Positions 1 to 64,000 of a stretch of 64,000 nt of DNA are shown one piece after another (positions within the stretch are counted from its first letter, which is position 1; each line of letters starts with the position of its first letter). The position numbers and the translations under genes are program-made. A model generated the notes under the pieces. That model saw nothing but the letters and a program-made list of their open reading frames with translations, searched no databases and was not told the origin of the DNA. Origin of the DNA: an uncultured Pseudomonadales bacterium (GTDB taxonomy: Bacteria > Patescibacteriota > Microgenomatia > UBA1400 > Chazhemtobacteraceae); the NCBI GenBank assembly GCA_964422035.1, contig CAYQZQ010000001.1, positions 441,013-505,012 on the forward strand, written 5' to 3'.

Positions 1-120
1 CTTTTTTTTCAGAACTTTTCATAGCTGGGATTATAGCAAAATGGCTAGCGAAGAAGGAGATATAAAAGCTTATACTACATGTTTGAGAAGCTTTTAAAAC
101 TCTTCTTTATGTTTTTTGTA

Positions 121-565
121 TCAATTAATAGTGTTTTTGAGCCCTGTATCAAAACCTGTTTTTACTACAAATTTAAATTCTTTTTTAGCTTTCGATACAT
201 CTAATTTTCTTTGGGGTTGTCCATCAGGCTTGAATCTTTCCCAAGTTAAATTTTTTCCAAAGCCAGTTAATTTTTTGATTTTTTTCAACCAAGTTTTTAA
301 TGGAGATTTTAAAGTTTGATCCAAGCTTAACTGGTTTAGATTTATTGTATTTTTCGGTTGCAAGAATTATGCCTCTTATCGCATCCTCAACATACAAAAA
401 CTCTATGGTTGGCTTACCGGTTCCCCAAACTACCATCTCATCTTTTCCTTCTTGTTTTGCATCGATGAATTTTTTGATAAGGGCAGGATAACGTGGGATG
501 ATTTAGGATCGAAGTTGTCCCCTGGACCATAAATATTTACGGGTAAAAGAGAAGAAAAGAAATAA
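121..565 (-). pseudogene. Remnant of an NAD-dependent epimerase/dehydratase (GDP-L-fucose synthase-like) C-terminal half, 5'-truncated and frameshifted
   Basis: ORFs 224..436 and 121..363 lie in two frames on the minus strand. Together they spell the conserved C-terminal epimerase motifs: VNIYGPGDNFD..SHVIPALIKKF, then VWGTGKPTIEFLYVEDAIRGI, then (frame switch) TWERFKPDGQPQRKLDVSKAKKE. There is no N-terminal Rossmann region and no start codon upstream; an in-frame stop sits near 570. Confidence 0.55.
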
Positions 566-570
566 AGTCT

Positions 571-963
571 CTATATTTTTATGAGAATAAAATAACTGGC
601 CAGAGAAACTGAAGCCCCCAAGACCGTTCCCCAAATCATGTCCACAATTGTGACTACCAGCGGCCAATCTTTGATGGTAGCTAGATTTGTTAAATCATAA
701 GTCGCATAAGAAATGAGCCCCAGCAAAGCTCCTAGAAAAAGAGCTTGAGCCCAAGAGTTTTTCTCCAATGCCGGTAGAACTGAGAAGACTACTAAACCAA
801 CTACAAATAGTAAGTAAAATAAACCAGCTGCTGTGAAATTAACATTTGTTTTCATCAAGTAACCTAAGTACTGGGCATAGAAATTTTTGGCGATTAGGGT
901 AAGCCAAATAAAGTCGATTGCTAAAAAAACTGGCAAGGTGATTAAATAAGTTTTTAAAAACAT
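571..963 (-). CDS. Small integral membrane protein (4 predicted TM helices), function unknown
   Basis: 130-aa ORF that is hydrophobic throughout and sits directly downstream of the TspO-like gene on the same strand. Confidence 0.5.
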   Translation of the reverse strand: MFLKTYLITLPVFLAIDFIWLTLIAKNFYAQYLGYLMKTNVNFTAAGLFYLLFVVGLVVFSVLPALEKNSWAQALFLGALLGLISYATYDLTNLATIKDWPLVVTIVDMIWGTVLGASVSLASYFILIKI

Positions 964-964
964 A

Positions 965-1360
965 TTAGCGATTTAAACAAGTAATTGTTAACTGCAAAAT
1001 AGTCGCAAAACTAACCCACAACAAATATGGAATTTGAATATACGTAATCCATTTTGCATGAGGATAAATTGCAAGCATCGCCCAAATAAGTGTCCCTAAG
1101 ACAAAAATAATATCAATTGCAGCCAGGAAATTGTTTCTTAACCCAAATTGCAAAGGAGTAAAAGCAAAGTTAAAAATAAGATTAAGGATAAAAGGAAGAG
1201 CAATGATAAAGGCAATTCGTTTTTGTAAAGTTAATTGAAATACTTTAAAAAAAGAGACAGCAATAAAAACATATAGAAAAGTCCATACTGGGCCAAAAAG
1301 CCAAGATGGTGGAGACCATGATGGTCTAATTAATTGTTGGTACCATCCACTACTTTGCAT
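965..1360 (-). CDS. tspO: TspO/MBR family tryptophan-rich sensory protein
   Basis: N-terminus WYQQLIRPSWSPPSWLFGPVWTFLY is the hallmark TspO opening motif. About 5 TM helices, 131 aa. Confidence 0.8.
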   Translation of the reverse strand: MQSSGWYQQLIRPSWSPPSWLFGPVWTFLYVFIAVSFFKVFQLTLQKRIAFIIALPFILNLIFNFAFTPLQFGLRNNFLAAIDIIFVLGTLIWAMLAIYPHAKWITYIQIPYLLWVSFATILQLTITCLNR

Positions 1361-1521
1361 AGGTTATGTTTATTGTAACAAATGGGGAAATACCACGACT
1401 ACTGAATCTTCTTTGGTGAGGCCTACTGTCCCAAATCTCGAACACCTTTTTAACAACATCTTTCAAGTTTACAAGCAACTGAAAAAACTTAGTTTTAACC
1501 AATGCAAGTATTAATTGTTTT

Positions 1522-2190
1522 TTATTCGCGTATAGCAGAAGTACTCAAATGGCTCACTAACATGTGTATTACGTCTTCTTTGCCTTCTTTATAGTAAAAG
1601 AATGGTGTTCTAAAAGAAGCCATTTTGTTTCCACTGTCATCAACTACAACTACTAAATCATGTTGGGAATAATCAAAATCTTTCCATAAGACTAGCTCCA
1701 AGTCGCTGGTTTTATTAGCTGTCCCTACGTCTTTGGCTGAGATAAATTTAAAATTAGGATACTTTTTAGAAGCTGTTTCTACAGGTAAATTAGTAGTAAT
1801 AACTTGTGAAGTTAAGTCATTGGATGTCACTATTTGATAGTGGCTGGCAGCTAAAGTAGTGGCTGTTGAATCTGCTTGAAGTTTTTGAGTACTATTCTGA
1901 ATTTCCTGTGGACGAGCTTTGCGGCCAATAATGGCTGTATCTACTTTATTAAGTCTCAACAACTGCAATGCTTCTTGAGCAGATCCTACTAAGTTAAATT
2001 TAACCTCTTTTGTTGAATTTAACTTATCCACTATTGGCTGCATAGTGGGACAGTAGGCAACTTGAACTTGTGATTCGGCTGCAGTTTGATGAACAGTTGT
2101 TGGAGGCTGAACTGGTTTCTGACTAATAATTGTTGCAGACAAGCCAACAACGACTAGAACTATTAAGATGACGGTTAATCTGCTTTTCAT
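1522..2190 (-). CDS. Exported hypothetical protein with an N-terminal signal anchor (periplasmic binding-protein-like region)
   Basis: 222-aa ORF with an N-terminal hydrophobic signal/anchor. The single Cys lies in CPTMQP. No confident family assignment. Confidence 0.4.
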   Translation of the reverse strand: MKSRLTVILIVLVVVGLSATIISQKPVQPPTTVHQTAAESQVQVAYCPTMQPIVDKLNSTKEVKFNLVGSAQEALQLLRLNKVDTAIIGRKARPQEIQNSTQKLQADSTATTLAASHYQIVTSNDLTSQVITTNLPVETASKKYPNFKFISAKDVGTANKTSDLELVLWKDFDYSQHDLVVVVDDSGNKMASFRTPFFYYKEGKEDVIHMLVSHLSTSAIRE

Positions 2191-2196
2191 ACAAAA

Positions 2197-2490
2197 TTAG
2201 TCTATCATGGAACCCAATAAACAGCTTTGTAAATCTTTGGGGCTGAAGCCAATTAGCTTGATTTTATGCTCATTAACAAAAGATGAGAGCTCTTTTGCTA
2301 GAGACCGAAGATCCTTGTTTTGTAAAAAGTTTTCAATATCTGTAATTGCAGTTTCTGGATGAATGAAAAAATCACCAGTAATTTGAATCGATTCAATGAC
2401 GTAATTGTCCAGTTCTACCTTGAGTCGTAGCATTTTGCCACCTGGAACTTTATAGTTAATTTTTTGCATAATTACCTCCAGTAAGTCCAC
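2197..2490 (-). CDS. Lipoate-protein ligase C-terminal (accessory) domain protein, LplB-like; copy 1
   Basis: 97 aa carrying the motifs KVPGGKMLRLKVELDNYVIESIQITGDFFIHPE and LIGFSPKDL. It is the paralog of ORF 8432..8761 (KVPNGKMLRIRYD..IKIFGDFFIHPEE). Typical of a split LplA C-terminal domain encoded just downstream of the catalytic domain. Confidence 0.75.
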   Translation of the reverse strand: MDLLEVIMQKINYKVPGGKMLRLKVELDNYVIESIQITGDFFIHPETAITDIENFLQNKDLRSLAKELSSFVNEHKIKLIGFSPKDLQSCLLGSMID

Positions 2491-3239
2491 TCTTGAGTTG
2501 TATATTTTTCATTTTTAAGTTTTTTGGCCATCTTTTTCTCATTTGCGCTAGCAGTCTCTGATTTTAAATTAGCCTTAAAAGTAGTGCAAAAACCAGCTTG
2601 AATCGCTTGTTGTAAATTCGAGAAAGTGATATCAGGTAAATGGGTTTGAATGGTGCCGACTCGATCTTCGATTTTTTTTATATTTTTATCAGAAATTTTT
2701 TCAATGGGAATCTTCAGATACTTGACCATTTTATTTACATCAAAATCCAGCAACAGAGTTCCGTGCTGGAGTACGGTTCTGTTTTTCCTGGTTTGAGCAT
2801 TACCTGAAATCTTTTTTCCTTTAAGAGTAATGTCATTGATGCCAGATATGATTGCGTTTAAACCAAGCTGTTGTAAGCCTTCTATAATGCCTTGCTGGAT
2901 GACATGATAAGAATCTTGAATATCAGCCGGGATCATGGGGTGAGATTCTTTGATAATCAAGCTGTAGTTTAACTCCCCTTTGGGATCCTTATAAACAGCG
3001 CCTCCTCCGGTCATGCGCCGGAAAATAGCTACTTTATCCTGTTGGCAGTTATCAAGGTTCACTTCCTGGGCAATAGCTTGGAAATAACCGATTGACACAG
3101 CTGGCTGGTTCCAGCGATAAAAGCGCAACGTGGGTGGAGCTTGGTCTTGGCTGACTGCCCCTAAAACTGCTTCATCCACTGCCATGTGATGGTAGTAATC
3201 ACTGACCTCGTCAGTTGGCAGTAGTCGCCAAGATTTCAT
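2472..3239 (-). CDS. lplA: Lipoate-protein ligase A catalytic domain (split LplA-N); copy 1
   Basis: LRFYRWNQPAVSIGYFQ, RRMTGGGAVYKD and KISGNAQTR are characteristic BPL/LPL catalytic-domain motifs. 255 aa. Confidence 0.85.
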   Translation of the reverse strand: MKSWRLLPTDEVSDYYHHMAVDEAVLGAVSQDQAPPTLRFYRWNQPAVSIGYFQAIAQEVNLDNCQQDKVAIFRRMTGGGAVYKDPKGELNYSLIIKESHPMIPADIQDSYHVIQQGIIEGLQQLGLNAIISGINDITLKGKKISGNAQTRKNRTVLQHGTLLLDFDVNKMVKYLKIPIEKISDKNIKKIEDRVGTIQTHLPDITFSNLQQAIQAGFCTTFKANLKSETASANEKKMAKKLKNEKYTTQEWTYWR

Positions 3240-3241
3240 GC

Positions 3242-4009
3242 TTAAGACTTTTTAACTTCCCTGACTAATAAGTCGGTTAGTGGATGGTCGGGATTAAGAT
3301 CAGACACAGGCATTTGTGTAATAGCCGGTGGATATTTTAGTTCCATTTCTTCTAGTCTAGTGAGTGACTTTTCCAGATCTGGGGGGTTAAAGCCCAACCA
3401 TAACTCATCATCTTGCGAGTTGGCAATACTGCGAGCACCTCCACAAGGGATGGTCATCCAGGGCGATTCGCCTTTAATCACAGCTGCCACAATTTCGCAG
3501 GCTGCATGGCCGTTGAAACTAGATTTAGGCTTATTGCCAGTAGCGTCAAAATAGCCCATTAAGGCTAGGTAACTTTGACAGGAATTAACTAGCAAAATTA
3601 TGGCTTCTGGTTCAAGATCTAGTCGATCAAACTCTTTAAGCGGAGCAAAAACAGCTGCTTCATACTCATTTTGAGGTAAAGCTTCGATTTGTTTTGACAA
3701 TTGCTCAAACCTTTTGGGAGTATAAGCAAAGCCTTTCACCCAGCGATCTTTTAAATCTTCCGGAGGCATAGCAAAACCCATCACATAAGTCCCAACCGTG
3801 CAGGCGTCAATGTTCTCGGTATAGACACCTCTAGTTTTTTCATAAACCGCTACTGTTTTTAATAACTGACACAAAGCACGATTGTTAGCTAAAGGCATGA
3901 TTTCTTTTTCTTTTATCATGTCTTTTGATTTAAGCAGCTTGATTCCGATCGGAGCTCCTTGTGGGCTAAGTAGTTTTTTTGATTTTTCTTGCAGTTGAGT
4001 CAAGTTCAT
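3242..4009 (-). CDS. DUF169-family protein
   Basis: 255-aa soluble protein whose composition and motifs resemble the DUF169 / COG2043 family. It is embedded between the GcvH-like and LplA genes. Confidence 0.55.
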   Translation of the reverse strand: MNLTQLQEKSKKLLSPQGAPIGIKLLKSKDMIKEKEIMPLANNRALCQLLKTVAVYEKTRGVYTENIDACTVGTYVMGFAMPPEDLKDRWVKGFAYTPKRFEQLSKQIEALPQNEYEAAVFAPLKEFDRLDLEPEAIILLVNSCQSYLALMGYFDATGNKPKSSFNGHAACEIVAAVIKGESPWMTIPCGGARSIANSQDDELWLGFNPPDLEKSLTRLEEMELKYPPAITQMPVSDLNPDHPLTDLLVREVKKS

Positions 4010-4032
4010 TTTTTTCCTTGTTAATTTTTAAT

Positions 4033-4419
4033 CTAGGCTTGTTTGCTTTTATCTTGACTCTTTAACAGCTCTTCTTTTTCATTGGGTGCGGTCAGCTCTA
4101 GCTTAGCGATCCAGCCCTTGCCATAGGGATCCTGATTAATTAGTGAAGGCTGATCAAACACTTTTTGATTAACCTCGATTACTTTACCCGAAAGCGGGCT
4201 GGCTAAATGTCCGCTCCATTTGAGTGCTTCTAATGATACATAATTATCTCCCTTTTTTAGTGACTGCCCCTCTTTAGGTAATTTCACAAAAACAAACTCT
4301 TTGACTTTGTCAGCGGCTGGTTTGATTACACCCAAGGTGGCTGTTTTTCCTTGAATATCGACCCAGGTATAATTTGAGTCGTAAAGGAATTTTTCTGGTA
4401 AATTTTCGTTGTTGGTCAT
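4033..4419 (-). CDS. Glycine-cleavage H-protein-like lipoyl carrier (orphan GcvH / LbpA-like)
   Basis: 128 aa with H-protein architecture. The candidate lipoyl-lysine sits in the SLEALKWSGHLASPLSGKVIEVN hairpin region (compare canonical ESVKAASD..SG.V). No gcvT or gcvP is present in the window. Confidence 0.8.
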   Translation of the reverse strand: MTNNENLPEKFLYDSNYTWVDIQGKTATLGVIKPAADKVKEFVFVKLPKEGQSLKKGDNYVSLEALKWSGHLASPLSGKVIEVNQKVFDQPSLINQDPYGKGWIAKLELTAPNEKEELLKSQDKSKQA

Positions 4420-4437
4420 AAGTTGTTTTCAGTAAAT

Positions 4438-5925
4438 TTAATTGTTAATTTGATTTTTTTCTTCTGATTCTTCTTGTTCGACAGTTAGATCTTGGGCTTC
4501 ATTGCCAATCTGAATACCAAATACGGGCAAAATTTTCTTGTGGATAAGGTAAACGACCCCAGTAATGCCAAAAGCTATGCCAAAAACCTTAAACATGCCA
4601 ACTACTTCATTCATTAGTTCTGGTTTTGCTAGCCAAAAATAAGCTAAGGTCAACATAATAATTCCGCCCAGTAGTTTTAAGACACGGCCTTGTTCTTCTT
4701 CAAATTTGCTGGCTTTTAAAGTTAAAAGAATCGTGCCGAAGACAAAGGCTTCGTCCAAAAAGTAAATTAACATATAGAGGGCAAAAAGGGTGGCAAATAA
4801 AACCAAACTAACATTGTTTTCAGACAAAATTGTGGTCCAGATAACTGGAAAGCCGGCAGTGCAAATTAATTCGATAAAAGTGACACCAAAAGCTAAGACA
4901 ATAGTACCAGAAATAAGACCCAGCATTGACTTTTTTTTCATTAACTGGCGAGTATTTTTAAAGATTCCAGGCTTAAAGCGATCAGGAATAGTAAAAGAGA
5001 TACCTTTTTTATACCAAAAGTAGTCTTTAATATTTACTAATCCAAAAATCAAGGCGACTGCAGCCACGGAAAGCTTAATCCATTTCATGTAGCCGATGAT
5101 AGCTAGAGCGTTAAATAAACCTAAAATAAATAGTCCATATACAAGGGTGGCGATTGTAATGAAGGTTAGACCCACAGCAAAAACTTTTTTTCTTGAGCCG
5201 GTATGCAGAACAATACCCAGTAAAAAAGTAATTACCCACAAAGAACAGGGGTTAAACCCATCAACAAAAGCTATCAAGCTGGTCATAACAATTAACGGCA
5301 TATGATCCAAATTTATCTCTCCTAACAGGGGCAATTTGATTGTATGTGCATTTTGAGTGCTTGAGTCGTTTGTTTCTTGCCCCAAAGAGGTGAAGGGAGC
5401 TTCACTTTTTATATCATTGGCTGTATCAGCGGGCTCACTGGTAATTGTCGGAGCTGTGGTTGGTTCACTACTAGCTTCTTCTTCAACTGATTGATTCTCA
5501 TCTGTAGCTACAATACCGGCTTTGACACCCGGATCAATACAGCCTTCTTGCAGACACGATACAATTTTGTTTTCCATATCATCAGCCATGTACTCAGCAA
5601 AACCAACTATTGGCTCGTAGTCGCCAATAAAGGTAGTAGGAACTCCTCTGGCTTGAATGCCGTAAGCCTCAGCCACCTGTTCAAAGACAGCCATGTTTCC
5701 CTGGTTTTGCCAAGTTTCATAGCTTTTAACCTCTAATTGAGAATACTTTTGTTCCATTTCCTCTAGAAAAGGCTTTTCAACTACGCAGTGAGGACAGCCC
5801 TCTCCCCAGAAAAAGTAGACCGTAGTTTTTTCTGCAGCTAAAGCTGGTTGGGCTAAGAATAATAGACAAATAAAGGTAATGACTGCTAGAAAAACTTTCT
5901 TCATATGTTCACTATAACTGATCAA
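4438..5925 (-). CDS. Fusion protein: N-terminal exported thioredoxin-fold domain (CPHC) plus C-terminal CcdA/DsbD-like multi-TM thiol-disulfide transporter domain
   Basis: Signal/anchor, then YFFWGEGCPHCVVEKPFL...GVPTTFIG (thioredoxin fold). An acidic S/T-rich linker follows. Then about 8 TM helices, with a Cys in the FVDGFNPCSLWV membrane segment. Confidence 0.65.
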   Translation of the reverse strand: MISYSEHMKKVFLAVITFICLLFLAQPALAAEKTTVYFFWGEGCPHCVVEKPFLEEMEQKYSQLEVKSYETWQNQGNMAVFEQVAEAYGIQARGVPTTFIGDYEPIVGFAEYMADDMENKIVSCLQEGCIDPGVKAGIVATDENQSVEEEASSEPTTAPTITSEPADTANDIKSEAPFTSLGQETNDSSTQNAHTIKLPLLGEINLDHMPLIVMTSLIAFVDGFNPCSLWVITFLLGIVLHTGSRKKVFAVGLTFITIATLVYGLFILGLFNALAIIGYMKWIKLSVAAVALIFGLVNIKDYFWYKKGISFTIPDRFKPGIFKNTRQLMKKKSMLGLISGTIVLAFGVTFIELICTAGFPVIWTTILSENNVSLVLFATLFALYMLIYFLDEAFVFGTILLTLKASKFEEEQGRVLKLLGGIIMLTLAYFWLAKPELMNEVVGMFKVFGIAFGITGVVYLIHKKILPVFGIQIGNEAQDLTVEQEESEEKNQINN

Positions 5926-5936
5926 TGTTATGGAAG

Positions 5937-5981
5937 TATTTTACCAATATTAAGGGAATGTTAAGATTTGACAAATAAGTT
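5937..5981. promoter_or_regulatory. Conserved ~45-nt motif, copy 1 (TATTTTaCCAATaTTAAGGGAaTGTTAAG..TTGAcaACAAaT), in the divergent promoter region between the thioredoxin-CcdA operon and padR
   Basis: Near-identical to 13357..13401 (about 38 of 45 nt match). Contains the direct repeat TGTTAAG-N4-TGTTAAG (first half-site degenerate in this copy: TaTTAAG). Lies 12 to 56 nt upstream of the minus-strand start at 5925 and overlaps the 5' end of padR. Confidence 0.45.
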
Positions 5982-6392
5982 TATATATGTAACGATGTTA
6001 TGTATGAAAGACAAAATAAGTTGTGAGCCCAAAGGCAGATATCCGGAAAAACGCTGGGTCCAGTTTTTAATTTTAAGAGTTCTTTATGAAAAACCCTCTT
6101 ACGGATACAAAATCGTTGAATCAATTGAAAAGTTAACTGAGGGCAGACATCAAATTAAGCTTGGTTCTATCTATACCTTACCTTATTGCGTCGCATGGAG
6201 AAGCGTGAGCTGTTAACCTCTCAGTGGAAAGAAAGTAAAAAGAATCCGGACAAGAAAATCTACCAAGTTACGAAAAAGGGAGAAGATCTTTTAAAGCAGT
6301 GGTTGGAGGTTGTGATTGAAAGAAGAAAAATGATGACCAAAATGGTCGAATTTTATAAAAAACATTTTAAGGAGGAAGCCAATGAAAATTGA
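5968..6392 (+). pseudogene. PadR-family transcriptional regulator interrupted by a frameshift near 6180 (authentic frameshift or sequencing error)
   Basis: Frame-1 ORF ends ..GYKIVESIEKLTEGRHQIKLGSIYTL then runs out of frame. The frame-3 ORF continues LRRMEKRELLTSQWKESKKNPDKKIYQVTKKGEDLL. Joined, they give the canonical PadR wHTH pattern (G.LY.LL.RLEK.GLL.S.W......R.YY.LT..G). Confidence 0.6.
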
Positions 6393-6687
6393 CAACATCT
6401 TATCTTTGCAAAATTTTTCTAAAAAAGGACCGGTTAAAACCGATATTATAAAATCTAACAAGTTTAACGTGGTGACGGTTTGTCTTGAGGAGAACCAAGC
6501 AATACCGCCCCATCCCGAGCCTTATGCAGTTTTCTTTTTGGTACTGAAAGGCAAGGGTGTATTTACTAAAGGCAAGGAAAATTTTGAACTTGAACAAGGC
6601 TCAGAACTTTTTGTTGAAAATAACGAACTAAGAGGGATTAAAGCTTTAGAAAAGTTGATTATTTTAGGGATTCAAGATGGACATTAA
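6382..6687 (+). CDS. Cupin-domain protein
   Basis: 101 aa with a two-His cupin-like core (PPHPEPYAVFFLVLKGKG...ELFVENNE). Strong SD (AAGGAGG) upstream. Confidence 0.55.
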   Translation: MKIDNILSLQNFSKKGPVKTDIIKSNKFNVVTVCLEENQAIPPHPEPYAVFFLVLKGKGVFTKGKENFELEQGSELFVENNELRGIKALEKLIILGIQDGH

Positions 6688-7624
6688 TCAACAAAACACA
6701 AAAGCGATCGAGGTAATTGAGCTTAGTAAAAAATTTAGACAACTAACAGCTGTTGACGATATTTCTTTTGAGGTCAAAAAGGGAGAGGTCTTTGGATTTT
6801 TGGGCCCTAATGGCGCCGGTAAGACAACCACTGTAAGAGTGTTAACCGGATTGACTAAGCCAACCGAAGGTCAGGCAAAAATTTTTGATCATGATATTGA
6901 AAAAACAGATATCGAAGCTAAAAAATTAATTGGTATGGTGCCTGAAACATCTAATGTATACGATGAATTATCGGCTTGGGAGAATCTGATTTTTACGGCC
7001 GATCTTTATCAGCTGAAAAAAAGTCAAGCTGAGAAAAGAGCCCAAGATTTACTCAAAACCTTTGAGCTTGTTAAGCGCCAAGATGACAAAGTTAAGGGTT
7101 TTTCCAAGGGCATGAAAAGAAGGCTAACTCTGGCCATGGGTTTGATCAATAGTCCGCAATTATTGTTTTTAGATGAGCCAACTTCGGGCTTGGATGTGGA
7201 GAGTTCGCTTATTATCAAGGAGATGATTAAAAATTTAAGCCAACAACAGATCACTATTTTTCTCACAACCCATGACATTAAAGAAGCCAGTAGAAGTTGT
7301 GATCGGGTGGCTATTATTAATCATGGCAAAATTGCTGCGATTGATACCCCGGAGAAATTAAAAACAACCATTGAGAGTGTCCAGTCGATTGAAGTAGTTT
7401 TTAATCAGACGGTCTCTTTGACTAAAATAAGTTCTTTGAAAAAACATGATTTTATCAATCAAGTTCAAAAAAAGGCAGACAAGTATAAATTATTTACTGA
7501 TAAGCCAGAAAGAGCTTTAAAAAAGCTGTGGGATTTTAGTTTAACAAACAAGTTAAAAATCACCAGTCTAAACACTCTCGGTCCTGATTTAGAAGAAGTT
7601 TTTATCAAATTAACCAAAAAATGA
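6677..7624 (+). CDS. ABC transporter ATP-binding protein (ABC-2 exporter type)
   Basis: Walker A GPNGAGKTTT, ABC signature FSKGMKRRLTLA, Walker B LLFLDEPTSGLD. Confidence 0.9.
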   Translation: MDINQQNTKAIEVIELSKKFRQLTAVDDISFEVKKGEVFGFLGPNGAGKTTTVRVLTGLTKPTEGQAKIFDHDIEKTDIEAKKLIGMVPETSNVYDELSAWENLIFTADLYQLKKSQAEKRAQDLLKTFELVKRQDDKVKGFSKGMKRRLTLAMGLINSPQLLFLDEPTSGLDVESSLIIKEMIKNLSQQQITIFLTTHDIKEASRSCDRVAIINHGKIAAIDTPEKLKTTIESVQSIEVVFNQTVSLTKISSLKKHDFINQVQKKADKYKLFTDKPERALKKLWDFSLTNKLKITSLNTLGPDLEEVFIKLTKK

Positions 7625-8367
7625 TGAATAAGAATCTCACCAACAACCTGAGAGCGGCTTGGTCAATTACCAAAAAGGATATCATGATTTACTATTTGAA
7701 ACCTGGAACCTTGATGTTTGGTGTTATGTTTCCTTTGTTTATGTTTCTTTCTTTTGCTGTTGGCAGAAATGTGCCGACCTCATCTTTAATTCCAGGTTTA
7801 ATTTCTCTGACAGTCTTATTTTCGGCTTCATCGATTGGACCAGTGGCGATTCCAGTAGAAAGAAGGGTTAAAACTTTTGAAAGGCTGATCGCTGCTCCGA
7901 TATCTTTTTATGCTGTTATTTTGGGAAAAGCTTTAGGGGGAGTTCTGTTTAGCGTAGCTATTAGCTTAATCGCTTTATTGGCAGCTTGGTTGTTTCTGGG
8001 AGTAATTTTGTTTAGTCCAGCCACCTTACTCTTTGCCTTAATTTTTGCTTCATTATGCTTTTCTTTGCTGGGAATCATGTTTGCTATGTTTCCTACGGAA
8101 AATCCAGGAAACATTATGATCATGCTTAATTTTATCCGTATGCCGCTAATGTTTATTAGTGGAATTTTTATCCCAATCAAAACGCTGCCTTTATGGGCAC
8201 AAACAATCTCTTACTTTTCACCTCTAACTTATGCTAATGATTTGTTTGGTTTTGGAATTGAAGGCAAAATTAATTTAGGTTTGTTTACCAACCTGATGGC
8301 TCTACTGCTTTTTGCCGGCGTTTTTCTTTTTGTTGGTCTTCGATTGGACAAGAAATTTAGGGAATAG
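7621..8367 (+). CDS. ABC-2 family transporter permease
   Basis: 248 aa with 6 TM helices. Translationally coupled (ATGA overlap) to the ATPase. Confidence 0.75.
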   Translation: MMNKNLTNNLRAAWSITKKDIMIYYLKPGTLMFGVMFPLFMFLSFAVGRNVPTSSLIPGLISLTVLFSASSIGPVAIPVERRVKTFERLIAAPISFYAVILGKALGGVLFSVAISLIALLAAWLFLGVILFSPATLLFALIFASLCFSLLGIMFAMFPTENPGNIMIMLNFIRMPLMFISGIFIPIKTLPLWAQTISYFSPLTYANDLFGFGIEGKINLGLFTNLMALLLFAGVFLFVGLRLDKKFRE

Positions 8368-8431
8368 TCTTTAGTCAAACATTAAAAGACAAAAAGATTA
8401 GTCAAGACACATCAAGTCATCAAGATTTACC

Positions 8432-8761
8432 TTAAATAAGTGCATTTTCTATATCAATTGGGGTAAAACCAATCAAGGTTATGTTTTTTTTATCAACAAA
8501 CTTAGTTAAGTTTTTAGCTACTTGATTGATTTTCTTGCCAATTAAAAACTGCTCTATGTCTAAAATTGACTCTTCCGGGTGTATAAAAAAATCACCGAAA
8601 ATTTTAATGTTCACGATAGTATCGTCATTAGAGTCATATCTGATTCTAAGCATCTTCCCATTTGGAACTTTATAGACTATATTTTTTTTCATAAAGCTAT
8701 TTCTAACGCCAATAATTCCATTTATCGCTTGTATATTTTTCTTTGTATAATTTTTCGGCAT
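8432..8761 (-). CDS. Lipoate-protein ligase C-terminal (accessory) domain protein; copy 2
   Basis: Paralog of 2197..2490: KVPNGKMLRIRYDSNDDTIVNIKIFGDFFIHPEE...LIGFTPIDI. Confidence 0.75.
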   Translation of the reverse strand: MPKNYTKKNIQAINGIIGVRNSFMKKNIVYKVPNGKMLRIRYDSNDDTIVNIKIFGDFFIHPEESILDIEQFLIGKKINQVAKNLTKFVDKKNITLIGFTPIDIENALI

Positions 8762-9512
8762 GCTTTAATTCTTCAAAAGTCAGTTCTTTAACTTCAGTTT
8801 TTATATTAAACTTTTTTTCAAAACCATAAATAAGCGCCTTTTCTATTTCTTTATTTGCAATGTTTTTTCCTAACTCGTTTTTTAACGAGGTTACTCGCTC
8901 TTTGGCCGTTTTTATCATTTTATCTTTAATTTTTTCGTCAGGGACATTTAGCACGGAAAACATTTTTTCAAGATCCAGATCCAAAAGTATCGTTCCGTGC
9001 TGTAAGACCACGCCTGACTGTCTGGTTTGGGCATTACCGGATATTTTTTTATTACCGACAATAATATCATTTATGGGTTTGAATTCCGCTTTTATGCCAA
9101 GAGAAAGTAGGGCTTCAACTATAGCACCGCAGATTTCTTTGTAAGATCCAACTATATCAGAAGAAACATCTTTTTCAGAAATGGTGAGAGAATAAGTTAG
9201 TTCATGTTCATGTAAAACTGCGCCTCCGCCAGTATACCTTCTAACTACGTCTATATTTTTAGACTGAGCCTTGATAAGATCTATTTCATCTTCCAGATTT
9301 TGAAAAAAACCAATTGTTACACAGGATGGTTGCCACTTAAAAAATCGCAGAGTGTTTGGAACTGTACCTTTTATGCGCGCTGTAAGAATGGCTTCATCAT
9401 TAGCCATCTGTTTTGCACCGCTGTCCGCAGTTGTTTTTATAAGTCTCCAGGTGTTCATATTTTTATTTACACATAGTGTCAGCTTGATACGAGCTCCTAA
9501 CCAAAGGTCCAA
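8703..9512 (-). CDS. lplA: Lipoate-protein ligase A catalytic domain; copy 2
   Basis: LRFFKWQPSCVTIGFFQ, RRYTGGGAVLHEHE, KISGNAQTR. Overlaps the 3' end of lipA. Confidence 0.85.
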   Translation of the reverse strand: MDLWLGARIKLTLCVNKNMNTWRLIKTTADSGAKQMANDEAILTARIKGTVPNTLRFFKWQPSCVTIGFFQNLEDEIDLIKAQSKNIDVVRRYTGGGAVLHEHELTYSLTISEKDVSSDIVGSYKEICGAIVEALLSLGIKAEFKPINDIIVGNKKISGNAQTRQSGVVLQHGTILLDLDLEKMFSVLNVPDEKIKDKMIKTAKERVTSLKNELGKNIANKEIEKALIYGFEKKFNIKTEVKELTFEELKHAEKLYKEKYTSDKWNYWR

Positions 9513-10308
9513 CTGAAATTTGTTTGATGCCTATTTTTTTGGCAATCGCCCTAATTTTTTTAAACTCTTCTGGTTTATAATATTTCTTTACCGAAAAATG
9601 TACTGAGCTTGGCTGTAAATACTGACCTATTGTGACTATATCACAACTGCTTTTTTTCAAATCCGTAAGTGTTTCAATTATTTGCTCATTTGTTTCACCT
9701 AAACCAAGCATGATGCCGGATTTGATTTTTATTCTCGGCTCAAATTCTTTTGTTTTTCTTAGAAGTTCTAGAGACAATCTGTAATCACCTCTAGGTCTTA
9801 CTAGGGTAAAAACATCTTCAACAGCCTCTAAGTTATGGTTAATCACATCAGGTCCGGATTTTATGATCTTTTGAAGCGCTGTCCAATTACCGTTTAGATC
9901 AGAGATTAACACTTCAATTGTACAACTTGGATTTATTTTTTTTATCGCCTTGATTGTTTTTATAAATTGGTCAGCGCCACTGTCTGCCAAATCATCTCTG
10001 GTAACGCAGGTTATCACCACATAATCCAACTTCATCTTTTCAGTAGCAATAGCAATCCTTTTTGGTTCTTGGGCATCAACAGTTTTTGGCCAACCTGTTT
10101 TGATATTACAGTAACGACAATTTCTGGTACAAACGTCACCTAAAATCATAAAAGTAGCTGTGCCGGCAGCAAAACATTCATAACGGTTGGGACAATTTGC
10201 TTCCAGACAAACCGTAGTTAGTTTATATTCATTTATAATATCTAAAGTCTTCAGATATGCTTTTTTATCGCATTGCTTAATTTTAATCCAATTGGGCAAG
10301 TTATCCAT
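9463..10308 (-). CDS. lipA: Lipoyl synthase (radical SAM)
   Basis: Auxiliary cluster CLEANCPNRYEC and radical-SAM cluster CTRNCRYC. 281 aa. Confidence 0.9.
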   Translation of the reverse strand: MDNLPNWIKIKQCDKKAYLKTLDIINEYKLTTVCLEANCPNRYECFAAGTATFMILGDVCTRNCRYCNIKTGWPKTVDAQEPKRIAIATEKMKLDYVVITCVTRDDLADSGADQFIKTIKAIKKINPSCTIEVLISDLNGNWTALQKIIKSGPDVINHNLEAVEDVFTLVRPRGDYRLSLELLRKTKEFEPRIKIKSGIMLGLGETNEQIIETLTDLKKSSCDIVTIGQYLQPSSVHFSVKKYYKPEEFKKIRAIAKKIGIKQISVGPLVRSSYQADTMCK

Positions 10309-10309
10309 A

Positions 10310-10585
10310 TTAAGAAAAAACAGTATTTTGCTCTATTAAAGTGATCAAATCTGCATAAGAGATAAGTTTAACACCGGCCTTATTATCAACCCCTCTTAAT
10401 TTTAGGTCTTGATCTATGACTGAAATACTTGCACCCTTTTCTTTAATTGCGCCAATAAGATTATTTTTAGGATTATGACAAACTAAAACGCCATCTTGAA
10501 TTAAAACGGTAATATCCCCCTTTTTAATAAAGCGCAATATTTGCTTGTGCCGACTGAGATCGTTTGATTTGATAATAAATAACAT
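10310..10585 (-). CDS. TusB/DsrH-family sulfur-relay protein
   Basis: 91 aa with DsrH-like topology. It is third in a tusD-tusC-tusB-like gene order. Confidence 0.6.
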   Translation of the reverse strand: MLFIIKSNDLSRHKQILRFIKKGDITVLIQDGVLVCHNPKNNLIGAIKEKGASISVIDQDLKLRGVDNKAGVKLISYADLITLIEQNTVFS

Positions 10586-10591
10586 ATGTGT

Positions 10592-10972
10592 TTAAAAATT
10601 AATTATTACACCCACTCCTCTGACGAGTTTGTTTATCTCTTTGTCAGCTAAAATTTCAACCTGTTGGATTTCCTGTATTTGAATGTTCCTCTCAGTTAAG
10701 CTGTTGGCATCGGCTGCAACTTTCAAACCAAATTCGGTAGCATTGGCAAAACCTTCTTTTAAGCTTCCCGCCCCAATTAGATCAGGATTTTGTTTTTTTA
10801 GCAGGGAAAATACACCATCATCGGAAAAAACTAAGAAAGTATCTAAATCCATTCCGGCAAAAGCAATACCGGCTCTGACAGCCTCAGCCGGGAAAACCGT
10901 GCCAAATGGCGGATTATTAACGATTATTAGTACTTTTTTTGTCATATGTTCATAGATTGATAAATTTGTCAC
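10592..10972 (-). CDS. TusC/DsrF-family sulfur-relay protein (probable true start at M of MTKKVLIIVNN, ~10945)
   Basis: DsrE/DsrF-like fold (VLIIVNNPPFG...) lacking the active-site cysteine, as in TusC/DsrF. Confidence 0.6.
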   Translation of the reverse strand: MTNLSIYEHMTKKVLIIVNNPPFGTVFPAEAVRAGIAFAGMDLDTFLVFSDDGVFSLLKKQNPDLIGAGSLKEGFANATEFGLKVAADANSLTERNIQIQEIQQVEILADKEINKLVRGVGVIINF

Positions 10973-11294
10973 ACTCCTTGACCATGTCAGCCAAACCAGG
11001 CAAACCTTCTAACTCTCCCTGAGGTAAAAGCTGGTCTTTTTTTATCCCACGGAATTGGATACAAACACCGCAAATCTTGATTTCTGCTCCCAAGTCAGCC
11101 AGTTCTGCCATTCTTTGATATAAATTTCTCTCTTTGGCTGAATTGATATCTTTATTGACGGCAATGACACTATCAACATAAAGAAATATTTTCACTTGGT
11201 GTTTTTTAGCTATCGCGGCTTTACTAAGGTAATAAAGCGTGTCAATGTCTTGATATGTGTATGGTGGCTTGGTGACTAATATGCCTAATTTCAT
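10950..11294 (-). CDS. TusD/DsrE-family sulfur-relay protein (active-site Cys present)
   Basis: 114 aa, KLGILVTKPPY N-terminus. The conserved Cys sits in an EIKICGVCIQFRGI context like TusD Cys78 / DsrE. Confidence 0.7.
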   Translation of the reverse strand: MKLGILVTKPPYTYQDIDTLYYLSKAAIAKKHQVKIFLYVDSVIAVNKDINSAKERNLYQRMAELADLGAEIKICGVCIQFRGIKKDQLLPQGELEGLPGLADMVKECDKFINL

Positions 11295-11312
11295 ATTTTA
11301 TTTGTGAATTTA

Positions 11313-12356
11313 TTAATTGTTTTTTATAAACATAAAATAAGCTAATGTCCAACCACCTGAAATGATGAATATACCCGCAAGAATACTGGAGATTGCTAAT
11401 TGAGGCACGCCGCTGAGAATATGTCCTATGTTACAGCCCCCGGCTATTATCGCACCAAAACCCATTAAGGATCCTCCGGCCAGAGATTGTAATCCAACTT
11501 TAGCTTTTGGCAAACGAATTTTAAATTCATTACCCAATTTAGAGCCAATGAATGAACCTGCAACTAGACCAATAACTTGGAATGATTCCCATGTTAAAAA
11601 GTTCTTTCTTTGTAAAATTGATTTAAGAATTGTTTCAAAGCCTGTGGTTATTCCCAAGGGATAATTACGCCCGGATAGGGATGAAAAAATAAATGCCAAT
11701 ATACCAATAAAGCCAATTGCAAGTCCGGTTAGTTTCCACGACCAACCCATGTTAAAAAGTTTTCCAGTCCAGTTTATCTTGTTACCCTGCTTCAGCTTAT
11801 TGTCCTGGATGCTAATTCCGCTATCTTTTTTCTTAAGGCCGCAAAATAACAACACAAAAATTATGCCGGCGAAAATTAAAACAAAAAACTCAGCAGGAAT
11901 TCCTGATATCGAACTGAGCGTTAAAGGACCCTTATTTAAAGTTTGAACTCGGGTGACAAAATCGGATAAAAATCCATCTTTGGCTAGATATGCGGCCATA
12001 ATAAATCCAAACAAAGCTATTAAAGAACTGATCATGCCCTCACCAACGCGGTAAGCTGTTCCGCTGGCACATCCTCCTGTTAAGACCATCCCGGCTCCGA
12101 ACATATAGCTACCTAAAGGTATGGCAAGTAGATAAAGAGGCTTGGGATTAAGCTCCACAATGCCAAGAGTGCTTATAATATAAAAACCAAGTAACTGAAC
12201 TACAATCGCTAGTCCTACTGCTTTAAGTAAAGTGAAATCCTTGAATAGGAGTGGATCACGAAAAGCCGAGTTCATGCAAAATCTCCCCCTTTGCAATGCA
12301 AGGCCGAAAAGAAGCCCCACTAATAATCCGCTAATTATGGAGAAGACACTAAGCAT
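11313..12356 (-). CDS. YeeE/YedE-family sulfur-compound (thiosulfate-type) transporter
   Basis: Two-repeat membrane protein with the conserved Cys motifs GRFCMNSA, GGCASGTAY and AGGCNIGHILSG. Confidence 0.8.
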   Translation of the reverse strand: MLSVFSIISGLLVGLLFGLALQRGRFCMNSAFRDPLLFKDFTLLKAVGLAIVVQLLGFYIISTLGIVELNPKPLYLLAIPLGSYMFGAGMVLTGGCASGTAYRVGEGMISSLIALFGFIMAAYLAKDGFLSDFVTRVQTLNKGPLTLSSISGIPAEFFVLIFAGIIFVLLFCGLKKKDSGISIQDNKLKQGNKINWTGKLFNMGWSWKLTGLAIGFIGILAFIFSSLSGRNYPLGITTGFETILKSILQRKNFLTWESFQVIGLVAGSFIGSKLGNEFKIRLPKAKVGLQSLAGGSLMGFGAIIAGGCNIGHILSGVPQLAISSILAGIFIISGGWTLAYFMFIKNN

Positions 12357-12377
12357 ATTTAGATTATTTGATTAGAT

Positions 12378-12953
12378 TTATAGTTTTGATGCCGGATTAA
12401 GGCAGTTGTTCTCCACGCAATAAATGATTTTACTTTCCATGTCGTCGGCCATGGATTCGGCAAAACCGACAATTGGTTCATAATTACCGATGAAAGTAGT
12501 GGGAACTCCTCTGGCTTGAATGCCATAAGCTTGAGCCACCTGCTGAAACAGTTCTAAGTTTTCTTTGTTTTTCCATGTCTCATACATCTTTACCTCTAAC
12601 TCAGGATACTTCTGTTCCATTTCCTCTAAAAAAGGCTTTTCAACTGCACAATGAGGGCAGCCATCTCCCCAAAAAAAGTAGATTACTACAGACTTTTCTG
12701 ACACTTCTTCGCTGTCTTCTATATTTGTATTGCCTTCTTCGTTTTCAACCACTGCTTCCCCTTTTACCGATTGCTTTTCTTCCTCTATTTGAGTGGTAGT
12801 ATTTTCTTCTTCCTGATTTTCAGTGACTGTGTTTTCGAGCGAAGAAATTTCATTGTTAGTGTTTTTATTACTACCGATTGTTTGAGTAAAAAGAAATAGC
12901 CCTAAGCCCAGTGTTAGTACTATTGTCAATATTGATATTTGTTTTTTATTCAT
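12378..12953 (-). CDS. Secreted thioredoxin-fold protein (CPHC); paralog of the N-terminal domain of 4438..5925
   Basis: Signal peptide, an N/E/T-rich low-complexity linker, then IYFFWGDGCPHCAVEKPFLEEMEQKY...GVPTTFIG. About 85% nucleotide identity to 5600..5850 over ~230 nt. Confidence 0.7.
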   Translation of the reverse strand: MNKKQISILTIVLTLGLGLFLFTQTIGSNKNTNNEISSLENTVTENQEEENTTTQIEEEKQSVKGEAVVENEEGNTNIEDSEEVSEKSVVIYFFWGDGCPHCAVEKPFLEEMEQKYPELEVKMYETWKNKENLELFQQVAQAYGIQARGVPTTFIGNYEPIVGFAESMADDMESKIIYCVENNCLNPASKL

Positions 12954-13021
12954 AATTTTACTTTTATTTAGTTTAATTTAATAATAAATGCAGTTGGATG
13001 CGTTGATAGTTAATATTCTAA

Positions 13022-13276
13022 CTACTTAACTTGAATTAGAAGCCGGTGGTCAGGACCGGACTCTATTTTCTCTACTTTAAGCATTTTATGTCCTTCTTTT
13101 TCACAGTTACGCGGGATTCTCTCTAAAGATAAAGGATAATCAGTTAAAACCTCCAATATCTCTCCTGAGCTCATTTTTTTAATTTTTTTTCTTGTTCTTA
13201 TGTCCGGATAAGGACAAATCTCACCTCTGACATCAATGCTCTCTGTTGCCCGAATCTTTTTGTTTTCTTCTGTCAT
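13022..13276 (-). CDS. tusA: TusA-like sulfurtransferase (SirA/YedF/YeeD family)
   Basis: Conserved CPxP motif (IDVRGEICPYPDIRTRKKI). 84 aa. Confidence 0.8.
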   Translation of the reverse strand: MTEENKKIRATESIDVRGEICPYPDIRTRKKIKKMSSGEILEVLTDYPLSLERIPRNCEKEGHKMLKVEKIESGPDHRLLIQVK

Positions 13277-13356
13277 ATAAACTTTCTTTTAGAATTATTT
13301 TGGAAATGTAAAGGTTAATTATGTATCCATATTATAATCAATCAATGTTGTGAGAC

Positions 13357-13401
13357 TATTTTGCCAATGTTAAGGGAGTGTTAAGTTGAGGACAAGTTAA
13401 G
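13357..13401. promoter_or_regulatory. Conserved ~45-nt motif, copy 2, upstream of the tusA-trx-yeeE-tusDCB-lipA-lplAB operon
   Basis: TATTTTgCCAATgTTAAGGGAgTGTTAAGtTGAggACAAgTTAAG. Matches 5937..5981 and lies 80 to 125 nt upstream of the tusA start. Confidence 0.45.
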
Positions 13402-13431
13402 CTGAAATCATGTCAAGCGCTGGTTTATTTT

Positions 13432-14583
13432 TCATTTCAAAGGCAGCCTAACTTTAAAAGTAGTGCCTTTTCCCAACTCACTTTTGACTTGAATTTCTCC
13501 TTTGTGAGCTTTAATAATTTTTTGAACAATGGTTAAACCAATTCCAATTCCCTCATGGCTGCGCGATTTATCGACTTGAAAAAATCTTTCAAAGATTAGA
13601 GGCAGATCTTCTTGTTTAATGCCCATCCCTTCATCGATAACTTTAAAGCACAACTCTTGCTGATCGGATTGATAGGTTTTGAGAGTGATGGTGCTGCCTG
13701 CAGATGAGTACTTAATAGCATTATCTAAAAGATTAGAGATCACCTGCTGTATCTTTTGCTCATCTAATTTAATCTTTGGCAAGTTGGCTTCCAGTTCGAG
13801 CTTTAACTCAATATTTTTATTTTCTAGTTTTTTTTGAAATGATTGGGCTGCTGTCTTGATTAAATCATTAATGTTTGCGTAAGTTTGATTAAGTTTTGGA
13901 TCCTCACTTTCCAGAATAGCTAATTTTTTCAAGTCTTTAATTAGCTGAACAACTCGCTTAGTTTCTTCTTTAATTAATTTAATGGTTTCTCGTTGTTTAT
14001 CTGGCTCACTGATCACGCCGTCTGAGAGTGCTTCTAGATAGCCATATATGTTAGTCAGAGGGGTTGAAAGCTCGTGAGACATGTTGGCAACTAGTTCTTT
14101 ACGCAGAGTTTCAGTTTTTTCTAAGCTTTGATACATCTCATTGAGTGCTTTAATCAACTCGTCTGTTTCATCGTAAGTTTTGGTCTTGATTCGCACTTGA
14201 TAGTTGCCGGTACTAGCCCGTTTGGCTGAAGCGATAATTTTTTGAAAAGGTTTTAAGAAATTGTGGCTAAAAAGATAACCTAACAACAAGGCAATTAATA
14301 AACCAAAAAGGCTAGCAATTAAAAGAGATTGATTAATTGATTGGAGAAACCGCTGCCCGTTTTGGCTGCGCATACACTCAGGTAAGCCGTTTGTTGAAAG
14401 TTCGCAAAACTGCTGAAAGTGTTGGTTAACAGCAAACTTAGTGACTAAAGTCACAAAACCTACCGTAATCACTAAATTGATTACAAAAAGCAAAATAAGC
14501 TTCCATTTTAATCCTAATTTTATTTTCATAAGAACAGATGAGTTAGTCGACCAATTTATAACCAACCCCTTTGATTGTAGCAA
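13432..14583 (-). CDS. Sensor histidine kinase (2 TM, HAMP, HisKA, HATPase_c)
   Basis: H-box MSHELSTPL, N-box LLDNAIKYS, G-boxes DEGMGI and GIGLTIV. Confidence 0.85.
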   Translation of the reverse strand: MLQSKGLVINWSTNSSVLMKIKLGLKWKLILLFVINLVITVGFVTLVTKFAVNQHFQQFCELSTNGLPECMRSQNGQRFLQSINQSLLIASLFGLLIALLLGYLFSHNFLKPFQKIIASAKRASTGNYQVRIKTKTYDETDELIKALNEMYQSLEKTETLRKELVANMSHELSTPLTNIYGYLEALSDGVISEPDKQRETIKLIKEETKRVVQLIKDLKKLAILESEDPKLNQTYANINDLIKTAAQSFQKKLENKNIELKLELEANLPKIKLDEQKIQQVISNLLDNAIKYSSAGSTITLKTYQSDQQELCFKVIDEGMGIKQEDLPLIFERFFQVDKSRSHEGIGIGLTIVQKIIKAHKGEIQVKSELGKGTTFKVRLPLK

Positions 14584-15220
14584 TTAACTCTTGGCTGTGA
14601 TCTTTTAACTTTTTTCTTAAATTTGAAATATGAACATCAATGGTGCGATCATAAACTTCTGCAGCTTCATTGGCATAGACTATATCTAAGAGTTCAGTTC
14701 GTGAATACACTACTCCCGGACGCTTGATCAAGGCTAGTAGCAGATCAAATTCTCTGAGAGTGAGATTAATTTCCTGCCCATCTTGCTTAACTTCAAAGCG
14801 CTGGGGATCAACTTTAAGACTTTTTACTTGGTAAATTTGTGAGTCAATGTCACTTTCTTGGAAACGCCTTAGGACTGTTTTAACTCTAGCCACTAGCTCT
14901 TGGGGGCTAAAGGGTTTAGTCACATAATCATCAGCTCCTAACTCCAAGCCAATGATTTTGTCTGTTTCTTCATCTTTTGAAGATAAGATGATGATAGGAG
15001 TTTTATTGTTTTGACGGATTTTTTTTAAAACAGAGATGCCGTCCTTTTCAGGTATCATTAAATCCAAAATAACAAGGTCTGGCTTTTTGTTTTGAAAAAT
15101 TTCCAACCCACGCAATCCGTCCTGAGCTGTAAAAATTGTAAAGTTTTCTTTTTCAAGATAAAGCTCCAATAGACGAATAATTTTAGACTCATCTTCGATA
15201 ATAAGAATACGTTTATTCAC
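14543..15220 (-). CDS. OmpR-family response regulator
   Basis: Receiver domain (ILIIEDE..DLVILDLMIP) plus a winged-helix trans_reg_C domain (YSRTELLD..VDVHISNLRKKL). Confidence 0.9.
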   Translation of the reverse strand: MNKRILIIEDESKIIRLLELYLEKENFTIFTAQDGLRGLEIFQNKKPDLVILDLMIPEKDGISVLKKIRQNNKTPIIILSSKDEETDKIIGLELGADDYVTKPFSPQELVARVKTVLRRFQESDIDSQIYQVKSLKVDPQRFEVKQDGQEINLTLREFDLLLALIKRPGVVYSRTELLDIVYANEAAEVYDRTIDVHISNLRKKLKDHSQELIATIKGVGYKLVD

Positions 15221-15417
15221 GGTTAATATATTTTACAAATTTAGAATGAATTTAATTAAAAATTACAAATAGAAAAATTTAAAAAGAATAAAAGCGACCA
15301 CTACAGTTAATAAGACAATTGAAGATAAATATTTTTTTACTCATTGTTTTGTTATGCTCGCCTTATTTAATAGTTATTGACTAATGTTTTCTAAATATAA
15401 ATTTTCGTAAATTAGAC

Positions 15418-16581
15418 TTATACTACTCCGTAAATTAAACCGGCTAAAGTAGTTAAAACTATAATGGTTAAGGCGTAAACTAAAGTTTTCTTAGTACCAA
15501 TTAGTTTACGAATAATCAACAGCCCTTGTAATGATAACACCGGATCAGACAATAAATAAGCCATCAGCGGCCCCTTGTTCATACCAAGCTTCATAAAGTT
15601 TTCAGCAATAGGCACTTCAACCAAAGCTGGGAAATAAGCAATAGCACCAAATAAGACGGCTACAAAATTGGTCAGCAAATTGTTGTTGCTAGTTAAATTT
15701 CTAAATTGTGCTTCTGGGATGAGGAATGTGATAACGCTAGCAGCAAAAACACCTATCAAAAGGGTGGGTACAATCTCATTAATAAACTTGACTGTTTCGT
15801 CCCACCACAATTTACGTTGATCTTTTTTAATCCACAAAAGGCTAAAGATAAAAACCATAATAACTAAAAAGATTATTGAAATATACTTAAATTGGTTACC
15901 AATTGGGGCGGTGCCTATAATTAAAATGGTAAATAAAATTATCCAAAAGATTTTACTTTGCTTGCTGTTTTTAAAGGCTTTAGTCTTCTCGATTAAAGTT
16001 AATTTCCCTGTTTCCCCCACTGCTTCATGCTTAAAAACTAGTTCCATCACTAAACCAACCACAATAGCAAAAACTACCGATAGAATAAATCGAATAATCC
16101 CAAAATTCCACCCCAGACGCTGACCGGTTAATAAGAGCGAAACAATGTTAACAGCCGGTCCAGCATAAAGAAAAGTAGCAGCAATACCAAGACCCGCGCC
16201 CTTTTTCCAGATACCAGCAAATAAAGGCAAAATGGTGCAAGAGCAAACTTGAATAAAAAACCCACCCAATGAGGCAATAAGGTAAGCCAACCATTTTTTA
16301 GTCTTACCACTTAAATATTTTAAAACTTGATGTGAATCCAGCAAACTGTTGAGTGCTCCAGCAATAAAAAAAGCGGGAATTAGACACAGCAAAACATGGG
16401 CTGATAAATAATCAACTAAGCCCAACCAGCCTTCATAAACGGCTGAACCAATTAAAACTTGAATGTTTTCTGCACTTAAAAAGTTGGTAATTGGAACCTG
16501 CCACAAGAAAATTATCAGGTAAGTTAAAAACAAACCGATTAAAACTATGTTTTTTTTAATAAGATCCACAATTTTCGACAT
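15418..16581 (-). CDS. DUF318/COG0701-family permease
   Basis: 387 aa with about 10 TM helices and a CSCTILP motif. Sits in the classical arrangement with ArsR and a small redox-active thioredoxin-like protein. Confidence 0.7.
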   Translation of the reverse strand: MSKIVDLIKKNIVLIGLFLTYLIIFLWQVPITNFLSAENIQVLIGSAVYEGWLGLVDYLSAHVLLCLIPAFFIAGALNSLLDSHQVLKYLSGKTKKWLAYLIASLGGFFIQVCSCTILPLFAGIWKKGAGLGIAATFLYAGPAVNIVSLLLTGQRLGWNFGIIRFILSVVFAIVVGLVMELVFKHEAVGETGKLTLIEKTKAFKNSKQSKIFWIILFTILIIGTAPIGNQFKYISIIFLVIMVFIFSLLWIKKDQRKLWWDETVKFINEIVPTLLIGVFAASVITFLIPEAQFRNLTSNNNLLTNFVAVLFGAIAYFPALVEVPIAENFMKLGMNKGPLMAYLLSDPVLSLQGLLIIRKLIGTKKTLVYALTIIVLTTLAGLIYGVV

Positions 16582-16593
16582 ATTATTCTTTTC

Positions 16594-16854
16594 TTATCCC
16601 TCTTTAATTTTAGAAATGATTTCTTCCTTACTAGGCATACCAGTAGCCGCAACTTCATCATTAATCACCAAAACCGGGCTACTCATCACTCCCATTTCCA
16701 TAATTTTCTGAATTCCTTGTGTACCTGACAAATACTCAATTTCAATATCGTCAGAATTAACCCCAGAAATTGTTCCTTCGCTTACAATTTTTTTAACTAA
16801 ATTGTGTAACTCTTGACAGGTGTGGCAGCCCGAACCTAAAATTTGAACCTTCAT
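16594..16854 (-). CDS. Thioredoxin-family redox-active disulfide protein (small CxxC protein)
   Basis: 86 aa. The CxxC motif GCHTC is near the N-terminus. Lies between the arsR-like and permease genes. Confidence 0.75.
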   Translation of the reverse strand: MKVQILGSGCHTCQELHNLVKKIVSEGTISGVNSDDIEIEYLSGTQGIQKIMEMGVMSSPVLVINDEVAATGMPSKEEIISKIKEG

Positions 16855-16880
16855 AATATTTTTCTAATTTGTAATAGTAA

Positions 16881-17195
16881 CTAGTTGACTAGAGCTAAAA
16901 TGTGACTTGTAACTTTCTGTCCTTTTTTAGTTAATGAGTAGTAAGCTCGTCGACCCTCTTTTCGTTTGTTCACTAATTTAGCTTTTTTTAAATCGGCTAA
17001 GTGATGAGAAATCAAACTTTGCGACATAGCAAAATTTTTTGGAACCTCACAAATGCAATGCTCGCCACTATTAAGCAAACATAATAATTTTAAGCGATTT
17101 TTTTCACCAATTAATTTGAGAAAATTTGATAGCGAGGTAAGTTTTTCAAAATCTTCTGAATTTATCTTACAACATTTATATGAACTCATATTCAT
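16881..17195 (-). CDS. ArsR/SmtB-family transcriptional regulator
   Basis: wHTH with a metal/redox Cys pair, HCICEV...SQSLISHHLADLKKAKLV...RAYYSLT. Confidence 0.8.
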   Translation of the reverse strand: MNMSSYKCCKINSEDFEKLTSLSNFLKLIGEKNRLKLLCLLNSGEHCICEVPKNFAMSQSLISHHLADLKKAKLVNKRKEGRRAYYSLTKKGQKVTSHILALVN

Positions 17196-17349
17196 ATATA
17201 TTATTAGGCGTAAAAGGAAAAGTCAATGGGAGGTTCTTCTGTAAAATTGGATCTAGTAAATTTTTATTATAATTTGATTTTTTTATTGTGAGCCATGTGG
17301 GTTTGGAACTTAGCTGTCCTTATAAATAACCTCTGTTAGATCTGATTTG

Positions 17350-18396
17350 TTAACCAACTTCAATTACACTAATCACAGTTCCAACTATGAGTACTGTACT
17401 AGCTCTGGTCAAAGTTGTGACTCGAGGACCAGTCTTAACAAAGCCTTCAATGATTCTTAAGATTAAAGTGTGCGAAAGATAGATAATATAAGAGTATTGA
17501 CCAACTTTAGATAATATTTTTGATAAAAAAAGTTTTTTGCTAAATAGAGACTTTCCATAAATAATGATGATGCTGGTAAAGCTAATCGAATACAAAAAGA
17601 CAGGGATTCTAATAAAACTAGTGGCAAAGACTATATCACCAGTTCGGGCTAATAGCAGATGGCTATCGTAGATTGACCAAAATAAACTTGCAATGCAGGC
17701 TGCGATTAAAATGAGACTTGCTTTAGGATTTGTTTTCAGTGGTTTGAGATTGGTTTGAGCGAGAAAAACTCCGAAGAAGAAGTAAAAGATCCAGTTAATT
17801 ATTAAACGATATTGAATTTGATCGCTGATTAGATATCGACCAATTGGAATTTGTTTAACAATAAGATAGCGTAACAATAAAAACCAACCAAATTGGATAA
17901 TAGCACTGAGGCCAATCAAACGTTTTAGAAGCGGGCTACTCGCAGTTTTCGACCCAAATATGGAGAATAGAAAATAAAATTGAAAAATTAAAAAAATAAA
18001 ATAAAAATGATAGTCGGCTTGGCCGAGAATTAAACTTTGGATAAACCCAGCTTCAATACCTGATGACCAGGTTCTGCTTAAATTTAATAGGACAAATAAT
18101 AGCAAGGACCACAAGAAATAAAGCGGTAATATTTTTTTTGCTCTTGCTAGGATAAACTTTTTCTTAGCTAAAGTTTTATGTTGATACTTTTTGGCTAGTC
18201 CAAAGCCGGATAAGGATAAGAAGAGTGGAACGCTGAATCGTAGGGATTGATTGAGAGAAATAGATAAATGCTTATAAGGAAAATTAAAGTAAATTGAATC
18301 GTCGAAAAGAGAAAGGGTGTGTAGTATAACTACGGCTATGATAGCCAGAGCTTTGGCAATGAACACTATTTGTTTTTCAGGCAACCATCTTTTCAT
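17350..18396 (-). CDS. Acyltransferase family 3-like integral membrane protein
   Basis: 348 aa with about 10 TM helices. The N-terminal VFIAKALAIIAVVILHT resembles the acyltransferase_3 opening motif. Confidence 0.5.
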   Translation of the reverse strand: MKRWLPEKQIVFIAKALAIIAVVILHTLSLFDDSIYFNFPYKHLSISLNQSLRFSVPLFLSLSGFGLAKKYQHKTLAKKKFILARAKKILPLYFLWSLLLFVLLNLSRTWSSGIEAGFIQSLILGQADYHFYFIFLIFQFYFLFSIFGSKTASSPLLKRLIGLSAIIQFGWFLLLRYLIVKQIPIGRYLISDQIQYRLIINWIFYFFFGVFLAQTNLKPLKTNPKASLILIAACIASLFWSIYDSHLLLARTGDIVFATSFIRIPVFLYSISFTSIIIIYGKSLFSKKLFLSKILSKVGQYSYIIYLSHTLILRIIEGFVKTGPRVTTLTRASTVLIVGTVISVIEVG

Positions 18397-18450
18397 TAAT
18401 TATAAGGATATCAAATTTTATTTTTATTATAAATATATAAATTATGGTTA

Positions 18451-18472
18451 GATTGTGACCCACGGGGAATTC
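18451..18472. repeat. Partial duplicate of the tRNA-Glu 3' end (gattgtgacccacggggaattc)
   Basis: Shares the exact 9-mer attgtgacc and a similar continuation with the tRNA 3' end at 18632..18655. An 8-bp palindrome GCATTACTcAGTAATGC follows it. Confidence 0.35.
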
Positions 18473-18600
18473 ATTGCTCGCATTACTCAGTAATGCTCCC
18501 AGTACTTCTCAGGTTCACATGCATTGATAAGTTCTGAATGTATGTTCACTTGAAGGTCGGAACAAGGGTCTTCCTCCAACCATGAGGTGATAATAATAAG

Positions 18601-18627
18601 AAAAGCCAGCTCTTTGAGCTGGCTTTT
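18601..18627 (-). terminator. Rho-independent terminator (bidirectional hairpin) downstream of tRNA-Glu
   Basis: AAAAGCCAGCTC-TTTG-AGCTGGCTTTT: a perfect 9-bp GC-rich stem flanked by A and T runs on both sides. Confidence 0.65.
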
Positions 18628-18635
18628 AATTATTG

Positions 18636-18710
18636 TGACCCCACCGGGATTCGAACCCGGGTTACCAGGATGAGAACCTGGCGTCCTAGACCAGACTAGA
18701 CGATGGGGCC
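18636..18710 (-). tRNA. tRNA-Glu (anticodon CTC)
   Basis: Reverse complement is GGCCCCATCGTCTAGTCTGGTCTAGGACGCCAGGTTCTCATCCTGGTAACCCGGGTTCGAATCCCGGTGGGGTCA. Acceptor GGCCCCA pairs with TGGGGTC. Anticodon stem CCAGG/CCTGG with loop TTCTCAT. T-arm CCGGG-TTCGAAT-CCCGG. Confidence 0.85.
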
Positions 18711-18759
18711 AAGACCACTTAATTATAGCATTTGAGGCTGTTGTGATAGAATCTATATC

Positions 18760-19611
18760 ATGAGTTTGTTGGGATACATCATTTTATTTTCTATACTAGG
18801 CGGCGTTCTTTCACTGGCTGGCGGTATTGCCATGCTGATCTGGCAGGATAAATTGATGAGCCAGGTGTGTGGTTTGACCAGCTTTGCAGCAGGAGTTTTG
18901 ATTGCAGTTTCAGTGTTGGATTTATTGCCAGAAGCATTTGCATTGGGAGACAGTCAGTTGGTGGGCTTTTCTGTATTGGCGGGTATATTGTTTTTGTATG
19001 TTTTGGAGAAAAGCAGTGTCTGGTGGCACCATCACCATGAGACAGATATTCAACCGGAAATCGTGGGAGTGTTTTTGGGAGATAGTCTTCATAATCTGGT
19101 TGACGGCTTGGCAATTGGAGCGGCTTTTTTGATCAGTGTGCCGGCAGGAATTGCAACAGCAGTAGCGGTAGGAATGCATGAATTGCCTCAGGAGATTGCT
19201 GATTTCTCTTTGTATATTAAGGCAGGCTTTAAAAAAACAACCACCCTTTCACTTAACTTAGTTTCTTCTTTGATGACTTTGGCTGGCTCTCTATTAGTAT
19301 ACTTTTTACGAGATAGCATCCAGGGAGCAGAGGTTTACATGCTGGCTTTAACAGCAGGAATGTTTTTATATATTGCTTTGGCTGACTTACTACCAGAACT
19401 ACATGAACACGAACATGAAAAAAGAACCGGCAAGGAGTTGTTGATCTTTGTTCTGGGAATGGCGCTGGTGTTTGTAAGCATGAGAGCTTTAGGAGAACAA
19501 GCACACAGCCATGGTGAAAGTCATGAACACGAACATGAGGAAGAAGTGTATCAACAAGAAGACCACCACGAAGAGGTGCATCAGGAAGACCACCACGAAG
19601 AGATACATTAA
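18760..19611 (+). CDS. zupT: ZIP-family divalent metal (zinc) transporter with a His-rich C-terminal extension
   Basis: HNLVDGLAIGAAF and GMHELPQEIADF ZIP signatures. The C-terminal tail is HEHEHEK...HSHGESHEHEHEE..HHEEVHQEDHHEEIH. Confidence 0.85.
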   Translation: MSLLGYIILFSILGGVLSLAGGIAMLIWQDKLMSQVCGLTSFAAGVLIAVSVLDLLPEAFALGDSQLVGFSVLAGILFLYVLEKSSVWWHHHHETDIQPEIVGVFLGDSLHNLVDGLAIGAAFLISVPAGIATAVAVGMHELPQEIADFSLYIKAGFKKTTTLSLNLVSSLMTLAGSLLVYFLRDSIQGAEVYMLALTAGMFLYIALADLLPELHEHEHEKRTGKELLIFVLGMALVFVSMRALGEQAHSHGESHEHEHEEEVYQQEDHHEEVHQEDHHEEIH

Positions 19612-19630
19612 GAACTGGAAAGATAAAGGA

Positions 19631-20218
19631 TTAATCGTAGTAAGAGAGAGCCTGATGATAGCCGACTTGAGCAACTTGATTGAAGTCGATACTTTCCTGT
19701 AGTTGTGGATTAGTTTCGATTAAGACAGCAAATAAAAATGCCTGAATGTCTTTCATCTGGAAGGTGTTGGGTCTAACTTGATGATTCTTTTCAATAGGAG
19801 TTGTGTAGTCAAAATCACCGTTGTGGAGCCCGTTGTGATGAGGACAGCACAAAGTAATTGAGTTTTTGGGGCTTTTGATGAAAGAACGAAGATCTTTTTT
19901 TACTTTTTTGGAGAGTCTTTTATCTATTTGTTGGATTTGTTTATATGTCTCCTGCCAGGTTAATTTTAAAATGTCAACGTAAAGACTGGAGCCGGGCTGG
20001 TAGTGATCTTTGCCGTTGGCTATGCTTTCAGGAATGATGTGGTGGGCAACCATATTGGTGTCTTGACAACCTTCAAGCTGGCAAGTTTTATCTCTAATAA
20101 TCGTTTTGTTGCGAACAGATGAGGAGAAAGAAGACTGGGAAAGCTCATAAGCGGCGAAAGTGGCAAGAGCAGGAAGAGCCCATCGAGAAATTTTCTTGGG
20201 CAGTTCTGATCGGCTCAT
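19631..20218 (-). CDS. HNH endonuclease-domain protein with an N-terminal signal/anchor
   Basis: HNH core: MVAHHIIPESIANG...N...LCCPHHNGLHNG, with a Cys pair CQLEGC upstream. The N-terminal hydrophobic segment is ALPALATFAAY. Confidence 0.6.
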   Translation of the reverse strand: MSRSELPKKISRWALPALATFAAYELSQSSFSSSVRNKTIIRDKTCQLEGCQDTNMVAHHIIPESIANGKDHYQPGSSLYVDILKLTWQETYKQIQQIDKRLSKKVKKDLRSFIKSPKNSITLCCPHHNGLHNGDFDYTTPIEKNHQVRPNTFQMKDIQAFLFAVLIETNPQLQESIDFNQVAQVGYHQALSYYD

Positions 20219-20320
20219 AAATATAGTTTTTACAGTTTTTAAAACTAAAAATCAATCCTATAAATTAAGATTAGGAATGGTTATAATAATAGATTGTTAA
20301 TTGATTGATATACTAACTTT

Positions 20321-21577
20321 ATGAGCAAATATAGAAAAATCGGCCAAAAGATGAGTCAGATGAGAGCACTGCCCCAAAAACAGGCTCCCTCTGATGCAGA
20401 CACTATCAATCACAAGCTTTTAGTACAAGCGGGGTTTGTAAGACAGTTGATGGCAGGGGTATATAGCTACTTACCACTGGGACTGCGGGTTTTGAATAAG
20501 ATTGATGACGTTGTTCGCGAAGAGATGGATAAGATAGGCGGCCAAGAGCTTTTGATGCCTATTTTGCATCCGGCTCGTATTTGGAAACAGACCGGTGGTT
20601 GGGACAGTATTGATGTTTTATTTAAGGTGAAATCACGTACTGATAAAGAGTACGCTTTAGGTCAGAGCCAAGAAGAGGTGGTGACTCCCCTTTTGGGTGA
20701 GTTTATTCAAAGTTATCGAGACTTGCCGGTAGCGGTTTATCACATTCAATGGAAATTTAGAGATGAGCTTAGAGCCAAGTCAGGGATACTGCGCGGTCGG
20801 GAGTTTGAGATGAAAGACATGTATAGCTTCCATGAAACTCAAGAAGACTTTGAGGAGTTCTATGAGATTGTAAAAAAGGCATACTTGAAAGTTTTTAAGA
20901 AGTTTGGACTAGTGGCAAAAGCAACCGAAGCAGCTGGTGGCAACTTTACTGACAAGATTAGTTATGAGTTTATGGTGCTTACAGACGCAGGAGAAGATGA
21001 CATTTTGTACTGCCCTGTCTGTGAGTTTTGCGTAAACCAGGAGATTGCAGATGTTAAAGAAGGCGCTTCTTGCCCTAACTGTGAAGAAGGGTATTTAGAT
21101 CAAGCAGTAGCTAGTGAGGTAGGGAATGTATTTGATATCGGCAGTAAATACAGCAAAGACTTTAATATCACCTTTACTGATAAAAACGGTGAGAAAAAAC
21201 ACCCGGTGATGGGATGCTATGGCATTGGAACCAGTAGAACAATGGGAGTGGTGGTAGAGAAGTTTAATGACAAGAAAGGTATTGTCTGGCCTGAATTGAT
21301 AGCTCCTTTTAAGGTTCATTTGATTGACATCGACCAAAACAAGGAAGCAGAAAATCTTTATGACCTTTTAGTTGAAGAAGAAATTGAGGTCTTGTGGGAT
21401 GACAGAGATGAAAGTGTGGGTGCCAAGTTTGCTGATGCGGAGCTGATTGGAAACCCATGGCGAGTGGTGATTAGTGAGAAAAGCTTAAAAAAGGGAGGAG
21501 TGGAGTTGAAACGACGCGGAGAGGAAGAGGTTAAGATAATTAACGAAGGCGAGTTAATAGAGAGAATGCATGATTAA
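20321..21577 (+). CDS. proS: Prolyl-tRNA synthetase (compact form)
   Basis: Class II motif 2 FRDELRAKSGILRGREFEMKDMYSF. A Zn-ribbon insert CPVCEFC...CPNCEEG. The C-terminal anticodon-binding domain is present. Confidence 0.85.
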   Translation: MSKYRKIGQKMSQMRALPQKQAPSDADTINHKLLVQAGFVRQLMAGVYSYLPLGLRVLNKIDDVVREEMDKIGGQELLMPILHPARIWKQTGGWDSIDVLFKVKSRTDKEYALGQSQEEVVTPLLGEFIQSYRDLPVAVYHIQWKFRDELRAKSGILRGREFEMKDMYSFHETQEDFEEFYEIVKKAYLKVFKKFGLVAKATEAAGGNFTDKISYEFMVLTDAGEDDILYCPVCEFCVNQEIADVKEGASCPNCEEGYLDQAVASEVGNVFDIGSKYSKDFNITFTDKNGEKKHPVMGCYGIGTSRTMGVVVEKFNDKKGIVWPELIAPFKVHLIDIDQNKEAENLYDLLVEEEIEVLWDDRDESVGAKFADAELIGNPWRVVISEKSLKKGGVELKRRGEEEVKIINEGELIERMHD

Positions 21578-22316
21578 CCTGTGGGGAGTTAAATTTAAAC
21601 TGTACGGAGTTTTGATTGGTGTAGGGATATGGCTGGCGTGGGAGATGAGTTTGTGGGCAGGTAAGAAGCTTAATATAAGTGAAAAAATAATGGATGAGGC
21701 TTTGTGGTGGGTTTTGATACCGGGCATCATTGGCGCCAGAGCGTATCACGTTTCTTATTTGTGGAGTTTTTATAGTCAGGAGCCAATGAGAATTTTTAAG
21801 ATCTGGCAGGGGGGAGTAGGAATATGGGGAGCAGTGGCAGGAGGATTGGTTGGACTGATTTTATACTGGAAGTTAAAAGTTAAGGGAGAGGTTAAAATTT
21901 TGAATCTTTTAGATGCTAGTGTGGTGGGAGTGCCGTTGGCCCAATCAATTGGGCGGTGGGGAAACCTGGCTAACAATGAACTGTGGGGAAGAGTGACTGA
22001 TTTGCCTTGGGGTGTAGTAAGAGAAGGAGTAAAAGTCCACCCTCTGTTTTTATATGAATCAATACTTAGCTTAGCTCTATTTGGCGGCCTGGTTTATTTG
22101 ATTAAAAATAAAACCGGACAACTTAAAAAAGGAAGCTTGACAGGAGTTTATCTGCTTGGATATGGGGTGATCAGGTTTCTGTTGGAGCCATTACGACCAG
22201 ATCATTTGATTTGGAGAATAGGTAGTTTACCACTAGCTCAAGTTTGGGCGATGGGAGCTGTTGTTTTGGGAAGTTTGTTACTTGTCTTTAATGGCAAGAT
22301 CGATGACCTGGTCTAG
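21570..22316 (+). CDS. lgt: Prolipoprotein diacylglyceryl transferase
   Basis: Lgt signature GRWGNLANNELWG. 248 aa, polytopic. Confidence 0.85.
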   Translation: MINLWGVKFKLYGVLIGVGIWLAWEMSLWAGKKLNISEKIMDEALWWVLIPGIIGARAYHVSYLWSFYSQEPMRIFKIWQGGVGIWGAVAGGLVGLILYWKLKVKGEVKILNLLDASVVGVPLAQSIGRWGNLANNELWGRVTDLPWGVVREGVKVHPLFLYESILSLALFGGLVYLIKNKTGQLKKGSLTGVYLLGYGVIRFLLEPLRPDHLIWRIGSLPLAQVWAMGAVVLGSLLLVFNGKIDDLV

Positions 22317-24695
22317 ATTTTCCGCAAAGTGGAACTTAAGGTCTTTTTTGACTCTGTCTGGAACTTCTTCCAGATCTTTTTTGTTTTCGGCAGGCATAAT
22401 AATGTGCTTTAGTCCAGCGCGATGACCAGCGATGACTTTTTCTTTGACACCACCGATTTGCATGACACGACCTCTTAGAGAAATCTCTCCGGTCATACCA
22501 ATAAGACGATCGGCTTTTTTATCAGTTAACGATGATACCAAAGCGGCTGTGATGGCAACACCAGCTGAAGGACCGTCTTTGGGAGTGGCTCCTTCGGGAA
22601 CGTGAACGTGAATATCAAGTTCTTTGAATCTGTCTGGGTTAATATCAAAATCTTTGGCGTTGGAGCGTACGTATGAGACAGCTGCTTGAGCCGATTCTTT
22701 CATGACATCTCCTAGCTGGCCGGTTAGTTTTAGTTTTCCTTTTCCTTCCATGAGAGCTACTTCGACGAAGATGATTTCTCCTCCAGTTTGGGTGTAAGCA
22801 AGACCGGTTACGGTACCGACTCTATCCTCTTCTTCAGCTAGAGTGTGGGTATGCTTGCGAGGACCTAGATAGTCGGAAAGATTGCGAGCGGTGGCTTTGA
22901 CTGGTTTATCAACATTATCGTTTTGAGCTATTTTTTTGGCTACTTTTCTAAAGACTTTGGCGATTTGTCTTTCTAAATTTCTAACACCGGCTTCGCGGGT
23001 GTAGTTTTTGATGATGCGCTTTAGGGCAGCATCGGTGATGGCGACGTCTTTTTTGGTTAGAGCATTGGCCTTAACCTGTTTGTCAATTAAATGATTTTTG
23101 GCTATTTTGGCTTTTTCGTGATGAGTGTAACCTGAAAAACGGATGATTTCCAACCTGTCTTTTAGAGCAGGAGGAATAGTGTCTAAGACGTTGGCGGTGG
23201 TAATAAAAACGATGTTTGACAGATCAACGGGGGTGTCCATATAGTGATCCATGAAAGCAGAGTTTTGCTCAGGATCTAGAACTTCAAGTAAGGCGGATGA
23301 GGGGTCTCCTCTGTAGTCAGCACCGACTTTGTCTATCTCGTCAAGCATAATGATGGGATTGTTGGTACCAGTGTCGATAACCGACTGAACAATTCGGCCC
23401 GGCATAGCACCAACGTAAGTGCGGCGGTGGCCGCGAATGGAAGCTTCATCTCTGATGCCTCCCAAACTCATCTTGGCGAACTTACGACCGGTAGCTCTAG
23501 CGATGGAGCGACCAACAGAGGTTTTACCCACACCGGGAGGACCAACAAAACAAAGAATAGTGGGAACTGCATCGGAGCTGGTTTTTTTAGATTCTTTATT
23601 GCTTTTCTTTTTGTCCTTATCTTTGTCTTCATCTTGATTGGAGCGGTCTTTTTTTAGTTTTAGAACGGCCATGTATTCTAAGATTCTTTCTTTGACTTCT
23701 TTAAGTCCGTAGTGGTCTTGATCTAGAACTTTGGCGGCGTTATCTATTGAAACTATTGTGTCTGAAGACTCTGACCAGGGGAACTCCAACATTGTTTCTA
23801 TCCAGCTTCTGATGTAGCCATATTCAGGGTGATGTGGATTTAGTTTTGAAAGGCGGTCAAGTTCTTTAAGAGCTTTTTCCTCTGCCTTTCCGGGCATGTT
23901 TACCTCTTCAATTTTTTCTTTGAATTTTTCGATTTGATCATCTTCTGAGCCACGCTCGCCCAGTTCCTGCTGGATCATTTTCATCCGTTCACGCAGAACT
24001 CTTTCTTTCATGGTGTCGTCAAATTTCTTTTGGGTCTTGGAAGCGATTTTTTGTTCTAGTTTTAAAACTTCAATTTCTTCACTGAGGTGTTTTAAGACTA
24101 TTTGAAGCCTGTCTTTTAAGCTGGTTTCTTCCAGGATCTGCTGTTTTTCTTTGTTGTCTATATCTAAAATTGAGGCAACCTGATCAACTGTGGCGGGGTC
24201 TGAGGAGGTGTTAATGATGCGCATGAAGGTAGGGATCTCTAGATTGGTTTTACCTAAATTAACAGCTTTTTTAACCTGATTAATAAGATGTTTGATCATG
24301 GCTTTGAATTCATCGTCCTGTTTGCCTTTTTGCTCCAGTTCGTTGATGGTGGCAGTTAGGGTTTCTTCTTCTTTATTGACATCAAGGATCTTTACTCTAG
24401 TGATGCCGCGGACAATGGCATGGAGTTCACCGTTGACAGGGATAGTTTTTTGAATACGACAAAAAGTACCTACTCGATAAAGATCTTTGTCTTTTGGATC
24501 ATCTATGTCAGGTGACTTTTGAGATATAACCACCAGGAAACCCTCATCTTTGGCGGCCTTTTTAACTGATTGAATTGAGAAGTCGCGACCGAAAGAAAGA
24601 ATAGCTTCTGTGTGGGGGAAAACCACGCCTTCACGCAAGGTGACGGCGGGAACTGTTTGTGGTGATTTACCTTTTGGATTTAATAGTTTTGCCAT
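22278..24695 (-). CDS. lon: ATP-dependent Lon protease
   Basis: Lon N-domain, AAA+ domain (GPPGVGKTS, Walker B IIMLDEIDK), and protease Ser-Lys dyad (DGPSAGVAI). Carries a K/D-rich low-complexity insert. Confidence 0.95.
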   Translation of the reverse strand: MAKLLNPKGKSPQTVPAVTLREGVVFPHTEAILSFGRDFSIQSVKKAAKDEGFLVVISQKSPDIDDPKDKDLYRVGTFCRIQKTIPVNGELHAIVRGITRVKILDVNKEEETLTATINELEQKGKQDDEFKAMIKHLINQVKKAVNLGKTNLEIPTFMRIINTSSDPATVDQVASILDIDNKEKQQILEETSLKDRLQIVLKHLSEEIEVLKLEQKIASKTQKKFDDTMKERVLRERMKMIQQELGERGSEDDQIEKFKEKIEEVNMPGKAEEKALKELDRLSKLNPHHPEYGYIRSWIETMLEFPWSESSDTIVSIDNAAKVLDQDHYGLKEVKERILEYMAVLKLKKDRSNQDEDKDKDKKKSNKESKKTSSDAVPTILCFVGPPGVGKTSVGRSIARATGRKFAKMSLGGIRDEASIRGHRRTYVGAMPGRIVQSVIDTGTNNPIIMLDEIDKVGADYRGDPSSALLEVLDPEQNSAFMDHYMDTPVDLSNIVFITTANVLDTIPPALKDRLEIIRFSGYTHHEKAKIAKNHLIDKQVKANALTKKDVAITDAALKRIIKNYTREAGVRNLERQIAKVFRKVAKKIAQNDNVDKPVKATARNLSDYLGPRKHTHTLAEEEDRVGTVTGLAYTQTGGEIIFVEVALMEGKGKLKLTGQLGDVMKESAQAAVSYVRSNAKDFDINPDRFKELDIHVHVPEGATPKDGPSAGVAITAALVSSLTDKKADRLIGMTGEISLRGRVMQIGGVKEKVIAGHRAGLKHIIMPAENKKDLEEVPDRVKKDLKFHFAENLDQVIDLAIKDK

Positions 24696-24839
24696 AGAAC
24701 AGTTACTAATTATAACGGCTTTTTAGCAGAATGCAACTGACAGTGCTAAATATTACGGAGGATATAAAAACCTAACAAAACCACAGCAGCAACGGTGAGT
24801 GAGAGTAAAAGAAAGAAGAGACTGGGAGAAAAGCGTTTT

Positions 24840-25286
24840 TTATTCATTTATGTTTAGTGATTTTTGGGCTGTCCAATAATGGGCGTTGCCAAGTTTGGCG
24901 TATGCTCTGTAGTAGATGATATCAGTTTGACTGGAGAGATCGATATTGACTGAAAAACTGTCAGGTAGAAAGTACTGACCTGATTGGTAGTCTGGGGTGA
25001 AGTTGTTGTAGCCGATGGCTTGTGGTGAAGCACTGGTAGGTAAAGCGGAAGGGGTGGAAACCAAGCTCCAGTAAATACCAGTTTTGGAGGTGGTGCGGGG
25101 AACAGATGTGTTAAGCTGCCAGCTAACAGAGAGGGTGTCATCTGAGTAGCTTTGATCAGTTATCTGGATTGAGAGAGGATCTTGATCGGACTGGCCCAGT
25201 AAGGTGCGGCGCAGATCAAAAAAATGATAAAGACTAAGGACAAGAAAGAAAGCTGTGAAAGTGAAGATTGTGTATTTGTTTTTCAT
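24840..25286 (-). CDS. Secreted hypothetical protein (signal peptide, S/T-rich)
   Basis: 148 aa with an N-terminal signal sequence. No recognisable domain. Confidence 0.4.
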   Translation of the reverse strand: MKNKYTIFTFTAFFLVLSLYHFFDLRRTLLGQSDQDPLSIQITDQSYSDDTLSVSWQLNTSVPRTTSKTGIYWSLVSTPSALPTSASPQAIGYNNFTPDYQSGQYFLPDSFSVNIDLSSQTDIIYYRAYAKLGNAHYWTAQKSLNINE

Positions 25287-25727
25287 TTATAGATCTTTAC
25301 TGTCTAGAATAACGGTGACGGGACCATCATTGACTAGCTCAACGTCCATGTAGGCACCAAAAACACCGGTTTTGGTGGGAACATTCTTTTTACAGACCTC
25401 AACGAAGTGGTCGTAAAGTATTTGGGCCTTGTCAGACGAAGCGGCGGGCAAAAAGCTGGGCCTGTTGCCTTGACTGGTATCAGCATAGAGAGTGAACTGG
25501 GAGACAACAAGAAGCTCGCCTTCAACGTCTGAAAGAGAAAGATTCATCTTTTTTTGGGAGTCTGACATTAGACGAAGTTTGATGATCTTTTCAGCTAGTT
25601 TTTGGGCTGATTTTTCTGAATCATCCTTGCCTACTCCAAGTAAGATAAGATAACCAGGACCGATTTGAGATGATTGATCTGGACTGGTAACACTGGCTTT
25701 TTGAACTCTTTGGACAACGGCAATCAT
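25287..25727 (-). CDS. dtd: D-aminoacyl-tRNA deacylase
   Basis: MIAVVQRVQKASV N-terminus and the SQFTL motif. 146 aa. Confidence 0.9.
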   Translation of the reverse strand: MIAVVQRVQKASVTSPDQSSQIGPGYLILLGVGKDDSEKSAQKLAEKIIKLRLMSDSQKKMNLSLSDVEGELLVVSQFTLYADTSQGNRPSFLPAASSDKAQILYDHFVEVCKKNVPTKTGVFGAYMDVELVNDGPVTVILDSKDL

Positions 25728-25744
25728 ACAAGTAGTATAAAGGA

Positions 25745-25945
25745 TTAATCGATGAAATAGTCAGGGATGGTAAGAACTAGAAAGATGGTGTAGAAACCTA
25801 AAACAAGCCAGACTTCATAGGCCCAGAGACGGCGGGCCAGAATATCCTGACGGGAAGTTTGTAGAAAGCGCAAAGCAGCATAAGAAATACCAGAGATATA
25901 GATGCTGTGAAACAAGGTTAAAACAATTCTTTTTTTTCTTTCCAT
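25745..25945 (-). CDS. Small 2-TM membrane protein, hypothetical
   Basis: 66 aa, hydrophobic. Confidence 0.3.
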   Translation of the reverse strand: MERKKRIVLTLFHSIYISGISYAALRFLQTSRQDILARRLWAYEVWLVLGFYTIFLVLTIPDYFID

Positions 25946-25954
25946 AAAGATATT

Positions 25955-26509
25955 TTAAAGATTTGAAGGGATAAATCCAATAAGGTTTTCAACGAAGTAA
26001 CCTAAAAAGTAAGCGGTGGTAGCAGCCAGAGAGCCGATGAGCAACATTTGAAAGCCATTAAACCACCAGTGGCCTTTTATAAAAGTAGTGCGTAAACTAC
26101 CAATTATAAACATAGTGGTGGCAGTAGCAATAACTGAGATGAGAAAAGGACTGGTAATGGTTATTCCAACAAAGGAAGCTGTAAAAGGAAGCAGCGGCAG
26201 AGAGCCAGCTAAAACGAAACTTGTAAAAGTAACTAGTCCTGTCTGCCAGACAGGACTTAAGCCAGCTGTTGAGCGTTTGTTGGTTTGTTTAAGCTGCCTT
26301 TGGGACTGTTCGCCTAAGAAATCACTAGCCCCCATGGAAAGGCCATCAGCTACAAGATTGGAAATGCCCAGTATTAAAACAACTGCAGCTGGCAGTTTGG
26401 CTCCGGTGGAGCCAGCAACAACTGCAAAAGTGGTGATGATACCATCACTGGCACCGTATACGGCTGCACGCAAGTTTCTACTGAGGTTTTTAAAATCGTT
26501 TTGATTCAT
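25955..26509 (-). CDS. VIT1/CCC1-family iron/manganese transporter (short form)
   Basis: AAVYGASDGIITTFAVVAGSTGA motif plus C-terminal TM helices. Confidence 0.65.
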   Translation of the reverse strand: MNQNDFKNLSRNLRAAVYGASDGIITTFAVVAGSTGAKLPAAVVLILGISNLVADGLSMGASDFLGEQSQRQLKQTNKRSTAGLSPVWQTGLVTFTSFVLAGSLPLLPFTASFVGITITSPFLISVIATATTMFIIGSLRTTFIKGHWWFNGFQMLLIGSLAATTAYFLGYFVENLIGFIPSNL

Positions 26510-26991
26510 CTTTGGATATCAAAAGATATATAAAGATACCAAGCGCCTAAAAGCAACATATAGATGTTGGCTATCCACAAAAGCAGTAGGGCATTGGAAT
26601 AGAAAACTTGAGGAATAAGAGCTAGGGAGTAGGTTAAGGCCAGAACCGGCAACCAGGCCAGAATCGCAGCAGTTTGCAGCTGACAGGAGTTGATTTTATT
26701 TGGCTTGACAATAAAAAACGTTTGCCAGAAGGCAAAAATAATGAAGCCTATCCCCAAAAGCAACCAGAAAGAATAAGGAAGTTGAAAATAAGGAGTGAAG
26801 AAGGAAAAAAATAAATTAGGCCTGGCAAGAAAAAAAACGCCTAAAAACCAGTTTAAGAAAGAATCATAACGAATTATTTTATGGGTTAGATCTTTTTTAT
26901 TTGTTTTGGTCATTGTCTTTATAATACTGGCTGCCTTTAATTTTGTCAGGTAAGAGATCGGATTTGTCGTATTTTTTGTATCCTTTTCCAT
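26506..26991 (-). CDS. Hypothetical integral membrane protein (true start probably internal, downstream of the rarA stop)
   Basis: 161-aa ORF that overlaps the 3' end of rarA by ~95 nt. The C-terminal part is hydrophobic. Confidence 0.35.
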   Translation of the reverse strand: MEKDTKNTTNPISYLTKLKAASIIKTMTKTNKKDLTHKIIRYDSFLNWFLGVFFLARPNLFFSFFTPYFQLPYSFWLLLGIGFIIFAFWQTFFIVKPNKINSCQLQTAAILAWLPVLALTYSLALIPQVFYSNALLLLWIANIYMLLLGAWYLYISFDIQR

Positions 26992-28069
26992 AGCCCTGAT
27001 TTTTCATAAATTCGGTGGGGGCGTTGCGAAGTTTTTTAGGAATAGGCAGATTGCCATGTTTTTTGACGTCTTTTTGGGCGGCACGCAGACCATCGTAAGA
27101 GGCGCGGTTTTTGGGTGCTTGAGAAAGATAAACTACTCCATGCGCTAAGTTAATGGCACACTCGGGGTAACCGATGGTTTCTACTGCGCGGAAAACCTCG
27201 TTGGCAACAACCAAAGCGGTAGGCTGGGCCTGACCGATGTCTTCAGAAGCGAAGATAACCATGCGACGGGCAATGAATTTGGGATCTTCACCGGCCTCAA
27301 TCATGCGAGCTAGATAATACAAAGCTGCATCAGGATTGGAAGCTCTCATGGATTTGATGAAGGCTGAGATGGTGTTGTAGTGCTCTTCGCCTTTTTTATC
27401 AAAACGAAGGTGTTGATTTTGAAAAGCTTCTTTTAAGGTTTTTAGAGTGATTTTTTTGTAGAGTTGATAAGTGTTGTCCAGAACAGTTAGGGCTTGGCGA
27501 GCATCACCGTTGGCCATTGAGATTAACCAGTCTTTGGCGTTTTGGTCTGCTTTTTGATCAAGAAAATCTAGGCCTTGATCAATGATGGATTTCATCTCCG
27601 ATTCTGACAAGGGATTTAAAGTAAAGACACGACAACGGGAAAGCAGTGGAGAGATGACTTCAAAACTGGGATTTTCTGTTGTGGCCCCTATTAAAGTTAG
27701 GGTGCCATCTTCTACATAAGGAAGTAAAAAGTCTTGCTGAGCTTTATTAAAACGATGTATTTCATCTAGAAACACAACGGTTGGCTTGTCGCTAAAGTTG
27801 GCGGTTTTGACTACTTGGCGAATATCATCTTTACCGGCGGATACAGCAGAAAGGGAGATAAAGTTGGCATTTAGGGCGTTGGCGTATATACGAGCCAGAG
27901 TGGTTTTGCCGGTGCCGGGAGGTCCCCAGAAAAGAATGGAGAAAAGATGTTCATTTTCGATGGCAACTTTTAAAGGCTTGTCTTCACCTACCAGATGCTT
28001 TTGACCAACAAATTGATCTAGTGAATCGGGTCTTAGTTTATCAGCTAGTGGTTGGTTGTTTGTTGCCAT
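26897..28069 (-). CDS. rarA: Replication-associated recombination protein A (AAA+ ATPase)
   Basis: LRPDSLDQFVGQKHL, Walker A GPPGTGKTTLA, Walker B VFLDEIHRFNK, and a MgsA C-terminal domain. Confidence 0.9.
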   Translation of the reverse strand: MATNNQPLADKLRPDSLDQFVGQKHLVGEDKPLKVAIENEHLFSILFWGPPGTGKTTLARIYANALNANFISLSAVSAGKDDIRQVVKTANFSDKPTVVFLDEIHRFNKAQQDFLLPYVEDGTLTLIGATTENPSFEVISPLLSRCRVFTLNPLSESEMKSIIDQGLDFLDQKADQNAKDWLISMANGDARQALTVLDNTYQLYKKITLKTLKEAFQNQHLRFDKKGEEHYNTISAFIKSMRASNPDAALYYLARMIEAGEDPKFIARRMVIFASEDIGQAQPTALVVANEVFRAVETIGYPECAINLAHGVVYLSQAPKNRASYDGLRAAQKDVKKHGNLPIPKKLRNAPTEFMKNQGYGKGYKKYDKSDLLPDKIKGSQYYKDNDQNK

Positions 28070-28150
28070 TTCGGTATTTATTAGGGTATATTTTGAGGAT
28101 AAAACTTAGAGAGGACAAAGTCAAGTATAAAGATGATAAAGTAAGCTTGC

Positions 28151-28681
28151 ATGAATCAAGATATCCCTAGATACTTTATAGGCATAGGTCTACCCTCACC
28201 TTGGCAGGAGAACCTTAATAAGATTAAGCGCAGCTACCACCCACAACACAGGATGACCAGCCCGGCTCATATTACCCTCAAACCCCCTTTTTGGTATCCA
28301 GATAATAATACCCAGAGTCTAACAGCCCAGTTGGCCAAGTGGAGTGCCCGCAGAAGACTTTTTGAGGTTAAACTTGAGTATGTGGGTAGCTTTGAAAAGC
28401 GAGACTATGGAGTGGTATTTGTGCACCCCAGGAAAGGGGGTAAATTGAAGAGGCTAGACTACACCCTTGATGAAGAAGTTAGATTTCTACCTGAAAACAA
28501 GCAGTTTGTGCCTCATTTGACCTTGGCTCAAAGAGTGAGAAAAGCTAAACTGGGAGAGGTAAAAAGGGAGATCAGGAAGTTGAACTTAAAACTTGAGTTT
28601 GAAGTGAATAAAATCACCCTTTATATCCTCAAAAAAGGAGAAAGTTGGAAGGAATTCAAGGAATTTGCACTAGAGGGATGA
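28151..28681 (+). CDS. 2H phosphoesterase family protein (LigT/ThpR-like RNA 2',3'-cyclic phosphodiesterase / 2'-5' RNA ligase)
   Basis: Two H-x-T-x motifs, HITLKPPF and HLTLAQRV. 176 aa. Confidence 0.75.
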   Translation: MNQDIPRYFIGIGLPSPWQENLNKIKRSYHPQHRMTSPAHITLKPPFWYPDNNTQSLTAQLAKWSARRRLFEVKLEYVGSFEKRDYGVVFVHPRKGGKLKRLDYTLDEEVRFLPENKQFVPHLTLAQRVRKAKLGEVKREIRKLNLKLEFEVNKITLYILKKGESWKEFKEFALEG

Positions 28682-28693
28682 TATACTTGTCTT

Positions 28694-29194
28694 ATGGAAA
28701 AAGCTAGACACGCATGCCAAAGAGTAGGAGTTTTTGTAGATGTTTCAAACATGTACTTTTCGGCAAAAAATCTATTTGAGAAGAAAACTAATTTTGACAA
28801 CATCTTAAAAGAAGCGGTGGGAAAGAGGAAATTAGTTAGAGCCTTTGCTTATGTTGTTGAAGGTGACAGCAACAAAGAGCAGGACTTTTTTAAAGCTTTA
28901 AGTGATCAAGGATATGAGGTAAGAAGCAAGCCTTTGCAGGTTTTCCGCGGCGGGGCCAAAAAAGGAGACTGGGATGTAGGGCTGACTATTGATGTAGTGA
29001 GAAGTTTACCCCTTTTGGATGTAGTAGTGGTAGTTTCCGGAGACGGCGACTATATTGATTTACTTGACTATGTAAGAGGACATGGCAGAAGAACCGAGGT
29101 AATGGCTTTTGAACAATCTGCCAGCGGCGGCTTGATTGAAGAGGCAGATGAGTTTATTGATCTGTCTGAGAACAAGAAAAAGTTTTTGATTTAA
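28694..29194 (+). CDS. NYN-domain (LabA-like) putative ribonuclease
   Basis: VGVFVDVSNMYFSA ... VVVVSGDGDYIDLLDYVRGHGRR matches the NYN/PIN-like acidic-residue layout. Confidence 0.75.
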   Translation: MEKARHACQRVGVFVDVSNMYFSAKNLFEKKTNFDNILKEAVGKRKLVRAFAYVVEGDSNKEQDFFKALSDQGYEVRSKPLQVFRGGAKKGDWDVGLTIDVVRSLPLLDVVVVVSGDGDYIDLLDYVRGHGRRTEVMAFEQSASGGLIEEADEFIDLSENKKKFLI

Positions 29195-29697
29195 GAGGTA
29201 AGAGATTTTAAGATAGCTTGATGTGAGTGCCAACCGATTGGAGGAAGGCTGCCTAGTGAGTGCCAAGCAATATCACTATTTTCGTTTTCATCAGTTGAGA
29301 TAGAACCGGAGGATATTTTTGTCTTAAATGATAAAAATAGATGACCTGGTTCACGGGGGTCATCGTTAACCTGGAATAATTTGAAAAACTTGATATCTTT
29401 GACCTGAAGCCCGGTTTCTTCTTCAACTTCACGCTCCAGAGCAACGTGTGGGTGTTCACCGTATTCAATAAAACCGGCGGGGAGCTGCCAGTAACCTTTG
29501 TACGGCTCTATGTCGCGCTTGACTAATAAAACTTGGTTATCTTTTTGAATAATAGCACCGACAGAAGTAGCTATATGTGGGTAGTAAGTCCAGTCGCAAC
29601 TGGTGCAGTATAATCTTTCTTTTTCATAAGTGGAACGAAGGGTGAGCTCTCTACCACAGAAAGGGCAGTATTGATAGTCAGGTATTTGATTATCCAC
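29191..29697 (-). CDS. NUDIX hydrolase with an N-terminal zinc ribbon
   Basis: Zn ribbon CPFCG...CTSC, Nudix box GFIEYGEHPHVALEREVEEETGL. Confidence 0.8.
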   Translation of the reverse strand: MDNQIPDYQYCPFCGRELTLRSTYEKERLYCTSCDWTYYPHIATSVGAIIQKDNQVLLVKRDIEPYKGYWQLPAGFIEYGEHPHVALEREVEEETGLQVKDIKFFKLFQVNDDPREPGHLFLSFKTKISSGSISTDENENSDIAWHSLGSLPPIGWHSHQAILKSLTS

Positions 29698-30178
29698 TAA
29701 GAAGATCTTTAAATTCTGATAAAACTTTTTTGGTGTTCCGCCATTGATTGGAGAAATTCAAGTATTGGGATAATTTTGCTTGAGGTACCCATTTTATCTT
29801 TTTTAGCTCTTCTTCTTGCAGGCTGAGATTATTTTTATCACCGGTAAACTTGACCAAGAATTGAGATTGAACTTGGCCGCGAAAGTATTTACCTTTTTGC
29901 TGGTATTTCTTTTCGATTACTTTTTGGGGCCAGTTGTATTGTTTTTTATATTTACTTTTTGTAAGAATTTTAAAAGAGTCGCTTCCCAACTCTTCTTTTA
30001 GTTCTCTTTTTAGGGCATCTTTGTCTGTTTCACCATCCTCTACTCCTCCACCGGGAAACTTCCAGTGATCTTTCGAGTAGCCGTTTTTTTGAACGAGGAG
30101 AAAGTTTTTTTGATCATCGAAGACAATACCTATTGTGCTTTGGCGAAAAGGGAGTTTGTCTAAATCAGGAATTGACAT
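29690..30178 (-). CDS. NUDIX hydrolase
   Basis: Nudix box GGGVEDGETDKDALKRELKEELG. Overlaps the downstream Nudix gene by 8 nt. Confidence 0.8.
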   Translation of the reverse strand: MSIPDLDKLPFRQSTIGIVFDDQKNFLLVQKNGYSKDHWKFPGGGVEDGETDKDALKRELKEELGSDSFKILTKSKYKKQYNWPQKVIEKKYQQKGKYFRGQVQSQFLVKFTGDKNNLSLQEEELKKIKWVPQAKLSQYLNFSNQWRNTKKVLSEFKDLLSG

Positions 30179-30206
30179 CAGTAGTATTTTATCAGTTTGA
30201 AACTGA

Positions 30207-30413
30207 TTATTTGCGGCCAGCTCGTAAATCTGGGGAAGCAGAAGGAGTGGTGGAGGCAGTTTCTCCAGAAGGCTGAAGTACTTTTCCTCCGCTGGCGAGT
30301 TGTTGTCTCATTAATTTCCACTCTCTTTGGCGCTCTTTTAATTTTTGAAGAGCAGCTTGTCTTTCCGATAAGGATACAGATGGTTGACCACGACCGATTA
30401 TTTCTTTGGACAT
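30207..30413 (-). CDS. Small basic hypothetical protein
   Basis: 68-aa ORF of uncertain coding status; the opposite strand also carries an ORF here. Confidence 0.25.
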   Translation of the reverse strand: MSKEIIGRGQPSVSLSERQAALQKLKERQREWKLMRQQLASGGKVLQPSGETASTTPSASPDLRAGRK

Positions 30414-30470
30414 TAAGTCTATTTAATCATATTGAATAATTACTCTGAAGTAATATCTAAATAAAAAAAT

Positions 30471-31064
30471 TCATATCTCTTTCCAGACGAAATACGTTGT
30501 TTTATCGGGTTGAATCTCTTTATATCCATCAGGGCTAAATAAAGGGCGAGGTAGTTGAAGATAATAAAAATAACCGTCATAGTGAGTAAGTAGACCAGGA
30601 TAGCTCATGGATTCTCGCTTAATTTTTCGTTGATCGATTTTTTGAGGATTTATTAGTTTGAGGTCATGTTCTGACCAAAGACGGCCGATTTCTTCTTTGA
30701 TTGCTCTGACAACTGCTTGATTTGGTTCCTCGTGAAGATGGATTTTTTCCTTAACAGCACCTTTAAACTCAGAACGGTGGCGAGTACGCTGATTGAGCTT
30801 GCCCTCATTGAATACTTGTCGATCTTCTACTAGTCTTAATTTTTTATCCATCATTTCAACTTCTACATTAACTTGTATAAATTTAAGTTTTCTAATTAAT
30901 CTGCCGTTTTCTTGAATAAGCTGGCTGTCTTGGCGTTTGATCTCTCTATATAGGTGCTTAACTGTTTTGGCCTTATCTTGCCCCCAGGTATCGATGGGAA
31001 TATCGTGAGCTGAAAGAAATGACTCAAGGTGAGTCGGGGGCAAGGTAAAAAGTTTTTCTTTCAT
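30471..31064 (-). CDS. Hypothetical protein (possible degenerate Nudix-like fold)
   Basis: 197 aa. EPNQAVVRAIKEEIG weakly resembles a Nudix box. Adjacent to the two Nudix genes. Confidence 0.4.
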   Translation of the reverse strand: MKEKLFTLPPTHLESFLSAHDIPIDTWGQDKAKTVKHLYREIKRQDSQLIQENGRLIRKLKFIQVNVEVEMMDKKLRLVEDRQVFNEGKLNQRTRHRSEFKGAVKEKIHLHEEPNQAVVRAIKEEIGRLWSEHDLKLINPQKIDQRKIKRESMSYPGLLTHYDGYFYYLQLPRPLFSPDGYKEIQPDKTTYFVWKEI

Positions 31065-31066
31065 AG

Positions 31067-31327
31067 TTATCCAACAAGATTTGATTTTTGAGGAGGAAGC
31101 ACAGAAGGATTATTGTTTTCTTCTTTGTCTTTTCTTTTTTGCTCAATTAGTTTTTCAAGTGTTTTTTGCTGTTGTTTTTGATATTCTTCTTTGTCTACTT
31201 CTTGGAAGTTTTCTTTACCAGCAATATCTTTGAATTGCTCTGGATTGTAGACAGGAATAACGACACCGTGAGAGTTTTTGAAGTAGGAAACTTTGAAGTG
31301 GTTTGGTTGCTCTTTTTTTAAGGTCAT
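31067..31327 (-). CDS. Hypothetical protein
   Basis: 86-aa charged ORF with a coupled stop/start to the upstream gene. Confidence 0.35.
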   Translation of the reverse strand: MTLKKEQPNHFKVSYFKNSHGVVIPVYNPEQFKDIAGKENFQEVDKEEYQKQQQKTLEKLIEQKRKDKEENNNPSVLPPQKSNLVG

Positions 31328-31645
31328 AAATTAAGGGCGGATGTGCATAATTTATTTGACAAGCACTTGATCATCACTCATTGCATACACTTTATACATG
31401 AACCGATAGATGGCAGTCAAGACAACTAGATTGCTTAGGAAAGCATTTCTTTTCTATCAATCTTCATCGAAGAAAATCTATTTTTGTTCGGTTTAAGTTG
31501 GTAAAAATCCATATCACCTGTTTTATTATTAGAATTAATCAAAACTACCTCTCTAAAAGGGAACTTATGATTATTTAACCAATCTACTACTTCTCTTAGT
31601 TGAATTTTTATAAAAGGCCTTGTTGCTGGTCATTTCTGGACGACG

Positions 31646-31690
31646 AGGTTAAGGTTCCAATGTTTTTGGGGAAATCAAGAGTTTTGTAGG
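31646..31690. repeat. Copy of the tRNA-Gln downstream flank (aggttaaggttccaatgtttttggggaaatcaagagttttgtagg)
   Basis: About 85% identical to 43907..43958, which lies immediately downstream of tRNA-Gln. Confidence 0.55.
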
Positions 31691-31700
31691 GTGTATGTTC

Positions 31701-31760
31701 TGGTTGAGCAGGCAGGTCTCGAACCTAATCGTTCCATAAAATGAGACAAATGGGACAGTA
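31701..31760 (-). repeat. tRNA 3'-half-like pseudo-fragment A (T-arm, acceptor 3' strand and CCA; no 5' half)
   Basis: Reverse complement reads ...GATTAGGTTCGAGACCTGCCTGCTCAACCA, i.e. a GGTTCGAGACC T-loop and a CTGCTCA-A-CCA 3' end. No complementary 5' acceptor strand is nearby. Confidence 0.5.
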
Positions 31761-31784
31761 TAAAAAAAGGGTAATCTGCATACT

Positions 31785-33683
31785 TTGTTTGGCTTTTTTG
31801 AAATTTGTTCTGTTGGAACTTTATTAACTCAATATATAAGCTATAATTCAACTAAGGAAATAACTATGGCGGAAAAGTCCCCTCCCCAATCATCACATGC
31901 GAAAGATATAGAGCACTTAGACAATCTCGTTCAAAGAGCCAGTACAAAAAAAGAGAATGAACCCAAACGCAAAAAGAGTGTTGTAGTTGTGGGTTCTACC
32001 TACTTTCCCAACTTTGGAGATAAAAATGAAAATATCCCTGACAATATAAGGGGCAATCTAGTATTAGAAAGTTTAAAGAAACTAAACAATGAAGGTATCG
32101 ACGTGTGTGTAGTCGATGGTAGTAGCTCCGAAGCTTTTGTGGAAAAAGTAAAAGAAATAAATCCAAAACGTTTTAGCGAAGGAGGTGTGAGTAGAGAACC
32201 TGCTGATATACATGATTTTATCAACACTCTAGAGGTTTCTGAAGAGGCAAGTAAAAAGGGGGAAGACATCCCTGGAATCATATGGTTTGTTGAACAACAG
32301 GAAGAGGGCTATAGCCAAGCAAGGGTTGAGGTAATAAAAAGCGTTACGGATGTTGTAACAGGCTCTGTAGATCACGAAGCCATTTTTCAAATGGAGTTAG
32401 AGAAAACTCCTTTGGTCGGCGAGATAGAAAAAACAATCAAACCGATTGTAGAGGGACGGGCAGATATAGTTATCCCAGATCGTGGCATAAGGGTTAAGGA
32501 TTTAGGAGATGATCGGGACGATTTCCGTAATTATCCAAGATTTCAAGCCGTTTCTGAGAGAAAAGCAAATCTCCTCATACACCAGATGCTTGTAGAAGCA
32601 GGACTAAGGGGGGCTGAAGACTCTGTGCTAGATCTATTCGGGGGGACTAGGGCAATCAAAGATAAGCCAGACCTTAGAAGATTATTTGGCGAAACCTTTA
32701 AAATACCAGAAGATAGTTCCTTTTGGGGAAAAATTAAACCAGAAGCTTATTCTAACGCCGTATACTTTCCTGTCTATATTGCTCTTGCACTGGGCCGAAA
32801 GGTAGATTCTGTACCAATTGATTTCTCCTATCCAAAGAGTCAAACAGCACTAGAGGCACAGGATGAAAGTTATAAAGAGAAAAGACAAGAGCAATTCAAT
32901 GATATCGTAGGAGGCTCAAAATTATTAATAGACTTCTTGGGTAAAAAATTGAAAAAAGTGAAACTCGCAGAAAAAGTTCTTGATACAAAAAGGGTCCTAA
33001 ATTATCTTAGAAAAAACTCTGTGATTGAACTTGAGGAATTGCAATGGGAAGAAAAAAACCAATTTAGTGAAGAATTACATTACGACAAAGCAGATTTACT
33101 TTCCATACTTGAAAAGATAGGGCAAGGCGAAAAGATTGTTGAGCAACTTGACGATGCACTTGCTTCCTATCTTTCTAATTTCGACGCTGGTCACTCTTTT
33201 TTGAATTGGGATGAGTTTAAACAAGTACGAAAAAGGATGAATCTTTTGAAAAAGGGAGTTAATCTCTTTGGAAAAGAAAAAGAGGCTGAAAAAATTTATG
33301 AAAAATATAGAGATCAAATACTCAACAATCTATATAATACAACGCTTATTTTTTATTTATTGAGAAACTCTGGTGCATCTAGAAATTTAGACATTGCCTC
33401 TTTCTTTGCTGAATTTGTCGAGGTTTCAAAAACGGACTACTCCATAGCGGTGCTTTTTGGCACTTCAGACGACGCAAAGCTAGACGAGCTAAATAGTTTG
33501 ACAAAAAAATTTAACTTAACTGCAGGGGAAAAAAGACAAATAATAGTAGGGCTATCAAGACAGGTAATAATAAAGAAGCCGGAAACAGATAAGAAAGAAC
33601 TTATTGATGATTTAGGAGAGATTTTTGAAATTCCTCCTGAGGAGTTATCAGTAATTAGTAAAAGAGTGTTAGAAATAAGCTAA
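31785..33683 (+). CDS. Large hypothetical protein (possible N-terminal GT-A-like nucleotide-sugar transferase fold; likely start at MAEKSPP, 31866)
   Basis: 632-aa ORF. VVVVGSTYFPNF...LESLKKLNNEGIDVCVVDGSSSE resembles the GT-A N-terminal pattern. The rest is unrecognised. Flanked by fragments A and B. Confidence 0.45.
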   Translation: MFGFFEICSVGTLLTQYISYNSTKEITMAEKSPPQSSHAKDIEHLDNLVQRASTKKENEPKRKKSVVVVGSTYFPNFGDKNENIPDNIRGNLVLESLKKLNNEGIDVCVVDGSSSEAFVEKVKEINPKRFSEGGVSREPADIHDFINTLEVSEEASKKGEDIPGIIWFVEQQEEGYSQARVEVIKSVTDVVTGSVDHEAIFQMELEKTPLVGEIEKTIKPIVEGRADIVIPDRGIRVKDLGDDRDDFRNYPRFQAVSERKANLLIHQMLVEAGLRGAEDSVLDLFGGTRAIKDKPDLRRLFGETFKIPEDSSFWGKIKPEAYSNAVYFPVYIALALGRKVDSVPIDFSYPKSQTALEAQDESYKEKRQEQFNDIVGGSKLLIDFLGKKLKKVKLAEKVLDTKRVLNYLRKNSVIELEELQWEEKNQFSEELHYDKADLLSILEKIGQGEKIVEQLDDALASYLSNFDAGHSFLNWDEFKQVRKRMNLLKKGVNLFGKEKEAEKIYEKYRDQILNNLYNTTLIFYLLRNSGASRNLDIASFFAEFVEVSKTDYSIAVLFGTSDDAKLDELNSLTKKFNLTAGEKRQIIVGLSRQVIIKKPETDKKELIDDLGEIFEIPPEELSVISKRVLEIS

Positions 33684-33686
33684 AAC

Positions 33687-33736
33687 GTCTGAGCAGGTAG
33701 GTCTCGAACCTACTAATCCCATAACTGGACAGTGTA
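33687..33736 (-). repeat. tRNA 3'-half-like pseudo-fragment B (direct repeat of fragment A)
   Basis: Reverse complement is ...GATTAGTAGGTTCGAGACCTACCTGCTCAGAC, with a perfect T-arm GTAGG-TTCGAGA-CCTAC. It shares gagcaggNaggtctcgaacct plus the aatc..ccataa..ggacagt tail with fragment A. Starts 4 nt after the stop of the 632-aa gene. Confidence 0.5.
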
Positions 33737-33881
33737 TTTGAAGTTTGAAATTTCAAACATAATGAGCTTATGAGCCTCAAGCCCAGGCTCTATAAATGTT
33801 GTAATAATAAATCAATTGTTCACCTTAGTAAATTTTGTATATGATTATTTTAATGGACAAAGAAAATAAATATTAACTTTT

Positions 33882-34439
33882 ATGGTTGATATTACACTTA
33901 TTACAAGAAACGCCAAAAAGGTGCAATCAGCACAAGTTGCCATGAGCAGTCATGGTATAAAAGTTTTGCAAGAGAAGCTTGATACTCCTGAAATTCAGGA
34001 CAAAAATATTGATAAAGTTGCAGAATTTTCGGCGAAATTTGCCGCCGATGAATTAGGAAAGGCAGTTATAAAAGTTGATGTCGGTTTTGAAATAGAAGCC
34101 CTGAGCGGCTTCCCAGGACCTTTCTCTAAATTTATCAATGAGTGGCTACCTCCTGAAAAAGTATTGAGGCTTCTTGAGGGTGAGGAAAACAGAAATGCAA
34201 AATTTATTGATGTTGTTGCATTTAGCGAACCAGGAAAAGACCCTGTAAGTTTTAGATCAGAGACAATCGGTAAAATCTCATATCAATCGTCAGGTAATAA
34301 TGGTTGGGGCATTGACAAAATATTTATCCCAAAAGGATACAAGTGCACACTGGCAAGCCTAGAAAACGATAAGCGGGTAAAAGTTTGGAATACTGATCAT
34401 TGGAAGAAGCTTGCCCATTTTATTAAAAAAGAGAGATAA
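33882..34439 (+). CDS. Ham1/ITPase-family non-canonical purine NTP pyrophosphatase
   Basis: ITLITRNAKKVQSAQ and DVGFEIEALSGFPGPFSKF match the RdgB/HAM1 motifs. Confidence 0.75.
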   Translation: MVDITLITRNAKKVQSAQVAMSSHGIKVLQEKLDTPEIQDKNIDKVAEFSAKFAADELGKAVIKVDVGFEIEALSGFPGPFSKFINEWLPPEKVLRLLEGEENRNAKFIDVVAFSEPGKDPVSFRSETIGKISYQSSGNNGWGIDKIFIPKGYKCTLASLENDKRVKVWNTDHWKKLAHFIKKER

Positions 34440-34626
34440 CATAGCAAGAATATATTTGGTGGCCTTTACTGGTTGCGAAGATGAGAGTCTGACTGAAGCC
34501 TTGGCGCCCAGGACATGGTCAATTTAACCAAATTAAACGAATTGATGTATAGAAGCGAATTTACAAAGATCTAAAGTTGTGACCAAAACAAGGTTAAATC
34601 AAGTGATGAGTGAAACCTGTGGAATA

Positions 34627-35763
34627 CTAGGAGGCTTCCCAAGTGGAGTTTTCTATCAAATCTAAAGTATTTTTTGCATTTTGTTTAGCTTTTTTAGCAC
34701 CAGTTTTTAATATACCCGATACATAGTCTGGATCTTGAGTGATTTTTTGGCGCTTTTCTTGAAATTCATGAAGGAAATTTTTAGTTATCTTGGTTAATAT
34801 TTGTTTAAAATCACCCATAACTTTCTCACCCGACATATGTTTCTGAACTATTTGATCTATCATGTTTTTATCTTCTTCTGTTCTGGCAAGCTCTTGAGCC
34901 AAGAGAATATGACTTTTAAGTGTTTCGTTCATCTTCCCAGCAAAAGCTGTCTGTGCGCGTTTAATCTTATCTGCTGCTTCTTCAGGACTATCGGTCAGGA
35001 ATATTGCCCCTTTCGGGTTGGTTTTGCTCATCTTACCGTCACCTCTCAGTGACTGTAGCCTTAACGGAGCCTCAACTTCTAAAACTTTAGGTGTGGGCAA
35101 AATTTCTCCATATTGATTGTTGAATCTTCTAATCAACTTCCTGGTTACTTCCATGTGAGCTAGTTGGTCTTCACCTACAGGCACCTTGTGAGCTCTTTGA
35201 AGAATAATGTCTGATGCCATCATTACAGGATAAAGTAAAAGTAGGGCATTTGCAGTTTCAGGTCTTGAGTTTTTTTTGAGCTTATCTTTTAAAGTCGGAA
35301 CTCTTAGTAATTCAGAGGCACTAATGTGCCTAGATAGCCACGTCATTAAGGTAGTAACTTCTGGAGTAATCTCAGATTGAACAAATATATCAGTCCTTTC
35401 GGGATCAAGCCCCAGGGCAAGATAATCCGCTACTACTTCATTTGTGAATTTGCGAGCCTGATGAGGCTCATGATCTGTTAAGGCGTGTAGGTCCGCAACA
35501 AAAACCATGATCTCTTTCTCCTCATCCTGGAGTTCTACTATGGGCTTTACCGCACCTAAATAATTAGCAACGGTTAAATCGCCCGTTGGGCGAATACCCG
35601 TGAATATATCAACCATATAATCTTTTCTTTCCTTTTTTTCAGGACTATTTAGCATATCTTGATTCTTTAGTGTTTCAGACTTGTTTATAGTATCTTTTTC
35701 AGATTCTCTCATAGTTTGAGTAATTAAATCAAATCTGAGTACAAATGTCAATTTAGATTTCAT
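34627..35763 (-). CDS. trpS: Tryptophanyl-tRNA synthetase (full-length, with a ~60-aa N-terminal extension)
   Basis: TGIRPTGDLTVANYLGA (HIGH region), VFVADLHALT, and the KMSKS-type motif GDGKMSKTNPKG. Followed by the anticodon-binding helical domain. Confidence 0.85.
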   Translation of the reverse strand: MKSKLTFVLRFDLITQTMRESEKDTINKSETLKNQDMLNSPEKKERKDYMVDIFTGIRPTGDLTVANYLGAVKPIVELQDEEKEIMVFVADLHALTDHEPHQARKFTNEVVADYLALGLDPERTDIFVQSEITPEVTTLMTWLSRHISASELLRVPTLKDKLKKNSRPETANALLLLYPVMMASDIILQRAHKVPVGEDQLAHMEVTRKLIRRFNNQYGEILPTPKVLEVEAPLRLQSLRGDGKMSKTNPKGAIFLTDSPEEAADKIKRAQTAFAGKMNETLKSHILLAQELARTEEDKNMIDQIVQKHMSGEKVMGDFKQILTKITKNFLHEFQEKRQKITQDPDYVSGILKTGAKKAKQNAKNTLDLIENSTWEAS

Positions 35764-35803
35764 TATTAGAGGATAATCTGCATCAATGATATAATTTAAA
35801 AAA

Positions 35804-36856
35804 ATGGATAGACAAAAACAAGAAAAGATATCATCTGCAATTAAGCAAGTAATCGCTGGGAAAGATTTGGATAAAAAGAATTTGAAGGAAGTTTTTAAGA
35901 TTATATTGGAGCATGGGCTAGGAGATGCAAACGATGTTTCTTTTGGGGCTTTATTTGCAGCCCTACAGACTAAAGGTCCGACAGATAATGAGTTACTTGG
36001 CTTAATTGAGATTGTATTGAATTATGACAGAGAAAAAATTCCATACTCAGGGAATTCAAGCAATCTTTGTGGGGTAGTAGGAAGTGGTAAGGATGATATA
36101 AAAACTTTCAACATCAGCACTTGTGCGGCTTTTGTGGCCTCAGCAGCTGGAGTAAAAATGGTCAAAAATGGATCTCGCAGTGAATCTAGTATCGCTGGAA
36201 CCACGGACGTGCTTGAAGAACTAGGAGTAAAAATAAATCTTGAACCGGAAGAAGTTATTGAGGCTTTAGAAAAATATGGTATTACTTTTTGTGATGCAGG
36301 ACCTTATTTTCCCAGGATGAGTAGAGAATACGTTGGAAAATTTCTGTTTCCTCATCCACTGAGTTACACCTTATCCATAGCAAGTGGTTTAAGTTTTGAG
36401 AGGGTATTGTTTGGTGTTTCCTTTCCCGAAACTGAAAGGGTTGCTCATATTTTAAGAGAGCTTGGGTATCATGATTTCATGGTAGTTTCGGGTGAAGATG
36501 AAAAAGGTAGACGCTTCGATGAAATTTCAAATATCGGACCAACAAAGATCAGTGAGTATAAAAAGAATAAATTAAAAACTTATACTGCCAGTCCAGAAGA
36601 TTTTGGCATTAAATCCTCTGAGCATAAATACATTAAGGAAGGGGAGTCCGTAAAAGAGAACGCTAAAAAAATGCTAGATATTCTTAAAAATCAGACTGTC
36701 GCTCCAACGAGAGATGTTGTCTTGATAAACGCAGGAGCCCTCATTTATATAGCTGATAAAGCAGAAAGTATAAGAGAGGGCGTAAAAATGGCAAAAGAGG
36801 CCATAGAAAGCGGTGGGGCATTTGAGAAGTTCAAAAACTTGAGAGACTACAAATGA
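35804..36856 (+). CDS. TrpD-like protein (anthranilate phosphoribosyltransferase / glycosyl transferase family 3)
   Basis: CGVVGSGKDDIKTFNISTCAAFVASAAGVKMVKNGSRSESSIAGTTDVLEELGVK aligns with TrpD ..GTGGDG.NT.NISTAAAFV.AA.G..V.KHGNRS.SS..GSAD.LEA.G. The PRPP loop is altered (GSGKD instead of GTGGD). Confidence 0.75.
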   Translation: MDRQKQEKISSAIKQVIAGKDLDKKNLKEVFKIILEHGLGDANDVSFGALFAALQTKGPTDNELLGLIEIVLNYDREKIPYSGNSSNLCGVVGSGKDDIKTFNISTCAAFVASAAGVKMVKNGSRSESSIAGTTDVLEELGVKINLEPEEVIEALEKYGITFCDAGPYFPRMSREYVGKFLFPHPLSYTLSIASGLSFERVLFGVSFPETERVAHILRELGYHDFMVVSGEDEKGRRFDEISNIGPTKISEYKKNKLKTYTASPEDFGIKSSEHKYIKEGESVKENAKKMLDILKNQTVAPTRDVVLINAGALIYIADKAESIREGVKMAKEAIESGGAFEKFKNLRDYK

Positions 36857-38169
36857 ATAAAACAGTGAATCAAGGCTCCAAGTATACCGATTCTAAAATT
36901 GATTATATGGAGAGGGGTGAGTTGGAAAAATTACAATTAAAAAGGATAAAAGAAACGCTAAGGTGGGCATCTGAAAATTCTAGATTTTATCGTGAGTTGT
37001 ATAAAGAAATTTCAATAAAGACAATAAATAGTTTCTCAGATTTTAGAAAGCTACCTTTTACAACCAAAAAAGACTTGGTGAATAACTATCCTTTCGGAAA
37101 TCTGTGTGTGCCTCAAAAAGAAGTGGTTGAAGTTCATTTTTCTTCAGGTACAACAAATAGACCAGTTCCCACTTACATGACTCAAGAGGATTTATTATTG
37201 AGTAATGAGGCATTAGCGAGAACTTGGTATATGCAGGGGGTATGTTCGAATACCGTTTTTGGTATGCTTGCTTCTTATGGTCTATTTTCAGCTGGATTGC
37301 TGAATCATTATGCCATACAAAAGTTAGGGGCGTTTGTAATTCCTATTAGCTCATCTTCTACCGATAAGACAATAGGTTTGCTAAAAGACTATAGCATTAA
37401 TGCCACAGCAGCTGTAACTAGTTATTACTTATACCTTGTTAATAGGATAAGAGAATTAGGTTACTCTAAGGACAATTTTAATTTAGAGATTGCAATAGCA
37501 GGCGGAGAACCTTTTACTGAAAATCAACGAGACTATATTGAAAAGAATTTGGGGACTGAGTTGCTTGATCAATATGGTATTTCTGAGATTAATACCGGGT
37601 TGGCGGGAGAGTGTAAGCTCAAAAATGGATTACATATTTTAGCAGATTATGCATATCCAGAGATTGTTGATACTGAAACTGGGGAAGTCTGCGAGGAGGG
37701 GAAGTCTGGAGAATTAGTATTGACGACTCTTGCTAAAAGAGCTTCACCTCTTATTCGCTATAAGACAGGTGATATGGCGAGCATTACTTACAAGAAGTGT
37801 GGATGTGGAAGAACCTTACCTCGTATCTCAAAAATCATGAGAAGAAAAGGTGGTACATTGTTTTATAAAGGTAGGAAAATAGAGCGAGAATTTGTAATTA
37901 GTTTTATGGAAGATCAAGATGATTATCTGGATCCATACATTTGGAAGCTAATTTTGTCTGGCAATATGGGTAATCAGAAAATGTTTTTTAGGGTTTTGGT
38001 AAAAGGAGATAATAACCAAAAGGATTGCCTGAGAAAGCTTGAGATGGAATTTAAAAAGAAGGCAGGGATAAATGTTAAAGCTAAATTATTTTCTGAATCT
38101 GAATTAAAAAGCTTGGAAGAAGATAAGTTAAAACATTTTGTTGACAGACGCAAGGAGGTTGGTAAATAA
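36853..38169 (+). CDS. Adenylate-forming ligase of the PaaK / F390-synthetase / CapK family
   Basis: HFSSGTTNRPVPTYMTQEDL (the AMP-binding SSGTTG.P motif in PaaK-like spacing). 438 aa with the ANL two-domain layout. Confidence 0.75.
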   Translation: MNKTVNQGSKYTDSKIDYMERGELEKLQLKRIKETLRWASENSRFYRELYKEISIKTINSFSDFRKLPFTTKKDLVNNYPFGNLCVPQKEVVEVHFSSGTTNRPVPTYMTQEDLLLSNEALARTWYMQGVCSNTVFGMLASYGLFSAGLLNHYAIQKLGAFVIPISSSSTDKTIGLLKDYSINATAAVTSYYLYLVNRIRELGYSKDNFNLEIAIAGGEPFTENQRDYIEKNLGTELLDQYGISEINTGLAGECKLKNGLHILADYAYPEIVDTETGEVCEEGKSGELVLTTLAKRASPLIRYKTGDMASITYKKCGCGRTLPRISKIMRRKGGTLFYKGRKIEREFVISFMEDQDDYLDPYIWKLILSGNMGNQKMFFRVLVKGDNNQKDCLRKLEMEFKKKAGINVKAKLFSESELKSLEEDKLKHFVDRRKEVGK

Positions 38170-38170
38170 A

Positions 38171-39511
38171 ATGAGAAAGATATACACAATATTAGACGGA
38201 GAGAAATTGGCCGGGGATAGAGAGAAAGCAGTGATAAGCCCTTACTCTCTTAATCAGGTGGCCAATATTAATTATGCAAAATTAGAGAAAATTGAAAGAA
38301 AAAGAGCAAAAAAACATGATATGGCTTATCTGCGAAGAATACTACAAGATTTTGCAGATTATCTATCATCAGAATCCATTAAGTTAGCCAGAGTTGCCGC
38401 AGAAGAAACAGGGAGTCCAATAAAATATCACAAAAAAGACATTGAAGCTGTAATTGAATATATTGAGCATTTATGTGATGGTTTTGTATTTCAAGAAAGC
38501 CCATATGTTCATGAGTCTAAGGGAAAAGTCTTAATTCTGTTGTCGGCTAACGAGCCAGTTGTTTTAGGCACTATTCCATTATTAACGGCATTGATGACTG
38601 GGAACACTGTTTATCTTAAGCCATCTTCAAGGTCTCCATCTTATGCTTATTTAATCGTCAATAAGTTGCATAAATTAGGACTAGAAAGTGATCTTCTGCA
38701 TTTATTGCTTCCAGAAAAACAGGATATAGAGACCATCATTCAGAGACAAACTGTTGATTGTGTATTATCTTTTGGACATCACAAAACAAATAGAATATTA
38801 GGAGCTATTGCAGCTAAAGCAGGGGTCGAATTTATTCCAGAAAATGACGGAAACTGTTGGGCTTATGTTGATGAAGATTTTCCTTTTTGTAATAAGAAAT
38901 TGATATCAACAATAAAAAGGTCCGTGGTTAAGCACAATGGCCAGATGTGTGATTCATTACGCGGTTTATTAATTCACAATGAAGTTTTCGATGATATTTC
39001 CAAGGGAATAATAGAAAATATCAAAGATGTTAATATGGGTAATCCGTTAGATGTTTCGAGTGATGTAGGAGCTTTGCTAGTTGGTACAGCATCTAAGATC
39101 CCTGATCTTATAGAAGAAAGTAGTGGAAAGACCTATAAATACCATGTGGAAAACAATGTGGTGTCTCCTACTGTTGTTTTAGGTCCTCGTGCTGAATCGA
39201 CGTTAGTTGAAGATAGTGTTTTTGCGCCCGTTTTATGGATAAAGTCTGTTTCTGGACCACAAGAGGTAATTGAGTTATATAAGAGACATAATCACCATGG
39301 GTTATGCTTTTCAATATTCTCTAATGATGAATCCAGCATAGAGAAGTTAAGTAGAAACATCTCTGTGGGAAGGATAAATGTGAATTGCTCCCCGGTAGAA
39401 ATAGATGTTATGAGTCCGTGGGGAGGACTTAAAACGAGTGGTTATGGTGGGCCTACAAGTTGGTTTGACAGATTTACCAATAGAAAGGTAATAAACCATG
39501 GACAATTTTGA
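38171..39511 (+). CDS. Aldehyde dehydrogenase-superfamily protein (ProA / acylating ALDH-like); the ORF track gives 38138
   Basis: SFGHHKTNRILGAIAAKAGVEFIPENDGNCWAYVDED aligns with the ALDH FTGS..VG..I..AA...LELGGK motif. NGQMCDSLRGLLIH matches the catalytic-Cys region (compare ProA CNA.E.LLVH). An AAGGAGG SD precedes the ATG at 38171. Confidence 0.6.
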   Translation: MRKIYTILDGEKLAGDREKAVISPYSLNQVANINYAKLEKIERKRAKKHDMAYLRRILQDFADYLSSESIKLARVAAEETGSPIKYHKKDIEAVIEYIEHLCDGFVFQESPYVHESKGKVLILLSANEPVVLGTIPLLTALMTGNTVYLKPSSRSPSYAYLIVNKLHKLGLESDLLHLLLPEKQDIETIIQRQTVDCVLSFGHHKTNRILGAIAAKAGVEFIPENDGNCWAYVDEDFPFCNKKLISTIKRSVVKHNGQMCDSLRGLLIHNEVFDDISKGIIENIKDVNMGNPLDVSSDVGALLVGTASKIPDLIEESSGKTYKYHVENNVVSPTVVLGPRAESTLVEDSVFAPVLWIKSVSGPQEVIELYKRHNHHGLCFSIFSNDESSIEKLSRNISVGRINVNCSPVEIDVMSPWGGLKTSGYGGPTSWFDRFTNRKVINHGQF

Positions 39512-40154
39512 AATCGTAATAATAACTGGAGTTTCGGCAGATGGTAAGGTTACTCTTGGAGAAGGAGTAAGTAGCAAGAAGTTTGCGGCTTTGTTGTCTC
39601 CTGAGATGTCAGAACCGCTTCTAGAATTGAGACGGTGGGCGGATGTAATTTTAGTTGGGAGAAAAACAGTGAAGATAGACAACCCCTCTTTAAAATCCAA
39701 TGAAAATTCAGGACTAATTAGGGCAGTTATAGATAGAGAGATGCGCTTATCTTTAGACAAGAATATATTTGATGGGTCTGCGAGGACTCTAATTATTACA
39801 ACAAGCACAAACAAAGAGAAGGAGAGGCAGCTTAGACAAAAAGGTGTAGAAATTATAAGGATTTCACAAGAAGATTTTTTACCAGAATTAAAAAATGAGT
39901 TTGAGGAGCGTGGACTTTACAAGATAATGGTTGAAGGTGGAGGTAATTTGAATTATTTTATGTTAAAAAATCATTTTGTTGATAAAATCATCATCGCAAC
40001 TTTTCCTTTTATTGTAGGAGGAAAAGATACCCCAACTATAGTAGACGGAGAAAGCATAGCAACTATGAAAGAGGCAATAAAATTGAAATTAATTAGATCG
40101 TACTTGGTTGATAAAAATATGGTAGTAAATGAATTTGGGGTAGAAAATGACTAA
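39498..40154 (+). CDS. RibD C-terminal-type (dihydrofolate-reductase-like) reductase domain protein
   Basis: IVIITGVSADGKVTL...ADVILVGRKTV...KIMVEGGGNL matches the RibD_C / ArfC-like reductase layout. Confidence 0.65.
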   Translation: MDNFEIVIITGVSADGKVTLGEGVSSKKFAALLSPEMSEPLLELRRWADVILVGRKTVKIDNPSLKSNENSGLIRAVIDREMRLSLDKNIFDGSARTLIITTSTNKEKERQLRQKGVEIIRISQEDFLPELKNEFEERGLYKIMVEGGGNLNYFMLKNHFVDKIIIATFPFIVGGKDTPTIVDGESIATMKEAIKLKLIRSYLVDKNMVVNEFGVEND

Positions 40155-41040
40155 ACTTAAGAAAATTAAGCTGAAAAAATATTCTTCTTTAGATGATAAA
40201 TATTTTGCAAAAAGGCAATTATTATCAAAATCCTTAAATTTATCAAAAAAAGAACTTGGAGAGGTTTTTTCTGGTAAGGAAAAATACAAAATTGTTACAG
40301 GTTTTGGTCTAACAGGTTATTTTCATCTAGGAAGTAAATTGCTTCTAAACGAGGTAAAATTTTTTGCTGATCTTGGATTAGAAGCACAAATATTGTTGAG
40401 TGGATATGATACTAGAGTAAGAGGAACCACTAATTCCAAAAGCCCAGTACATATACAAAAAAGTATGTTGCAAATTATAGACAAACTAGACAAAAATGAA
40501 AAGATTAAAGTAGAGGAAAGATCCCCTGGAGTAGATTCCGAGATTTTCCAATCGATTAATGATTTAGTGAACAAAGATGATTTTGTTGAGTTTTATGGAC
40601 AAGAAATGGGTAAGAGTGGTAGAGATGCTTTGGTAGATATGGCAGCATCAATTATTGAAATTGATAATCAAAAGAAGATAGTTATATTGCTAGGGGTTGA
40701 TGAACTGGGTGAAGCTCTTTTCATCAGTCATGTTTATAAAAAGCTTGAGATGTCACCACCAGGTTTTTTATTCAATCATGTTGTACTCGGATATGACTCC
40801 AACAAAATGGGCAAGTCGCGTCCGGAATTTAGTTTAGTTATTTCATCGTCTGCAGAGGAAGAGATTAAGAAGGTTGAAAAATATCTTCGAAAAGATGGAG
40901 ATCACCGGAAATGTCCTTGTTATTATATAAATTTGTTCTCAAAGTATGGAGATCCCGAAATATCTACATGTAAGCGCGTGCATAAAAAATTACCTACGAT
41001 TATTAAAAAAGAATGTAAGGAGTTCGTGTCAAGCGACTAA
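40147..41040 (+). CDS. Truncated class-I aminoacyl-tRNA-synthetase-like paralog (TrpRS/TyrRS catalytic domain only, with a Cys-rich C-terminal tail)
   Basis: HIGH-like VTGFGLTGYFHLGS, KMSKS-like NKMGKSRPEF. No anticodon-binding domain. C-terminus HRKCPCYY..STCKRVH. 297 aa. Confidence 0.6.
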   Translation: MTKLKKIKLKKYSSLDDKYFAKRQLLSKSLNLSKKELGEVFSGKEKYKIVTGFGLTGYFHLGSKLLLNEVKFFADLGLEAQILLSGYDTRVRGTTNSKSPVHIQKSMLQIIDKLDKNEKIKVEERSPGVDSEIFQSINDLVNKDDFVEFYGQEMGKSGRDALVDMAASIIEIDNQKKIVILLGVDELGEALFISHVYKKLEMSPPGFLFNHVVLGYDSNKMGKSRPEFSLVISSSAEEEIKKVEKYLRKDGDHRKCPCYYINLFSKYGDPEISTCKRVHKKLPTIIKKECKEFVSSD

Positions 41041-41043
41041 AAT

Positions 41044-41748
41044 ATGAAGACATTAAAGCAAGCCTATAACGATTTTTTTGATCAGAAGTTTAACGTAGAT
41101 GTGGAGCCAGTTTATGACAATAAGGTTCAAAGTATATTAAAGTATGTTGATCATAATAAGCAGGTGCTAGACGTAGGGTGTTTGACAGGTTACTTGGGGT
41201 ATTTTTGTTTAAAAAAGAAAAACAGTACTAAGGTGGTGGGAATTGATTTTGTCGAAAACGCTTTAAAGCATGCTCGTAAGCTAGGTATTGATGCACGCTA
41301 TGGTAACGTCGAAAATGGCAGTTTGCCAATTCAGGATTCTGAGCGCTTTGACGTAATAATAGTTTCTGAGATAATTGAGCATTTGGTTGATCCTCTTGTT
41401 GTGTTGGAAAAACTCAAAAAGGTGCTCAAGAAAAACGGAAAGATAATAATTTCTACACCAAATATGGCTTATTTTCAATATAGATTTGAACTGCTAATGG
41501 GAAAGTTGCCAGATTTTTGTGAGTTTCGTGGTAAATATCCAGAAAGACCCTACAATTTTCAACACAAAACTTTATTTACTAAAAAAGTACTGGTCGAGAC
41601 ATTGGAAATGGCAGAATTAAAGCTTAAGAAACTTGATAGTCATAGCACATATAAGAGTAAGTTGGAGAAGTTTTTTGATCCTTTTGAAAAACTATTTCCA
41701 GGTGTGTTTGTTAAGAATATGATTGCAGTTGTTACTAAAAAGGATTAA
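41044..41748 (+). CDS. Class I SAM-dependent methyltransferase
   Basis: Motif I VLDVGCLTGYLG, motif post-I VGIDF, and DVIIVSEIIEHL. Confidence 0.8.
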   Translation: MKTLKQAYNDFFDQKFNVDVEPVYDNKVQSILKYVDHNKQVLDVGCLTGYLGYFCLKKKNSTKVVGIDFVENALKHARKLGIDARYGNVENGSLPIQDSERFDVIIVSEIIEHLVDPLVVLEKLKKVLKKNGKIIISTPNMAYFQYRFELLMGKLPDFCEFRGKYPERPYNFQHKTLFTKKVLVETLEMAELKLKKLDSHSTYKSKLEKFFDPFEKLFPGVFVKNMIAVVTKKD

Positions 41749-41754
41749 TGTTCA

Positions 41755-42633
41755 ATGAAGGCAGATAACAAGAAAATTCGAGAGTATGTACACAGAATAA
41801 AAGGTGATAAATCGAAGGTAAAAAGACTTCCAACAGAAAGAGAAAGTTATGTTTACTCGATTGAAGATCGTTTGATCTATAAAATTATGCCTGAGTCTCT
41901 TAACAGAAGTACTTATCAGGAGATTAACAGACTGCTTGAAGACAGCGGGGTGCCTTTTCCTAATTTAATTGATGAATGGAAAGAGGGAGGATTTCATCAC
42001 TTAATCCAGGAGAAGAAGTCTGGGAAAAAGTTGTCGGCAATGAATAACAAAGAAAAGGTAAAATATTATCCCGAAGTCGCAAGCATATTATATAAAATAC
42101 ATATGATTAAAATTAATTCAGTAGGGCCTATTGAAGAAGCTGGTGGTAAATTTTCAAATTGGGCAAGTTATATACGAAATTTTAAAAAATTTTCAGAGAA
42201 CCATGGGGATGTGGTTCCAGAATATGTTACAAAAGATGATTACGAAATAATATTAAGGGCTGTAGAAGATTTGGCACGGAGAAAAAATAATCCATGTTTG
42301 GTTCACGGTGATTTTATGGAAAAAAATATTTTAGTCGAGGGAGGGAAAGTAACTGCCATACTGGATTGGGATGTTGCAATAGCTGGTGATCGGATCATGG
42401 ATTTTGCTACTTTTCGTCTTTGGGATGGAATATTTATTAACAACTCACTAATTGAAGAATATTACCCTGAGAAAAAACTATTTGAACAAGACAAATTTGA
42501 GTTCTATTGTAATCGTTATCAGCTGTATTCAGGATTTATTACACTTGACTTTTTAATTAGTAACGAAGAGCAAGACTTGTTTAATTTACCAGAAAAAATT
42601 AACAGAATCTGCTCTAAAATACAAAAAAGGTGA
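41755..42633 (+). CDS. Aminoglycoside-phosphotransferase (APH)-family small-molecule kinase
   Basis: Catalytic loop LVHGDFMEKNILV and the ILDWDVAIAGDRIMDFA motif. Confidence 0.7.
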   Translation: MKADNKKIREYVHRIKGDKSKVKRLPTERESYVYSIEDRLIYKIMPESLNRSTYQEINRLLEDSGVPFPNLIDEWKEGGFHHLIQEKKSGKKLSAMNNKEKVKYYPEVASILYKIHMIKINSVGPIEEAGGKFSNWASYIRNFKKFSENHGDVVPEYVTKDDYEIILRAVEDLARRKNNPCLVHGDFMEKNILVEGGKVTAILDWDVAIAGDRIMDFATFRLWDGIFINNSLIEEYYPEKKLFEQDKFEFYCNRYQLYSGFITLDFLISNEEQDLFNLPEKINRICSKIQKR

Positions 42634-43871
42634 AGATACTATTCGTTCCTTTAAGCGAAACAGCGCTTGCTCATATTGTCAGGTGCTTAGTCATTGCGCT
42701 CGAAGCTAAAAAAGAGGGCCATGAGGTGCTTTTTACAAGCATAAGGGGGAGAACTGACTTGATTGATGGATTTGATATTCCTGTGTATAAAAATGGGATT
42801 AAACTTCTAAAAAATACAGAGGGTGAGATCGACAAAATATCACAAATCAGGAGATACGAGATTGAAGCAGCTAGATATTTTCATCCGGATGTGATTATAA
42901 ATGATCCAGTAATAGCCGGTTCATTTGCTGCAAGAAAGTTAAACTTACCATTGGTCTTAGTAACAAACTCGACACTTTTGCCGAATTATTCTGGATATTA
43001 TGGATATTCCAAGGTAGGAAAGGATTTGACTAGTAATTTCGGATACTTTGGTAATTATTACCCACGCAAGGTTATGTTTCCAAAAATTTTGAAAGTTTTT
43101 GACAGGCTTGATATCAAAAATATACCAAGACATTATAATAAATTATTTGATAGAAATTTAAAGATAATACCAAGCATCCCCCTACTTGATCCTCTAGATA
43201 ATCCAGACAGCCTAACACATTATGTAGGGCCCCTTTTGCTTGAAAACCACTGGAAACCTGATAGTGAGTTGGTTAATTTTGTAAATAAGGTAAGGGGTCC
43301 TCTGGTTGCAGTAAATTTTGGAGGGTCAGTATTTTTAGAAAATACTTATCATAGAACAATTGAAGTATTACTTTCTTGTGGCTATAAAATTGTAGTCGGA
43401 ATTGGCCCGAATTTTGATATTGAAAAATTCCAGAATAAATATGGAAAGGATAATAATTTGCTTATTAGACAATATACCCCAAATGAATATTTGGCAGAAA
43501 GAGCAAAATTTTTCATAATTTCCGGTGGACACGGAACACTAACTCAGACTTTATTGAATGGTTGTCCTGTTTTATGCATACCTCATAACGTGGACCAGAG
43601 CACATTTGCTCAGAGGGTTGAAGAATTAGGTTGTGGAATTAATGTGATGAGGATTGATAAACCGATGAAGGATCTTGATTATTGGAGGAAAAAAGCGAGC
43701 AATCTATCTAAAAATAAGTTATTCGATGCGATTAAGAAACTAGAGGTAAACGTTGAGAATTTTAGAACTAATTGTCGTCAAGTCGGTGATCAACTGTCTA
43801 AACATTCGAATCCTGCGAAAAAAATTTTGGATCTCACCGAAGAGTTTGTCGACCAAAAGCAACGCTTGTAA
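42630..43871 (+). CDS. GT1-family UDP-glycosyltransferase (MGT / UGT-like)
   Basis: C-terminal donor-binding signature FIISGGHGTLTQTLLNGCPVLCIPHNVDQSTFAQRVEELGCGI. Confidence 0.75.
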   Translation: MKILFVPLSETALAHIVRCLVIALEAKKEGHEVLFTSIRGRTDLIDGFDIPVYKNGIKLLKNTEGEIDKISQIRRYEIEAARYFHPDVIINDPVIAGSFAARKLNLPLVLVTNSTLLPNYSGYYGYSKVGKDLTSNFGYFGNYYPRKVMFPKILKVFDRLDIKNIPRHYNKLFDRNLKIIPSIPLLDPLDNPDSLTHYVGPLLLENHWKPDSELVNFVNKVRGPLVAVNFGGSVFLENTYHRTIEVLLSCGYKIVVGIGPNFDIEKFQNKYGKDNNLLIRQYTPNEYLAERAKFFIISGGHGTLTQTLLNGCPVLCIPHNVDQSTFAQRVEELGCGINVMRIDKPMKDLDYWRKKASNLSKNKLFDAIKKLEVNVENFRTNCRQVGDQLSKHSNPAKKILDLTEEFVDQKQRL

Positions 43872-43906
43872 TTATTGGAAGTGATAAATTTTTTAAGTGT
43901 TTTTTT

Positions 43907-43958
43907 AAGGTTAAAATCTCGTTCCAATGTTTTGAAGGAAAATCAAAGGTTTTGCAGG
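43907..43958. repeat. tRNA-Gln downstream flank (homolog of 31646..31690)
   Basis: aaggttaaaatctcgttccaatgttttgaaggaaaatcaaaggttttgcagg. Confidence 0.55.
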
Positions 43959-44005
43959 ATATAAAGGCATAAAACAGGTAGTAAGGTCGGAGGGGGTGCC
44001 CGTAC

Positions 44006-44079
44006 TGGTTGCCAGGCTAGGATTCGAACCTAGATTGACGGTGTCAGAGACCGCAGTCCTACCATTAGACGACCTGGCA
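44006..44079 (-). tRNA. tRNA-Gln (anticodon CTG)
   Basis: Reverse complement is TGCCAGGTCGTCTAATGGTAGGACTGCGGTCTCTGACACCGTCAATCTAGGTTCGAATCCTAGCCTGGCAACCA. Acceptor TGCCAGG/CCTGGCA. Anticodon stem GCGGT/ACCGT with loop CTCTGAC. T-arm CTAGG-TTCGAAT-CCTAG. CCA is encoded. Confidence 0.85.
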
Positions 44080-44121
44080 AAGTTTGTTTTAACCTATCTA
44101 ACCGTCTTATATTTTACCAAA

Positions 44122-46035
44122 TTAACCTGCTCCACCGCCACCTCCACCACCCCCTCCTCCGCCTCCGCCGGAGACAGATCCCGAGGATCCCGCGCCTGAG
44201 GCGCCATAAGAACTGGAAACTGCAGTAGATAGAGAAGAGACAGCGCTGTTGACTGAAGAGATTGATGAAGCTATGGAAGCAGAGGCTGCAGAAGGTGAGG
44301 CGGCCCAGGTGTTAGCCATGACTTTTTGATCTGAGCCAGAGAATCTAACAGGTAGTTGGGAAAGGGTCTTGCTGGAGACTCCCAGAACTGTACCGTAGAC
44401 TAAGTATTTTTCCCAGATGATGACAGAGTCGATAGGATCGTCTTTGGTGCGACGATATTCTTGAATATGGTTTTTGAAAGCCTGCCAGGAAGCAGCTTCT
44501 TTGGCTCCTTTTTTGGTGCGCTTTAGGCCTAAGTATTTGAAGATAAACAGAGTGATTAAAAACAGCAGAGGAAGGACCCAGCCAGCTGTGGCAATAAGAG
44601 CAGGGGTTATATTTTCAGTGTCAAAAAGAGGGGTGAGTTGAATAAAGATGAAAAAGTTGACAGCGATGATAAGCAGGAAGGGTACAATTTCTTTGTATTC
44701 CTTTGAGTACTTAAGAGAGTCTTTATCAAAAAAACCTTGCTTGACGTTTTGAGACAGGGCTTTGTCTTTTAGACTGTCGAAGAATTTTTTGGAGCTGGTT
44801 TTGTGGCGCTTGGTGTAGGAAATTAAGTCATCAAACCAAAGCTGATCTTTATTGGGGGCTGCGGTCTTAAAAAGAAAGTCGTAAACCGCTTTTTGTAATG
44901 AACTGAGATTGTCAATATTGTCCAAGTTATCTTTTTTTAAGGCATACTTGTAATCTCGACTGAAGACTCCATGCTTTTTATCTGAGCGGGTGATTTTTAA
45001 AACTTTATGTTGAACCAGAGATAGGACAGTGGCAGTAAAAGACTTGGGAGATAGATTTTTATTACCTGACACAAGCTGCTCGACCTGGGCTGGATCGATG
45101 TCAGATGGGGGTTCCCAAAGAGAATCGGCTAGATTAATCTGAGGTAGAGGTTCGTCTTTGCCTAGTTTTTGGAATCTCTTGTAGGCTCTGATGAAAAACC
45201 CTAAAGATACTAAAGCCATTAAAACAGAAAGGAAAGATTTGCCCCAGGTTATCAATGACTTTCTTCTGGTTTGGGCAATAAACTTTTGTTCTTGTTGGCG
45301 AATCTGATCTTTTGTTAGATCGCCAGTGGCACCTTGATCAATTGTTAATTTGGGAAAGATTATTCTGGCTTCAAAAAAAGTATTTGGCGACACTTTAGGG
45401 GATGAGAGAACAACGGTGTTTGAGTTGGGAATAGAGACTGTACCATTTAAGGGGCCGTGGGCCCAGGCTTGGATCTGGTCGTCTGGAATGCCCTCTGGTA
45501 AATGAATGGTGATGTTAACATTTTGATGAGCGATGTCCCAGTCACTACCTAAAAACTGCCAGTATAGCTCGGCTGTATCCTGCTGGAGAGTGACGGCGTT
45601 GGGGACGGTATAGGAGATGATAAAAGTTTTCTGAGTATCATTAGCTGAGTAGAACCACTTTAAGAAGAGTTTGTTTTTTTGCTCAACTGTATAGAAAGAG
45701 CCGGATTCAAGTGGTTCAGATGAGGTGTTGAAACTTTTTCTAGGAGGAGAGACTTTTTGATAGCAAGCCTGTTTATCACAGACTTTAAAGTCAGTTAGTT
45801 GATAGTTTTGCTCTCTACCGGAGTTTTGTCCAGGAGTTTTGTCATAGTAGATATAAGCATAAGAAAAAGAGCCCTCAAAGTCATAGTGGTGCTGACTTTC
45901 AACCTCCATGGAGCCGTCTTTTTTAATGGTAGCTTTAGTTGACAAACTATCTATGGAGTATTCCTTGGCATGGACAGGGGCAGCAAGGAAAAGAAAGGTA
46001 AAGATAGATATCAAAAAGATTATTTTTTTATTCAC
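44122..46035 (-). CDS. DUF2207-like membrane protein with a poly-Gly/Ser C-terminal tail
   Basis: Signal peptide, large extracytoplasmic domain, central TM helices, and a C-terminus ...SGSVSGGGGGGGGGGGGGAG. Confidence 0.55.
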   Translation of the reverse strand: MNKKIIFLISIFTFLFLAAPVHAKEYSIDSLSTKATIKKDGSMEVESQHHYDFEGSFSYAYIYYDKTPGQNSGREQNYQLTDFKVCDKQACYQKVSPPRKSFNTSSEPLESGSFYTVEQKNKLFLKWFYSANDTQKTFIISYTVPNAVTLQQDTAELYWQFLGSDWDIAHQNVNITIHLPEGIPDDQIQAWAHGPLNGTVSIPNSNTVVLSSPKVSPNTFFEARIIFPKLTIDQGATGDLTKDQIRQQEQKFIAQTRRKSLITWGKSFLSVLMALVSLGFFIRAYKRFQKLGKDEPLPQINLADSLWEPPSDIDPAQVEQLVSGNKNLSPKSFTATVLSLVQHKVLKITRSDKKHGVFSRDYKYALKKDNLDNIDNLSSLQKAVYDFLFKTAAPNKDQLWFDDLISYTKRHKTSSKKFFDSLKDKALSQNVKQGFFDKDSLKYSKEYKEIVPFLLIIAVNFFIFIQLTPLFDTENITPALIATAGWVLPLLFLITLFIFKYLGLKRTKKGAKEAASWQAFKNHIQEYRRTKDDPIDSVIIWEKYLVYGTVLGVSSKTLSQLPVRFSGSDQKVMANTWAASPSAASASIASSISSVNSAVSSLSTAVSSSYGASGAGSSGSVSGGGGGGGGGGGGGAG

Positions 46036-46393
46036 CCTTGATGTCTTTTAAGATTAGTTTCTCGATTCTAGCAAATTCTTGTTTGATTTGACTCTCGATC
46101 TCATCATCGATGTGCTCTTTTAAGTAGTCGATTAATTGAGGGTCGTAAGGGCTGTGCTCAAGTCTGGAAAGGAAAGTTTTGTGTTTTTTGGATGGTAGCT
46201 TGTCGAGAATGAAATGCATTAATTTTGAGTGGAGAATGTCATCAACCATTTGTTTGAGCTTGCTTTTTTTCTCGTCAGGAGCATCTACCTGGTCAATGTG
46301 GATATGAATTTCGTTCCTGTTGAAAAGATGGTCGTAAAAGAGAATGGCCATATTATTATTGTTGCAGATTAATTGGTTGATCAACAGGACCAA
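46028..46393 (-). CDS. Hypothetical acidic protein
   Basis: 121-aa ORF, coupled to DUF2207. Confidence 0.35.
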   Translation of the reverse strand: MVLLINQLICNNNNMAILFYDHLFNRNEIHIHIDQVDAPDEKKSKLKQMVDDILHSKLMHFILDKLPSKKHKTFLSRLEHSPYDPQLIDYLKEHIDDEIESQIKQEFARIEKLILKDIKGE

Positions 46394-47243
46394 GAGGAAT
46401 TTGATCTTGGGGATCTTCTATAAAGAGGAAGACCACCAAGCCTTTGCGAGGGCCTTTGTGCAGATCAAGTGCTTTCATTGATTCTGGAGAGCCACCGAAT
46501 TGTTTACCTGTCCATTTGGCCGGACCGGCGTCAGCAATGGCGGTGATCACAGCCTGGCCGTTTTGTGGATTGACGATTAAGACTTTGCGGTATTTGTACC
46601 ATTCCCGCAGATGTCTGAAGTCTGAGTTCCAGTTAGGAAGATAGAGGGTTTGGGCAACTGAATAGTATTTTTCGCGCAGGTAGTCTTGGGTTGTAAACTG
46701 TTGTTGAGAGGGAGCAAAGTAGCCCCAAGCCCCAAGACCGGGAGCTATACCGGCAACTGATTCTTCATCGTGAAGCTCTATGTGATCAGAAGGGAAGCGT
46801 TTTAAGTGCTGTTCGTAACCGATGTAACCGATTTGGTGATTGAGTTTTTGACCCTCAAGCTGAGCTTTGACAGGGATACCGGTTGATTCTTTGATGGCTT
46901 GCTCAATTTTGCCGGCAGTGTCGTCATCAAGACTGGTGGGATAGTGGGGAACGATATCTTTGAGTTTATTTTGCAAAAGTTGCTCGAGGGATTTTTCCTG
47001 ATTGGCTTGAACGGGTTTGGGAGGAGGTTTTTGCACGGCAGGATTGGGTGAGAAAATCAAAGCTCCTGTCAAGCCGGCGGTAGCAAGTAATCGACGAGAT
47101 TTTTCTCTTAATTGATTGGCGACGAGGATATTTCTCTCTAGGTATTTTTTGGCTTGGTTACTGACACGCTTGAGGTCGTATTGGTATCGCTTTTGTCTTT
47201 TTTGAAGATTGTTTTCTATGGTATCAATAGAGGGCAGGTCCAT
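46356..47243 (-). CDS. Hypothetical exported protein with a possible C-terminal 3D / DPBB (RlpA-like) domain
   Basis: KVLIVNPQNGQAVITAIADAGP...GKQFGGSPESMKALDL resembles the RlpA/3D-domain core (V.V.N..NGRSV.V.V.DRGP...IDLS). Confidence 0.4.
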   Translation of the reverse strand: MDLPSIDTIENNLQKRQKRYQYDLKRVSNQAKKYLERNILVANQLREKSRRLLATAGLTGALIFSPNPAVQKPPPKPVQANQEKSLEQLLQNKLKDIVPHYPTSLDDDTAGKIEQAIKESTGIPVKAQLEGQKLNHQIGYIGYEQHLKRFPSDHIELHDEESVAGIAPGLGAWGYFAPSQQQFTTQDYLREKYYSVAQTLYLPNWNSDFRHLREWYKYRKVLIVNPQNGQAVITAIADAGPAKWTGKQFGGSPESMKALDLHKGPRKGLVVFLFIEDPQDQIPLGPVDQPINLQQ

Positions 47244-47246
47244 ATT

Positions 47247-48554
47247 TTATTTTAGTTTTTGTAATGCTGTGTCCAATCGATTAACAACCTCATCTTGGCC
47301 AATAATTTGAAGAGTCTCAAACAAAGGAGGAGTGGCCTTGCGGCCGGTGCTGGCAAGTCGAATGGTCATAAAAGCCTGACGGGGGCCCCAACCAGAGTCT
47401 GATTGGTACTCTCGCAGGGTTTTCTCGATTGACTTTTTGTTCCATTTTTTAATATCTTTAAGTTCTTTTTTAACAACAGTCAAAAACTGATGAGTGGTTT
47501 TAGAGCCAGTCTCGGATTGTTCCAAGAGGTCCTCTTTTGAATATTCTGGCAGCTCAAAGAAGATCAAACTTCTGTCCTGGACGTCTTTTAAGGTAACCAG
47601 GCGTTGTTTTATTAAAGGAGTGATCTGGCGTATTTTATCTTTTGGCCAGTTTTGGGGGACAAAATCCATAATGCGGTCTGTTAAGTCAGAGTCGTCAAGT
47701 TTTCTAATCCAGGCGCCATTGAAGTAATTGAGTTTTTCAATATCAAAAATGGCGTTTTGTTTTTGCAGTTTGTCGATGGAGAAGATTTTAATCATTTCTT
47801 TCATACTTAAAATGGAAGAGTTGTCTTGATATGAAAAACCTAGGAAAAAGAGGAAGTTATTGATAGCTTCAGGAAGGTAACCCTCGTCTTTATACTGCAA
47901 AACGGACTTGGCACCGTGACGCTTTGACAATTTGCTTTTATCAGGTCCCAAAAGTAGTGGCACGTGCATCAGTTTGGGCATATCCCAACCCAGAGCATCA
48001 TAGATGCGGATGTGAACTGGGGTTGATGAAATCCATTCTACGCCGCGGATAATGTGGGTGATGTTCATTAGATGATCGTCGACCATGGCGGCTAAGTGAT
48101 AGGTGGGGATACCGTTTGACTTGACTAGAACTTTGTCGTCAACTTGCTCGTTGGGTATTTTTATTTCGCCTTGGATAAGATCCTCAAAAACAGTCTCCCC
48201 TTCTTGGGGCATTTTGATGCGGAGAGCACCTTCGTCTTTATAGGCGGCGTCTTTATCGATCAATTGTTGGGCTACTTTTTGGTAGTGTTCAAGGCGCTTG
48301 GTTTGAACATAGGGACTGTTGGGACCACCTTGTTGAGGACCTTGATCGGGAGTTAACCTTAGAAAATCCAGACTTTGGTATATAGCCGGCAGAGAACCTT
48401 CCACATAGCGTTTTTTATCGGTGTCTTCGATACGTAAGATGAAGTCTCCGTTGTTTTTTTTGGCCAGTAGATAATCAAAAAGGGCTGTTCTTATAGTGCC
48501 GATATGGGGTATGCCGGTAGGAGATGGAGCCAGACGTGTTCTTACTTTACTCAT
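47247..48554 (-). CDS. gltX: Glutamyl-tRNA synthetase
   Basis: RLAPSPTGIPHIGTIRTALF (HIGH) and KLSKRHGA (KMSKS). Confidence 0.9.
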   Translation of the reverse strand: MSKVRTRLAPSPTGIPHIGTIRTALFDYLLAKKNNGDFILRIEDTDKKRYVEGSLPAIYQSLDFLRLTPDQGPQQGGPNSPYVQTKRLEHYQKVAQQLIDKDAAYKDEGALRIKMPQEGETVFEDLIQGEIKIPNEQVDDKVLVKSNGIPTYHLAAMVDDHLMNITHIIRGVEWISSTPVHIRIYDALGWDMPKLMHVPLLLGPDKSKLSKRHGAKSVLQYKDEGYLPEAINNFLFFLGFSYQDNSSILSMKEMIKIFSIDKLQKQNAIFDIEKLNYFNGAWIRKLDDSDLTDRIMDFVPQNWPKDKIRQITPLIKQRLVTLKDVQDRSLIFFELPEYSKEDLLEQSETGSKTTHQFLTVVKKELKDIKKWNKKSIEKTLREYQSDSGWGPRQAFMTIRLASTGRKATPPLFETLQIIGQDEVVNRLDTALQKLK

Positions 48555-48626
48555 GCATATATTATAACTGTAATTAGGGTCAGGCTAAAAGTAGAGACAG
48601 ATTTAAGCTATACTTAAGTTAAAGAT

Positions 48627-49691
48627 ATGCCTAATTTAACAGAAACAGCTCATAAAGCCAGACAGGTAGTTAAGTTTGGCGGTTTTGGTTTTGCGGGTTT
48701 ACTATTTATCTGGTTGGTGGGAAGTAACGCCATTAGAATATGGCGGATAATTAACCCTGCTCCACCTCCTCCACCATCGGAAAACTTTGGAAGACTGGAG
48801 CCGATTAATTTTCCGGAATCAAAGGAACTTAGATATGACTTGCAGACTCCGACCGGAGAGATTGAAGAATTTACGACTCAGATAAAGGTATTTTATTCTC
48901 CTGCTTTAAGAAGCAGATTTTTAGATGTTGAGAGGGCAATAGAGCTGGCAAGAATGTTAGGATTTCTCTTTGAACCGGAGCACCCTACTGAAGGAACTTT
49001 CCGTTGGCAGAAAGACAGCCCTGTGCCGATGACTCTGGAAGTTGAGCTAGCAACTACTAATTTCAGTTTGAATAAGCAGTGGCAAGCGGAGCCAAAACTT
49101 TTACAAAAAAAACGATTTATTTCTGACCAGCAATCAATCATTGACGCCCAGTCGTTTTTGAGAGCGGCAGGAGTGATGAAGAATGACTTATCGGGCAATG
49201 AGAAGGTAAGCTACTATAAAGCCAGCAACAAACAACTAACCAACGCTTTGTCCTTAAGTGAAGCAGATTTTGTAAGAGTGGATTTTTTCAGGCAGACATA
49301 CCAGGAGTTGGATGAAAATGATGAAGTAATAGTCGAGCATGAGTTTTACTCGATTACACCGGATCAGGGTTTGGTCTGGGTGATGTTGTCAGGAAGCCGT
49401 GAGACTGATCTTAAGGTAATAAAGACTGAGTATGACTACCGCCCGGTTGAGTATAGTGAGAGCGGAACATATGGCCTTAAGAGCGCTCAACAGGCCTGGG
49501 AGGATCTGCAGAGCGGTGAGGGATATGTAGCTAGATACAACGGGGTAGGGACCGCTGTAGTGAGGAGAGTGAAACTGGGATACCTAGAACCGTTGGAGGG
49601 ATCTGAATACGTAAAACCTGTTTATGTCTTTACTGGAGACGAGGGATTGATTGCTTATGTTTCAGCTTTGGAAGAGGAAGAGGAAGAGTAG
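48627..49691 (+). CDS. Hypothetical membrane-anchored protein with a poly-Glu C-terminus
   Basis: N-terminal TM segment (FGGFGFAGLLFIWLV). Ends with ALEEEEEE. Confidence 0.4.
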   Translation: MPNLTETAHKARQVVKFGGFGFAGLLFIWLVGSNAIRIWRIINPAPPPPPSENFGRLEPINFPESKELRYDLQTPTGEIEEFTTQIKVFYSPALRSRFLDVERAIELARMLGFLFEPEHPTEGTFRWQKDSPVPMTLEVELATTNFSLNKQWQAEPKLLQKKRFISDQQSIIDAQSFLRAAGVMKNDLSGNEKVSYYKASNKQLTNALSLSEADFVRVDFFRQTYQELDENDEVIVEHEFYSITPDQGLVWVMLSGSRETDLKVIKTEYDYRPVEYSESGTYGLKSAQQAWEDLQSGEGYVARYNGVGTAVVRRVKLGYLEPLEGSEYVKPVYVFTGDEGLIAYVSALEEEEEE

Positions 49692-50690
49692 TTAATCTTT
49701 TTTCCATTGATGATTGTCTAGAGCCCAGTTGATGAGAAGTTTTGATTCGCCGAAGCGATCTTGTGAGTCTAAAACTACGGTAATTAAGTGATGGTCACTA
49801 TCTATGAAGGTAACCAGACACTCGCCAGCTTTCTGAGTCCAACCAGTTTTGACTCCTTTTAGTCCGGGAATTTGACCTAGTAGTTGATTGGTGGTGGATA
49901 GATAATAACTTTTATCATTGGAGACATCAGAGATGGTGATATTTTCTGTGGAGACAATCTTGGAGAAAAGAGCATTGTGCAGAGCGTGCTTGGTTAGAAT
50001 GGCCAGATCATGGACAGTGCTGTAGTGATCGATTGACTCGATACCGGAGACATTACTGTAGTTAGTATTGGTCATCCCCAGCTGACGTGCTTTCTGATTC
50101 ATCTTGAAGACAAAGCCAGAGTAACCTTGGGGATGATTTTCAGCTAGGGTGAGGGCCACGTCATTACCGGAGGAAACCAGCAGGGCATAAAGTAGATCGT
50201 GGAGGGTAAACTGGGCATCGACGGGAAGCATAAGAGAGTTGCCTATAGCTTGGGGACCATCTGTAATGGTAATAACATCGGACAAGGAGTAAGTGTCCAT
50301 GGCTACCAGCGCCGTCATTATCTTGGTGGTTGAGGCCGGCATAAGACGAGTATTGGCTTTTTTCTCAAACAAAACAGTACCGGAATCAGGATCGAAAACA
50401 TAAGCAGCACGGGCAGAGAGATCAGGAGCGGAAGCACCAACCAAAATAGGAATTGGGTGCTCTTGTATGGAAACGTGAGTAGCTTTGACTTTGGGAGGCT
50501 GGGGATTAAAAACTTTTGTTTGGTAGTAATTTTGACCGGGGTATGCCAGAAAGATAAACAAGAGACTGACAACACCTATCTTGGGATATAGGGGAAGTTG
50601 TTTGATTTCTTTTTGAAATCTTAAAAGATGAAAGTAGGTTTTTTTATATGTCCAGGAAAGTTTATTTACAAAGTTAAATGAGCTAGTCAT
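49692..50690 (-). CDS. D-alanyl-D-alanine carboxypeptidase (PBP5/6-type, serine peptidase S11)
   Basis: SxxK motif ASTTKIMT, SxN motif SSGND, and KTG motif KGVKTGWT. Confidence 0.8.
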   Translation of the reverse strand: MTSSFNFVNKLSWTYKKTYFHLLRFQKEIKQLPLYPKIGVVSLLFIFLAYPGQNYYQTKVFNPQPPKVKATHVSIQEHPIPILVGASAPDLSARAAYVFDPDSGTVLFEKKANTRLMPASTTKIMTALVAMDTYSLSDVITITDGPQAIGNSLMLPVDAQFTLHDLLYALLVSSGNDVALTLAENHPQGYSGFVFKMNQKARQLGMTNTNYSNVSGIESIDHYSTVHDLAILTKHALHNALFSKIVSTENITISDVSNDKSYYLSTTNQLLGQIPGLKGVKTGWTQKAGECLVTFIDSDHHLITVVLDSQDRFGESKLLINWALDNHQWKKD

Positions 50691-52089
50691 TTTTCTCTTC
50701 GACTACTTTGAGGCTTAGTTCTTTGAGTTGTTTTTGACTAGCGGGGGAAGGTGCGTCCATGACGGCAGTGTTGCCGGTGCCGGTTGTGGGGAAGGCCATG
50801 GTCTCACGAACTGAGGGCTCACCTAACAGAGCCATTAGGAATCTGTCCAGACCAGGGGCTATACCACCGTGAGGGGGAACGCCGTACTGGAAGGCTTTGA
50901 GAAGATGTTCAAATTCTTGGCGTTGCTTTTGTTTAAGACCAATTAATTCAAAGATTTTTTCTTGTAGATCGGGTTGATGAATTCTGATGGAACCACCACC
51001 GACTTCTAGTCCATTTAGAACCATGTCGTGTTGAAGGCCGCGTACTTTTAGTGGTGAGGAGTCTAGAAGCTCAATATCCTGTGGGTGTGGAGCGGTAAAC
51101 ATATGGTGTGAGGGGGCCAGCTTGGCTTCTCCTAAACCGTAGAAGTAGTCATCTTTGGTTTGCTGGGCAAATAAAGGAAAGTCAATTATCCAGGCGAAGG
51201 CCAATTGGTTGGGATCGTCTTTATCTTCTCTTAAGTCTGGCTTGTCTGAACCATATTTTTCGATAGCTTCTTGATGAGAAATGCGGGGCCAGGGGGACTG
51301 TTGAATCTTTTTGTGAGGGAAAACTTCCTTAACCAGTTGAGTGAATAGTTGTTCAGTAATTTGAAGTATGTCTTCCTGATCAACGAAACTTAGCTCCATA
51401 TCAAGCTGAGTAAACTCACCGTAGGCCCGATCCGCGCGGGGGTCTTCATCTCTGAAGCAACGGGCAAACTGAAAATAGCGCTCAAAACCAGCTACCATTA
51501 AAAGTTGTTTGTACTGTTGAGGACTTTGAGGTAAAGCGTAGAAGTTACCGGGCTGAAGGCGAGAGGGAACCAGAAAGTCTCGAGCCCCTTCGGGGGTAGT
51601 TTTGGTCAGAATCGGGGTGTCTATCTCGACAAAATCTTTATCTACCAGCCAGTTTCTGATGTAGGTAGTAACCTGGGATCTGAGGCGCATGTTTTGAGTC
51701 AAGCGAGGGCGGCGTAGATCCAGATAACGATGTTTTAGTCTGACGTCTTCGTTAATGTCGTAGCCGGAGGAAGAGATTGGTAAAGGTAGCTCCTGAGAAG
51801 CAGAAAGAAGTTTAACGTCTTTTAAATCAAGCTCGACTGCGCCGGTGTCTATGTCAGGATTAACTAGGTTTTCAGGTCGTTTTTTTACTTTGCCAGTAAC
51901 TTCAATTACTGACTCAATACGTAAAGAAGAAAGCTTATCACCCTGGCCTACTACCTGAATGATGCCGGTGCGATCTTTTAGATCAATAAAAGTTATTTTT
52001 CCGTGATCGCGTCGGGAATGAACCCAGCCTTTTAGAGTAACTTTGTTTCCTACTTTATCTGGGGTTTTTTTAATTAGTGTTCGGGGCAT
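50683..52089 (-). CDS. aspS: Aspartyl-tRNA synthetase (compact form lacking the GAD insertion domain)
   Basis: N-terminal OB-fold. Motif 2 FRDEDPRADRAYGEFTQLDMELSF. Motif 3 GGIAPGLDRFLMALLG. Confidence 0.9.
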   Translation of the reverse strand: MPRTLIKKTPDKVGNKVTLKGWVHSRRDHGKITFIDLKDRTGIIQVVGQGDKLSSLRIESVIEVTGKVKKRPENLVNPDIDTGAVELDLKDVKLLSASQELPLPISSSGYDINEDVRLKHRYLDLRRPRLTQNMRLRSQVTTYIRNWLVDKDFVEIDTPILTKTTPEGARDFLVPSRLQPGNFYALPQSPQQYKQLLMVAGFERYFQFARCFRDEDPRADRAYGEFTQLDMELSFVDQEDILQITEQLFTQLVKEVFPHKKIQQSPWPRISHQEAIEKYGSDKPDLREDKDDPNQLAFAWIIDFPLFAQQTKDDYFYGLGEAKLAPSHHMFTAPHPQDIELLDSSPLKVRGLQHDMVLNGLEVGGGSIRIHQPDLQEKIFELIGLKQKQRQEFEHLLKAFQYGVPPHGGIAPGLDRFLMALLGEPSVRETMAFPTTGTGNTAVMDAPSPASQKQLKELSLKVVEEKND

Positions 52090-52126
52090 AACGATATTGT
52101 AATAAATATATCAGAAAAAGATAGGT

Positions 52127-53599
52127 CTATTTAATGTTGAGACGCTTTTTAATCATCTTGCGAGCACGCCTGGTTTTAACAAACTGCAACCAGTCACGAG
52201 CTGGTTCTCTTATCTGCTTTGTTTTGATTATTTCGATCATGTCGCCTGATTTTAGAGGATGGTCTAGAGAAACCATCTTGCCGTTTACTTTTGCACCCTG
52301 GATATGATTAATCAATTGAGTGTGAACGGCGTAAGCAAAGTCAACCGGAGTGGCCTGGGCAGGCAAGTCATAGACGTCACCTAAAGGTGAGAAGACATAG
52401 ATGCGCTCTGTAAGAGCGTCGAGTTTTAGGTCGGTGACAAATTCCTCGGAGTCTTGGACTTCTTTTTGCCAAGTGGCCAGTTCTTTCACCCAAGACATTT
52501 TGCCTGACAGAGAAAAGACCTCCCCTTTTTGAAGTTTTTTGTCAGAAGCTCCACCAGACTTGGCTTCAGCATAGGCAAAGTGAGCGGCGGCACCAAATTC
52601 AGCATGATGATGCATTTTCTCGGTTCTGATCTGGATCTCGATGATACGACCGTTGTGGTCAAAAATTTTTGTATGAATCGATTGGTAGCCGTTTGGTTTG
52701 GGTTGGGCGATAAAATCAGAAACTCCCAGATGCGGAGCGGGCTTCCAGTAGTCATGAATTATTCCCAGTGATGCATAGCAATCGGCTTTGTTTTCTGTAA
52801 TGACACGCAAAGCAACCAGGTCGTGTATCTTTTCGATGTCTTTATTGATTTCTGGTCTTAAAAGTTTTTTGTATAAAGAATATTTATGTTTGGCTCGACC
52901 GTGAACGATGGCTTGAACTTGGTTTTTTTGTAGTTGTTTTTTAAGTTGTTTAATGGCTTTATCTGTTAGTTTTTGAGTGTGTTTTAAGTGAGGGTCAGCT
53001 AGTTTTGTAAGCCAGTCGTGCTCTTGGGGTAAAACGTAAGGGAAAGCCAGATCTTCAAGTTCTCCTTTGATCTGGCCCATGCCTAAACGTTCAGCCAAGG
53101 GAGCGTAAACCTCCAGAGTTTCTTGGGCTATGCGCTCTTGCTTGAGCAGGGGAACTGCATCAAGGGTGCGCATATTGTGAAGACGGTCGGCTAGACGAAT
53201 TATGATTACGCGGATATCTTTGGCCATGGCTACAAACATCTTGCGCAGATTTTCAACAAAGTCTTTATCTGTCTTATTGCGTAGTTTTACCTGACCTACT
53301 TTGGTAACTCCGTCTACTAAGAAAGCTACTTCTTTACCGAATTCTTTTTCGATTTCAGCTAAGGTAACGTGGGTGTCCTCAATGGTATCGTGTAGTAGGG
53401 CAGCCTCCATGATGGTCTGGTCAAGATGCCAGGAAGAGAGGATGCTAGCCACTTTTAAGGGATGGATTATGTAGTCTTCTCCAGTGTAGCGCTTTTGATG
53501 ACGATGAGCATAGTCAGCAAAGTCATAGGCTTTTTTAAGGCGCTTTAGATCTAAGTTGGAATCGGCAGGGATGGAGTCGCGAAAATCTTGCCAGGTCAT
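52127..53599 (-). CDS. rel: RelA/SpoT-family (p)ppGpp synthetase/hydrolase (HD, synthetase and TGS domains; no ACT domain)
   Basis: HD domain HPLKVASIL...HDTIEDT. Synthetase region RAKHKYSLYKKL. C-terminal TGS region IYVFSPLGDVYDLPAQATPVDFAYAVH. Confidence 0.9.
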   Translation of the reverse strand: MTWQDFRDSIPADSNLDLKRLKKAYDFADYAHRHQKRYTGEDYIIHPLKVASILSSWHLDQTIMEAALLHDTIEDTHVTLAEIEKEFGKEVAFLVDGVTKVGQVKLRNKTDKDFVENLRKMFVAMAKDIRVIIIRLADRLHNMRTLDAVPLLKQERIAQETLEVYAPLAERLGMGQIKGELEDLAFPYVLPQEHDWLTKLADPHLKHTQKLTDKAIKQLKKQLQKNQVQAIVHGRAKHKYSLYKKLLRPEINKDIEKIHDLVALRVITENKADCYASLGIIHDYWKPAPHLGVSDFIAQPKPNGYQSIHTKIFDHNGRIIEIQIRTEKMHHHAEFGAAAHFAYAEAKSGGASDKKLQKGEVFSLSGKMSWVKELATWQKEVQDSEEFVTDLKLDALTERIYVFSPLGDVYDLPAQATPVDFAYAVHTQLINHIQGAKVNGKMVSLDHPLKSGDMIEIIKTKQIREPARDWLQFVKTRRARKMIKKRLNIK

Positions 53600-53678
53600 A
53601 ATTTATTATATCGCGGTCAAGATTATAAACTTACCAGAAATTAAGCTGCTGAAAATTGAAAGGTGAGAAGAAAAAGAG

Positions 53679-54182
53679 TTAGACATTGGGATGGAGGGGA
53701 GGACTTTGGGGAAGCTGACCCTTTTTCATTCTCTCTTGATCCTCTGGAGTCCAGGCCTCTTGAGGTACTCCACCTCCTTTGGGGCCTGAAGATTGCTTAA
53801 GGGCGGAAGCTGCTTTTCTTAAGGGGAGATTGGGGAATTCCTCATAGGTGTGACCAGCTGGAGGTTGGTTGTGCTCTATCTGAACGGCAATCTGGCGGGA
53901 CCGAGCTTGAAAAGCTTGGAAGGGATGGGTAAGAGAGAAAAGGAGATTATCTAGATCAGCTTTAGACTCTTTTGGCTGGACAGAATCAGGTTGAGAATAA
54001 ATTTCGGAGGCTGAAACCTGGTCAAGTTGCTTAATTAAACGACGAGCTTTAGGATGGCCACCTATAGCAATGCGGGAAAGTTTATCACCGGCAGCTTGGT
54101 CACCGGAGAGGGCTCTTTCTAATAATTCTTGCACTTGAGACTGAGCAGAAGCCTCATGTTTACCAGACTCAAATCTTTCCAT
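53679..54182 (-). CDS. Hypothetical protein
   Basis: 167-aa ORF with no recognised domain. Confidence 0.35.
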   Translation of the reverse strand: MERFESGKHEASAQSQVQELLERALSGDQAAGDKLSRIAIGGHPKARRLIKQLDQVSASEIYSQPDSVQPKESKADLDNLLFSLTHPFQAFQARSRQIAVQIEHNQPPAGHTYEEFPNLPLRKAASALKQSSGPKGGGVPQEAWTPEDQERMKKGQLPQSPPLHPNV

Positions 54183-54226
54183 GATGCGGTGATTGTATCA
54201 TAAGCTGGCTTTATAAGTCTAACTAC

Positions 54227-55876
54227 TCAAGCTTTAGCCTTGACATCCTTGAGATTTAGCTGCAGGCTGGTGCGTCCTTGAAAGGTGTTTTTTTGTAAAA
54301 CATAAGCCAGGTGAGGCTCGTCAATGGATTTTAGGAGATCTTTTTTGTCGGCCTGGTAGAAACCGATGGCATCTAGATCGTGATAAGGACGTTTAAGAGA
54401 AATTTTAAGATGATTTTTGTCTGAGCCAACTAGACGGAAGTTAGCAACAGGAAGCTGGCTGGCAAAAACAGGCCGAGGGTTGCCGATACCAAAGGGAGAG
54501 AGAGCTTCAATCATTTTTAGAGTGTCAAAGGTTAAATCATCCGGGGAGAGCTGGACTTCAATGGATAGAGCTTTTTTGAAAAGCTGGGGATCAATTTTTT
54601 GGGCAGACTCAAGAAGTGCTTCTTTGACGGAAGGAAGTTGATCAACAGTGGTTGAAAGGCCGGCTGCTTGGGAGTGCCCCCCAAAAGAGGTTAAAAATTG
54701 CTCGGCTGAGGAGATCAGTTGGGTGATGTTAACTCCTGAAATAGAGCGGGCAGAACCTTTGGCTTGTCCGTCTTGTAAAGAAACAACCAAGGAAGGACGA
54801 TGAAAGCGTTCAGTCAGTTTGGCGGCAATCAGGCCAATGATACCCTCATGAAACTGAGAGCTGGCTGCCAGAAGAATAGGAGGAAGCTGAGGTAGTTTGG
54901 TAAATTGAGAGATGGTCTGACGAGTATGAGTGGTGGTTAGGTCTTGTCTTTGCTTGTTTAGCTGATCAAGTTCTTGAGCGATCTTTTTGGCACGGGTGGG
55001 ATTAGTGGTAGTTAGTAGGCGCAGAGCCTTAAGGCCATGATCCAGTCGACCAGAGGCATTAATGCGAGGACCTAAGACAAAGCCCAAGTGATAGGTTTGT
55101 ATTGTTTGAGGATCAACAGCTGATACCCGGCATAAGGCCTTTAAACCTGAGTTGTCGGTATGGCGTAGCTTTTTTAGACCGGCCTTTACTATCATTCTGT
55201 TGACACCGATTAAAGGTAGTACATCACAGACTGTCCCCAGAGCGGCCAGATCCAAGTGATCAGTTTTTTGAGAGAGGCTTGAGGCAAGCAACCAAGCAAT
55301 AGCAGATCCAGAAGTGTGAGTTGAGTGGACGATGCTTTGGGCGAGGGGAAATTTTTGGGGCGGCTGGTGATGGTCAGTGATAATCAGATCAGCGGGAGAG
55401 TCTTTGATATCTCGGGCAATTTTTTGACTACTGATGCCGTTGTCGACGGTGATGATTAAGGGATCATCTTGATCAAAAAGCTTTAAAGCGTCATCAAGAC
55501 CAGATTGGTTTAAGCCATAGCCGTGTTTTTCTCGATGAGGTATGAATGGCAAGGCTTTACCACCTAGATGGTAGATTGTCTGCCAAAGAATGGCGGTGGC
55601 GGCGATACCATCAGCGTCATAGTCGCCGTAGATGATGATTACTCGCTTTTTTTTAATGGCCTGTTTTATGTGTTTAACGGCTTTCTTAAGCTGGTCTTGA
55701 TCAAGATCTGGCAGATGTTTTACCACTGTCTTGGGTGTCGGTTGAGGAGGATTGAGAAAAAATTCTTTGTCAGAGTCGGATTTTAGGCCACGATTGGCCA
55801 AAAGCAAATCCTCAAGCTCATCAAGGCGAGCTTTGGGGTCATCTTTGGTTAGTTTATGTTTAAGTTTCCAACGCAT
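54227..55876 (-). CDS. recJ: Single-stranded-DNA-specific exonuclease RecJ
   Basis: DHH motifs IIYGDYDADGIAATAIL, ITVDNG and IITDHH, plus a DHHA1 domain. Confidence 0.85.
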   Translation of the reverse strand: MRWKLKHKLTKDDPKARLDELEDLLLANRGLKSDSDKEFFLNPPQPTPKTVVKHLPDLDQDQLKKAVKHIKQAIKKKRVIIIYGDYDADGIAATAILWQTIYHLGGKALPFIPHREKHGYGLNQSGLDDALKLFDQDDPLIITVDNGISSQKIARDIKDSPADLIITDHHQPPQKFPLAQSIVHSTHTSGSAIAWLLASSLSQKTDHLDLAALGTVCDVLPLIGVNRMIVKAGLKKLRHTDNSGLKALCRVSAVDPQTIQTYHLGFVLGPRINASGRLDHGLKALRLLTTTNPTRAKKIAQELDQLNKQRQDLTTTHTRQTISQFTKLPQLPPILLAASSQFHEGIIGLIAAKLTERFHRPSLVVSLQDGQAKGSARSISGVNITQLISSAEQFLTSFGGHSQAAGLSTTVDQLPSVKEALLESAQKIDPQLFKKALSIEVQLSPDDLTFDTLKMIEALSPFGIGNPRPVFASQLPVANFRLVGSDKNHLKISLKRPYHDLDAIGFYQADKKDLLKSIDEPHLAYVLQKNTFQGRTSLQLNLKDVKAKA

Positions 55877-55915
55877 GGTATTCTCAGTATACCCGCGGTG
55901 GTTTAAAATTAAAGT

Positions 55916-57430
55916 ATGACAGAAAGAAGACTAACACCAGATGAGATTGCTCTTTTGCCTGAGCCAACTCAGGAAGTGTTTTCATTGTTTAAAAACAAAG
56001 GTCATGAGATTTACTTAGTGGGGGCGGGGGTAAGAAATGTGTTGATGGGCAAGCGACCAGTTGATTGCGACTTTACTACTGATGCAGACCCAGACAGAAT
56101 TTTGGAGATTATGGATAAATGGGAGCCTTTTTATGATAATCCGTACGGAACCGTCGGCATCCCTGTGGAAGTGGAGGGGGAAAAAGAGGTGTATGAGATT
56201 ACCCCATTTAGAAGTGAGGAAGGGTATTCTGATAATAGAAGGCCTGATGAGGTCAATTGGGGAGTAAGTTTGAAGGAAGATGTGAAGAGACGAGACTTTA
56301 CCATGAATGCGGTTGTTTTGGGACCCAAAGAGACCGGTGAGAAAACAGAGATGAAGCTGGTTTTAATTGATCATTTGAGTGGATTGGAAGACTTTGAAGA
56401 AGGACTTATCAGAGCGGTAGGAGATGCTGATGAGAGATTTTCAGAAGATGCCTTGCGGATGATGAGGGCAATCAGATTTGCAGCTCAACTGTCTTTTGAG
56501 ATTGAGAAAGACACTTTAAAGGCTATTGAGAAAAATTCAAAACTTTTGTCAGAGATTAGTCGGGAAAGAGTGCGAGAAGAGATATTTAAGATTTTAAAGA
56601 GCAACCACCCGGCAGATGGAATGCATCTTCTGACCACCACGGGACTGATGGAGCAGACAATTCCGGAGGTTTTGGAAGCTATTGATGTGCCACAGACCGG
56701 TCATCACACCTTGGATGTATACAACCACATGCTGGAAAGTTTGCGCCACTGCCCCAGCAGCGACCCGGTAATCCGCTTGGCAGCTTTCTTGCATGATGTT
56801 GGTAAACCCAGATCACGCAAGCTGCGCTGTATTGAGTGCGGCTGGGTAATGAAGGATAAGGATCTTAAGGAGGAAGGAGAGACAGCCAAGATGACCCAGT
56901 ACCAGTGCCCAAGGTGTAGTAAGATACAGAACGAACATCAGGCGGGTAGTTTTTGGGGGCACGAAGTGATCGGAGCCAGAATGGTTGAAGAGATTGCAGA
57001 GAGACTGCGACTATCTAACAAGCAAAAAGAGAAGTTGGTAACTTTAGTGCGCTGGCACATGTTTGCATATGACCCCAAGATGACTGATGCGGCGATTAGG
57101 CGCTTTATAAGAAGAGTGGGTAAAGAAAACATTAATGACATGATGCTGCTGCGGGTAGGAGACAGAAAGGGTGGAGGCAGTAAAGCCACCAGTTGGAGAT
57201 TAAGAGAACTGCAAGAGAGAATAGGAGAGCAGCTCTATGAACCAATGGAGATTAGAGATATGGAAGTTGATGGTAAAGACGTGATGAAAATTTTAGATAT
57301 AGAACCAGGACCTAAAATTGGCCAGGTATTGGAAAAACTATTTGAAGAAGTAATTGAAGAGACAGATAAGAACAAAAGAGAGTACCTGCTTAAAAGAATT
57401 GAGGAGATTGGAGAGGAGATAAAAGACTAG
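55916..57430 (+). CDS. cca: CCA-adding enzyme / tRNA nucleotidyltransferase (PolyA_pol head plus HD domain, with an inserted Zn-ribbon)
   Basis: IYLVGAGVRNVLMG..VDCDFTT (G[SG]xxRD...DxD). HD domain HHTLDVYNHM ... FLHDVGKP. Insert CIECGW...CPRCS. Confidence 0.85.
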   Translation: MTERRLTPDEIALLPEPTQEVFSLFKNKGHEIYLVGAGVRNVLMGKRPVDCDFTTDADPDRILEIMDKWEPFYDNPYGTVGIPVEVEGEKEVYEITPFRSEEGYSDNRRPDEVNWGVSLKEDVKRRDFTMNAVVLGPKETGEKTEMKLVLIDHLSGLEDFEEGLIRAVGDADERFSEDALRMMRAIRFAAQLSFEIEKDTLKAIEKNSKLLSEISRERVREEIFKILKSNHPADGMHLLTTTGLMEQTIPEVLEAIDVPQTGHHTLDVYNHMLESLRHCPSSDPVIRLAAFLHDVGKPRSRKLRCIECGWVMKDKDLKEEGETAKMTQYQCPRCSKIQNEHQAGSFWGHEVIGARMVEEIAERLRLSNKQKEKLVTLVRWHMFAYDPKMTDAAIRRFIRRVGKENINDMMLLRVGDRKGGGSKATSWRLRELQERIGEQLYEPMEIRDMEVDGKDVMKILDIEPGPKIGQVLEKLFEEVIEETDKNKREYLLKRIEEIGEEIKD

Positions 57431-57921
57431 TCTTTGGAGAAAAGTAGTTTCTGCAGAGCTTTATTATTTGAGCCGCTGACTGAGGTGGCTTCCAGTTTGT
57501 AGCCGGGCTGTTCGGGGCTTAGGCGAGCAAAGAGAATCTTTAGATTGCGCATCTGCTTGGTGTTGTTGGCAATATTAAGTCGATTGCCAGGCAGCAGTTC
57601 CATGTATTTTTTGGGAGAAGTACTGACCCAGATGCTCTTATCTTTGGTAGGGTTTTCTATAACTAAGTTTCTATCTTGTGGAGACAAAACTACCTGGCTA
57701 CGGGAGATTTTTTTGTCTTTAAAAAGATAGGCATAGACGTTTTTTTGGCCTTCTTTGGCTTTGAAGCATTCGTCTGTGTACTTGATGGGGGCACGTCCGA
57801 AGATAATTTTGGGAGTTTTGTCTTGGTTGTAGAAATAACTGAATTTGATTTCATTACCCGGCTCTATGTGAGGCGCCCCTTCTTTGAGCGAAGGACGCTC
57901 TGATTGGCCTTGATCTGGCAT
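57427..57921 (-). CDS. Hypothetical protein
   Basis: 164-aa ORF, no domain recognised. Confidence 0.35.
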   Translation of the reverse strand: MPDQGQSERPSLKEGAPHIEPGNEIKFSYFYNQDKTPKIIFGRAPIKYTDECFKAKEGQKNVYAYLFKDKKISRSQVVLSPQDRNLVIENPTKDKSIWVSTSPKKYMELLPGNRLNIANNTKQMRNLKILFARLSPEQPGYKLEATSVSGSNNKALQKLLFSKD

Positions 57922-57931
57922 GATTTATTTT

Positions 57932-58375
57932 TTATTTATATTCAGACTCGATCTGGAAGATGAAGTAGATACCGATAGCTAGACTCAGGACAGGACCTAA
58001 AGATAGATTGACCATCAAGGAACCGATTGAGCTTAAGACTGAGCTCCAGAAAAGGATATCGATGGCAGCCTGTTTTTTTTCTTTTAATGGTTTGACTGCA
58101 GAAAGCATCATGAAGCCGGTGATGATGGAGATGACGGCCATGATATATAAAGCGGTTGACTTGCCAATCATTAAGGTAGGAAGAATTAAAGTACCAATGC
58201 CAAACATGGGTAGAGCACCCAAGAGGCTGAAAATACCACCGATAAGGGTAAGGATAGGAGCAACTTTGACGATAAAGTCAACCCAGGATGAAGGAAGGTC
58301 CGGTAATGATTTGTACAAGTCCTTGACTTGCTTTTTCATCTTGGAAAAGGGGGATTTTGATAAAAAGTTAAACAT
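57932..58375 (-). CDS. Hypothetical 4-TM membrane protein
   Basis: 147 aa, hydrophobic. Confidence 0.4.
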   Translation of the reverse strand: MFNFLSKSPFSKMKKQVKDLYKSLPDLPSSWVDFIVKVAPILTLIGGIFSLLGALPMFGIGTLILPTLMIGKSTALYIMAVISIITGFMMLSAVKPLKEKKQAAIDILFWSSVLSSIGSLMVNLSLGPVLSLAIGIYFIFQIESEYK

Positions 58376-58500
58376 GGATATTGATAATTATTAGTAAATT
58401 CATGATAGCACAAAAAGGAGAAAGACAAGTTTTAGACAAAAAAATAAGACTGGATATTTTACGTCACCCGGTAATGGGTCCAGTCACGACGGCTAGGAGC

Positions 58501-58689
58501 TTAGATTATGTTGTTATTAGTTAATGTGAAAAACAGAAGTCCGAGGAGAGCTACAATCATACTGAGTTTGAAGAAAATAGTTCTTTTGATAAAACCCAGA
58601 AGGTTGAGAACAACAAAGATAAGGGATATCTCTAAACCCGAAATTAAGAGGATTATCCCCAGCTGATGTAAGTCCAAATTAGCTAACAC
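58501..58689 (-). CDS. Small 2-TM membrane peptide (GTG start with SD AAGGAGG)
   Basis: 62 aa. Strong RBS aaggagg 7 nt upstream of the GTG. Confidence 0.45.
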   Translation of the reverse strand: MLANLDLHQLGIILLISGLEISLIFVVLNLLGFIKRTIFFKLSMIVALLGLLFFTLTNNNII

Positions 58690-58699
58690 AATTACCTCC

Positions 58700-58912
58700 T
58701 TATTGAACGGATAGGGCTATTAGAATAAAGCTGACAATTATCATTACAAAACCAATAACAACCATCGTGTCGAGTAGAAATGATCTATGAGTGGTTCCAG
58801 TAATGGCAGAAAATATCTTGATAAAGTTACCTACCCACCCAAAGAGTATTAACCCGAAGCCGATGATAAGAGTCTGTGAGGGGTCGCTGAATAGTTTGAC
58901 AATTATGTTCAT
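58700..58912 (-). CDS. Small 2-TM membrane peptide
   Basis: 70 aa. RBS aaaggaggcacc-ATG. Confidence 0.45.
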   Translation of the reverse strand: MNIIVKLFSDPSQTLIIGFGLILFGWVGNFIKIFSAITGTTHRSFLLDTMVVIGFVMIIVSFILIALSVQ

Positions 58913-59019
58913 GGTGCCTCCTTTGAGTTTTGGTTAAAAAGAGTAAGGGGAGTCGTTGAGGATGCGGGCACTGACTTTGAAAACTAGATTGACAGCTGGT
59001 TTAACCATTGCGAACCAGA

Positions 59020-59094
59020 TTAGGTTGATGTCAGCAGTATAAGGACTATCAATATCAAAGTCAGCAAGAGAACAATGAAGAGAAGTTTAGTCAT
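59020..59094 (-). CDS. Tiny hydrophobic peptide (24 aa, MTKLLFIVLLLTLILIVLILLTST); not in the supplied ORF track
   Basis: ATG preceded by GAAGGAGG, giving a single TM helix. Co-directional with the two small membrane peptides downstream of secF. Confidence 0.35.
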   Translation of the reverse strand: MTKLLFIVLLLTLILIVLILLTST

Positions 59095-59213
59095 ATAGCC
59101 TCCTTCAAGGCAATTAGGCACAAATTGTGTCCAAAAATATTAAGGTACTAAGCTCAACTAACAGGTATACAGAATAGCAGTTTGAGGAAGATTTGTCAAT
59201 ATTATGGGACATT

Positions 59214-60056
59214 CTATCGGTTTTCTATCTTATCCCAGGTGACCAATAAAGGGACAGCCGTAAAGGTAGAAGAGTAAGTACCGGTTGTGGCTCCGATCAG
59301 TAAGGCCAGTGCAAACCAATGGATACTCTCCCCTCCCAGCAAAAAGAGGGCTAAAAGCATGAAGATAATAGTTAGGGAGTTGTTGACTGAACGGACAATG
59401 GTATCGGTAATAGCTTGGTTGGCGGTATTTTTAAGATCAGCAGTACCTAGTTGTCTGATGCGGTCAAAGACCACTATAGTGTCGTGGACGGAAAATGAAA
59501 GAGTGGTCAGAAGAGCAGTGACAAACAGTAAATCTGTTTTTATATTAAAGAAATGCCCCAGAAGAGAGAAAGAGCCCATTAAGATAAGGCTGTCATGAAG
59601 CATGGCTAAGACAGCGCTGACTCCAAACTTAAGACTCTTGAAGGAGTAAGCTGTGAAGATAAGAATACCAATGGCCACCAGAACAGCTGCAGTGATTGTT
59701 CTTTTAAGCATCTGACTACCCAGAGAGGGACCGACTGTCTCAAAGCCTTGCAGTTGAAGTTCTTGGTACTGATTTTCAAGTTTTTCAGTTAATTGGTCAA
59801 CCGCTTGTTGGTCTATAGGTTTAAGGCTCAGTTTAAGGATTGAGTCTTCCAGATTGAGCTTGGCGGAGGGATACTCTTGATGAACGATGTCTTGGACAGG
59901 CTGAATATTATTAGGTTGAATTTGGTATTGAAGTTTGGAACCACCGGTAAATTCAATGGAAGGATTGAAACCAAAGATAAGTAAAGAGATAATACCGGGA
60001 ATGAGGAAGAGTAGAGAGATGGAAAAGTATAGTGGTTTGTATTTCATCCAGTTCAT
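59214..60056 (-). CDS. secF: Protein translocase subunit SecF
   Basis: 280 aa with 6 TM helices and a SecF periplasmic-loop pattern. Immediately downstream of secD. Confidence 0.9.
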   Translation of the reverse strand: MNWMKYKPLYFSISLLFLIPGIISLLIFGFNPSIEFTGGSKLQYQIQPNNIQPVQDIVHQEYPSAKLNLEDSILKLSLKPIDQQAVDQLTEKLENQYQELQLQGFETVGPSLGSQMLKRTITAAVLVAIGILIFTAYSFKSLKFGVSAVLAMLHDSLILMGSFSLLGHFFNIKTDLLFVTALLTTLSFSVHDTIVVFDRIRQLGTADLKNTANQAITDTIVRSVNNSLTIIFMLLALFLLGGESIHWFALALLIGATTGTYSSTFTAVPLLVTWDKIENR

Positions 60057-60062
60057 ATTAGG

Positions 60063-61427
60063 TTAGTTATGATTATTTTTAGGACCATGATAGAAAAGTC
60101 TGATTAAAGTGCGAGTGACAAAAACTCCGGTAAAAAGAGAGGTAAAGACTCCGATGGATAAAGTCAGGGCAAAACCTCTAACCGGACCGGAGGTAATTAG
60201 AAACGACCAGTTGAGAGGATTGAAAAGAATAAAGGCAGTTAGAAGAGTAGCTAGATTGGCGTCTTTGATGGCATCCATGGCTTTACCAAAGGCAAGCTCT
60301 ATAGCTACAGACCAACGGCGGTCTTTAAGGTCTTGGCGGTAGCGCTCGAAGATCAAGATGTTACTGTCAACGGCCATGCCGACGGAGAGAATAAAACCAG
60401 CTATGCCGGGCAGGGTTAAAGTGATGGGGATAAGTTTATACAAAGCCAAGGTGAGCAAGCCATAGATGATTAAGCTGATGTCAGCCAAAAGACCCAGGTA
60501 ACCGTAAAAGGCAATCATAAAAAGCATTACCAAGGCTAAGCCGATGGCACCGGCGATTAGGCTTTGTTGGATTGATACTTGCCCCAAAGTGGGGGGGACA
60601 CTTGTCTGGGAGACGATTTGGATGGGGACTGGAAGAGCACCGGCATTGAGTTGAATACTTAAATTCTTGGCTTGCTGAGTGGTAAACTGGCCGGAGATTA
60701 CAGCCTCTCCATTTTCAATAACTGATTGAACCACGGGAGCTGTAAGCAAGCGACCATCTAGATAAATTGCTAAGGGTTGATTTATATTTTCTCTAGTTAG
60801 TTGAGCAAATTTCTCTGCACCCTGTTGATTGAAAACTAGCTGCACGGCAGGATTAGCATCTTGTGTTTGAAAAGTGACGGCTGTTTTTTGTAGGTATTGT
60901 CCGGTCAAATCAGTTTTTTCAAAACCGGCAAGCTGGGGTTGAGCGGAAGGCGATGAGGGCGGGCTGAAAACAGGAGTGCGGAATTCAAGTTGGGCTGTGG
61001 TACCAATTAGCCGGGCAGCTCTGCTGGTGTCAGTTAAGCCAGGCAGCTCGGTGATGATTTGATAAGTTTGATTGGATTTTTGGGTATAGATGTTGGGCTC
61101 GGAAACACCAAAAAGATCTACCCTATCGGAGATGATTTGCCGGGTGGATGAGAGAGCATCAGGACGATTTTCTGGTGAGACCTGGCTCATGTCGGCTTGA
61201 AGGGTAAGGCGAGTACCTCCGGCCAGATCAAGACCCAGATTGGTTTTAAAATCACGCTTAAGTTGAAAATTACCTAGTTTGATATTTAAAGAAGGGCGAT
61301 TGAAGGAAAACTTGATTTTTTGGCCTAGTACTTTCTGGTCAACTTTTATCTGAGGAGGTAGATTAATAAAGATGGCAAAAGCAGTCAGCAAAACAATCAA
61401 CCAGAAACTTTTTTTAGTAGTAGGCAT
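60063..61427 (-). CDS. secD: Protein translocase subunit SecD
   Basis: 454 aa with an N-terminal TM helix, a large periplasmic domain, a C-terminal 5-TM bundle and an RND-like motif. Confidence 0.9.
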   Translation of the reverse strand: MPTTKKSFWLIVLLTAFAIFINLPPQIKVDQKVLGQKIKFSFNRPSLNIKLGNFQLKRDFKTNLGLDLAGGTRLTLQADMSQVSPENRPDALSSTRQIISDRVDLFGVSEPNIYTQKSNQTYQIITELPGLTDTSRAARLIGTTAQLEFRTPVFSPPSSPSAQPQLAGFEKTDLTGQYLQKTAVTFQTQDANPAVQLVFNQQGAEKFAQLTRENINQPLAIYLDGRLLTAPVVQSVIENGEAVISGQFTTQQAKNLSIQLNAGALPVPIQIVSQTSVPPTLGQVSIQQSLIAGAIGLALVMLFMIAFYGYLGLLADISLIIYGLLTLALYKLIPITLTLPGIAGFILSVGMAVDSNILIFERYRQDLKDRRWSVAIELAFGKAMDAIKDANLATLLTAFILFNPLNWSFLITSGPVRGFALTLSIGVFTSLFTGVFVTRTLIRLFYHGPKNNHN

Positions 61428-61571
61428 TAGGATTATTATAGATTAAGAAACGAAAGAACCTTCAGAATTTTATAAGCCAGGATGGCTAATCCGGGGGGCT
61501 AGATATAAACTGCTTTGTTATTCCTTTTCCTCTGTATCGAGCTATACAGTTGAAGACAACTATTCAATGAG

Positions 61572-61751
61572 CTAAGCAGTATCGGACAGAGTCAGCTGGC
61601 GAACACCGGAGAAAGTGTAGACTATCTTGCCTTCTTCCAGTTTAGGCTTTACCTCGACTTGATCACCAGGTTTTATACCCACAGCTTTTACAAACTGGCT
61701 GGGAATGGTGACAGCCAAAGAGTTGCCGGATTGGATTACTTTTTGCTTCAT
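61572..61751 (-). CDS. AbrB/MazE/SpoVT-fold small DNA-binding protein (59 aa); not in the supplied ORF track
   Basis: Translation is MKQKVIQSGNSLAVTIPSQFVKAVGIKPGDQVEVKPKLEEGKIVYTFSGVRQLTLSDTA (swapped-hairpin SpoVT_AbrB pattern GNS.AV.IP...G...GD.V). Its ATG overlaps the stop of the upstream gene (ATGA). Confidence 0.55.
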   Translation of the reverse strand: MKQKVIQSGNSLAVTIPSQFVKAVGIKPGDQVEVKPKLEEGKIVYTFSGVRQLTLSDTA

Positions 61752-62332
61752 TGGCTTACTAATTGATGTTCATCGCCTATTATCATGACGCGGGATTCCT
61801 GCAGAATGGACAGGATAAAAGGATCTCGGCGTTGTTTGCGATAGTTGAATTCGTCTTGGGTCATGACGGTGTAGTTGATGTCAACGCCTTGTTGGGCTTC
61901 GTGTTTTTGGACGATGACCTGAAGCTGGGGCATGATGACCTCACCTACTATGAGCATGTCAACATCTTGAGGATCTTTTTGCTTGCCTCTGATAAAACGG
62001 CCTGAGAGCATGACGAATTTAAGCTTGCCCAGTTTGTTTTGGTTCTTTCTAATGTCAGCACCTAGACCTGAGGTTTTGGCAACAAGAGAAAGCAGCTCTT
62101 GATAGAAGGGGTAGGAGGGTTTGAAGTGGTAGTAAAGACGATTGCCGCGCTTTTCAGATTTGACCATGCCGTTTTGGGACATGCGTTCCAGCTCGCGGCG
62201 GACAGCGTTAATCTCCTCATCGGTCTTGCGGGTTAGCTGGCGGACATAATACATTTCACCAGGGTTTGATAAAAATTGCTTTAGAAGCTTGACTCTGACC
62301 CGAGAGATCATGAAGTCTTGTAGTGATGCCAT
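61748..62332 (-). CDS. Winged-HTH regulator fused to a putative minimal nucleotidyltransferase-like domain
   Basis: N-terminal wHTH (YYVRQLTRKTDEEINAVRRELERMSQNGMV...RLYYHF). C-terminal LSGRFIRGKQKDPQDVDMLIVG resembles the GS.xRG...D.D NTase motif. Confidence 0.45.
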   Translation of the reverse strand: MASLQDFMISRVRVKLLKQFLSNPGEMYYVRQLTRKTDEEINAVRRELERMSQNGMVKSEKRGNRLYYHFKPSYPFYQELLSLVAKTSGLGADIRKNQNKLGKLKFVMLSGRFIRGKQKDPQDVDMLIVGEVIMPQLQVIVQKHEAQQGVDINYTVMTQDEFNYRKQRRDPFILSILQESRVMIIGDEHQLVSQ

Positions 62333-62417
62333 AGAAAGAGTTTAATGAACAGTATTTGTGCGCAGTGTAACTCTATTGTGGATAAAAATCAAGAGCCAGA
62401 TTAGAGGATAGGCAGCT

Positions 62418-63608
62418 TTAGTAATCGATGGCGTTAACATCGGGGACGATTTCTATCCAGATTTTGCCGCGGGCGAAGTCTACTTCTTCACCATCTTGAT
62501 TATAGAAGGTGGTGCGGCTGGTCTGCGATGATTTTTCCCAGGTACCTTCTATAACGCGGCCGTCCTGGAAGATGAGGGCATCATTTTCACCAATGACTTG
62601 GTAGTACATGTGTTTGTGAATATCTTGCAGGCTTTGCTCGTCGGCAAACTGGATGACGATGTTTTTGGCTCTGATTGGCTGACCGGTCTCAAGATCGGTG
62701 TGGGGCTGTCCACCTTGATAGCGAGTGTATAAAAGTGAGTTTTGGTCAAACTGCCAGCGGACATCAAAGTCAGGGGTGCCGTCCCAGAAACTGAAGGCGA
62801 TTTCTGTGACATCACCGGGCAGATCAGCTGGATCTTTAAACTGCCAGGAGGTAAAATTTTCTATCCAGGTGGTACCATCTTCCATGTTCTGGGTGTAGCC
62901 GCGCTCTTTGGCTTGCGCCCAGAGATCAGGCAGGGAGCCGACCATGGTGTGCTCTAAAGCTAAACGTTTGTCGTTACCTAGTCTATTTAGATCACGGGTT
63001 AATTCAGGAACACCGGCATCTAGTATGGTGTCGATGTCATTGCCGCCTGGTTTTCTCCAACCTAAGTCTTGAAGTTCTTCAAGAGCTTGAGCTTTGGGAT
63101 GAGAGGTGCATTGACCAGAAGCTTTGTCCATGCTGCAGTTACCTCCACCAACGTGGACAAATACAGGAGTTGAGTACTCAGCAGCGATGTCAACAAAATA
63201 CATACGAGCACTACGGACAGGTGCGATTTTTTCTATGCCGGCCATGGCGTCACAGTAGAAAACACCCATGAAACGAGTAATACCACCCTCAGCGACGGCT
63301 TCGTAAACCACATCAGCAAAAGAAAGTCCTGACTGAGGACGAGACTGAAGATGATTTTCAATCATAGCAACAATGGGTCGGCGCTGTTCCCAGGCTTGGC
63401 GCTCGGCTTTGGTAAACATAGCTCCGTTGATGGGACAAACTTGATCTTTGGGAGCTTCTGGATCGACGGAAAGTAGAGGTGAAATGTTAGACTCTCCCAT
63501 GGGAGAGTTGAGATTGGATGAAGGTTGAGTGTAAGAGAGAATGCCGTAGGTGCCGCCAGAGATTAATAGATAGACAAAAAATAAGATTAAGTAAAAACGT
63601 TGTTTCAT
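62418..63608 (-). CDS. DUF3048-family exported protein (YerB-like)
   Basis: Signal peptide. RPIVAMIENHLQSRPQSGLSFADVVYEAVAEGGITRFMGVF matches the DUF3048 N-domain. Confidence 0.55.
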   Translation of the reverse strand: MKQRFYLILFFVYLLISGGTYGILSYTQPSSNLNSPMGESNISPLLSVDPEAPKDQVCPINGAMFTKAERQAWEQRRPIVAMIENHLQSRPQSGLSFADVVYEAVAEGGITRFMGVFYCDAMAGIEKIAPVRSARMYFVDIAAEYSTPVFVHVGGGNCSMDKASGQCTSHPKAQALEELQDLGWRKPGGNDIDTILDAGVPELTRDLNRLGNDKRLALEHTMVGSLPDLWAQAKERGYTQNMEDGTTWIENFTSWQFKDPADLPGDVTEIAFSFWDGTPDFDVRWQFDQNSLLYTRYQGGQPHTDLETGQPIRAKNIVIQFADEQSLQDIHKHMYYQVIGENDALIFQDGRVIEGTWEKSSQTSRTTFYNQDGEEVDFARGKIWIEIVPDVNAIDY

Positions 63609-63919
63609 TGTTGTTGTGCTTGTTTGATAACTTTTTGTTCCTCGTCGGAGAGAACTTGATCGGGAGATTTACCTTTTTCTATGCGCTTGGAATAGATGCG
63701 AGTGGATTCCCGACTATGTAATGAGCTTATCACAAAACCATCATCATTTTCATCAAGTAAACAGAGAACGAAACTTTGATTGCCGCCAGTACTGGTGAAA
63801 GGATTGAAACGAATAAAACCGAGTTTTTTGAAGTTAAGTCTGTTTTTTTCAATTAAGTTTTTGAGTTCTTCCTTTAGATCCTCAATCCCCTGCTTGTTGT
63901 CACGGGTTTGTTTTAGCAA
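63605..63919 (-). CDS. DUF4446-like small protein
   Basis: GFIRFNPFTSTGGNQSFVLCLLDENDDGFVISSL...YSKRIEKGKSPDQVLSDEE matches the DUF4446 pattern. Confidence 0.45.
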   Translation of the reverse strand: MLKQTRDNKQGIEDLKEELKNLIEKNRLNFKKLGFIRFNPFTSTGGNQSFVLCLLDENDDGFVISSLHSRESTRIYSKRIEKGKSPDQVLSDEEQKVIKQAQQQ

Positions 63920-64000
63920 TTGATTTAAAGAAGAGATGAGATCCTTTCTCTTGGTATCTTTGGTGAAAGACTGATAATGAAGAAGGAGGCGGACCCAGAG

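Follow-up and report, generated by a model that had tools for sequence, protein, structure and literature searches.

A gene cluster around an orphan GcvH-like lipoyl carrier in a CPR-type bacterium: a candidate lipoyl-protein thiol-redox system

The window analysed here is a 64-kb stretch of DNA (64,000 nucleotides) that carries, at positions 2197-13401, a run of genes for lipoate handling, sulfur relay and thioredoxin-type proteins. Pfam and NCBIfam profile searches recovered every gene that an earlier note, made from the sequence alone, had named there, all on the minus strand. The run is broken by four plus-strand genes (5968-8367), and the cluster reaches past these limits: p222 (1522-2190) lies at one end, and a two-component system with an ArsP-Trx3-ArsR set (13432-17195) at the other. 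The features are as follows.

1522..2190, minus strand: p222, membrane-anchored extracytoplasmic protein with an invariant Cys in a CPT motif
2197..2490, minus strand: LplA C-terminal-domain subunit, pair 1 (PF10437, 26 bits)
2472..3239, minus strand: LplA catalytic subunit, N1 type, pair 1 (PF21948, 194 bits)
3242..4009, minus strand: DUF169 protein with four invariant cysteines (47, 70, 171, 189) (PF02596, 94 bits)
4033..4419, minus strand: GcvH-like lipoyl carrier, cysteine-free, invariant LEA(L/V)K67WSG (PF01597, 116 bits)
4438..5904, minus strand: Trx-membrane fusion (signal peptide, extracytoplasmic DsbA-like CPHC domain, low-complexity linker, 7-helix membrane domain)
5968..8367, plus strand: insert of frameshifted PadR (5968-6392), cupin (6382-6687), ABC ATPase (6677-7624) and ABC-2 permease (7621-8367), assigned by Pfam
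8432..8761, minus strand: LplA C-terminal-domain subunit, pair 2 (PF10437, 27.5 bits)
8703..9458, minus strand: LplA catalytic subunit, N2 type, pair 2 (PF21948, 183 bits)
9463..10308, minus strand: LipA, canonical lipoyl synthase (NF004019, 389 bits, cutoff 203; TIGR00510, 350 bits, cutoff 310)
10310..10585, minus strand: DsrH/TusB-like subunit, no conserved cysteine (PF04077, 48 bits)
10592..10972, minus strand: DsrF/TusC-like subunit, no conserved cysteine (PF02635, 46 bits; TIGR03010, 55 bits, below cutoff)
10950..11294, minus strand: DsrE/TusD-like subunit, invariant C75-G-V-C78 and C108 (PF02635, 83.8 bits)
11313..12356, minus strand: YeeE/TsuA-type sulfur (thiosulfate) channel (PF04143, 278 bits; NF052577, 282 bits, cutoff of 400 not reached)
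12378..12953, minus strand: Trx-like, DsbA-like protein, membrane-anchored or secreted, CPHC and a second C-x4-C pair (weak Trx, DSBA and Redoxin matches)
13022..13276, minus strand: TusA/YeeD-like sulfur carrier, CPYP motif, invariant Cys21 (PF01206, 77.5 bits)
13432..15220, minus strand: two-component system, histidine kinase (13432-14583) and response regulator (14543-15220), assigned from translations
15418..16581, minus strand: ArsP_1-family permease (PF03773, 223 bits)
16594..16854, minus strand: small thioredoxin-like protein, Thioredoxin_3 / MTH895-ArsE type (PF13192, 63.8 bits; TIGR00412, 56.7 bits, cutoff of 62 not reached)
16881..17195, minus strand: ArsR-family regulator, first gene of the extended cluster (PF01022, 53.9 bits)

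The carrier falls short of the GcvH equivalog model (TIGR00527, 96 bits, cutoff 115.85) and barely clears the GcvH subfamily model (NF002270, 118.2 bits, cutoff 117); the alignment of its clade has no cysteine columns. All window ORFs of at least 280 aa were searched without a match to GcvT, GcvP, E2, Lpd or Hdr, which covers 64 kb of a genome that may have GcvT/P or E2 elsewhere; within the window, the earlier claim that no GcvT, GcvP or E2 is present as a conventional lipoylation target is borne out. The lipoyl synthase matches the LipS2 model with 39 bits only. The two ligase catalytic subunits are 43% identical and differ in company: the N2 type co-occurs with LipA in 31/31 loci, the N1 type in 0/8, being confined elsewhere to operons lacking LipA.

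The membrane domain of the fusion has two invariant mid-membrane cysteines (DGFNPC220 and C348TAGFP), located at helix breaks. By sequence it has no Pfam match, and its comparison with CcdA/DsbD by hhalign gave a probability of 0.2%; sequence thus gives no support for homology to these proteins, but the domain has the CcdA fold. The CPHC motif of the extracytoplasmic domain, a DsbA-type oxidising motif, is invariant among relatives. The free-standing Trx-like protein, described previously as a secreted thioredoxin, is present, but is more precisely a paralogue of the N-terminal domain of the fusion (72% identity to fusion residues 24-128, CPHC in both); its orthologues in two related loci, L002 and L003, have lipoprotein signal peptides.

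In the sulfur block, Cys21 of TusA is kept in 20/20 orthologues and YeeE retains three invariant TsuA cysteines (C27, C96, C308). The TusD-, TusC- and TusB-like proteins all score under their equivalog cutoffs, and neither tusE nor mnmA is found within the 64-kb window. The DsrE subunit, 66-69% identical to archaeal copies, has its CxxC in 19/19 orthologues, a motif that TusD lacks; the first cysteine aligns with the TusD/DsrE active-site Cys. On this sequence evidence, the invariant CxxC fits better with a dithiol carrier that would reduce the relay than with a relay that would load sulfur onto the carrier. Characterised YeeE/YeeD systems import thiosulfate, and YeeD/TsuB converts thiosulfate to sulfide and sulfite only with a thiol reductant, the cellular acceptor being unidentified (PMC11073785). 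Some authors have proposed that YeeE-family proteins move sulfane sulfur, in a direction that is unsettled (PMC13293266).

For comparison, 75 loci related to this one were taken from Patescibacteria (CPR) and DPANN archaea. In 59 of the 61 that are informative, the carrier gene lies directly downstream of the Trx-membrane fusion; where at least 6 kb of downstream sequence is available (37 loci), the carrier is followed by a split LplA ligase (33/37) and LipA (27/37), and the free Trx paralogue is present in 25/37. Since the same synteny recurs in 75 loci and two domains of life, the arrangement exceeds chance, and the earlier idea of a single conserved module around an orphan lipoyl carrier holds. 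The place between carrier and ligase/LipA is taken up by interchangeable modules: the TusA-YeeE-DsrEFH block (11/37, ~30%, in both domains), a CoADR-like NAD(P)H flavoprotein (22/37), which an AhpD-like protein accompanies at times, or DUF169. The flavoprotein is of the pyridine-nucleotide disulfide reductase class (TIGR03385, ~300 bits). The AhpD/CMD-like CxxC protein occurs in eight loci, seven of them flavoprotein-type, and directly after GcvH in most.

The sulfur block lies within the same co-directional operon in 18 loci, bacterial and archaeal, yet it is an optional module outside the core, alternating with the flavoprotein. Among the 37 loci, 10 have the block only, 21 the flavoprotein only and one has both, so that the two almost exclude each other at a shared site in the operon (Fisher p 8e-5, without phylogenetic correction); L017 and L034 are loci with both, and the two types are interleaved at at least five places on the GcvH tree. 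Of 13 informative sulfur-block loci, all except L039 also have a ferredoxin, DUF169 or the flavoprotein, and DsrH adjoins LipA in 12 loci.

The flanking genes also recur. The p222 family, present in 21/37 loci, has no match in Pfam or NCBIfam, but weakly resembles periplasmic binding proteins (profile match to type II binding protein 4zv1, E 1.8e-5). The ArsR-Trx3-ArsP set adjoins the operon in ~25 related loci, and the window kinase and regulator translations match a Pfam-annotated pair upstream of the operon in L002, L003, L015 and L027. The split in PadR is identical in an independent assembly (L001), and the cupin and ABC genes are also operon neighbours in L010, L019, L025 and L034. The operon in the window is a rearranged version: the plus-strand insert divides it, it carries two ligase pairs, and it lacks the flavoprotein. 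The closest homologues of the window genes are all from Patescibacteria or DPANN, hence the host is a reduced-genome CPR-type bacterium, as the earlier impression of a reduced genome had it.

The earlier note had proposed a lipoyl-protein-centred module for thiol and sulfur trafficking. The conserved module, the orphan carrier, its adjacency to the fusion and the location of the sulfur block in the operon partly favour that interpretation, but the sulfur block is not part of the core. From gene content and conserved residues, we give a probability of about 0.5 to lipoyl-GcvH acting as a cytoplasmic dithiol hub for the membrane relay and, in this genome, for a thiosulfate-derived sulfur branch. 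LplA-N2/C2 would put octanoate on the GcvH-like carrier, to which LipA would add two sulfurs, while LplA-N1/C1 probably salvages free lipoate. The dihydrolipoyl arm would then be the cytoplasmic dithiol donor, in the place held by thioredoxin in other organisms. At a first outlet, dihydrolipoyl-GcvH would reduce the two membrane-embedded cysteines of the CcdA-fold transporter, whose extracytoplasmic CPHC domain, with the free paralogue, would pass electrons to cell-surface thiol targets, the single-cysteine p222 being one candidate. At the second, YeeE would import thiosulfate for assimilation; TusA would accept the sulfane sulfur and hand it to Cys75 of DsrE within a DsrEFH complex, Cys78 would resolve the persulfide with release of sulfide, and dihydrolipoyl-GcvH would re-reduce the DsrE disulfide.

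In most relatives, the operon-encoded flavoprotein would recharge the carrier; as its gene is missing from the window locus, the four-cysteine DUF169 protein, for which no structurally solved relative was found, or an unlinked reductase would have to do so here. Partners of the AhpD-like and flavoprotein kinds, seen in relatives, speak for a hub that supplies thiol reductant generally over one devoted to sulfur trafficking. The Lpd-DlaT-AhpD-AhpC chain of Mycobacterium tuberculosis is a peroxidase chain that uses protein-bound dihydrolipoyl as thiol reductant, and the GcvH-AhpD-like adjacency, which mirrors it, argues for a reductant role of the carrier. The hub is further favoured by the conserved synteny, the invariant CPHC and membrane cysteines, the outward transport known for characterised CcdA/DsbD-family proteins, the DsrE CxxC, the pairing of the N2 ligase type with LipA and the absence of a conventional lipoyl client from the window. 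Counting against it are the lack of a reductase for the carrier at the window locus, the lack of a flavoprotein homologue on the 725,544-bp contig bearing these genes (among the best 120 matches), the DsbA-type oxidising motif CPHC with DsbA as best PDB sequence match, the missing sequence support for homology of the membrane domain to CcdA/DsbD, and the near-exclusive, interleaved distribution of flavoprotein and sulfur block, a pattern that fits modules with equivalent roles better than modules that complement each other. The limit of 64 kb examined also counts against the hub, as GcvT/P, E2, thioredoxin reductase or DsrC may lie elsewhere in the genome.

Among known systems, the sHdr-LbpA sulfur-oxidation system (Cao et al. 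2018, PMC6067878; Tanabe et al. 2024, PMC11094781) likewise pairs an orphan lipoyl carrier of the GcvH-like kind with its own LplA-type ligases encoded nearby, has TusA and DsrE-family sulfurtransferases in the cluster, and employs lipoate outside carbon metabolism, as proposed here. By contrast, the two cysteines conserved in LbpA are missing from the window carrier, canonical LipA stands in place of LipS1/LipS2, the ligase is split LplA-N/LplA-C and does not reach the cutoffs of the sLpl(AB) models, sHdr loci have no counterpart of the Trx-membrane fusion, a near-universal partner here, and the hosts are fermentative CPR/DPANN organisms, not sulfur oxidisers. As the carrier is cysteine-free, LipA canonical and Hdr genes absent from the window, this is not an sHdr-LbpA system, in line with the earlier reading.

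The M. tuberculosis chain and the lipoyl-dependent Ohr peroxidases share the use of protein-bound dihydrolipoyl as reductant and recharge by an NAD(P)H flavoprotein (both proposed here), with the AhpD-like protein right after GcvH in most of its eight loci recalling the former. However, the carrier here is a dedicated GcvH-like protein and not a dehydrogenase E2 subunit, the flavoprotein of relatives is CoADR/Nox-like and not Lpd, the window has no AhpD, and the chief client, judged by conservation, would be a transmembrane relay. That relay resembles the CcdA/DsbD/ScsB conduits, which are fed by cytoplasmic thioredoxin, in its two membrane-embedded cysteines at broken helices and its extracytoplasmic Trx-fold acceptor domain; it differs in having no sequence match to the DsbD or DsbD_2 models, seven helices, a fused domain with a DsbA-type CPHC motif, and a gene with linkage to a lipoyl carrier instead of to thioredoxin or cytochrome c maturation.

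The sulfur block corresponds to the YTD cluster/DsrEFH type II, i.e. YeeE-TusA-DsrE and two small proteins (Plum-Jensen et al. 2026, PMC13293266), and to TsuA/TsuB of thiosulfate uptake (Ikei et al. 2024, PMC11073785), in its YeeE, TusA, DsrE, DsrF and DsrH set and in retaining three cysteines in YeeE and the CPxP cysteine of TusA. Unlike these, it sits within a lipoyl-carrier operon, with no DsrC or DsrAB seen; its DsrE is found by standard DsrE models and has an invariant CxxC, and its hosts are not sulfate reducers or disproportionators. The Staphylococcus aureus GcvH-L/LplA2/SirTM/macrodomain operon (PMC4518038, PMC12440151) also pairs a second, non-glycine-cleavage GcvH with its own ligase and has a redox stress link, but here there is no sirtuin or macrodomain, hence no ADP-ribosylation layer, and the partners are a membrane relay and a sulfur relay.

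The direction of flow might be the reverse, with a disulfide-forming pathway for quinone-less organisms in which the CPHC domains oxidise secreted proteins and electrons pass inward to oxidised lipoyl-GcvH, the carrier being re-oxidised by the flavoprotein (with NAD(P)+ or O2) or by sulfane sulfur/thiosulfate on TusA/DsrEFH, freed as sulfide. The invariant CPHC and the DsbA match are consistent with this, as is the swapping of flavoprotein and sulfur block like two alternative terminal sinks; the Trx domains hold a second, probably structural, cysteine pair, implying that extracytoplasmic disulfides are made. To our knowledge, E3 oxidises dihydrolipoamide in all canonical lipoyl systems, and CPR and DPANN are without quinones, which would close the DsbB or VKOR routes. 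Nevertheless, an oxidative pathway is unlikely. With lipoamide (~-290 mV) more reducing than DsbA-type domains, electrons moving inward would have to go uphill unless pulled by O2; all characterised CcdA/DsbD-family proteins known to us move reducing equivalents outward; AhpD-like partners require reduced carrier; and fusion homologues occur in quinone-containing bacteria, away from GcvH.

Slightly less likely still is that the sulfur block is an electron donor equal to the flavoprotein: sulfide would attack the DsrE CxxC disulfide, the persulfide sulfur would exit via TusA/YeeE, and the electrons gained would reduce lipoyl-GcvH and drive the outward thiol relay, sulfide replacing NAD(P)H in sulfidic habitats. 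The near exclusion of the two modules, their interleaving on the GcvH tree and the window genome's lack of a detected flavoprotein agree with this, as does the proposed sulfane-sulfur movement by YeeE-family proteins (PMC13293266). However, the characterised YeeE/YeeD imports thiosulfate (PMC11073785), H2S needs no transporter, L017 and L034 have both modules, and the ferredoxin, DUF169 or flavoprotein of the informative sulfur-block loci other than L039 may be the true electron input.

A reading along the lines of the earlier note, in which TusA/DsrE load sulfane sulfur onto a dihydrolipoyl arm that ferries sulfur and not electrons, perhaps for rebuilding of the sacrificial LipA cluster, for Fe-S or thio-cofactor synthesis or for transfer across the membrane, appears improbable. 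It draws on the sHdr precedent, where TusA/DsrE3 work with lipoyl LbpA (PMC6067878, PMC11094781), on the DsrH-LipA adjacency, and on an independent non-CPR locus (L085) that joins GcvH, LplA, TusA, DsrE2, DsrEFH and YeeE with Hdr-like and sulfhydrogenase-like redox subunits. Yet the carrier is missing the LbpA cysteines, neither the window nor the CPR/DPANN loci have an Hdr-like oxidising partner, the neighbourhood has no conserved sulfur acceptor enzyme, and ~70% of the operons retain carrier, membrane protein and LipA without any sulfur relay. Chance juxtaposition of housekeeping genes, i.e. a glycine-cleavage H protein with lipoate maturation genes, TusABCD for tRNA 2-thiouridine and an unrelated membrane thioredoxin, is strongly disfavoured by the recurrent gene order, the sub-cutoff GcvH and TusD, TusC and TusB equivalog scores, the absence of tusE, mnmA, gcvT and gcvP from the window and the DsrE CxxC, even with the carrier's marginal NF002270 score and the 64-kb extent of genome inspected.

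We infer that the genes encode a self-contained thiol-redox system based on a lipoyl protein, of a kind typical in CPR bacteria and DPANN archaea; no prior description of it was found. The cluster is common to many ultra-small bacteria and archaea, and suggests that lipoate may serve as a general thiol reductant, a use not described before.

The cluster of lipoate- and sulfur-related genes in the window is a conserved gene cluster and not a coincidence. The genes that the earlier note had named are all present on the minus strand, as seen from profile matches and translations, and fall into two runs:

13432-17195, minus: HK/RR and ArsP-Trx3-ArsR genes, upstream of the cluster
13022-13276, minus: TusA, upstream run
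12378-12953, minus: membrane-anchored Trx-like protein, upstream run
11313-12356, minus: YeeE (PF04143, 278 bits)
10950-10310, minus: DsrE-, DsrF- and DsrH-like proteins, upstream run
9463-10308, minus: canonical LipA (NF004019, 389 bits; LipS2, 39 bits; cutoff, 270)
9458-8432, minus: LplA-N/LplA-C pair 2, end of the upstream run
5968-8367, plus: frameshifted PadR, cupin, ABC ATPase and ABC-2 permease, four genes breaking the minus-strand run
5904-4438, minus: Trx-membrane fusion, start of the downstream run
4419-4033, minus: GcvH-like carrier (PF01597 fold)
4009-3242, minus: DUF169 protein, downstream run
3239-2197, minus: LplA-N/LplA-C pair 1, downstream run
2190-1522, minus: p222, an anchored protein without annotation, end of the downstream run

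The remaining window is bacterial housekeeping, e.g. Lgt, Lon, aminoacyl-tRNA synthetases, RelA, RecJ and SecDF. Carrier and fusion alike are recorded on the 725,544-bp NCBI contig and in the Logan assembly of SRR7048227; promoter and terminator scans performed no better than on shuffled sequence. The PadR-family regulator (5968-6392, plus) is spread over two ORFs (82 and 68 amino acids) that overlap in different frames, and since the split is called identically in an independent Logan assembly (L001), a genuine frameshift or a pseudogene is more probable than an assembly error. Directly downstream of the cluster (571-1360, minus) are genes for a TspO/MBR-family membrane protein and a DUF2177 protein, a pair also present in L001. 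Further along the window, a plus-strand run of genes (34627-43871), preceded by one for a Trp/Tyr-type tRNA synthetase, may serve to modify small molecules or confer resistance; it encodes a family-3 glycosyltransferase-like protein, an AMP-binding enzyme, an aldehyde dehydrogenase/LuxC-like reductase, a second, truncated class-I (W/Y) synthetase-like ORF, a methyltransferase-like ORF (41044-41748), an APH-family kinase and a glycosyltransferase. ORFs at 31785-33683 (plus), 46356-47243 (minus) and 48627-49691 (plus), of 632, 295 and 354 amino acids, respectively, gave no Pfam match.

The gene-neighbourhood comparison across relatives, as proposed in the earlier note, revealed one shared operon plan. 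For this comparison 75 loci with 10-kb flanks were used, their ORFs being searched with the window proteins and those of two annotated CPR loci. The nearest relatives of the carrier (47-86% identity) are every one from Patescibacteria/CPR or DPANN archaea, and the co-directional plan is [p220/p222] - Trx-membrane fusion - GcvH - free Trx paralogue - {variable module} - LipA - LplA-N - LplA-C, the fusion preceding GcvH in 59 of the 61 loci having upstream sequence. Of the 37 loci with 6 kb or more of downstream sequence, LplA-N is present in 33, LipA in 27, the free Trx paralogue in 25, a CoADR-like flavoprotein in 22, p22x in 21, the sulfur block (TusA-YeeE-DsrE-DsrF-DsrH) in 11 and DUF169 in five; with shorter loci included, 18 operons, bacterial and archaeal, contain the sulfur block. 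The window is a rearranged member, in that it is split by the opposite-strand insert, has both ligase types and DUF169, and is without the flavoprotein. Identities between bacterial and archaeal proteins are high (DsrE, 66-69%; YeeE, 58-62%; GcvH, about 50-57%), which implies that the module would have been exchanged horizontally between the two domains. Many TPA MAG records with the operon (within L005-L079) are titled 'uncultured Gammaproteobacteria', 'Methanosarcinales', 'Bdellovibrionales' or 'Muribaculaceae'; these labels look unreliable, because gene content and similarity match properly labelled CPR/DPANN loci.

The carrier has the PF01597 fold with an invariant LEA(L/V)K67WSG motif, and a 77-sequence alignment of its clade contains no cysteine column. 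It scores 96 bits against the GcvH equivalog TIGR00527, below the cutoff of 115.85, and is a borderline pass for the subfamily NF002270 (118.2 bits; cutoff, 117). The split ligases reach 166-178 bits with the LplAB model NF053751 (cutoff, 550), and the two LplA-N copies of the window are 43% identical to each other. Across loci, the type found in pair 2 always adjoins LipA (31/31) and that in pair 1 never does (0/8), which suggests two lipoate routes, octanoate-plus-LipA and lipoate salvage; the window would have both.

These properties distinguish the operon from the sHdr-LbpA sulfur oxidation system, with which it shares a conserved lipoyl-lysine (K67, invariant in the window clade) and clustered TusA/DsrE sulfurtransferases. 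LbpA has two strictly conserved cysteines, one N-terminal and one C-terminal, that are missing in GcvH (PMC6067878), whereas the window carrier clade has none. By contrast with shdrC1B1AHC2B2, which adjoins the carrier in the sHdr-LbpA system, no hdr-like genes were found among the scanned window ORFs, and canonical LipA with split LplA replaces LipS1/LipS2 and the sLpl(AB)-type ligase, so membership of that system was rejected. The impression from sequence alone that Hdr-like genes are missing was borne out, in that no Hdr-type family occurs among the scanned window ORFs or the recurrent unassigned families of the 75 loci; likewise, the scan of window ORFs of at least 280 amino acids yielded no GcvT, GcvP, E2, Lpd or Hdr, in agreement with the earlier note as regards the glycine-cleavage T and P proteins and E2. 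With neither GcvT nor GcvP found, a canonical glycine cleavage system was rejected as an account of the window. A GcvH-L/LplA2/SirTM/macrodomain operon is likewise not represented, there being no sirtuin or macrodomain among window genes or recurrent neighbours. The TusABCDE tRNA 2-thiouridine relay also fails to account for the sulfur genes, as TusD, TusC and TusB score below their equivalog cutoffs (49, 55 and 46.6 bits; cutoffs, 89, 94 and 49, respectively) and neither TusE/DsrC nor MnmA was found among scanned window ORFs or recurrent neighbours.

The 'secreted thioredoxin' of the window, the 'Redoxin' lipoproteins of relatives and the N-terminal domain of the fusion constitute one domain family, with the pattern FFWG(E/D)GCPHC ... 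GVPTTFIG ... C-x4-C; identity between the two copies in the window is 72%, and DsbA is the top PDB sequence match. The membrane domain of the fusion, by contrast with the CcdA/DsbD family, matched no Pfam model at E<0.1, DsbD and DsbD_2 included, and comparison with the genuine DsbD_2 family of the same loci gave an hhalign probability of 0.2%. A genuine DsbD_2 protein (PF13386) is encoded beside the operon in L009, L011 (e.g. L011:9502-10215), L013, L015, L022, L023, L029, L059, L062 and L079, paired with a membrane-anchored protein bearing HGT(H/N)QC-x-SC, so that two kinds of two-cysteine membrane protein are encoded in these loci. Other neighbours include a membrane wHTH regulator (24 DPANN loci) and, between LipA and LplA-N, a secreted lipoprotein of ~145 amino acids with an invariant CTSGCGGVYPGPY and no Pfam match (L005, L007, L023, L024, L028, L029, L034, L036, e.g. 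L036:13004-13471, L053, L062 and L079), which is absent from the window.

It is proposed that dihydrolipoyl-GcvH would act as a dithiol hub in the manner of thioredoxin, electrons being supplied and drawn by modules that can be interchanged. The core argument is that the cytoplasmic lipoyl carrier is near-universally paired with a two-cysteine membrane protein of putative CcdA fold. The flavoprotein of relatives resembles CoADR/Nox/persulfide reductases (TIGR03385, about 300 bits, below cutoff; EYCPCALPY motif) and is not Lpd; the best 120 matches included none on the 725,544-bp contig. An AhpD/CMD-like CxxC protein (PF02627, 79 bits) is encoded in eight loci, seven of them flavoprotein-type, in most directly after GcvH. 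The combination of a flavoprotein of the NAD(P)H disulfide reductase class with AhpD-like partners is thus a parallel to the Lpd-DlaT-AhpD-AhpC chain of M. tuberculosis, albeit a partial one, the flavoprotein being CoADR-like, not Lpd; in the window neither an AhpD-like protein nor an NAD(P)H disulfide reductase lies beside the carrier. The operon may work like lipoyl-dependent thiol-reductant systems, its sulfur relay (YTD-like) and its conduit (CcdA-like) being borrowed.

Within the sulfur block, the CPYP cysteine of TusA (Cys21) is invariant, as are C27, C96 and C308 of YeeE, i.e. the three TsuA cysteines, and C75-G-V-C78 and C108 of DsrE, the first of which aligns with the TusD/DsrE active-site cysteine; alignments of DsrF and DsrH reveal no conserved cysteine. 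In these features (PF04143, three relay cysteines, an adjacent TusA with a CPxP cysteine) the genes resemble those for TsuA/TsuB (YeeE/YeeD) thiosulfate uptake, for which they would be candidates; YeeE scores 282 bits, below the NCBIfam equivalog cutoff of 400. The set YeeE-TusA-DsrE-DsrF-DsrH, in the window and 18 loci, is that of the YTD cluster/DsrEFH type II, the synteny of which has been described in sulfate reducers and cable bacteria (PMC13293266), with the difference that no DsrC-like family recurs in the lipoyl-operon loci. The YeeE-linked DsrE of outgroups also bears CxxC. A reciprocal neighbourhood search of metagenome contigs with the DsrE alignment gave no confirmed locus; the YeeE genes retrieved when YeeE was used instead were all from outgroups (43-50% identity), their surroundings being plain TusA-YeeE or YTD-like. 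A separate locus on a metagenome contig (L085:1-10311, Ga0114934_10001563), apparently neither CPR nor DPANN, encodes HdrA/MvhD-like proteins together with an Fe-S protein, a fused LplA, subunits of AsrA/AsrB type (sulfhydrogenase beta/gamma-like), a GcvH passing the equivalog cutoff, TusA, DsrE2, DsrEFH and then TusA-YeeE-DsrEF(H), with CGxC in both DsrE copies; this gene set suggests that lipoyl carriers are tied to YTD-type sulfur relays in further lineages too.

The favoured role of the window sulfur block is that of a client of the carrier. YeeE and TusA would import thiosulfate and then strip it, sulfane sulfur would pass to DsrE Cys75, Cys78 would resolve the adduct to release sulfide, and the DsrE CxxC would be re-reduced by the carrier; each transfer step and its direction we infer. 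Such a role is consistent with the classical thiosulfate reductase activity of rhodanese, which depends on dihydrolipoate. It also fits the release of sulfide from thiosulfate by YeeD, which requires a thiol reductant and for which the cellular acceptor was left open (Ikei et al. 2024, PMC11073785).

One of two rivals is that the sulfur block donates electrons, with sulfide in place of NAD(P)H. In the 37 loci, flavoprotein and sulfur block are almost mutually exclusive (both, 1; sulfur block only, 10; flavoprotein only, 21; neither, 5; Fisher p 8e-5, not corrected for phylogeny), and the two locus types are interleaved at no fewer than five places on a GcvH neighbour-joining tree, a pattern suggestive of modules of equivalent function having been swapped repeatedly. 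However, all but one (L039) of the 13 informative sulfur-block loci have a ferredoxin, DUF169 or flavoprotein as a possible electron input, which softens, but does not remove, the objection from exclusivity. DUF169, in which four cysteines are invariant, is without a solved relative; its literature links are weak and contextual (YedE in Slackia, a TauE-like permease in Desulfovibrio). The ferredoxin, a 2x[4Fe-4S] protein of ~120 amino acids with an N-terminal extension (L002, L010-L012, L019, L023, L025, e.g. L025:4278-4655, L028, L029, L062, L075 and L079), is present in 9/16 sulfur-block loci versus 1/35 flavoprotein-type loci; it was set aside as a component of the mechanism, as it usually sits within an ArsR-cupin-Trx3-ArsP module and is absent from the window. 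The same module swapping would suit the other rival, an inward electron flow in which the DsbA-like CPHC domains make disulfides. This is an attractive scheme in organisms without quinones, but the redox potentials, the AhpD partners and what characterised members of the CcdA/DsbD family do all count against it.

Returning to the carrier as reductant, the most far-reaching reading is that a new transmembrane thiol relay of putative CcdA fold has as its cytoplasmic partner a lipoylated GcvH-like protein dedicated to it in place of thioredoxin, that the same carrier is the missing physiological reductant or acceptor for YeeE/TusA/DsrEFH-type processing of thiosulfate or sulfane sulfur, and that the whole is a portable, modular 'redox island' exchanged between CPR and DPANN, in which flavoprotein, AhpD-like protein, sulfur relay and DUF169 can be swapped. 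Taken jointly, we put this at roughly one chance in three. No prior description of the operon was found in the open-access full-text literature, and there is a substantial chance that coupling of a lipoyl protein to a membrane relay is new in kind.

Lipoate is regarded as the cofactor of a few carbon-metabolism complexes, sHdr sulfur oxidation being the one recent exception. To our knowledge, CPR bacteria and DPANN archaea are without those complexes, and a conserved, fully equipped lipoylation operon therefore needs another job in them. If the proposal is correct, organisms with neither quinones nor respiratory chains would have, in a lipoyl arm that donates electrons to a membrane thiol relay, a novel means of driving thiol chemistry outside the cytoplasm. 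The proposal would also give a functional context for DUF169 and for a membrane family without annotation, and name a possible partner in the cell for the decomposition of thiosulfate by YeeE/YeeD. Identities of 66-69% for DsrE and 58-62% for YeeE across the two domains mark the locus out as a module that episymbiotic bacteria and archaea share horizontally.

Follow-up and report, generated by a model that had tools for sequence, protein, structure and literature searches.

Lipoate is usually discussed as a cofactor of the 2-oxoacid dehydrogenases and of glycine cleavage. The lipoate:protein ligase of T. acidophilum consists of separate catalytic (LplA) and small (LplB) subunits encoded by adjacent genes (PDB 2ARS, 3R07); the small domain is required for adenylate formation, although the requirement for LplB is established only for this enzyme (PMC6067878). 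The bipartite LplAB is of archaeal type (PMC10332631). In the Lpl/LipA and sLpl(AB)-LipS1/LipS2 assembly pathways (Tanabe et al. 2023, PMC10332631), octanoate is attached first and sulfur is then inserted, and ligase-plus-LipA combinations permit the use of free octanoate. The bipartite and sLpl(AB) enzymes characterised so far work with lipoate as well as with octanoate (PMC10332631, PMC6067878). S. aureus has two lipoate ligases, LplA1 and LplA2, one of them encoded beside a dedicated GcvH-like carrier in the GcvH-L operon (PMC4518038, PMC12440151), and the role of that carrier is in redox defence, not in glycine cleavage (PMC12440151). In the B. subtilis LipM/LipL/LplJ relay, GcvH is the first acceptor and synthesis and salvage are carried out by separate enzymes (PMC10332631).

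We analysed 64 kb (the window) of a 725-kb contig from a Patescibacteria-like bacterium with a tiny genome, comparing it with related loci designated by L numbers; the features are collected in Table 1. As the preliminary description had reported, the four open reading frames of two ligase pairs lie on the minus strand, the peptides it quoted are present in their translations, and an LplA catalytic domain with a separate LplA C-terminal-domain protein occurs twice, both Pfam families matching both pairs. LplA1 and LplA2 match LplA-B_cat (PF21948) with E values of 3.7e-57 and 6.4e-54. LplB1 and LplB2 score 26.0 and 27.5 with Lip_prot_lig_C (PF10437, gathering score 24) and 68.4 and 64.6 bits with NCBIfam LplB (cut-off 65). 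The coordinates first given hold for the maximal reading frames; the genes of LplB1, LplA2 and LplB2 are shorter. The maximal frame of LplB1 reaches 2490, with M8 as the likely start, and that of LplB2 reaches 8761. In the gene models drawn from homologues and public gene calls LplA and LplB do not overlap, the intergenic gaps being 2 nt in pair 1 and 10 nt in pair 2. The reported gene context also held up: pair 2 follows lipA and genes for DsrH/F/E, YeeE and TusA, and pair 1 follows DUF169 and the GcvH-like protein.

Table 1. Positions in the window of the ligase pairs, the carrier cassette and the lipA block
Feature	Position	Strand	Basis
LplB1, small accessory subunit	2197..2469	-	NCBIfam LplB equivalog; 90 aa in L001
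LplA1, bipartite ligase catalytic subunit, K-type clade	2472..3239	-	LplA-B_cat; 255 aa
DUF169 protein, conserved optional cassette member	3242..4009	-	Pfam DUF169, E 1.2e-26
GcvH-like lipoyl carrier	4033..4419	-	Pfam GCV_H (PF01597), E 1.2e-33; lipoyl-lysine in YVSLEALKWSGH
TrxTM: signal peptide, exported thioredoxin-like domain (CPHC), polytopic membrane domain	4438..5904	-	Weak Trx-family matches
7.4-kb block missing from closest collinear relative, L138	5906..13308		blastn, window vs L138
LplB2, small accessory subunit	about 8432..8692	-	Lip_prot_lig_C; homologues 89-90 aa
LplA2, catalytic subunit, type 2 clade	8703..9458	-	LplA-B_cat; 251 aa, identical to P0121
LipA, canonical lipoyl synthase	9463..10308	-	TIGR00510, 350 bits vs 310; NF004019, 389 bits
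DsrH	10310-10585	-	Pfam DsrH
DsrF	10592-10972	-	Pfam DsrE/DsrH set; TusBCD-like
DsrE	10950-11294	-	Pfam DsrE
YeeE/TsuA-like thiosulfate/sulfur transporter	11313..12356	-	Pfam Sulf_transp, E 1.3e-82
Exported thioredoxin-like protein	12378..12953	-	Paralogue of TrxTM N-terminal domain, 72% identical to its Trx domain
TusA/YedF-like sulfur carrier	13022..13276	-	Pfam TusA, E 6.8e-22
Histidine kinase and response regulator, upstream of cassette	13432..15220	-	82-86% identical to L138 RR and HK

The best solved-structure match of both catalytic subunits is T. acidophilum LplA (2ARS; E 3e-33 for LplA1, 1.4e-34 for LplA2). Both share its catalytic lysine, RRxxGGG lipoate-binding loop and H149, and end where it ends. 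The lysine (K133 in E. coli LplA, the numbering reference verified against 1X2G) and the loop are kept in both proteins and in all members of their clades (54/54 and 124/124), and the alignment shows R70, G73-75, N121, D122, K133 and H149 to be invariant in both; at these residues neither subunit carries the inactivating substitutions that had been raised as a possibility. dN/dS is 0.12 for LplA1 (against L138), 0.11-0.12 for LplA2 and 0.21 for LplB1; the values of about 0.12 mean that purifying selection acts on both catalytic subunits. From these features both pairs are predicted to be working bipartite ATP-dependent lipoate:protein ligases. Neither LplA matches the LipM/LipB octanoyltransferase models at E <= 0.01, and each has an adjacent LplB, whereas LipM and LipL of B. 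subtilis have no accessory domain and work by thioester or amidotransfer chemistry.

The pairs are old and divergent rather than the product of a recent duplication. They are paralogous, with 43% identity between LplA1 and LplA2 (256 aa, E 5e-65, pairwise) and 49% between LplB1 and LplB2 (84 aa, E 2e-28), and the catalytic subunits fall in separate clades, both of which occur in Patescibacteria and DPANN archaea. In a neighbour-joining tree of 271 LplA sequences all 54 K-type members form a monophyletic clade, modestly supported at a bootstrap of about 50, and LplA1 and LplA2 lie on either side of a 140|131 split with bootstrap 68. The T. acidophilum enzyme lies outside both clades. The deep split, the level of identity, the selection on both proteins and the intact motifs bear out the initial proposal of two diverged ligase systems. 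Among close relatives, LplB1 is 70% identical to LplB of L138, and LplA2 shares 84-88% identity with the LplA proteins encoded after lipA in L002, L139 and L140. LplB does not group by LplA type, and each LplB is assumed from adjacency to be the partner of its neighbouring LplA.

The clades differ at position 79 (E. coli numbering), a histidine that LipB also conserves and that, in the E. coli LplA structure 3A7A, touches the lipoyl moiety (PMC9307952). It is lysine in 54/54 K-type sequences, LplA1 among them, and histidine in 124/124 type 2 and 91/93 other sequences; LplA2 keeps His79 with a 2-residue deletion after it. Neither the lysine nor the deletion is found in the T. acidophilum enzyme, which also differs in that two pairs share one bacterial locus here. 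Replacement in every K-type member of a histidine conserved from LipB to LplA, together with a weak match of LplA1 to the LipL model (E 3.5e-4), could indicate that LplA1 is no lipoate ligase and instead handles another acyl group or acts as an amidotransferase or regulator. We regard this as very improbable, since all catalytic and adenylate-loop residues are retained, most K-type loci retain a conserved LplB partner, LplA1 gives no LipM/LipB match, and a K-type enzyme is the sole ligase in many GcvH cassettes, whose carrier would otherwise be left unmodified.

Position 79 is paralleled by linkage to lipA. Type 2 LplA lies directly downstream of lipA in 10/10 distinct contexts (window, L002, L007, L008, L025, L117, L129, L132, L139, L140), and K-type LplA lies beside lipA in 0/9 (window, L003, L005, L009, L016, L024, L136, L137, L138); other His-type LplA from metagenomes have lipA within 2.5 kb in 31/79 cases. 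A natural module swap illustrates the pattern. L003 and L007 share 80-84% DNA identity through TrxTM-GcvH-Trx-DUF169 and again in LplB, and the flavoprotein-LipA-type 2 LplA slot of L007 is occupied in L003 by an 87-nt flavoprotein remnant and a K-type LplA; lipA is gone where K-type replaces type 2. As the K-type clade is monophyletic, the lipA pattern could go back to a single ancestral event instead of recurrent selection, and in genomes with K-type LplA alone lipA could sit elsewhere, beyond the contexts examined. The preliminary description had suggested that the pairs differ in the use of lipoate versus octanoate. The lipA adjacency and the fixed His79-to-Lys change lend this indirect support, although the breadth of the characterised bipartite and sLpl(AB) enzymes means that a split in specificity may be weak or absent.

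Pair 2 and lipA, which lies 4 nt upstream of LplA2, belong to the 7.4-kb block. Its flanks are 79-81% identical to L138, where the junction is just 35 nt (blastn), and no flanking repeats were found around the block. It carries PadR, cupin and ABC genes on the plus strand and, on the minus strand, the gene string that opens with the TusA/YedF-like carrier (NCBIfam YedF 70.9 bits vs 79) and runs to LplB2. LipA is 75% identical to that of L002. The DsrE/DsrF/DsrH proteins are TusBCD-like sulfur-relay subunits that score under the NCBIfam TusB, TusC and TusD cut-offs, and the YeeE/TsuA-like transporter reaches 281.7 bits with NCBIfam TsuA, under the cut-off of 400. Orthologues of the exported thioredoxin-like protein adjoin GcvH in L002, L003 and L007. 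As in the Lpl/LipA and sLpl(AB) pathways, a ligase is combined with a lipoyl synthase, here in one gene string. The sLpl(AB)-LipS1/LipS2 pathway itself was rejected, as the ligases are split rather than fused and the only radical-SAM gene at the locus encodes canonical LipA (39 bits with the LipS2 model, cut-off 270). The locus further differs from it in the absence of sHdr genes from the window and in the TusBCD-like genes that precede lipA in the window and in L139, where DsrH is again directly upstream of lipA.

An indel of this kind invites the reading that gene transfer added a second general-purpose ligase with the block (or that the relative lost it) and that the pairs overlap fully, with no real specialisation. 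Known bipartite and sLpl(AB) ligases do use both substrates, and LplB orthologues serve either LplA type. We nevertheless consider such redundancy unlikely, because selection is purifying on both LplA proteins, the 54 and 124 clusters show fixed pocket differences, the lipA linkage is strict (0/9 vs 10/10) and lipA is lost together with type 2 where K-type takes over.

The presumed acceptor of both ligases is the GcvH-like carrier. It scores 118.2 with NF002270 (cut-off 117) and 96 with TIGR00527, below the cut-off of 115.85, and its lipoyl-lysine motif, YVS(L/V)EA(L/V/M)KWSGH, is conserved across all cassette GcvH proteins. gcvT and gcvP are absent from the window. In other genomes a conserved cassette comprises the exported-thioredoxin membrane protein TrxTM, the GcvH-like carrier, optional DUF169 and flavoprotein genes and then a ligase of either type. 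In at least 10 loci TrxTM lies directly 5' of GcvH, and the response regulator and histidine kinase of L138 lie directly upstream of TrxTM, the same pair being upstream in L003 and L007. The TrxTM membrane domain contains two invariant membrane cysteines, and C37, C40, C117, C122, C220 and C348 are invariant in 10/10 homologues; TrxTM gave only weak Trx-family matches, and its membrane part matched no Pfam family. The DUF169 protein (dN/dS 0.04) lies between GcvH and LplA in L003, L005, L007, L138 and others; its AF2 model (pLDDT 93) had no fold match in the PDB. The cassette of TrxTM, GcvH, DUF169 and a CoADR-like flavoprotein is common to Patescibacteria and DPANN archaea, and we found no description of it in the searchable literature. 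Its orphan carrier sets the locus apart from the T. acidophilum system, being a member of a redox-type cassette rather than a 2-oxoacid dehydrogenase or glycine-cleavage component. S. aureus likewise has two ligases and a GcvH-like carrier beside one of them, but its ligases are fused single-chain salvage enzymes, neither of them coupled to lipA, and in place of TrxTM, DUF169 and a CoADR-like flavoprotein its operon contains SirTM, a macrodomain protein and a monooxygenase.

The pairs had also been proposed to serve different acceptor proteins. LplA1/LplB1 would then modify the adjacent carrier and LplA2/LplB2 a lipoyl protein outside the window, such as a second GcvH or an E2 subunit, much as with S. 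aureus LplA1/LplA2 or the LbpA-specific sLpl(AB). Acceptor-specific paralogous ligases have precedents (PMC6067878, PMC12440151, PMC10332631), about 4 kb of plus-strand genes separate pair 2 from gcvH, and, as the analysis covered 64 kb of the 725-kb contig, further acceptors may be encoded outside it. The evidence from the window and related loci runs against the proposal, which we judge quite improbable. A type 2 ligase shares an operon with the same GcvH family and TrxTM in L002, L007, L008, L025 and L132, and the window holds a single GcvH homologue, with no further lipoyl-domain protein among the ORFs scanned. That 2-oxoacid dehydrogenase and glycine-cleavage complexes are usually missing from Patescibacteria also counts against it.

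With pair 2 wired to lipoate synthesis and pair 1 salvage-looking, we lean towards two routes, octanoate plus LipA and lipoate salvage, that load the same GcvH-like carrier. In each pair LplA would catalyse and LplB would be needed to form the acyl-adenylate. LplA2/LplB2 would place scavenged octanoate, possibly also lipoate, on the carrier, and LipA would insert two sulfurs into the bound octanoyl group, a ligase-plus-LipA path from free octanoate to lipoate; such a route would do without a LipB or LipM octanoyltransferase, a point on which the analysis covered the 64 kb. LplA1/LplB1 would attach preformed, scavenged lipoate. Which small molecule each pair prefers, and that both pairs use this one carrier, we infer from sequence comparison. 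As the synthesis-coupled module sits on the block absent from L138, the locus appears to combine two alternative versions of one cassette.

The comparison provides a concrete marker by which the specificity of split ligases can be tested, namely lysine at pocket position 79 where lipA is absent and histidine where it is present. On the two-route reading, the organism retains both a salvage and a synthesis-coupled route for one carrier, and a very small genome devotes about 20 genes to loading and servicing a single orphan lipoyl protein. More tentatively, the two ligases may feed a redox system of ultrasmall bacteria and archaea that is built on a lipoyl protein and so far undescribed, a possibility that we consider less likely than not. 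The carrier would act as a cytoplasmic dithiol, reduced by the CoADR-like flavoprotein and/or DUF169, and electrons would pass via the new two-cysteine membrane domain to the fused exported thioredoxin and the second exported thioredoxin-like protein, giving DsbD/CcdA-like envelope reduction built on lipoate rather than thioredoxin; the K-type enzyme would be a lipoate-specific salvage ligase evolved for hosts without lipA. Should the cassette work as such a relay, carrying out envelope redox chemistry with lipoate, protein-bound lipoate would gain a second non-classical role, after sHdr-LbpA sulfur oxidation.

Two split lipoate-protein ligase pairs are encoded in the locus on the minus strand, each a catalytic LplA followed by a small LplB subunit, at the ends of two gene strings in which most gene pairs are separated by 1-25 nt (see the table). 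Both LplA1 and LplA2 match the LplA/LipB catalytic domain, and the nearest solved structure for each is the T. acidophilum bipartite ligase; LplB1 and LplB2 each hit two models, the C-terminal domain of LplA and LplB of NCBIfam, the latter just below its cut-off for LplB2. An identity as LipM, LipL or LipB was rejected, as no such model matches and the LplB partners are present. The two pairs reported in the preliminary description were therefore recovered. The open reading frames it gave are real but maximal, and homologues and public gene calls favour shorter, non-overlapping genes. The gene 6 nt downstream of LplB1 (1522-2190) encodes a membrane-anchored protein of 222 aa that matches no family and occupies the same position, at 58% identity, in L138, the closest collinear relative.

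Genes of the two strings that carry the split ligase pairs
String	Gene	Product	Position	Strand
A	1	TrxTM (exported thioredoxin-like plus membrane domain)	4438-5904	minus
A	2	GcvH-like carrier	4033-4419	minus
A	3	DUF169	3242-4009	minus
A	4	LplA1	2472-3239	minus
A	5	LplB1	2197-2469	minus
B	1	TusA	13022-13276	minus
B	2	Exported thioredoxin-like protein	12378-12953	minus
B	3	YeeE (YeeE/TsuA-like)	11313-12356	minus
B	4-6	DsrE/F/H (TusBCD-like)	10310-11294	minus
B	7	LipA	9463-10308	minus
B	8	LplA2	8703-9458	minus
B	9	LplB2	8432-8692	minus

We mapped residues by aligning the E. coli LplA sequence, checked against 1X2G, with 271 LplA sequences. Both window LplA proteins, and all members of their clades, keep R70, G73-75, N121, D122, K133 and H149 (E. 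coli numbering). Relative to nearest relatives, dN/dS was 0.12 for LplA1, 0.11-0.12 for LplA2 and 0.21 for LplB1; LplB2 is intact, with synonymous sites too saturated for a score. Inactivating substitutions in one pair, an outcome that the preliminary description had allowed for, were not found in either LplA, and the intact catalytic residues together with dN/dS of ~0.12 (LplA) rule out an inactive copy or pseudogene. Judged from sequence, both pairs look functional.

The two pairs are paralogous, as first described, and well diverged, with 43% identity between LplA1 and LplA2 and 49% between LplB1 and LplB2. Recent duplication, which would have left near-identical copies, is ruled out by these values and by the separate LplA clades. 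LplA1 and LplA2 are each closer to many proteins from other phyla than to one another, and a neighbour-joining tree of the 271 sequences parts LplA1 from LplA2 at a 140|131 split (bootstrap 68). All 54 sequences with the signature GGGAVYK, LplA1 included, form one cluster (K-type), with a bootstrap of only ~50. LplA1 and LplA2 are thus two old lineages and not a local duplication. Position 79 is Lys in 54/54 K-type sequences, His in 124/124 of the type 2 clade that includes LplA2, and His in 91 of the 93 others. At position 85, K-type has Asn and type 2 has Thr; at position 71, K-type has Met, Leu or Val and type 2 has Tyr; and type 2 carries a 2-residue deletion after His79. These clade-fixed differences are located in the lipoyl pocket; in E. 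coli LplA (3A7A), His79 is among the residues touching the lipoyl moiety, and it is conserved in LipB (PMC9307952). A third LplA-like group (L012 2925-3827, L013 12080-12877, L015 11633-12442; 265-300 aa), which may be LipM-like derivatives, is ~40% identical to type 2 and immediately follows lipA in loci where no LplB could be detected. The K-type LplA genes of L009 and L137 likewise have no LplB detectable within 10 kb.

Genomic contexts were gathered by exact-protein look-ups, a DUF169-seeded genome scan and an LplA-seeded metagenome scan. The type 2 ligase directly follows lipA in 10/10 distinct contexts, versus lipA near a K-type ligase in 0/9, a pattern with a probability of ~1 in 92,000 by a naive exact test that treats phylogenetically non-independent contexts as independent; the K-type state may have been inherited from a single ancestor. 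Other His-type ligases have lipA within 2.5 kb in 31/79 cases. The metagenome scan with the LplA alignment gave 80 loci and no additional K-type contexts; every LplA was His-type, at about the same distance from LplA1 as from LplA2. The clearest single case of context separation is a natural module swap between two homologous loci, L003 and L007, whose DNA is 80-84% identical across TrxTM-GcvH-Trx-DUF169 and again in LplB. Between these segments (L003 9600-10000 vs L007 7621-10762), L007 carries flavoprotein, LipA and a type 2 LplA, and L003 an 87-nt flavoprotein remnant and a K-type LplA. LplB is retained, so the K-type ligase replaces a synthase-plus-ligase unit and presumably works with the same LplB lineage. 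Co-divergence of LplB with its own LplA was not seen, as the swap left LplB unchanged and the L003 LplB is nearer LplB2.

The swapped loci belong to a cassette that recurs in Patescibacteria and in Woese-, Aenigmat-, Nano- and Pacearchaeota, in the order TrxTM, GcvH-like carrier, then optionally exported thioredoxin, DUF169, flavoprotein and LipA, and finally LplA with LplB. The lysine motif YVS(L/V)EA(L/V/M)KWSGH is common to every cassette GcvH. One cassette-type GcvH is the sole lipoyl-domain protein identified among the scanned ORFs of the 64-kb window, where no second GcvH, CoADR-like flavoprotein or Lpd was found. With K-type and type 2 ligases presumably serving the same carrier family, this single carrier argues against different acceptors within the 64 kb visible. 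A radical-SAM gene near an Lpd-like gene in L005 was considered as a lipoyl synthase and proved MoaA/SPASM-like.

The cassette flavoprotein is CoADR/Nox-like with a single Cys (YSPCALPY), and resembles CoA-disulfide reductase at scores below the family cut-offs. TrxTM comprises a signal peptide, a thioredoxin domain (CPHC) that shares 72% identity with the stand-alone exported thioredoxin of string B, and a polytopic membrane domain with two invariant cysteines, C220 (in DGFNPC) and C348 (in ELxCTAGxP). This membrane domain matched no Pfam family even at E 10, and TrxTM resembles DsbD/CcdA by logic. DUF169 is the most constrained cassette gene (dN/dS 0.04), with invariant C47, C70, H168, C171 and C189; neither its sequence nor a Foldseek search with its AF2 model (pLDDT 93) gave a PDB match. 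Members of this DUF169 subfamily also exist outside the GcvH cassette, in Thermoproteota and Thermococcus. Speculatively, a lipoyl-carrier relay to the cell envelope would fit these predicted parts. Literature searches returned no paper on such a relay, none joining DUF169 and lipoate, and no account of lipoate metabolism in Patescibacteria or DPANN.

Comparison with L138 (GCA_963991715.1) bears on how the locus arose. The two are collinear, with 77-81% DNA identity on both sides of a 7.4-kb block (5906-13308) that corresponds to just 35 nt in L138. Besides string B, the block contains a divergent PadR/cupin/ABC unit. The LipA-LplA2-LplB2 part of the block shares 76-81% identity with L002, L139 and L140, and no flanking repeats were found. 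Together, the indel and these similarities indicate two components in the window: a salvage-type cassette like that of L138 and a synthesis-type module like that of the other three loci. The PadR gene (5968-6392) is broken by a frameshift, with one ORF (5968-6216) covering profile positions 1-36 and a second, overlapping one (6186-6392) covering 39-74; the split recurs in the Logan contig L001. TusA, YeeE/TsuA-like and DsrE/F/H genes are strung directly onto lipA (10310-13276); a CoADR-like flavoprotein occupies their position in relatives, and DsrH before lipA recurs in L139 (3-299). These genes may serve to provide sulfur specifically to LipA or to the lipoyl carrier.

Upstream of the cassette lie an ArsP_1-type permease, a response regulator and a histidine kinase (13432-16581), an order kept in L138, L003 and L007 that suggests two-component control of the carrier operon. 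L138 has two additional genes (a 170-aa protein and a DsbD_2 protein), absent from the window at 15258-15363. The first 18 kb has a GC content of 0.34-0.38, against 0.40-0.45 further on, and at ~18 kb the cumulative GC skew turns from flat or falling to a steady rise; a gene for an HNH endonuclease is located at 19631-20218. No Rfam families were found in 1-18000. Elsewhere the window carries bacterial housekeeping genes (aminoacyl-tRNA synthetases, Lon, Lgt, RelA, RecJ, SecDF), and close relatives bearing names are 'Patescibacteria group bacterium', Minisyncoccales and Moranbacteria, with DPANN archaea next; a Patescibacteria-like host is therefore likely.

In the T. acidophilum bipartite ligase, adenylate formation depends on LplB while LplA is the catalyst (PMC6067878), and LplB and LplA would divide these roles likewise here. 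Pair 2 with LipA would build lipoate on the carrier from scavenged octanoate, its presumed substrate; ligase/LipA logic for octanoate was described by Tanabe et al. (PMC10332631). Pair 1 would attach lipoate, presumably scavenged, and its Lys79 pocket may disfavour octanoate, which would be a dead end in synthase-less hosts. The split and sLpl(AB) ligases characterised so far take lipoate as well as octanoate. Of the two routes by which the preliminary description had the pairs differ in specificity, substrate gains indirect support from the lipA linkage and the pocket residues, and acceptor is disfavoured by the shared carrier family and the one GcvH in the window. The two-pair finding is real. 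Paralogous lipoate ligases are known; new here is that they are split, with one of them synthase-coupled. The finding brings a testable residue marker, position 79, and a cassette context worth following up.

Follow-up and report, generated by a model that had tools for sequence, protein, structure and literature searches.

The known sites closest to the one described here are direct repeats. The PHO box of PhoB and PhoP consists of two 7-nt repeats lying 4 nt apart, that is, two 11-nt units bound head-to-tail by winged-helix domains (PMC4415409). The site of SaeR, an OmpR-family response regulator, is the direct repeat GTTAAN6GTTAA (PMC5083920), and the WalR consensus is TGTWAH-N5-TGTWAH (PMC4168254). 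The DNA analysed here, referred to throughout as the window, is a whole stretch of 64,000 nucleotides from an uncultivated Patescibacteria lineage, in which an 18-bp box is shared by the promoter regions of two minus-strand operons. The box has the 7-4-7 layout of the PHO box, with two 11-nt units lying over the predicted -35 region (PMC4415409). Copy 2 agrees exactly with the SaeR site, and copy 1 reads ATTAA-N6-GTTAA, a form that is also found among confirmed SaeR sites (PMC5083920). The stretch TGTTAA-N5-TGTTAA fits the WalR consensus exactly (PMC4168254), and the response regulator and histidine kinase encoded beside the second operon have YycF and WalK among their highest-scoring models.

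Beyond the site itself, there are differences from these systems. Unlike the PHO-box systems, the kinase here has a Cys-pair loop, predicted to be extracytoplasmic, and no PAS domain, and both regulator and kinase score below the PhoB/PhoR thresholds. Unlike those of the Pho regulon, the proposed targets are thioredoxin-like, GcvH, lipoylation, TusA, DsrE and YeeE genes, with no phosphate genes nearby. The SaeR system of Staphylococcus aureus is unrelated both in lineage and in its virulence-factor regulon, and no orthology is claimed; its kinase, SaeS, belongs to the intramembrane-sensing type. In the WalR/WalK system, which controls cell-wall genes, the kinase has PAS and extracellular domains. 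The scores seen here are far below the WalR and WalK cut-offs (206 against 340 and 260 against 725, respectively).

A further comparison system is resABCDE of Bacillus, in which thiol-disulfide oxidoreductase genes occur with ResD/ResE. Here, too, the genes of a two-component system share one row with those of CcdA/DsbD-like and thioredoxin-like envelope proteins, but the site and signal of ResD are not those of the present locus. In [Bacillus] enclensis (L075, 215-3942), the box is followed by CcdA (DsbD_TM), a response regulator (44% identical to that of the window), a histidine kinase, a membrane protein and a ResA-like thioredoxin. The kinase at that locus is without the Cys pair. The thiol-linked two-component module may thus have a counterpart here in a Firmicute.

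One box in two promoter regions

The earlier note described a shared element at 5937-5981 and 13357-13401, and an element is indeed found there. Its likeness between the copies holds, at a level slightly below the 38 or so of 45 identities given for it: the ungapped count is 30/45, and about 36 columns match when two 1-nt gaps are allowed. The first 29 nt of the two intervals are identical at 26 positions. The conserved block reaches 24 nt farther gene-ward than that element, and the best ungapped segment (5913-5965 versus 13333-13385) has 43/53 identities, or 81% over 53 nt by BLAST. A MAFFT alignment of the two intergenic regions contains one conserved block with unrelated flanks. Ungapped 40-nt extensions on either side are at random-level identity (13/40 at 5873-5912; 12/40 at 5966-6005, an extension that overlaps the distal, gapped part of the element first described), and the best of 200,000 random 45-mer pairs drawn from the window reaches 28/45. 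A 22-nt core, CCAATRTTAAGGGARTGTTAAG, has only two sites in the 64 kb when up to three mismatches are permitted, with none expected from 100 shuffles. A dispersed or mobile repeat was considered and rejected, as self-BLAST of the window returned only the promoter block, a thioredoxin (Trx) paralogy and a weak LplA C-terminal similarity.

Both copies do lie upstream of the first gene of a minus-strand operon. The boxes end 43 nt before ATG 5904 and 91 nt before ATG 13276, and each of these start codons opens a tightly packed minus-strand gene row. The elements of the two promoter regions, and the operons that follow them, are:

5913..5975, minus strand: whole conserved block, copy 1, containing TTGGTAAAATA and, as the predicted early transcribed part, CATAACATTGATCAGTTATAG
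13333..13395, minus strand: whole conserved block, copy 2, from the alignment and BLAST
5948..5965, minus strand: box, copy 1, CTTAACA-ttcc-CTTAATA, two 7-nt half-sites with a 4-nt spacer
13368..13385, minus strand: box, copy 2, CTTAACA-ctcc-CTTAACA, a perfect repeat
5935..5940, minus strand: putative -10 hexamer AATACT, 7 nt downstream of box 1, from the promoter scan and the same offset in relatives
13355..13360, minus strand: putative -10 hexamer AATAGT, 7 nt downstream of box 2, from the promoter scan and the same offset in relatives
5926..5932, minus strand: heptamer CATAACA, resembling a third half-site and in phase with the proximal one, which lies 22 bp upstream
13346..13352, minus strand: heptamer CACAACA, resembling a third half-site and in phase with the proximal one, which lies 22 bp upstream
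1522..5904, minus strand: proposed target operon 1, encoding a Trx-like plus membrane protein (488 aa), GcvH, DUF169, LplA, an LplA C-terminal protein and a 222-aa protein
8432..13276, minus strand: proposed target operon 2, encoding TusA, a Trx-like protein, a sulphur transporter of the YeeE type, DsrE, a DsrE-like protein, DsrH, lipoyl synthase, LplA and an LplA C-terminal protein

The direct repeat previously read within the element, TGTTAAG-N4-TGTTAAG, is exact in copy 2 (13368-13385) and has one mismatch in copy 1 (TATTAAG-GGAA-TGTTAAG, 5948-5965). Read gene-ward, both copies consist of CTTAACA-N4-CTTAA(C/T)A, 7 nt, and a -10-like hexamer, AATACT or AATAGT. In both, there is an 18-bp, 7-4-7 direct repeat with an 11-bp period, as is characteristic of OmpR/PhoB sites (half-sites about 6-7 nt long that recur every 10-11 bp). 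A promoter scan independently chose TTAACA-18 nt-AATACT in copy 1 and TTAACA-18 nt-AATAGT in copy 2, which makes the TTAACA of the distal half-site a putative -35-like hexamer with an 18-nt spacer. Other choices of -10 were set aside (TAAAAT with a 15-nt spacer; TATAGT/TATAAT farther downstream), the hexamer 7 nt past the box being preferred because its position is common to the related sites described below. The gap of 7 nt between box and -10 is ~3-6 bp shorter than in the pho promoters of E. coli. As in Bacillus promoters activated by PhoP, the box covers the -35 position and TTAACA is found on the coding strand.

Some features of the two regions lie outside the repeat. About 25 nt downstream of the predicted -10 hexamer are conserved in both copies and are not accounted for by binding of a response regulator. 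The two copies have an identical 9-nt stretch, AACATTGAT, near the predicted transcription start, and the heptamer CAYAACA falls within it. Copy 2 alone has an extra upstream pair, CTTAACT-tgtc-CTCAACT (13379-13401, minus strand), which is absent from copy 1; it is offset 16 bp from the main pair, with a 2-nt overlap.

The adjacent two-component system and its relatives

On the same strand as copy 2, and directly upstream of it, are the genes of a response regulator and a histidine kinase, a pair that the earlier note had not considered:

14543..15220, minus strand: OmpR/PhoB-family response regulator, the proposed binder (Response_reg PF00072 and Trans_reg_C PF00486)
13432..14583, minus strand: histidine kinase (TM, 35-aa loop with Cys-X9-Cys, TM, HAMP, HisKA and HATPase; no PAS)
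15418..17195, minus strand: ArsR, Thioredoxin_3 and ArsP_1 permease genes, upstream of the regulator, with synteny kept in relatives and a palindromic promoter element of their own

We assign a probability of about 0.78 to the reading that both copies are sigma-70-type promoters with the 18-bp box as their -35/spacer region, and that the box would be bound by this adjacent regulator and not by PadR or ArsR. Besides the geometry of the repeat, two observations of the kind expected for OmpR/PhoB sites argue for it: a regulator with receiver and Trans_reg_C domains is encoded nearby, and the box co-occurs with the regulator, the kinase and orthologues of the targets across Patescibacteria. The best named models for the regulator are PhoB, RpaB, MtrA and YycF, all of them below the equivalog cut-offs, and its closest solved relatives are BaeR, RegX3, MtrA and PhoP.

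The true start of the kinase is likely ATG 14529. By the positive-inside rule, its 35-residue loop is predicted to lie outside the cell, and the loop motif FC-X9-C is kept in 11 of the 13 kinase orthologue sequences. The longer form HFQxFC-X9-C is seen in kinase residues ~55-90 and in orthologues from L033, L078-L080, L082, L083, L085, L086, L107 and L109. Both cysteines are missing from the kinases of L084 and L108; the ArsR and Trx neighbours are missing there as well, and ArsP_1, Cupin and PadR genes are found instead.

The orthologous group of the regulator is small and comes from Patescibacteria assemblies (Shapirobacteria, Moranbacteria and others), with 52-63% identity in the regulator. 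The conserved gene order is ArsR, Trx_3, ArsP_1, (DsbD_2), regulator and kinase, then Trx-membrane protein, GcvH, LipA and LplA. In L080, L082 and L086, the regulator and kinase are followed by orthologues of the 222-aa and Trx-membrane proteins, either directly or within ~5 kb (L080). GcvH comes next in L080 and L082, and L082 adds a Pyr_redox enzyme, lipoyl synthase and LplA.

The box recurs in these relatives. Across 175 kb, comprising the window and eight loci, the strict box [CT]TTAA[CT]A-N4-[CT]TTAA[CT]A is found eight times, against 0.14 expected from shuffles, and all eight are intergenic and aimed at the downstream gene. The layout of box, 7 nt and hexamer is seen in ten related loci with 52-63% identical regulators, again intergenic and always aimed at the downstream gene. 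When aligned on the proximal half-site, it is common to 11 sites in seven genomes, and in 9/11 the second base of the hexamer is A and the sixth is T (hexamers include CATAAT, TATAAT, AATAAT and AATATT). The box precedes the regulator's own operon in L033, L080, L082, L084 and L086, the orthologue of operon 1 in L080 (15824-15841) and L082 (11819-11847), and other thiol-related genes in L078; the distal half-site is degenerate in L078, L084, L086 and L107. As a hold-out, the pattern was fixed first and three further orthologue loci (L107, L108 and L109) were then fetched. All three have a co-oriented match with two mismatches in the intergenic DNA upstream of the operon of small gene, regulator and kinase; two is the lowest mismatch count in each of these loci, and L107 and L108 each have one other such match elsewhere. 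The idea of a common operator for the two promoters, raised in the earlier note, is supported, with the same box in both and recurring at related promoters.

Not every locus conforms. In the window, no autoregulatory box was found upstream of the regulator or of ArsR, unlike most relatives in the case of the regulator. No box-like sequence was found in L085, nor in the nearest relative, L077, a 4.1-kb contig with an 83% identical regulator that ends before the relevant intergenic regions. Scans of genomes and metagenomes by DNA pattern gave no near relative of the window; the genome scan returned one related Patescibacteria locus, L033, its other matches being mostly Pho-type promoters of other phyla. 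A separate, hairpin-forming sequence, GATAACTTATATACAGTTATC, is conserved in L033 (~2620-2660), L080 (~9250-9300) and L086 (~9390-9440) and absent from the window. It lies in the leader of a small gene (125-150 aa) without a Pfam match; in L033 this gene is missing at this position, and the leader runs into the regulator gene.

Other explanations of the shared element

The strongest competitor is that the element is a true Pho box, with the adjacent pair being PhoB/PhoR and both operons responding to phosphate limitation. A scan with AATNTTAAGGGANTGTTAAG, using one genome per species, found 76 loci in many phyla, often with 3-4 in-phase repeats. The identical box, TGTTAAGGGA(N)TGTTAAG, is seen among L001-L076 and L087-L105 (e.g., L012, L017, L028, L041, L049, L052 and L076). 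Genes that follow an identical 18-20-nt box encode PstS-like proteins, PhoU_div, a Na/Pi cotransporter with a PhoU domain, PPK, alkaline phosphatase and TonB receptors, and they come from Bacteroidota, Ignavibacteriota, Chloroflexota, Bacillota and Acidobacteriota. In those organisms the same sequence is evidently a Pho box, and it looks like a cross-phylum Pho-box consensus; a metagenome scan with a longer core likewise gave matches resembling Bacteroidota-type Pho promoters. The occurrence of an identical Pho-box-type sequence across so many phyla therefore means that identity of the motif alone is insufficient for inferring a regulon.

This box before phosphate-acquisition genes elsewhere, together with the fact that PhoB is the top NCBIfam model for the regulator (223 bits), is what speaks for a Pho system here. 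Nonetheless, we regard it as improbable. Regulator and kinase miss every PhoB/PhoR equivalog cut-off (TIGR02154, 223 against 296; NF053854, 191 against 270; TIGR02966, 226 against 334), and the kinase has a conserved Cys-pair sensor loop in place of any PAS domain. No pst, phoU, ppk or phosphatase genes were found in the 64-kb window by tblastn, and none beside the regulator orthologues of 11 further loci by precomputed Pfam lists; the conserved neighbours and the genes behind the box are thiol/lipoate genes. Hence, that the element works like a Pho box is supported, but, given the missed thresholds, the PAS-less Cys-pair kinase and the lack of a nearby phosphate gene, that it belongs to the Pho regulon is not.

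The earlier note proposed instead that the operator is bound by PadR, which would then regulate its own gene and both operons, or by an ArsR-family protein, and either is very unlikely. Some points of gene order favour them: PadR is divergent from operon 1, a Cupin-PadR pair follows the regulator and kinase in L084 and L108, and ArsR is syntenic with the two-component pair in most relatives. PadR and ArsR dimers, however, use inverted repeats, and the present element is a direct repeat of 11-bp period in the layout of winged-helix OmpR/PhoB proteins, which disfavours both. The PadR gene is moreover frameshifted:

5995..6392, plus strand: PadR gene, divergent from operon 1, split by ACCTT/ACCTT at 6175-6184

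The two frames match positions 1-36 and 39-74 of the Pfam model, the split being due to the 5-bp tandem duplication of ACCTT. Removing one ACCTT copy restores the PadR reading ...GSIYTLLRRMEKRELL..., and the gene as found is either a pseudogene or an assembly error. Its reported overlap with copy 1 holds for the mechanical TTG start of the open reading frame at 5968, but not for the in-frame ATGs at 5995 and 6004. PadR is also missing from most of the loci that bear the box (L033, L078, L080, L082, L086, L107 and L109) and occurs only in L084 and L108 among the related loci. As for ArsR, the box is not palindromic, whereas the promoters of ArsR genes carry different elements that are: ATGAA-N6-TTCAT in the window, and ATATCAATAC..TTGATAC in L080 and L086. 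These palindromes, located at ~17180-17200 of the window (minus strand; ATGAATATGAGTTCAT), ~4930-4960 of L080 and ~6190-6220 of L086, are probably the ArsR operators.

A third explanation is that a promoter was merely duplicated, so that the likeness of the two copies stems from the Trx duplication without any shared regulator site under selection. The paralogous Trx-like domains belong to the genes in first place in operon 1 and in second place in operon 2, and their segments (5564-5819 versus 12427-12682) have 80% DNA identity by self-BLAST, about equal to the 81% of the promoter block, and 68/84 amino acids in common. This points to one duplication that would have carried the promoter block along with the Trx domain, copy 2 having gained TusA and a low-complexity linker by insertion; some of the likeness between the copies could go back to this event. 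Third codon positions of the duplicated Trx segment are only 59% identical, though, and at that rate (0.59) 43/53 identities would have a binomial probability of 5e-4. With the non-coding flanks at random level as well, the promoter block is more strongly conserved than the nearly neutral positions that were duplicated with it. In addition, the box is found at orthologous positions in distant genomes, beyond the reach of a shared duplication. Support across genomes is limited to the 18-bp box and the distance at which the -10 hexamer follows it. We consider this explanation, too, to have very little chance of being correct.

The weakest candidate, that both mRNAs share a structured RNA leader or riboswitch, has in its favour the ~25 conserved nt downstream of the predicted -10 hexamer and is highly improbable, with Rfam at the gathering threshold returning only two tRNAs in the whole window, lax Rfam scans of both intergenic regions giving only chance-level matches, folds of both strands no better than shuffles (z-scores +0.6 to +1.5), unequal distances from box to start codon (43 versus 91 nt), and a conserved core that is a DNA-type repeat.

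A putative thiol/lipoate regulon

If the adjacent regulator is the binder, phosphorylated protein (14543-15220) would occupy the repeat as a head-to-tail dimer and would most likely activate both operons in parallel. Activation is somewhat favoured over repression, given the weak -10 hexamers, the sub-optimal 18-nt spacer, and a box placed over the -35 as in PhoB/PhoP-activated promoters; repression by occlusion would be the alternative, as the proximal half-site ends 7 nt from the -10 hexamer. The partner kinase (13432-14583) would probably sense the thiol/disulfide state of the envelope or a thiophilic metal. Our confidence in this signal is low, and it is suggested by the Cys pair and by nearby genes for thioredoxin-like, DsbD-like, ArsR-type, and permease or cation-efflux proteins.

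The content of the two operons bears on what such a regulator might control. In the 488-aa protein of operon 1, a signal peptide is combined with a thioredoxin-like and a multi-pass membrane domain; the 222-aa protein has no Pfam match. Between them, the operons hold two separate sets of LplA and LplA C-terminal protein, one lipoyl synthase and one GcvH-like protein. No P or T protein of glycine cleavage and no 2-oxoacid dehydrogenase subunit was identified among the open reading frames examined (1-18,500). The presence of LplA, LipA and GcvH beside TusA, DsrE, DsrE-like, DsrH, YeeE and DUF169 genes, with no P/T protein or dehydrogenase subunit identified in that range, suggests a lipoyl-protein-based thiol or sulphur relay.

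The cis element is real, selected and of a well-known textbook kind; it is the two-component system and its predicted thiol/lipoate regulon that are uncharacterized, and a literature search found no paper on this system. To our knowledge, almost no transcriptional regulation has been mapped in a Patescibacteria lineage of this sort. The locus would provide a concrete, if putative, regulator-site pair and two-operon regulon for such uncultivated bacteria, in which a sensor kinase with a conserved Cys pair is tied to thioredoxin-like, GcvH, lipoylation and sulphur-carrier genes. A broader and more tentative possibility, which we hold to be doubtful at present, is that the box, the Cys-pair kinase and the PhoB-like regulator constitute a Patescibacteria-wide regulon for envelope thiol stress (or thiophilic metals), in which Pho-box specificity was kept and the targets were rewired. 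If that is true, the rewired targets would be a lipoyl-GcvH/thioredoxin-membrane redox module and a module for sulphur trafficking and lipoylation, and these minimal-genome organisms would possess an undescribed lipoate-linked envelope redox system under two-component control.
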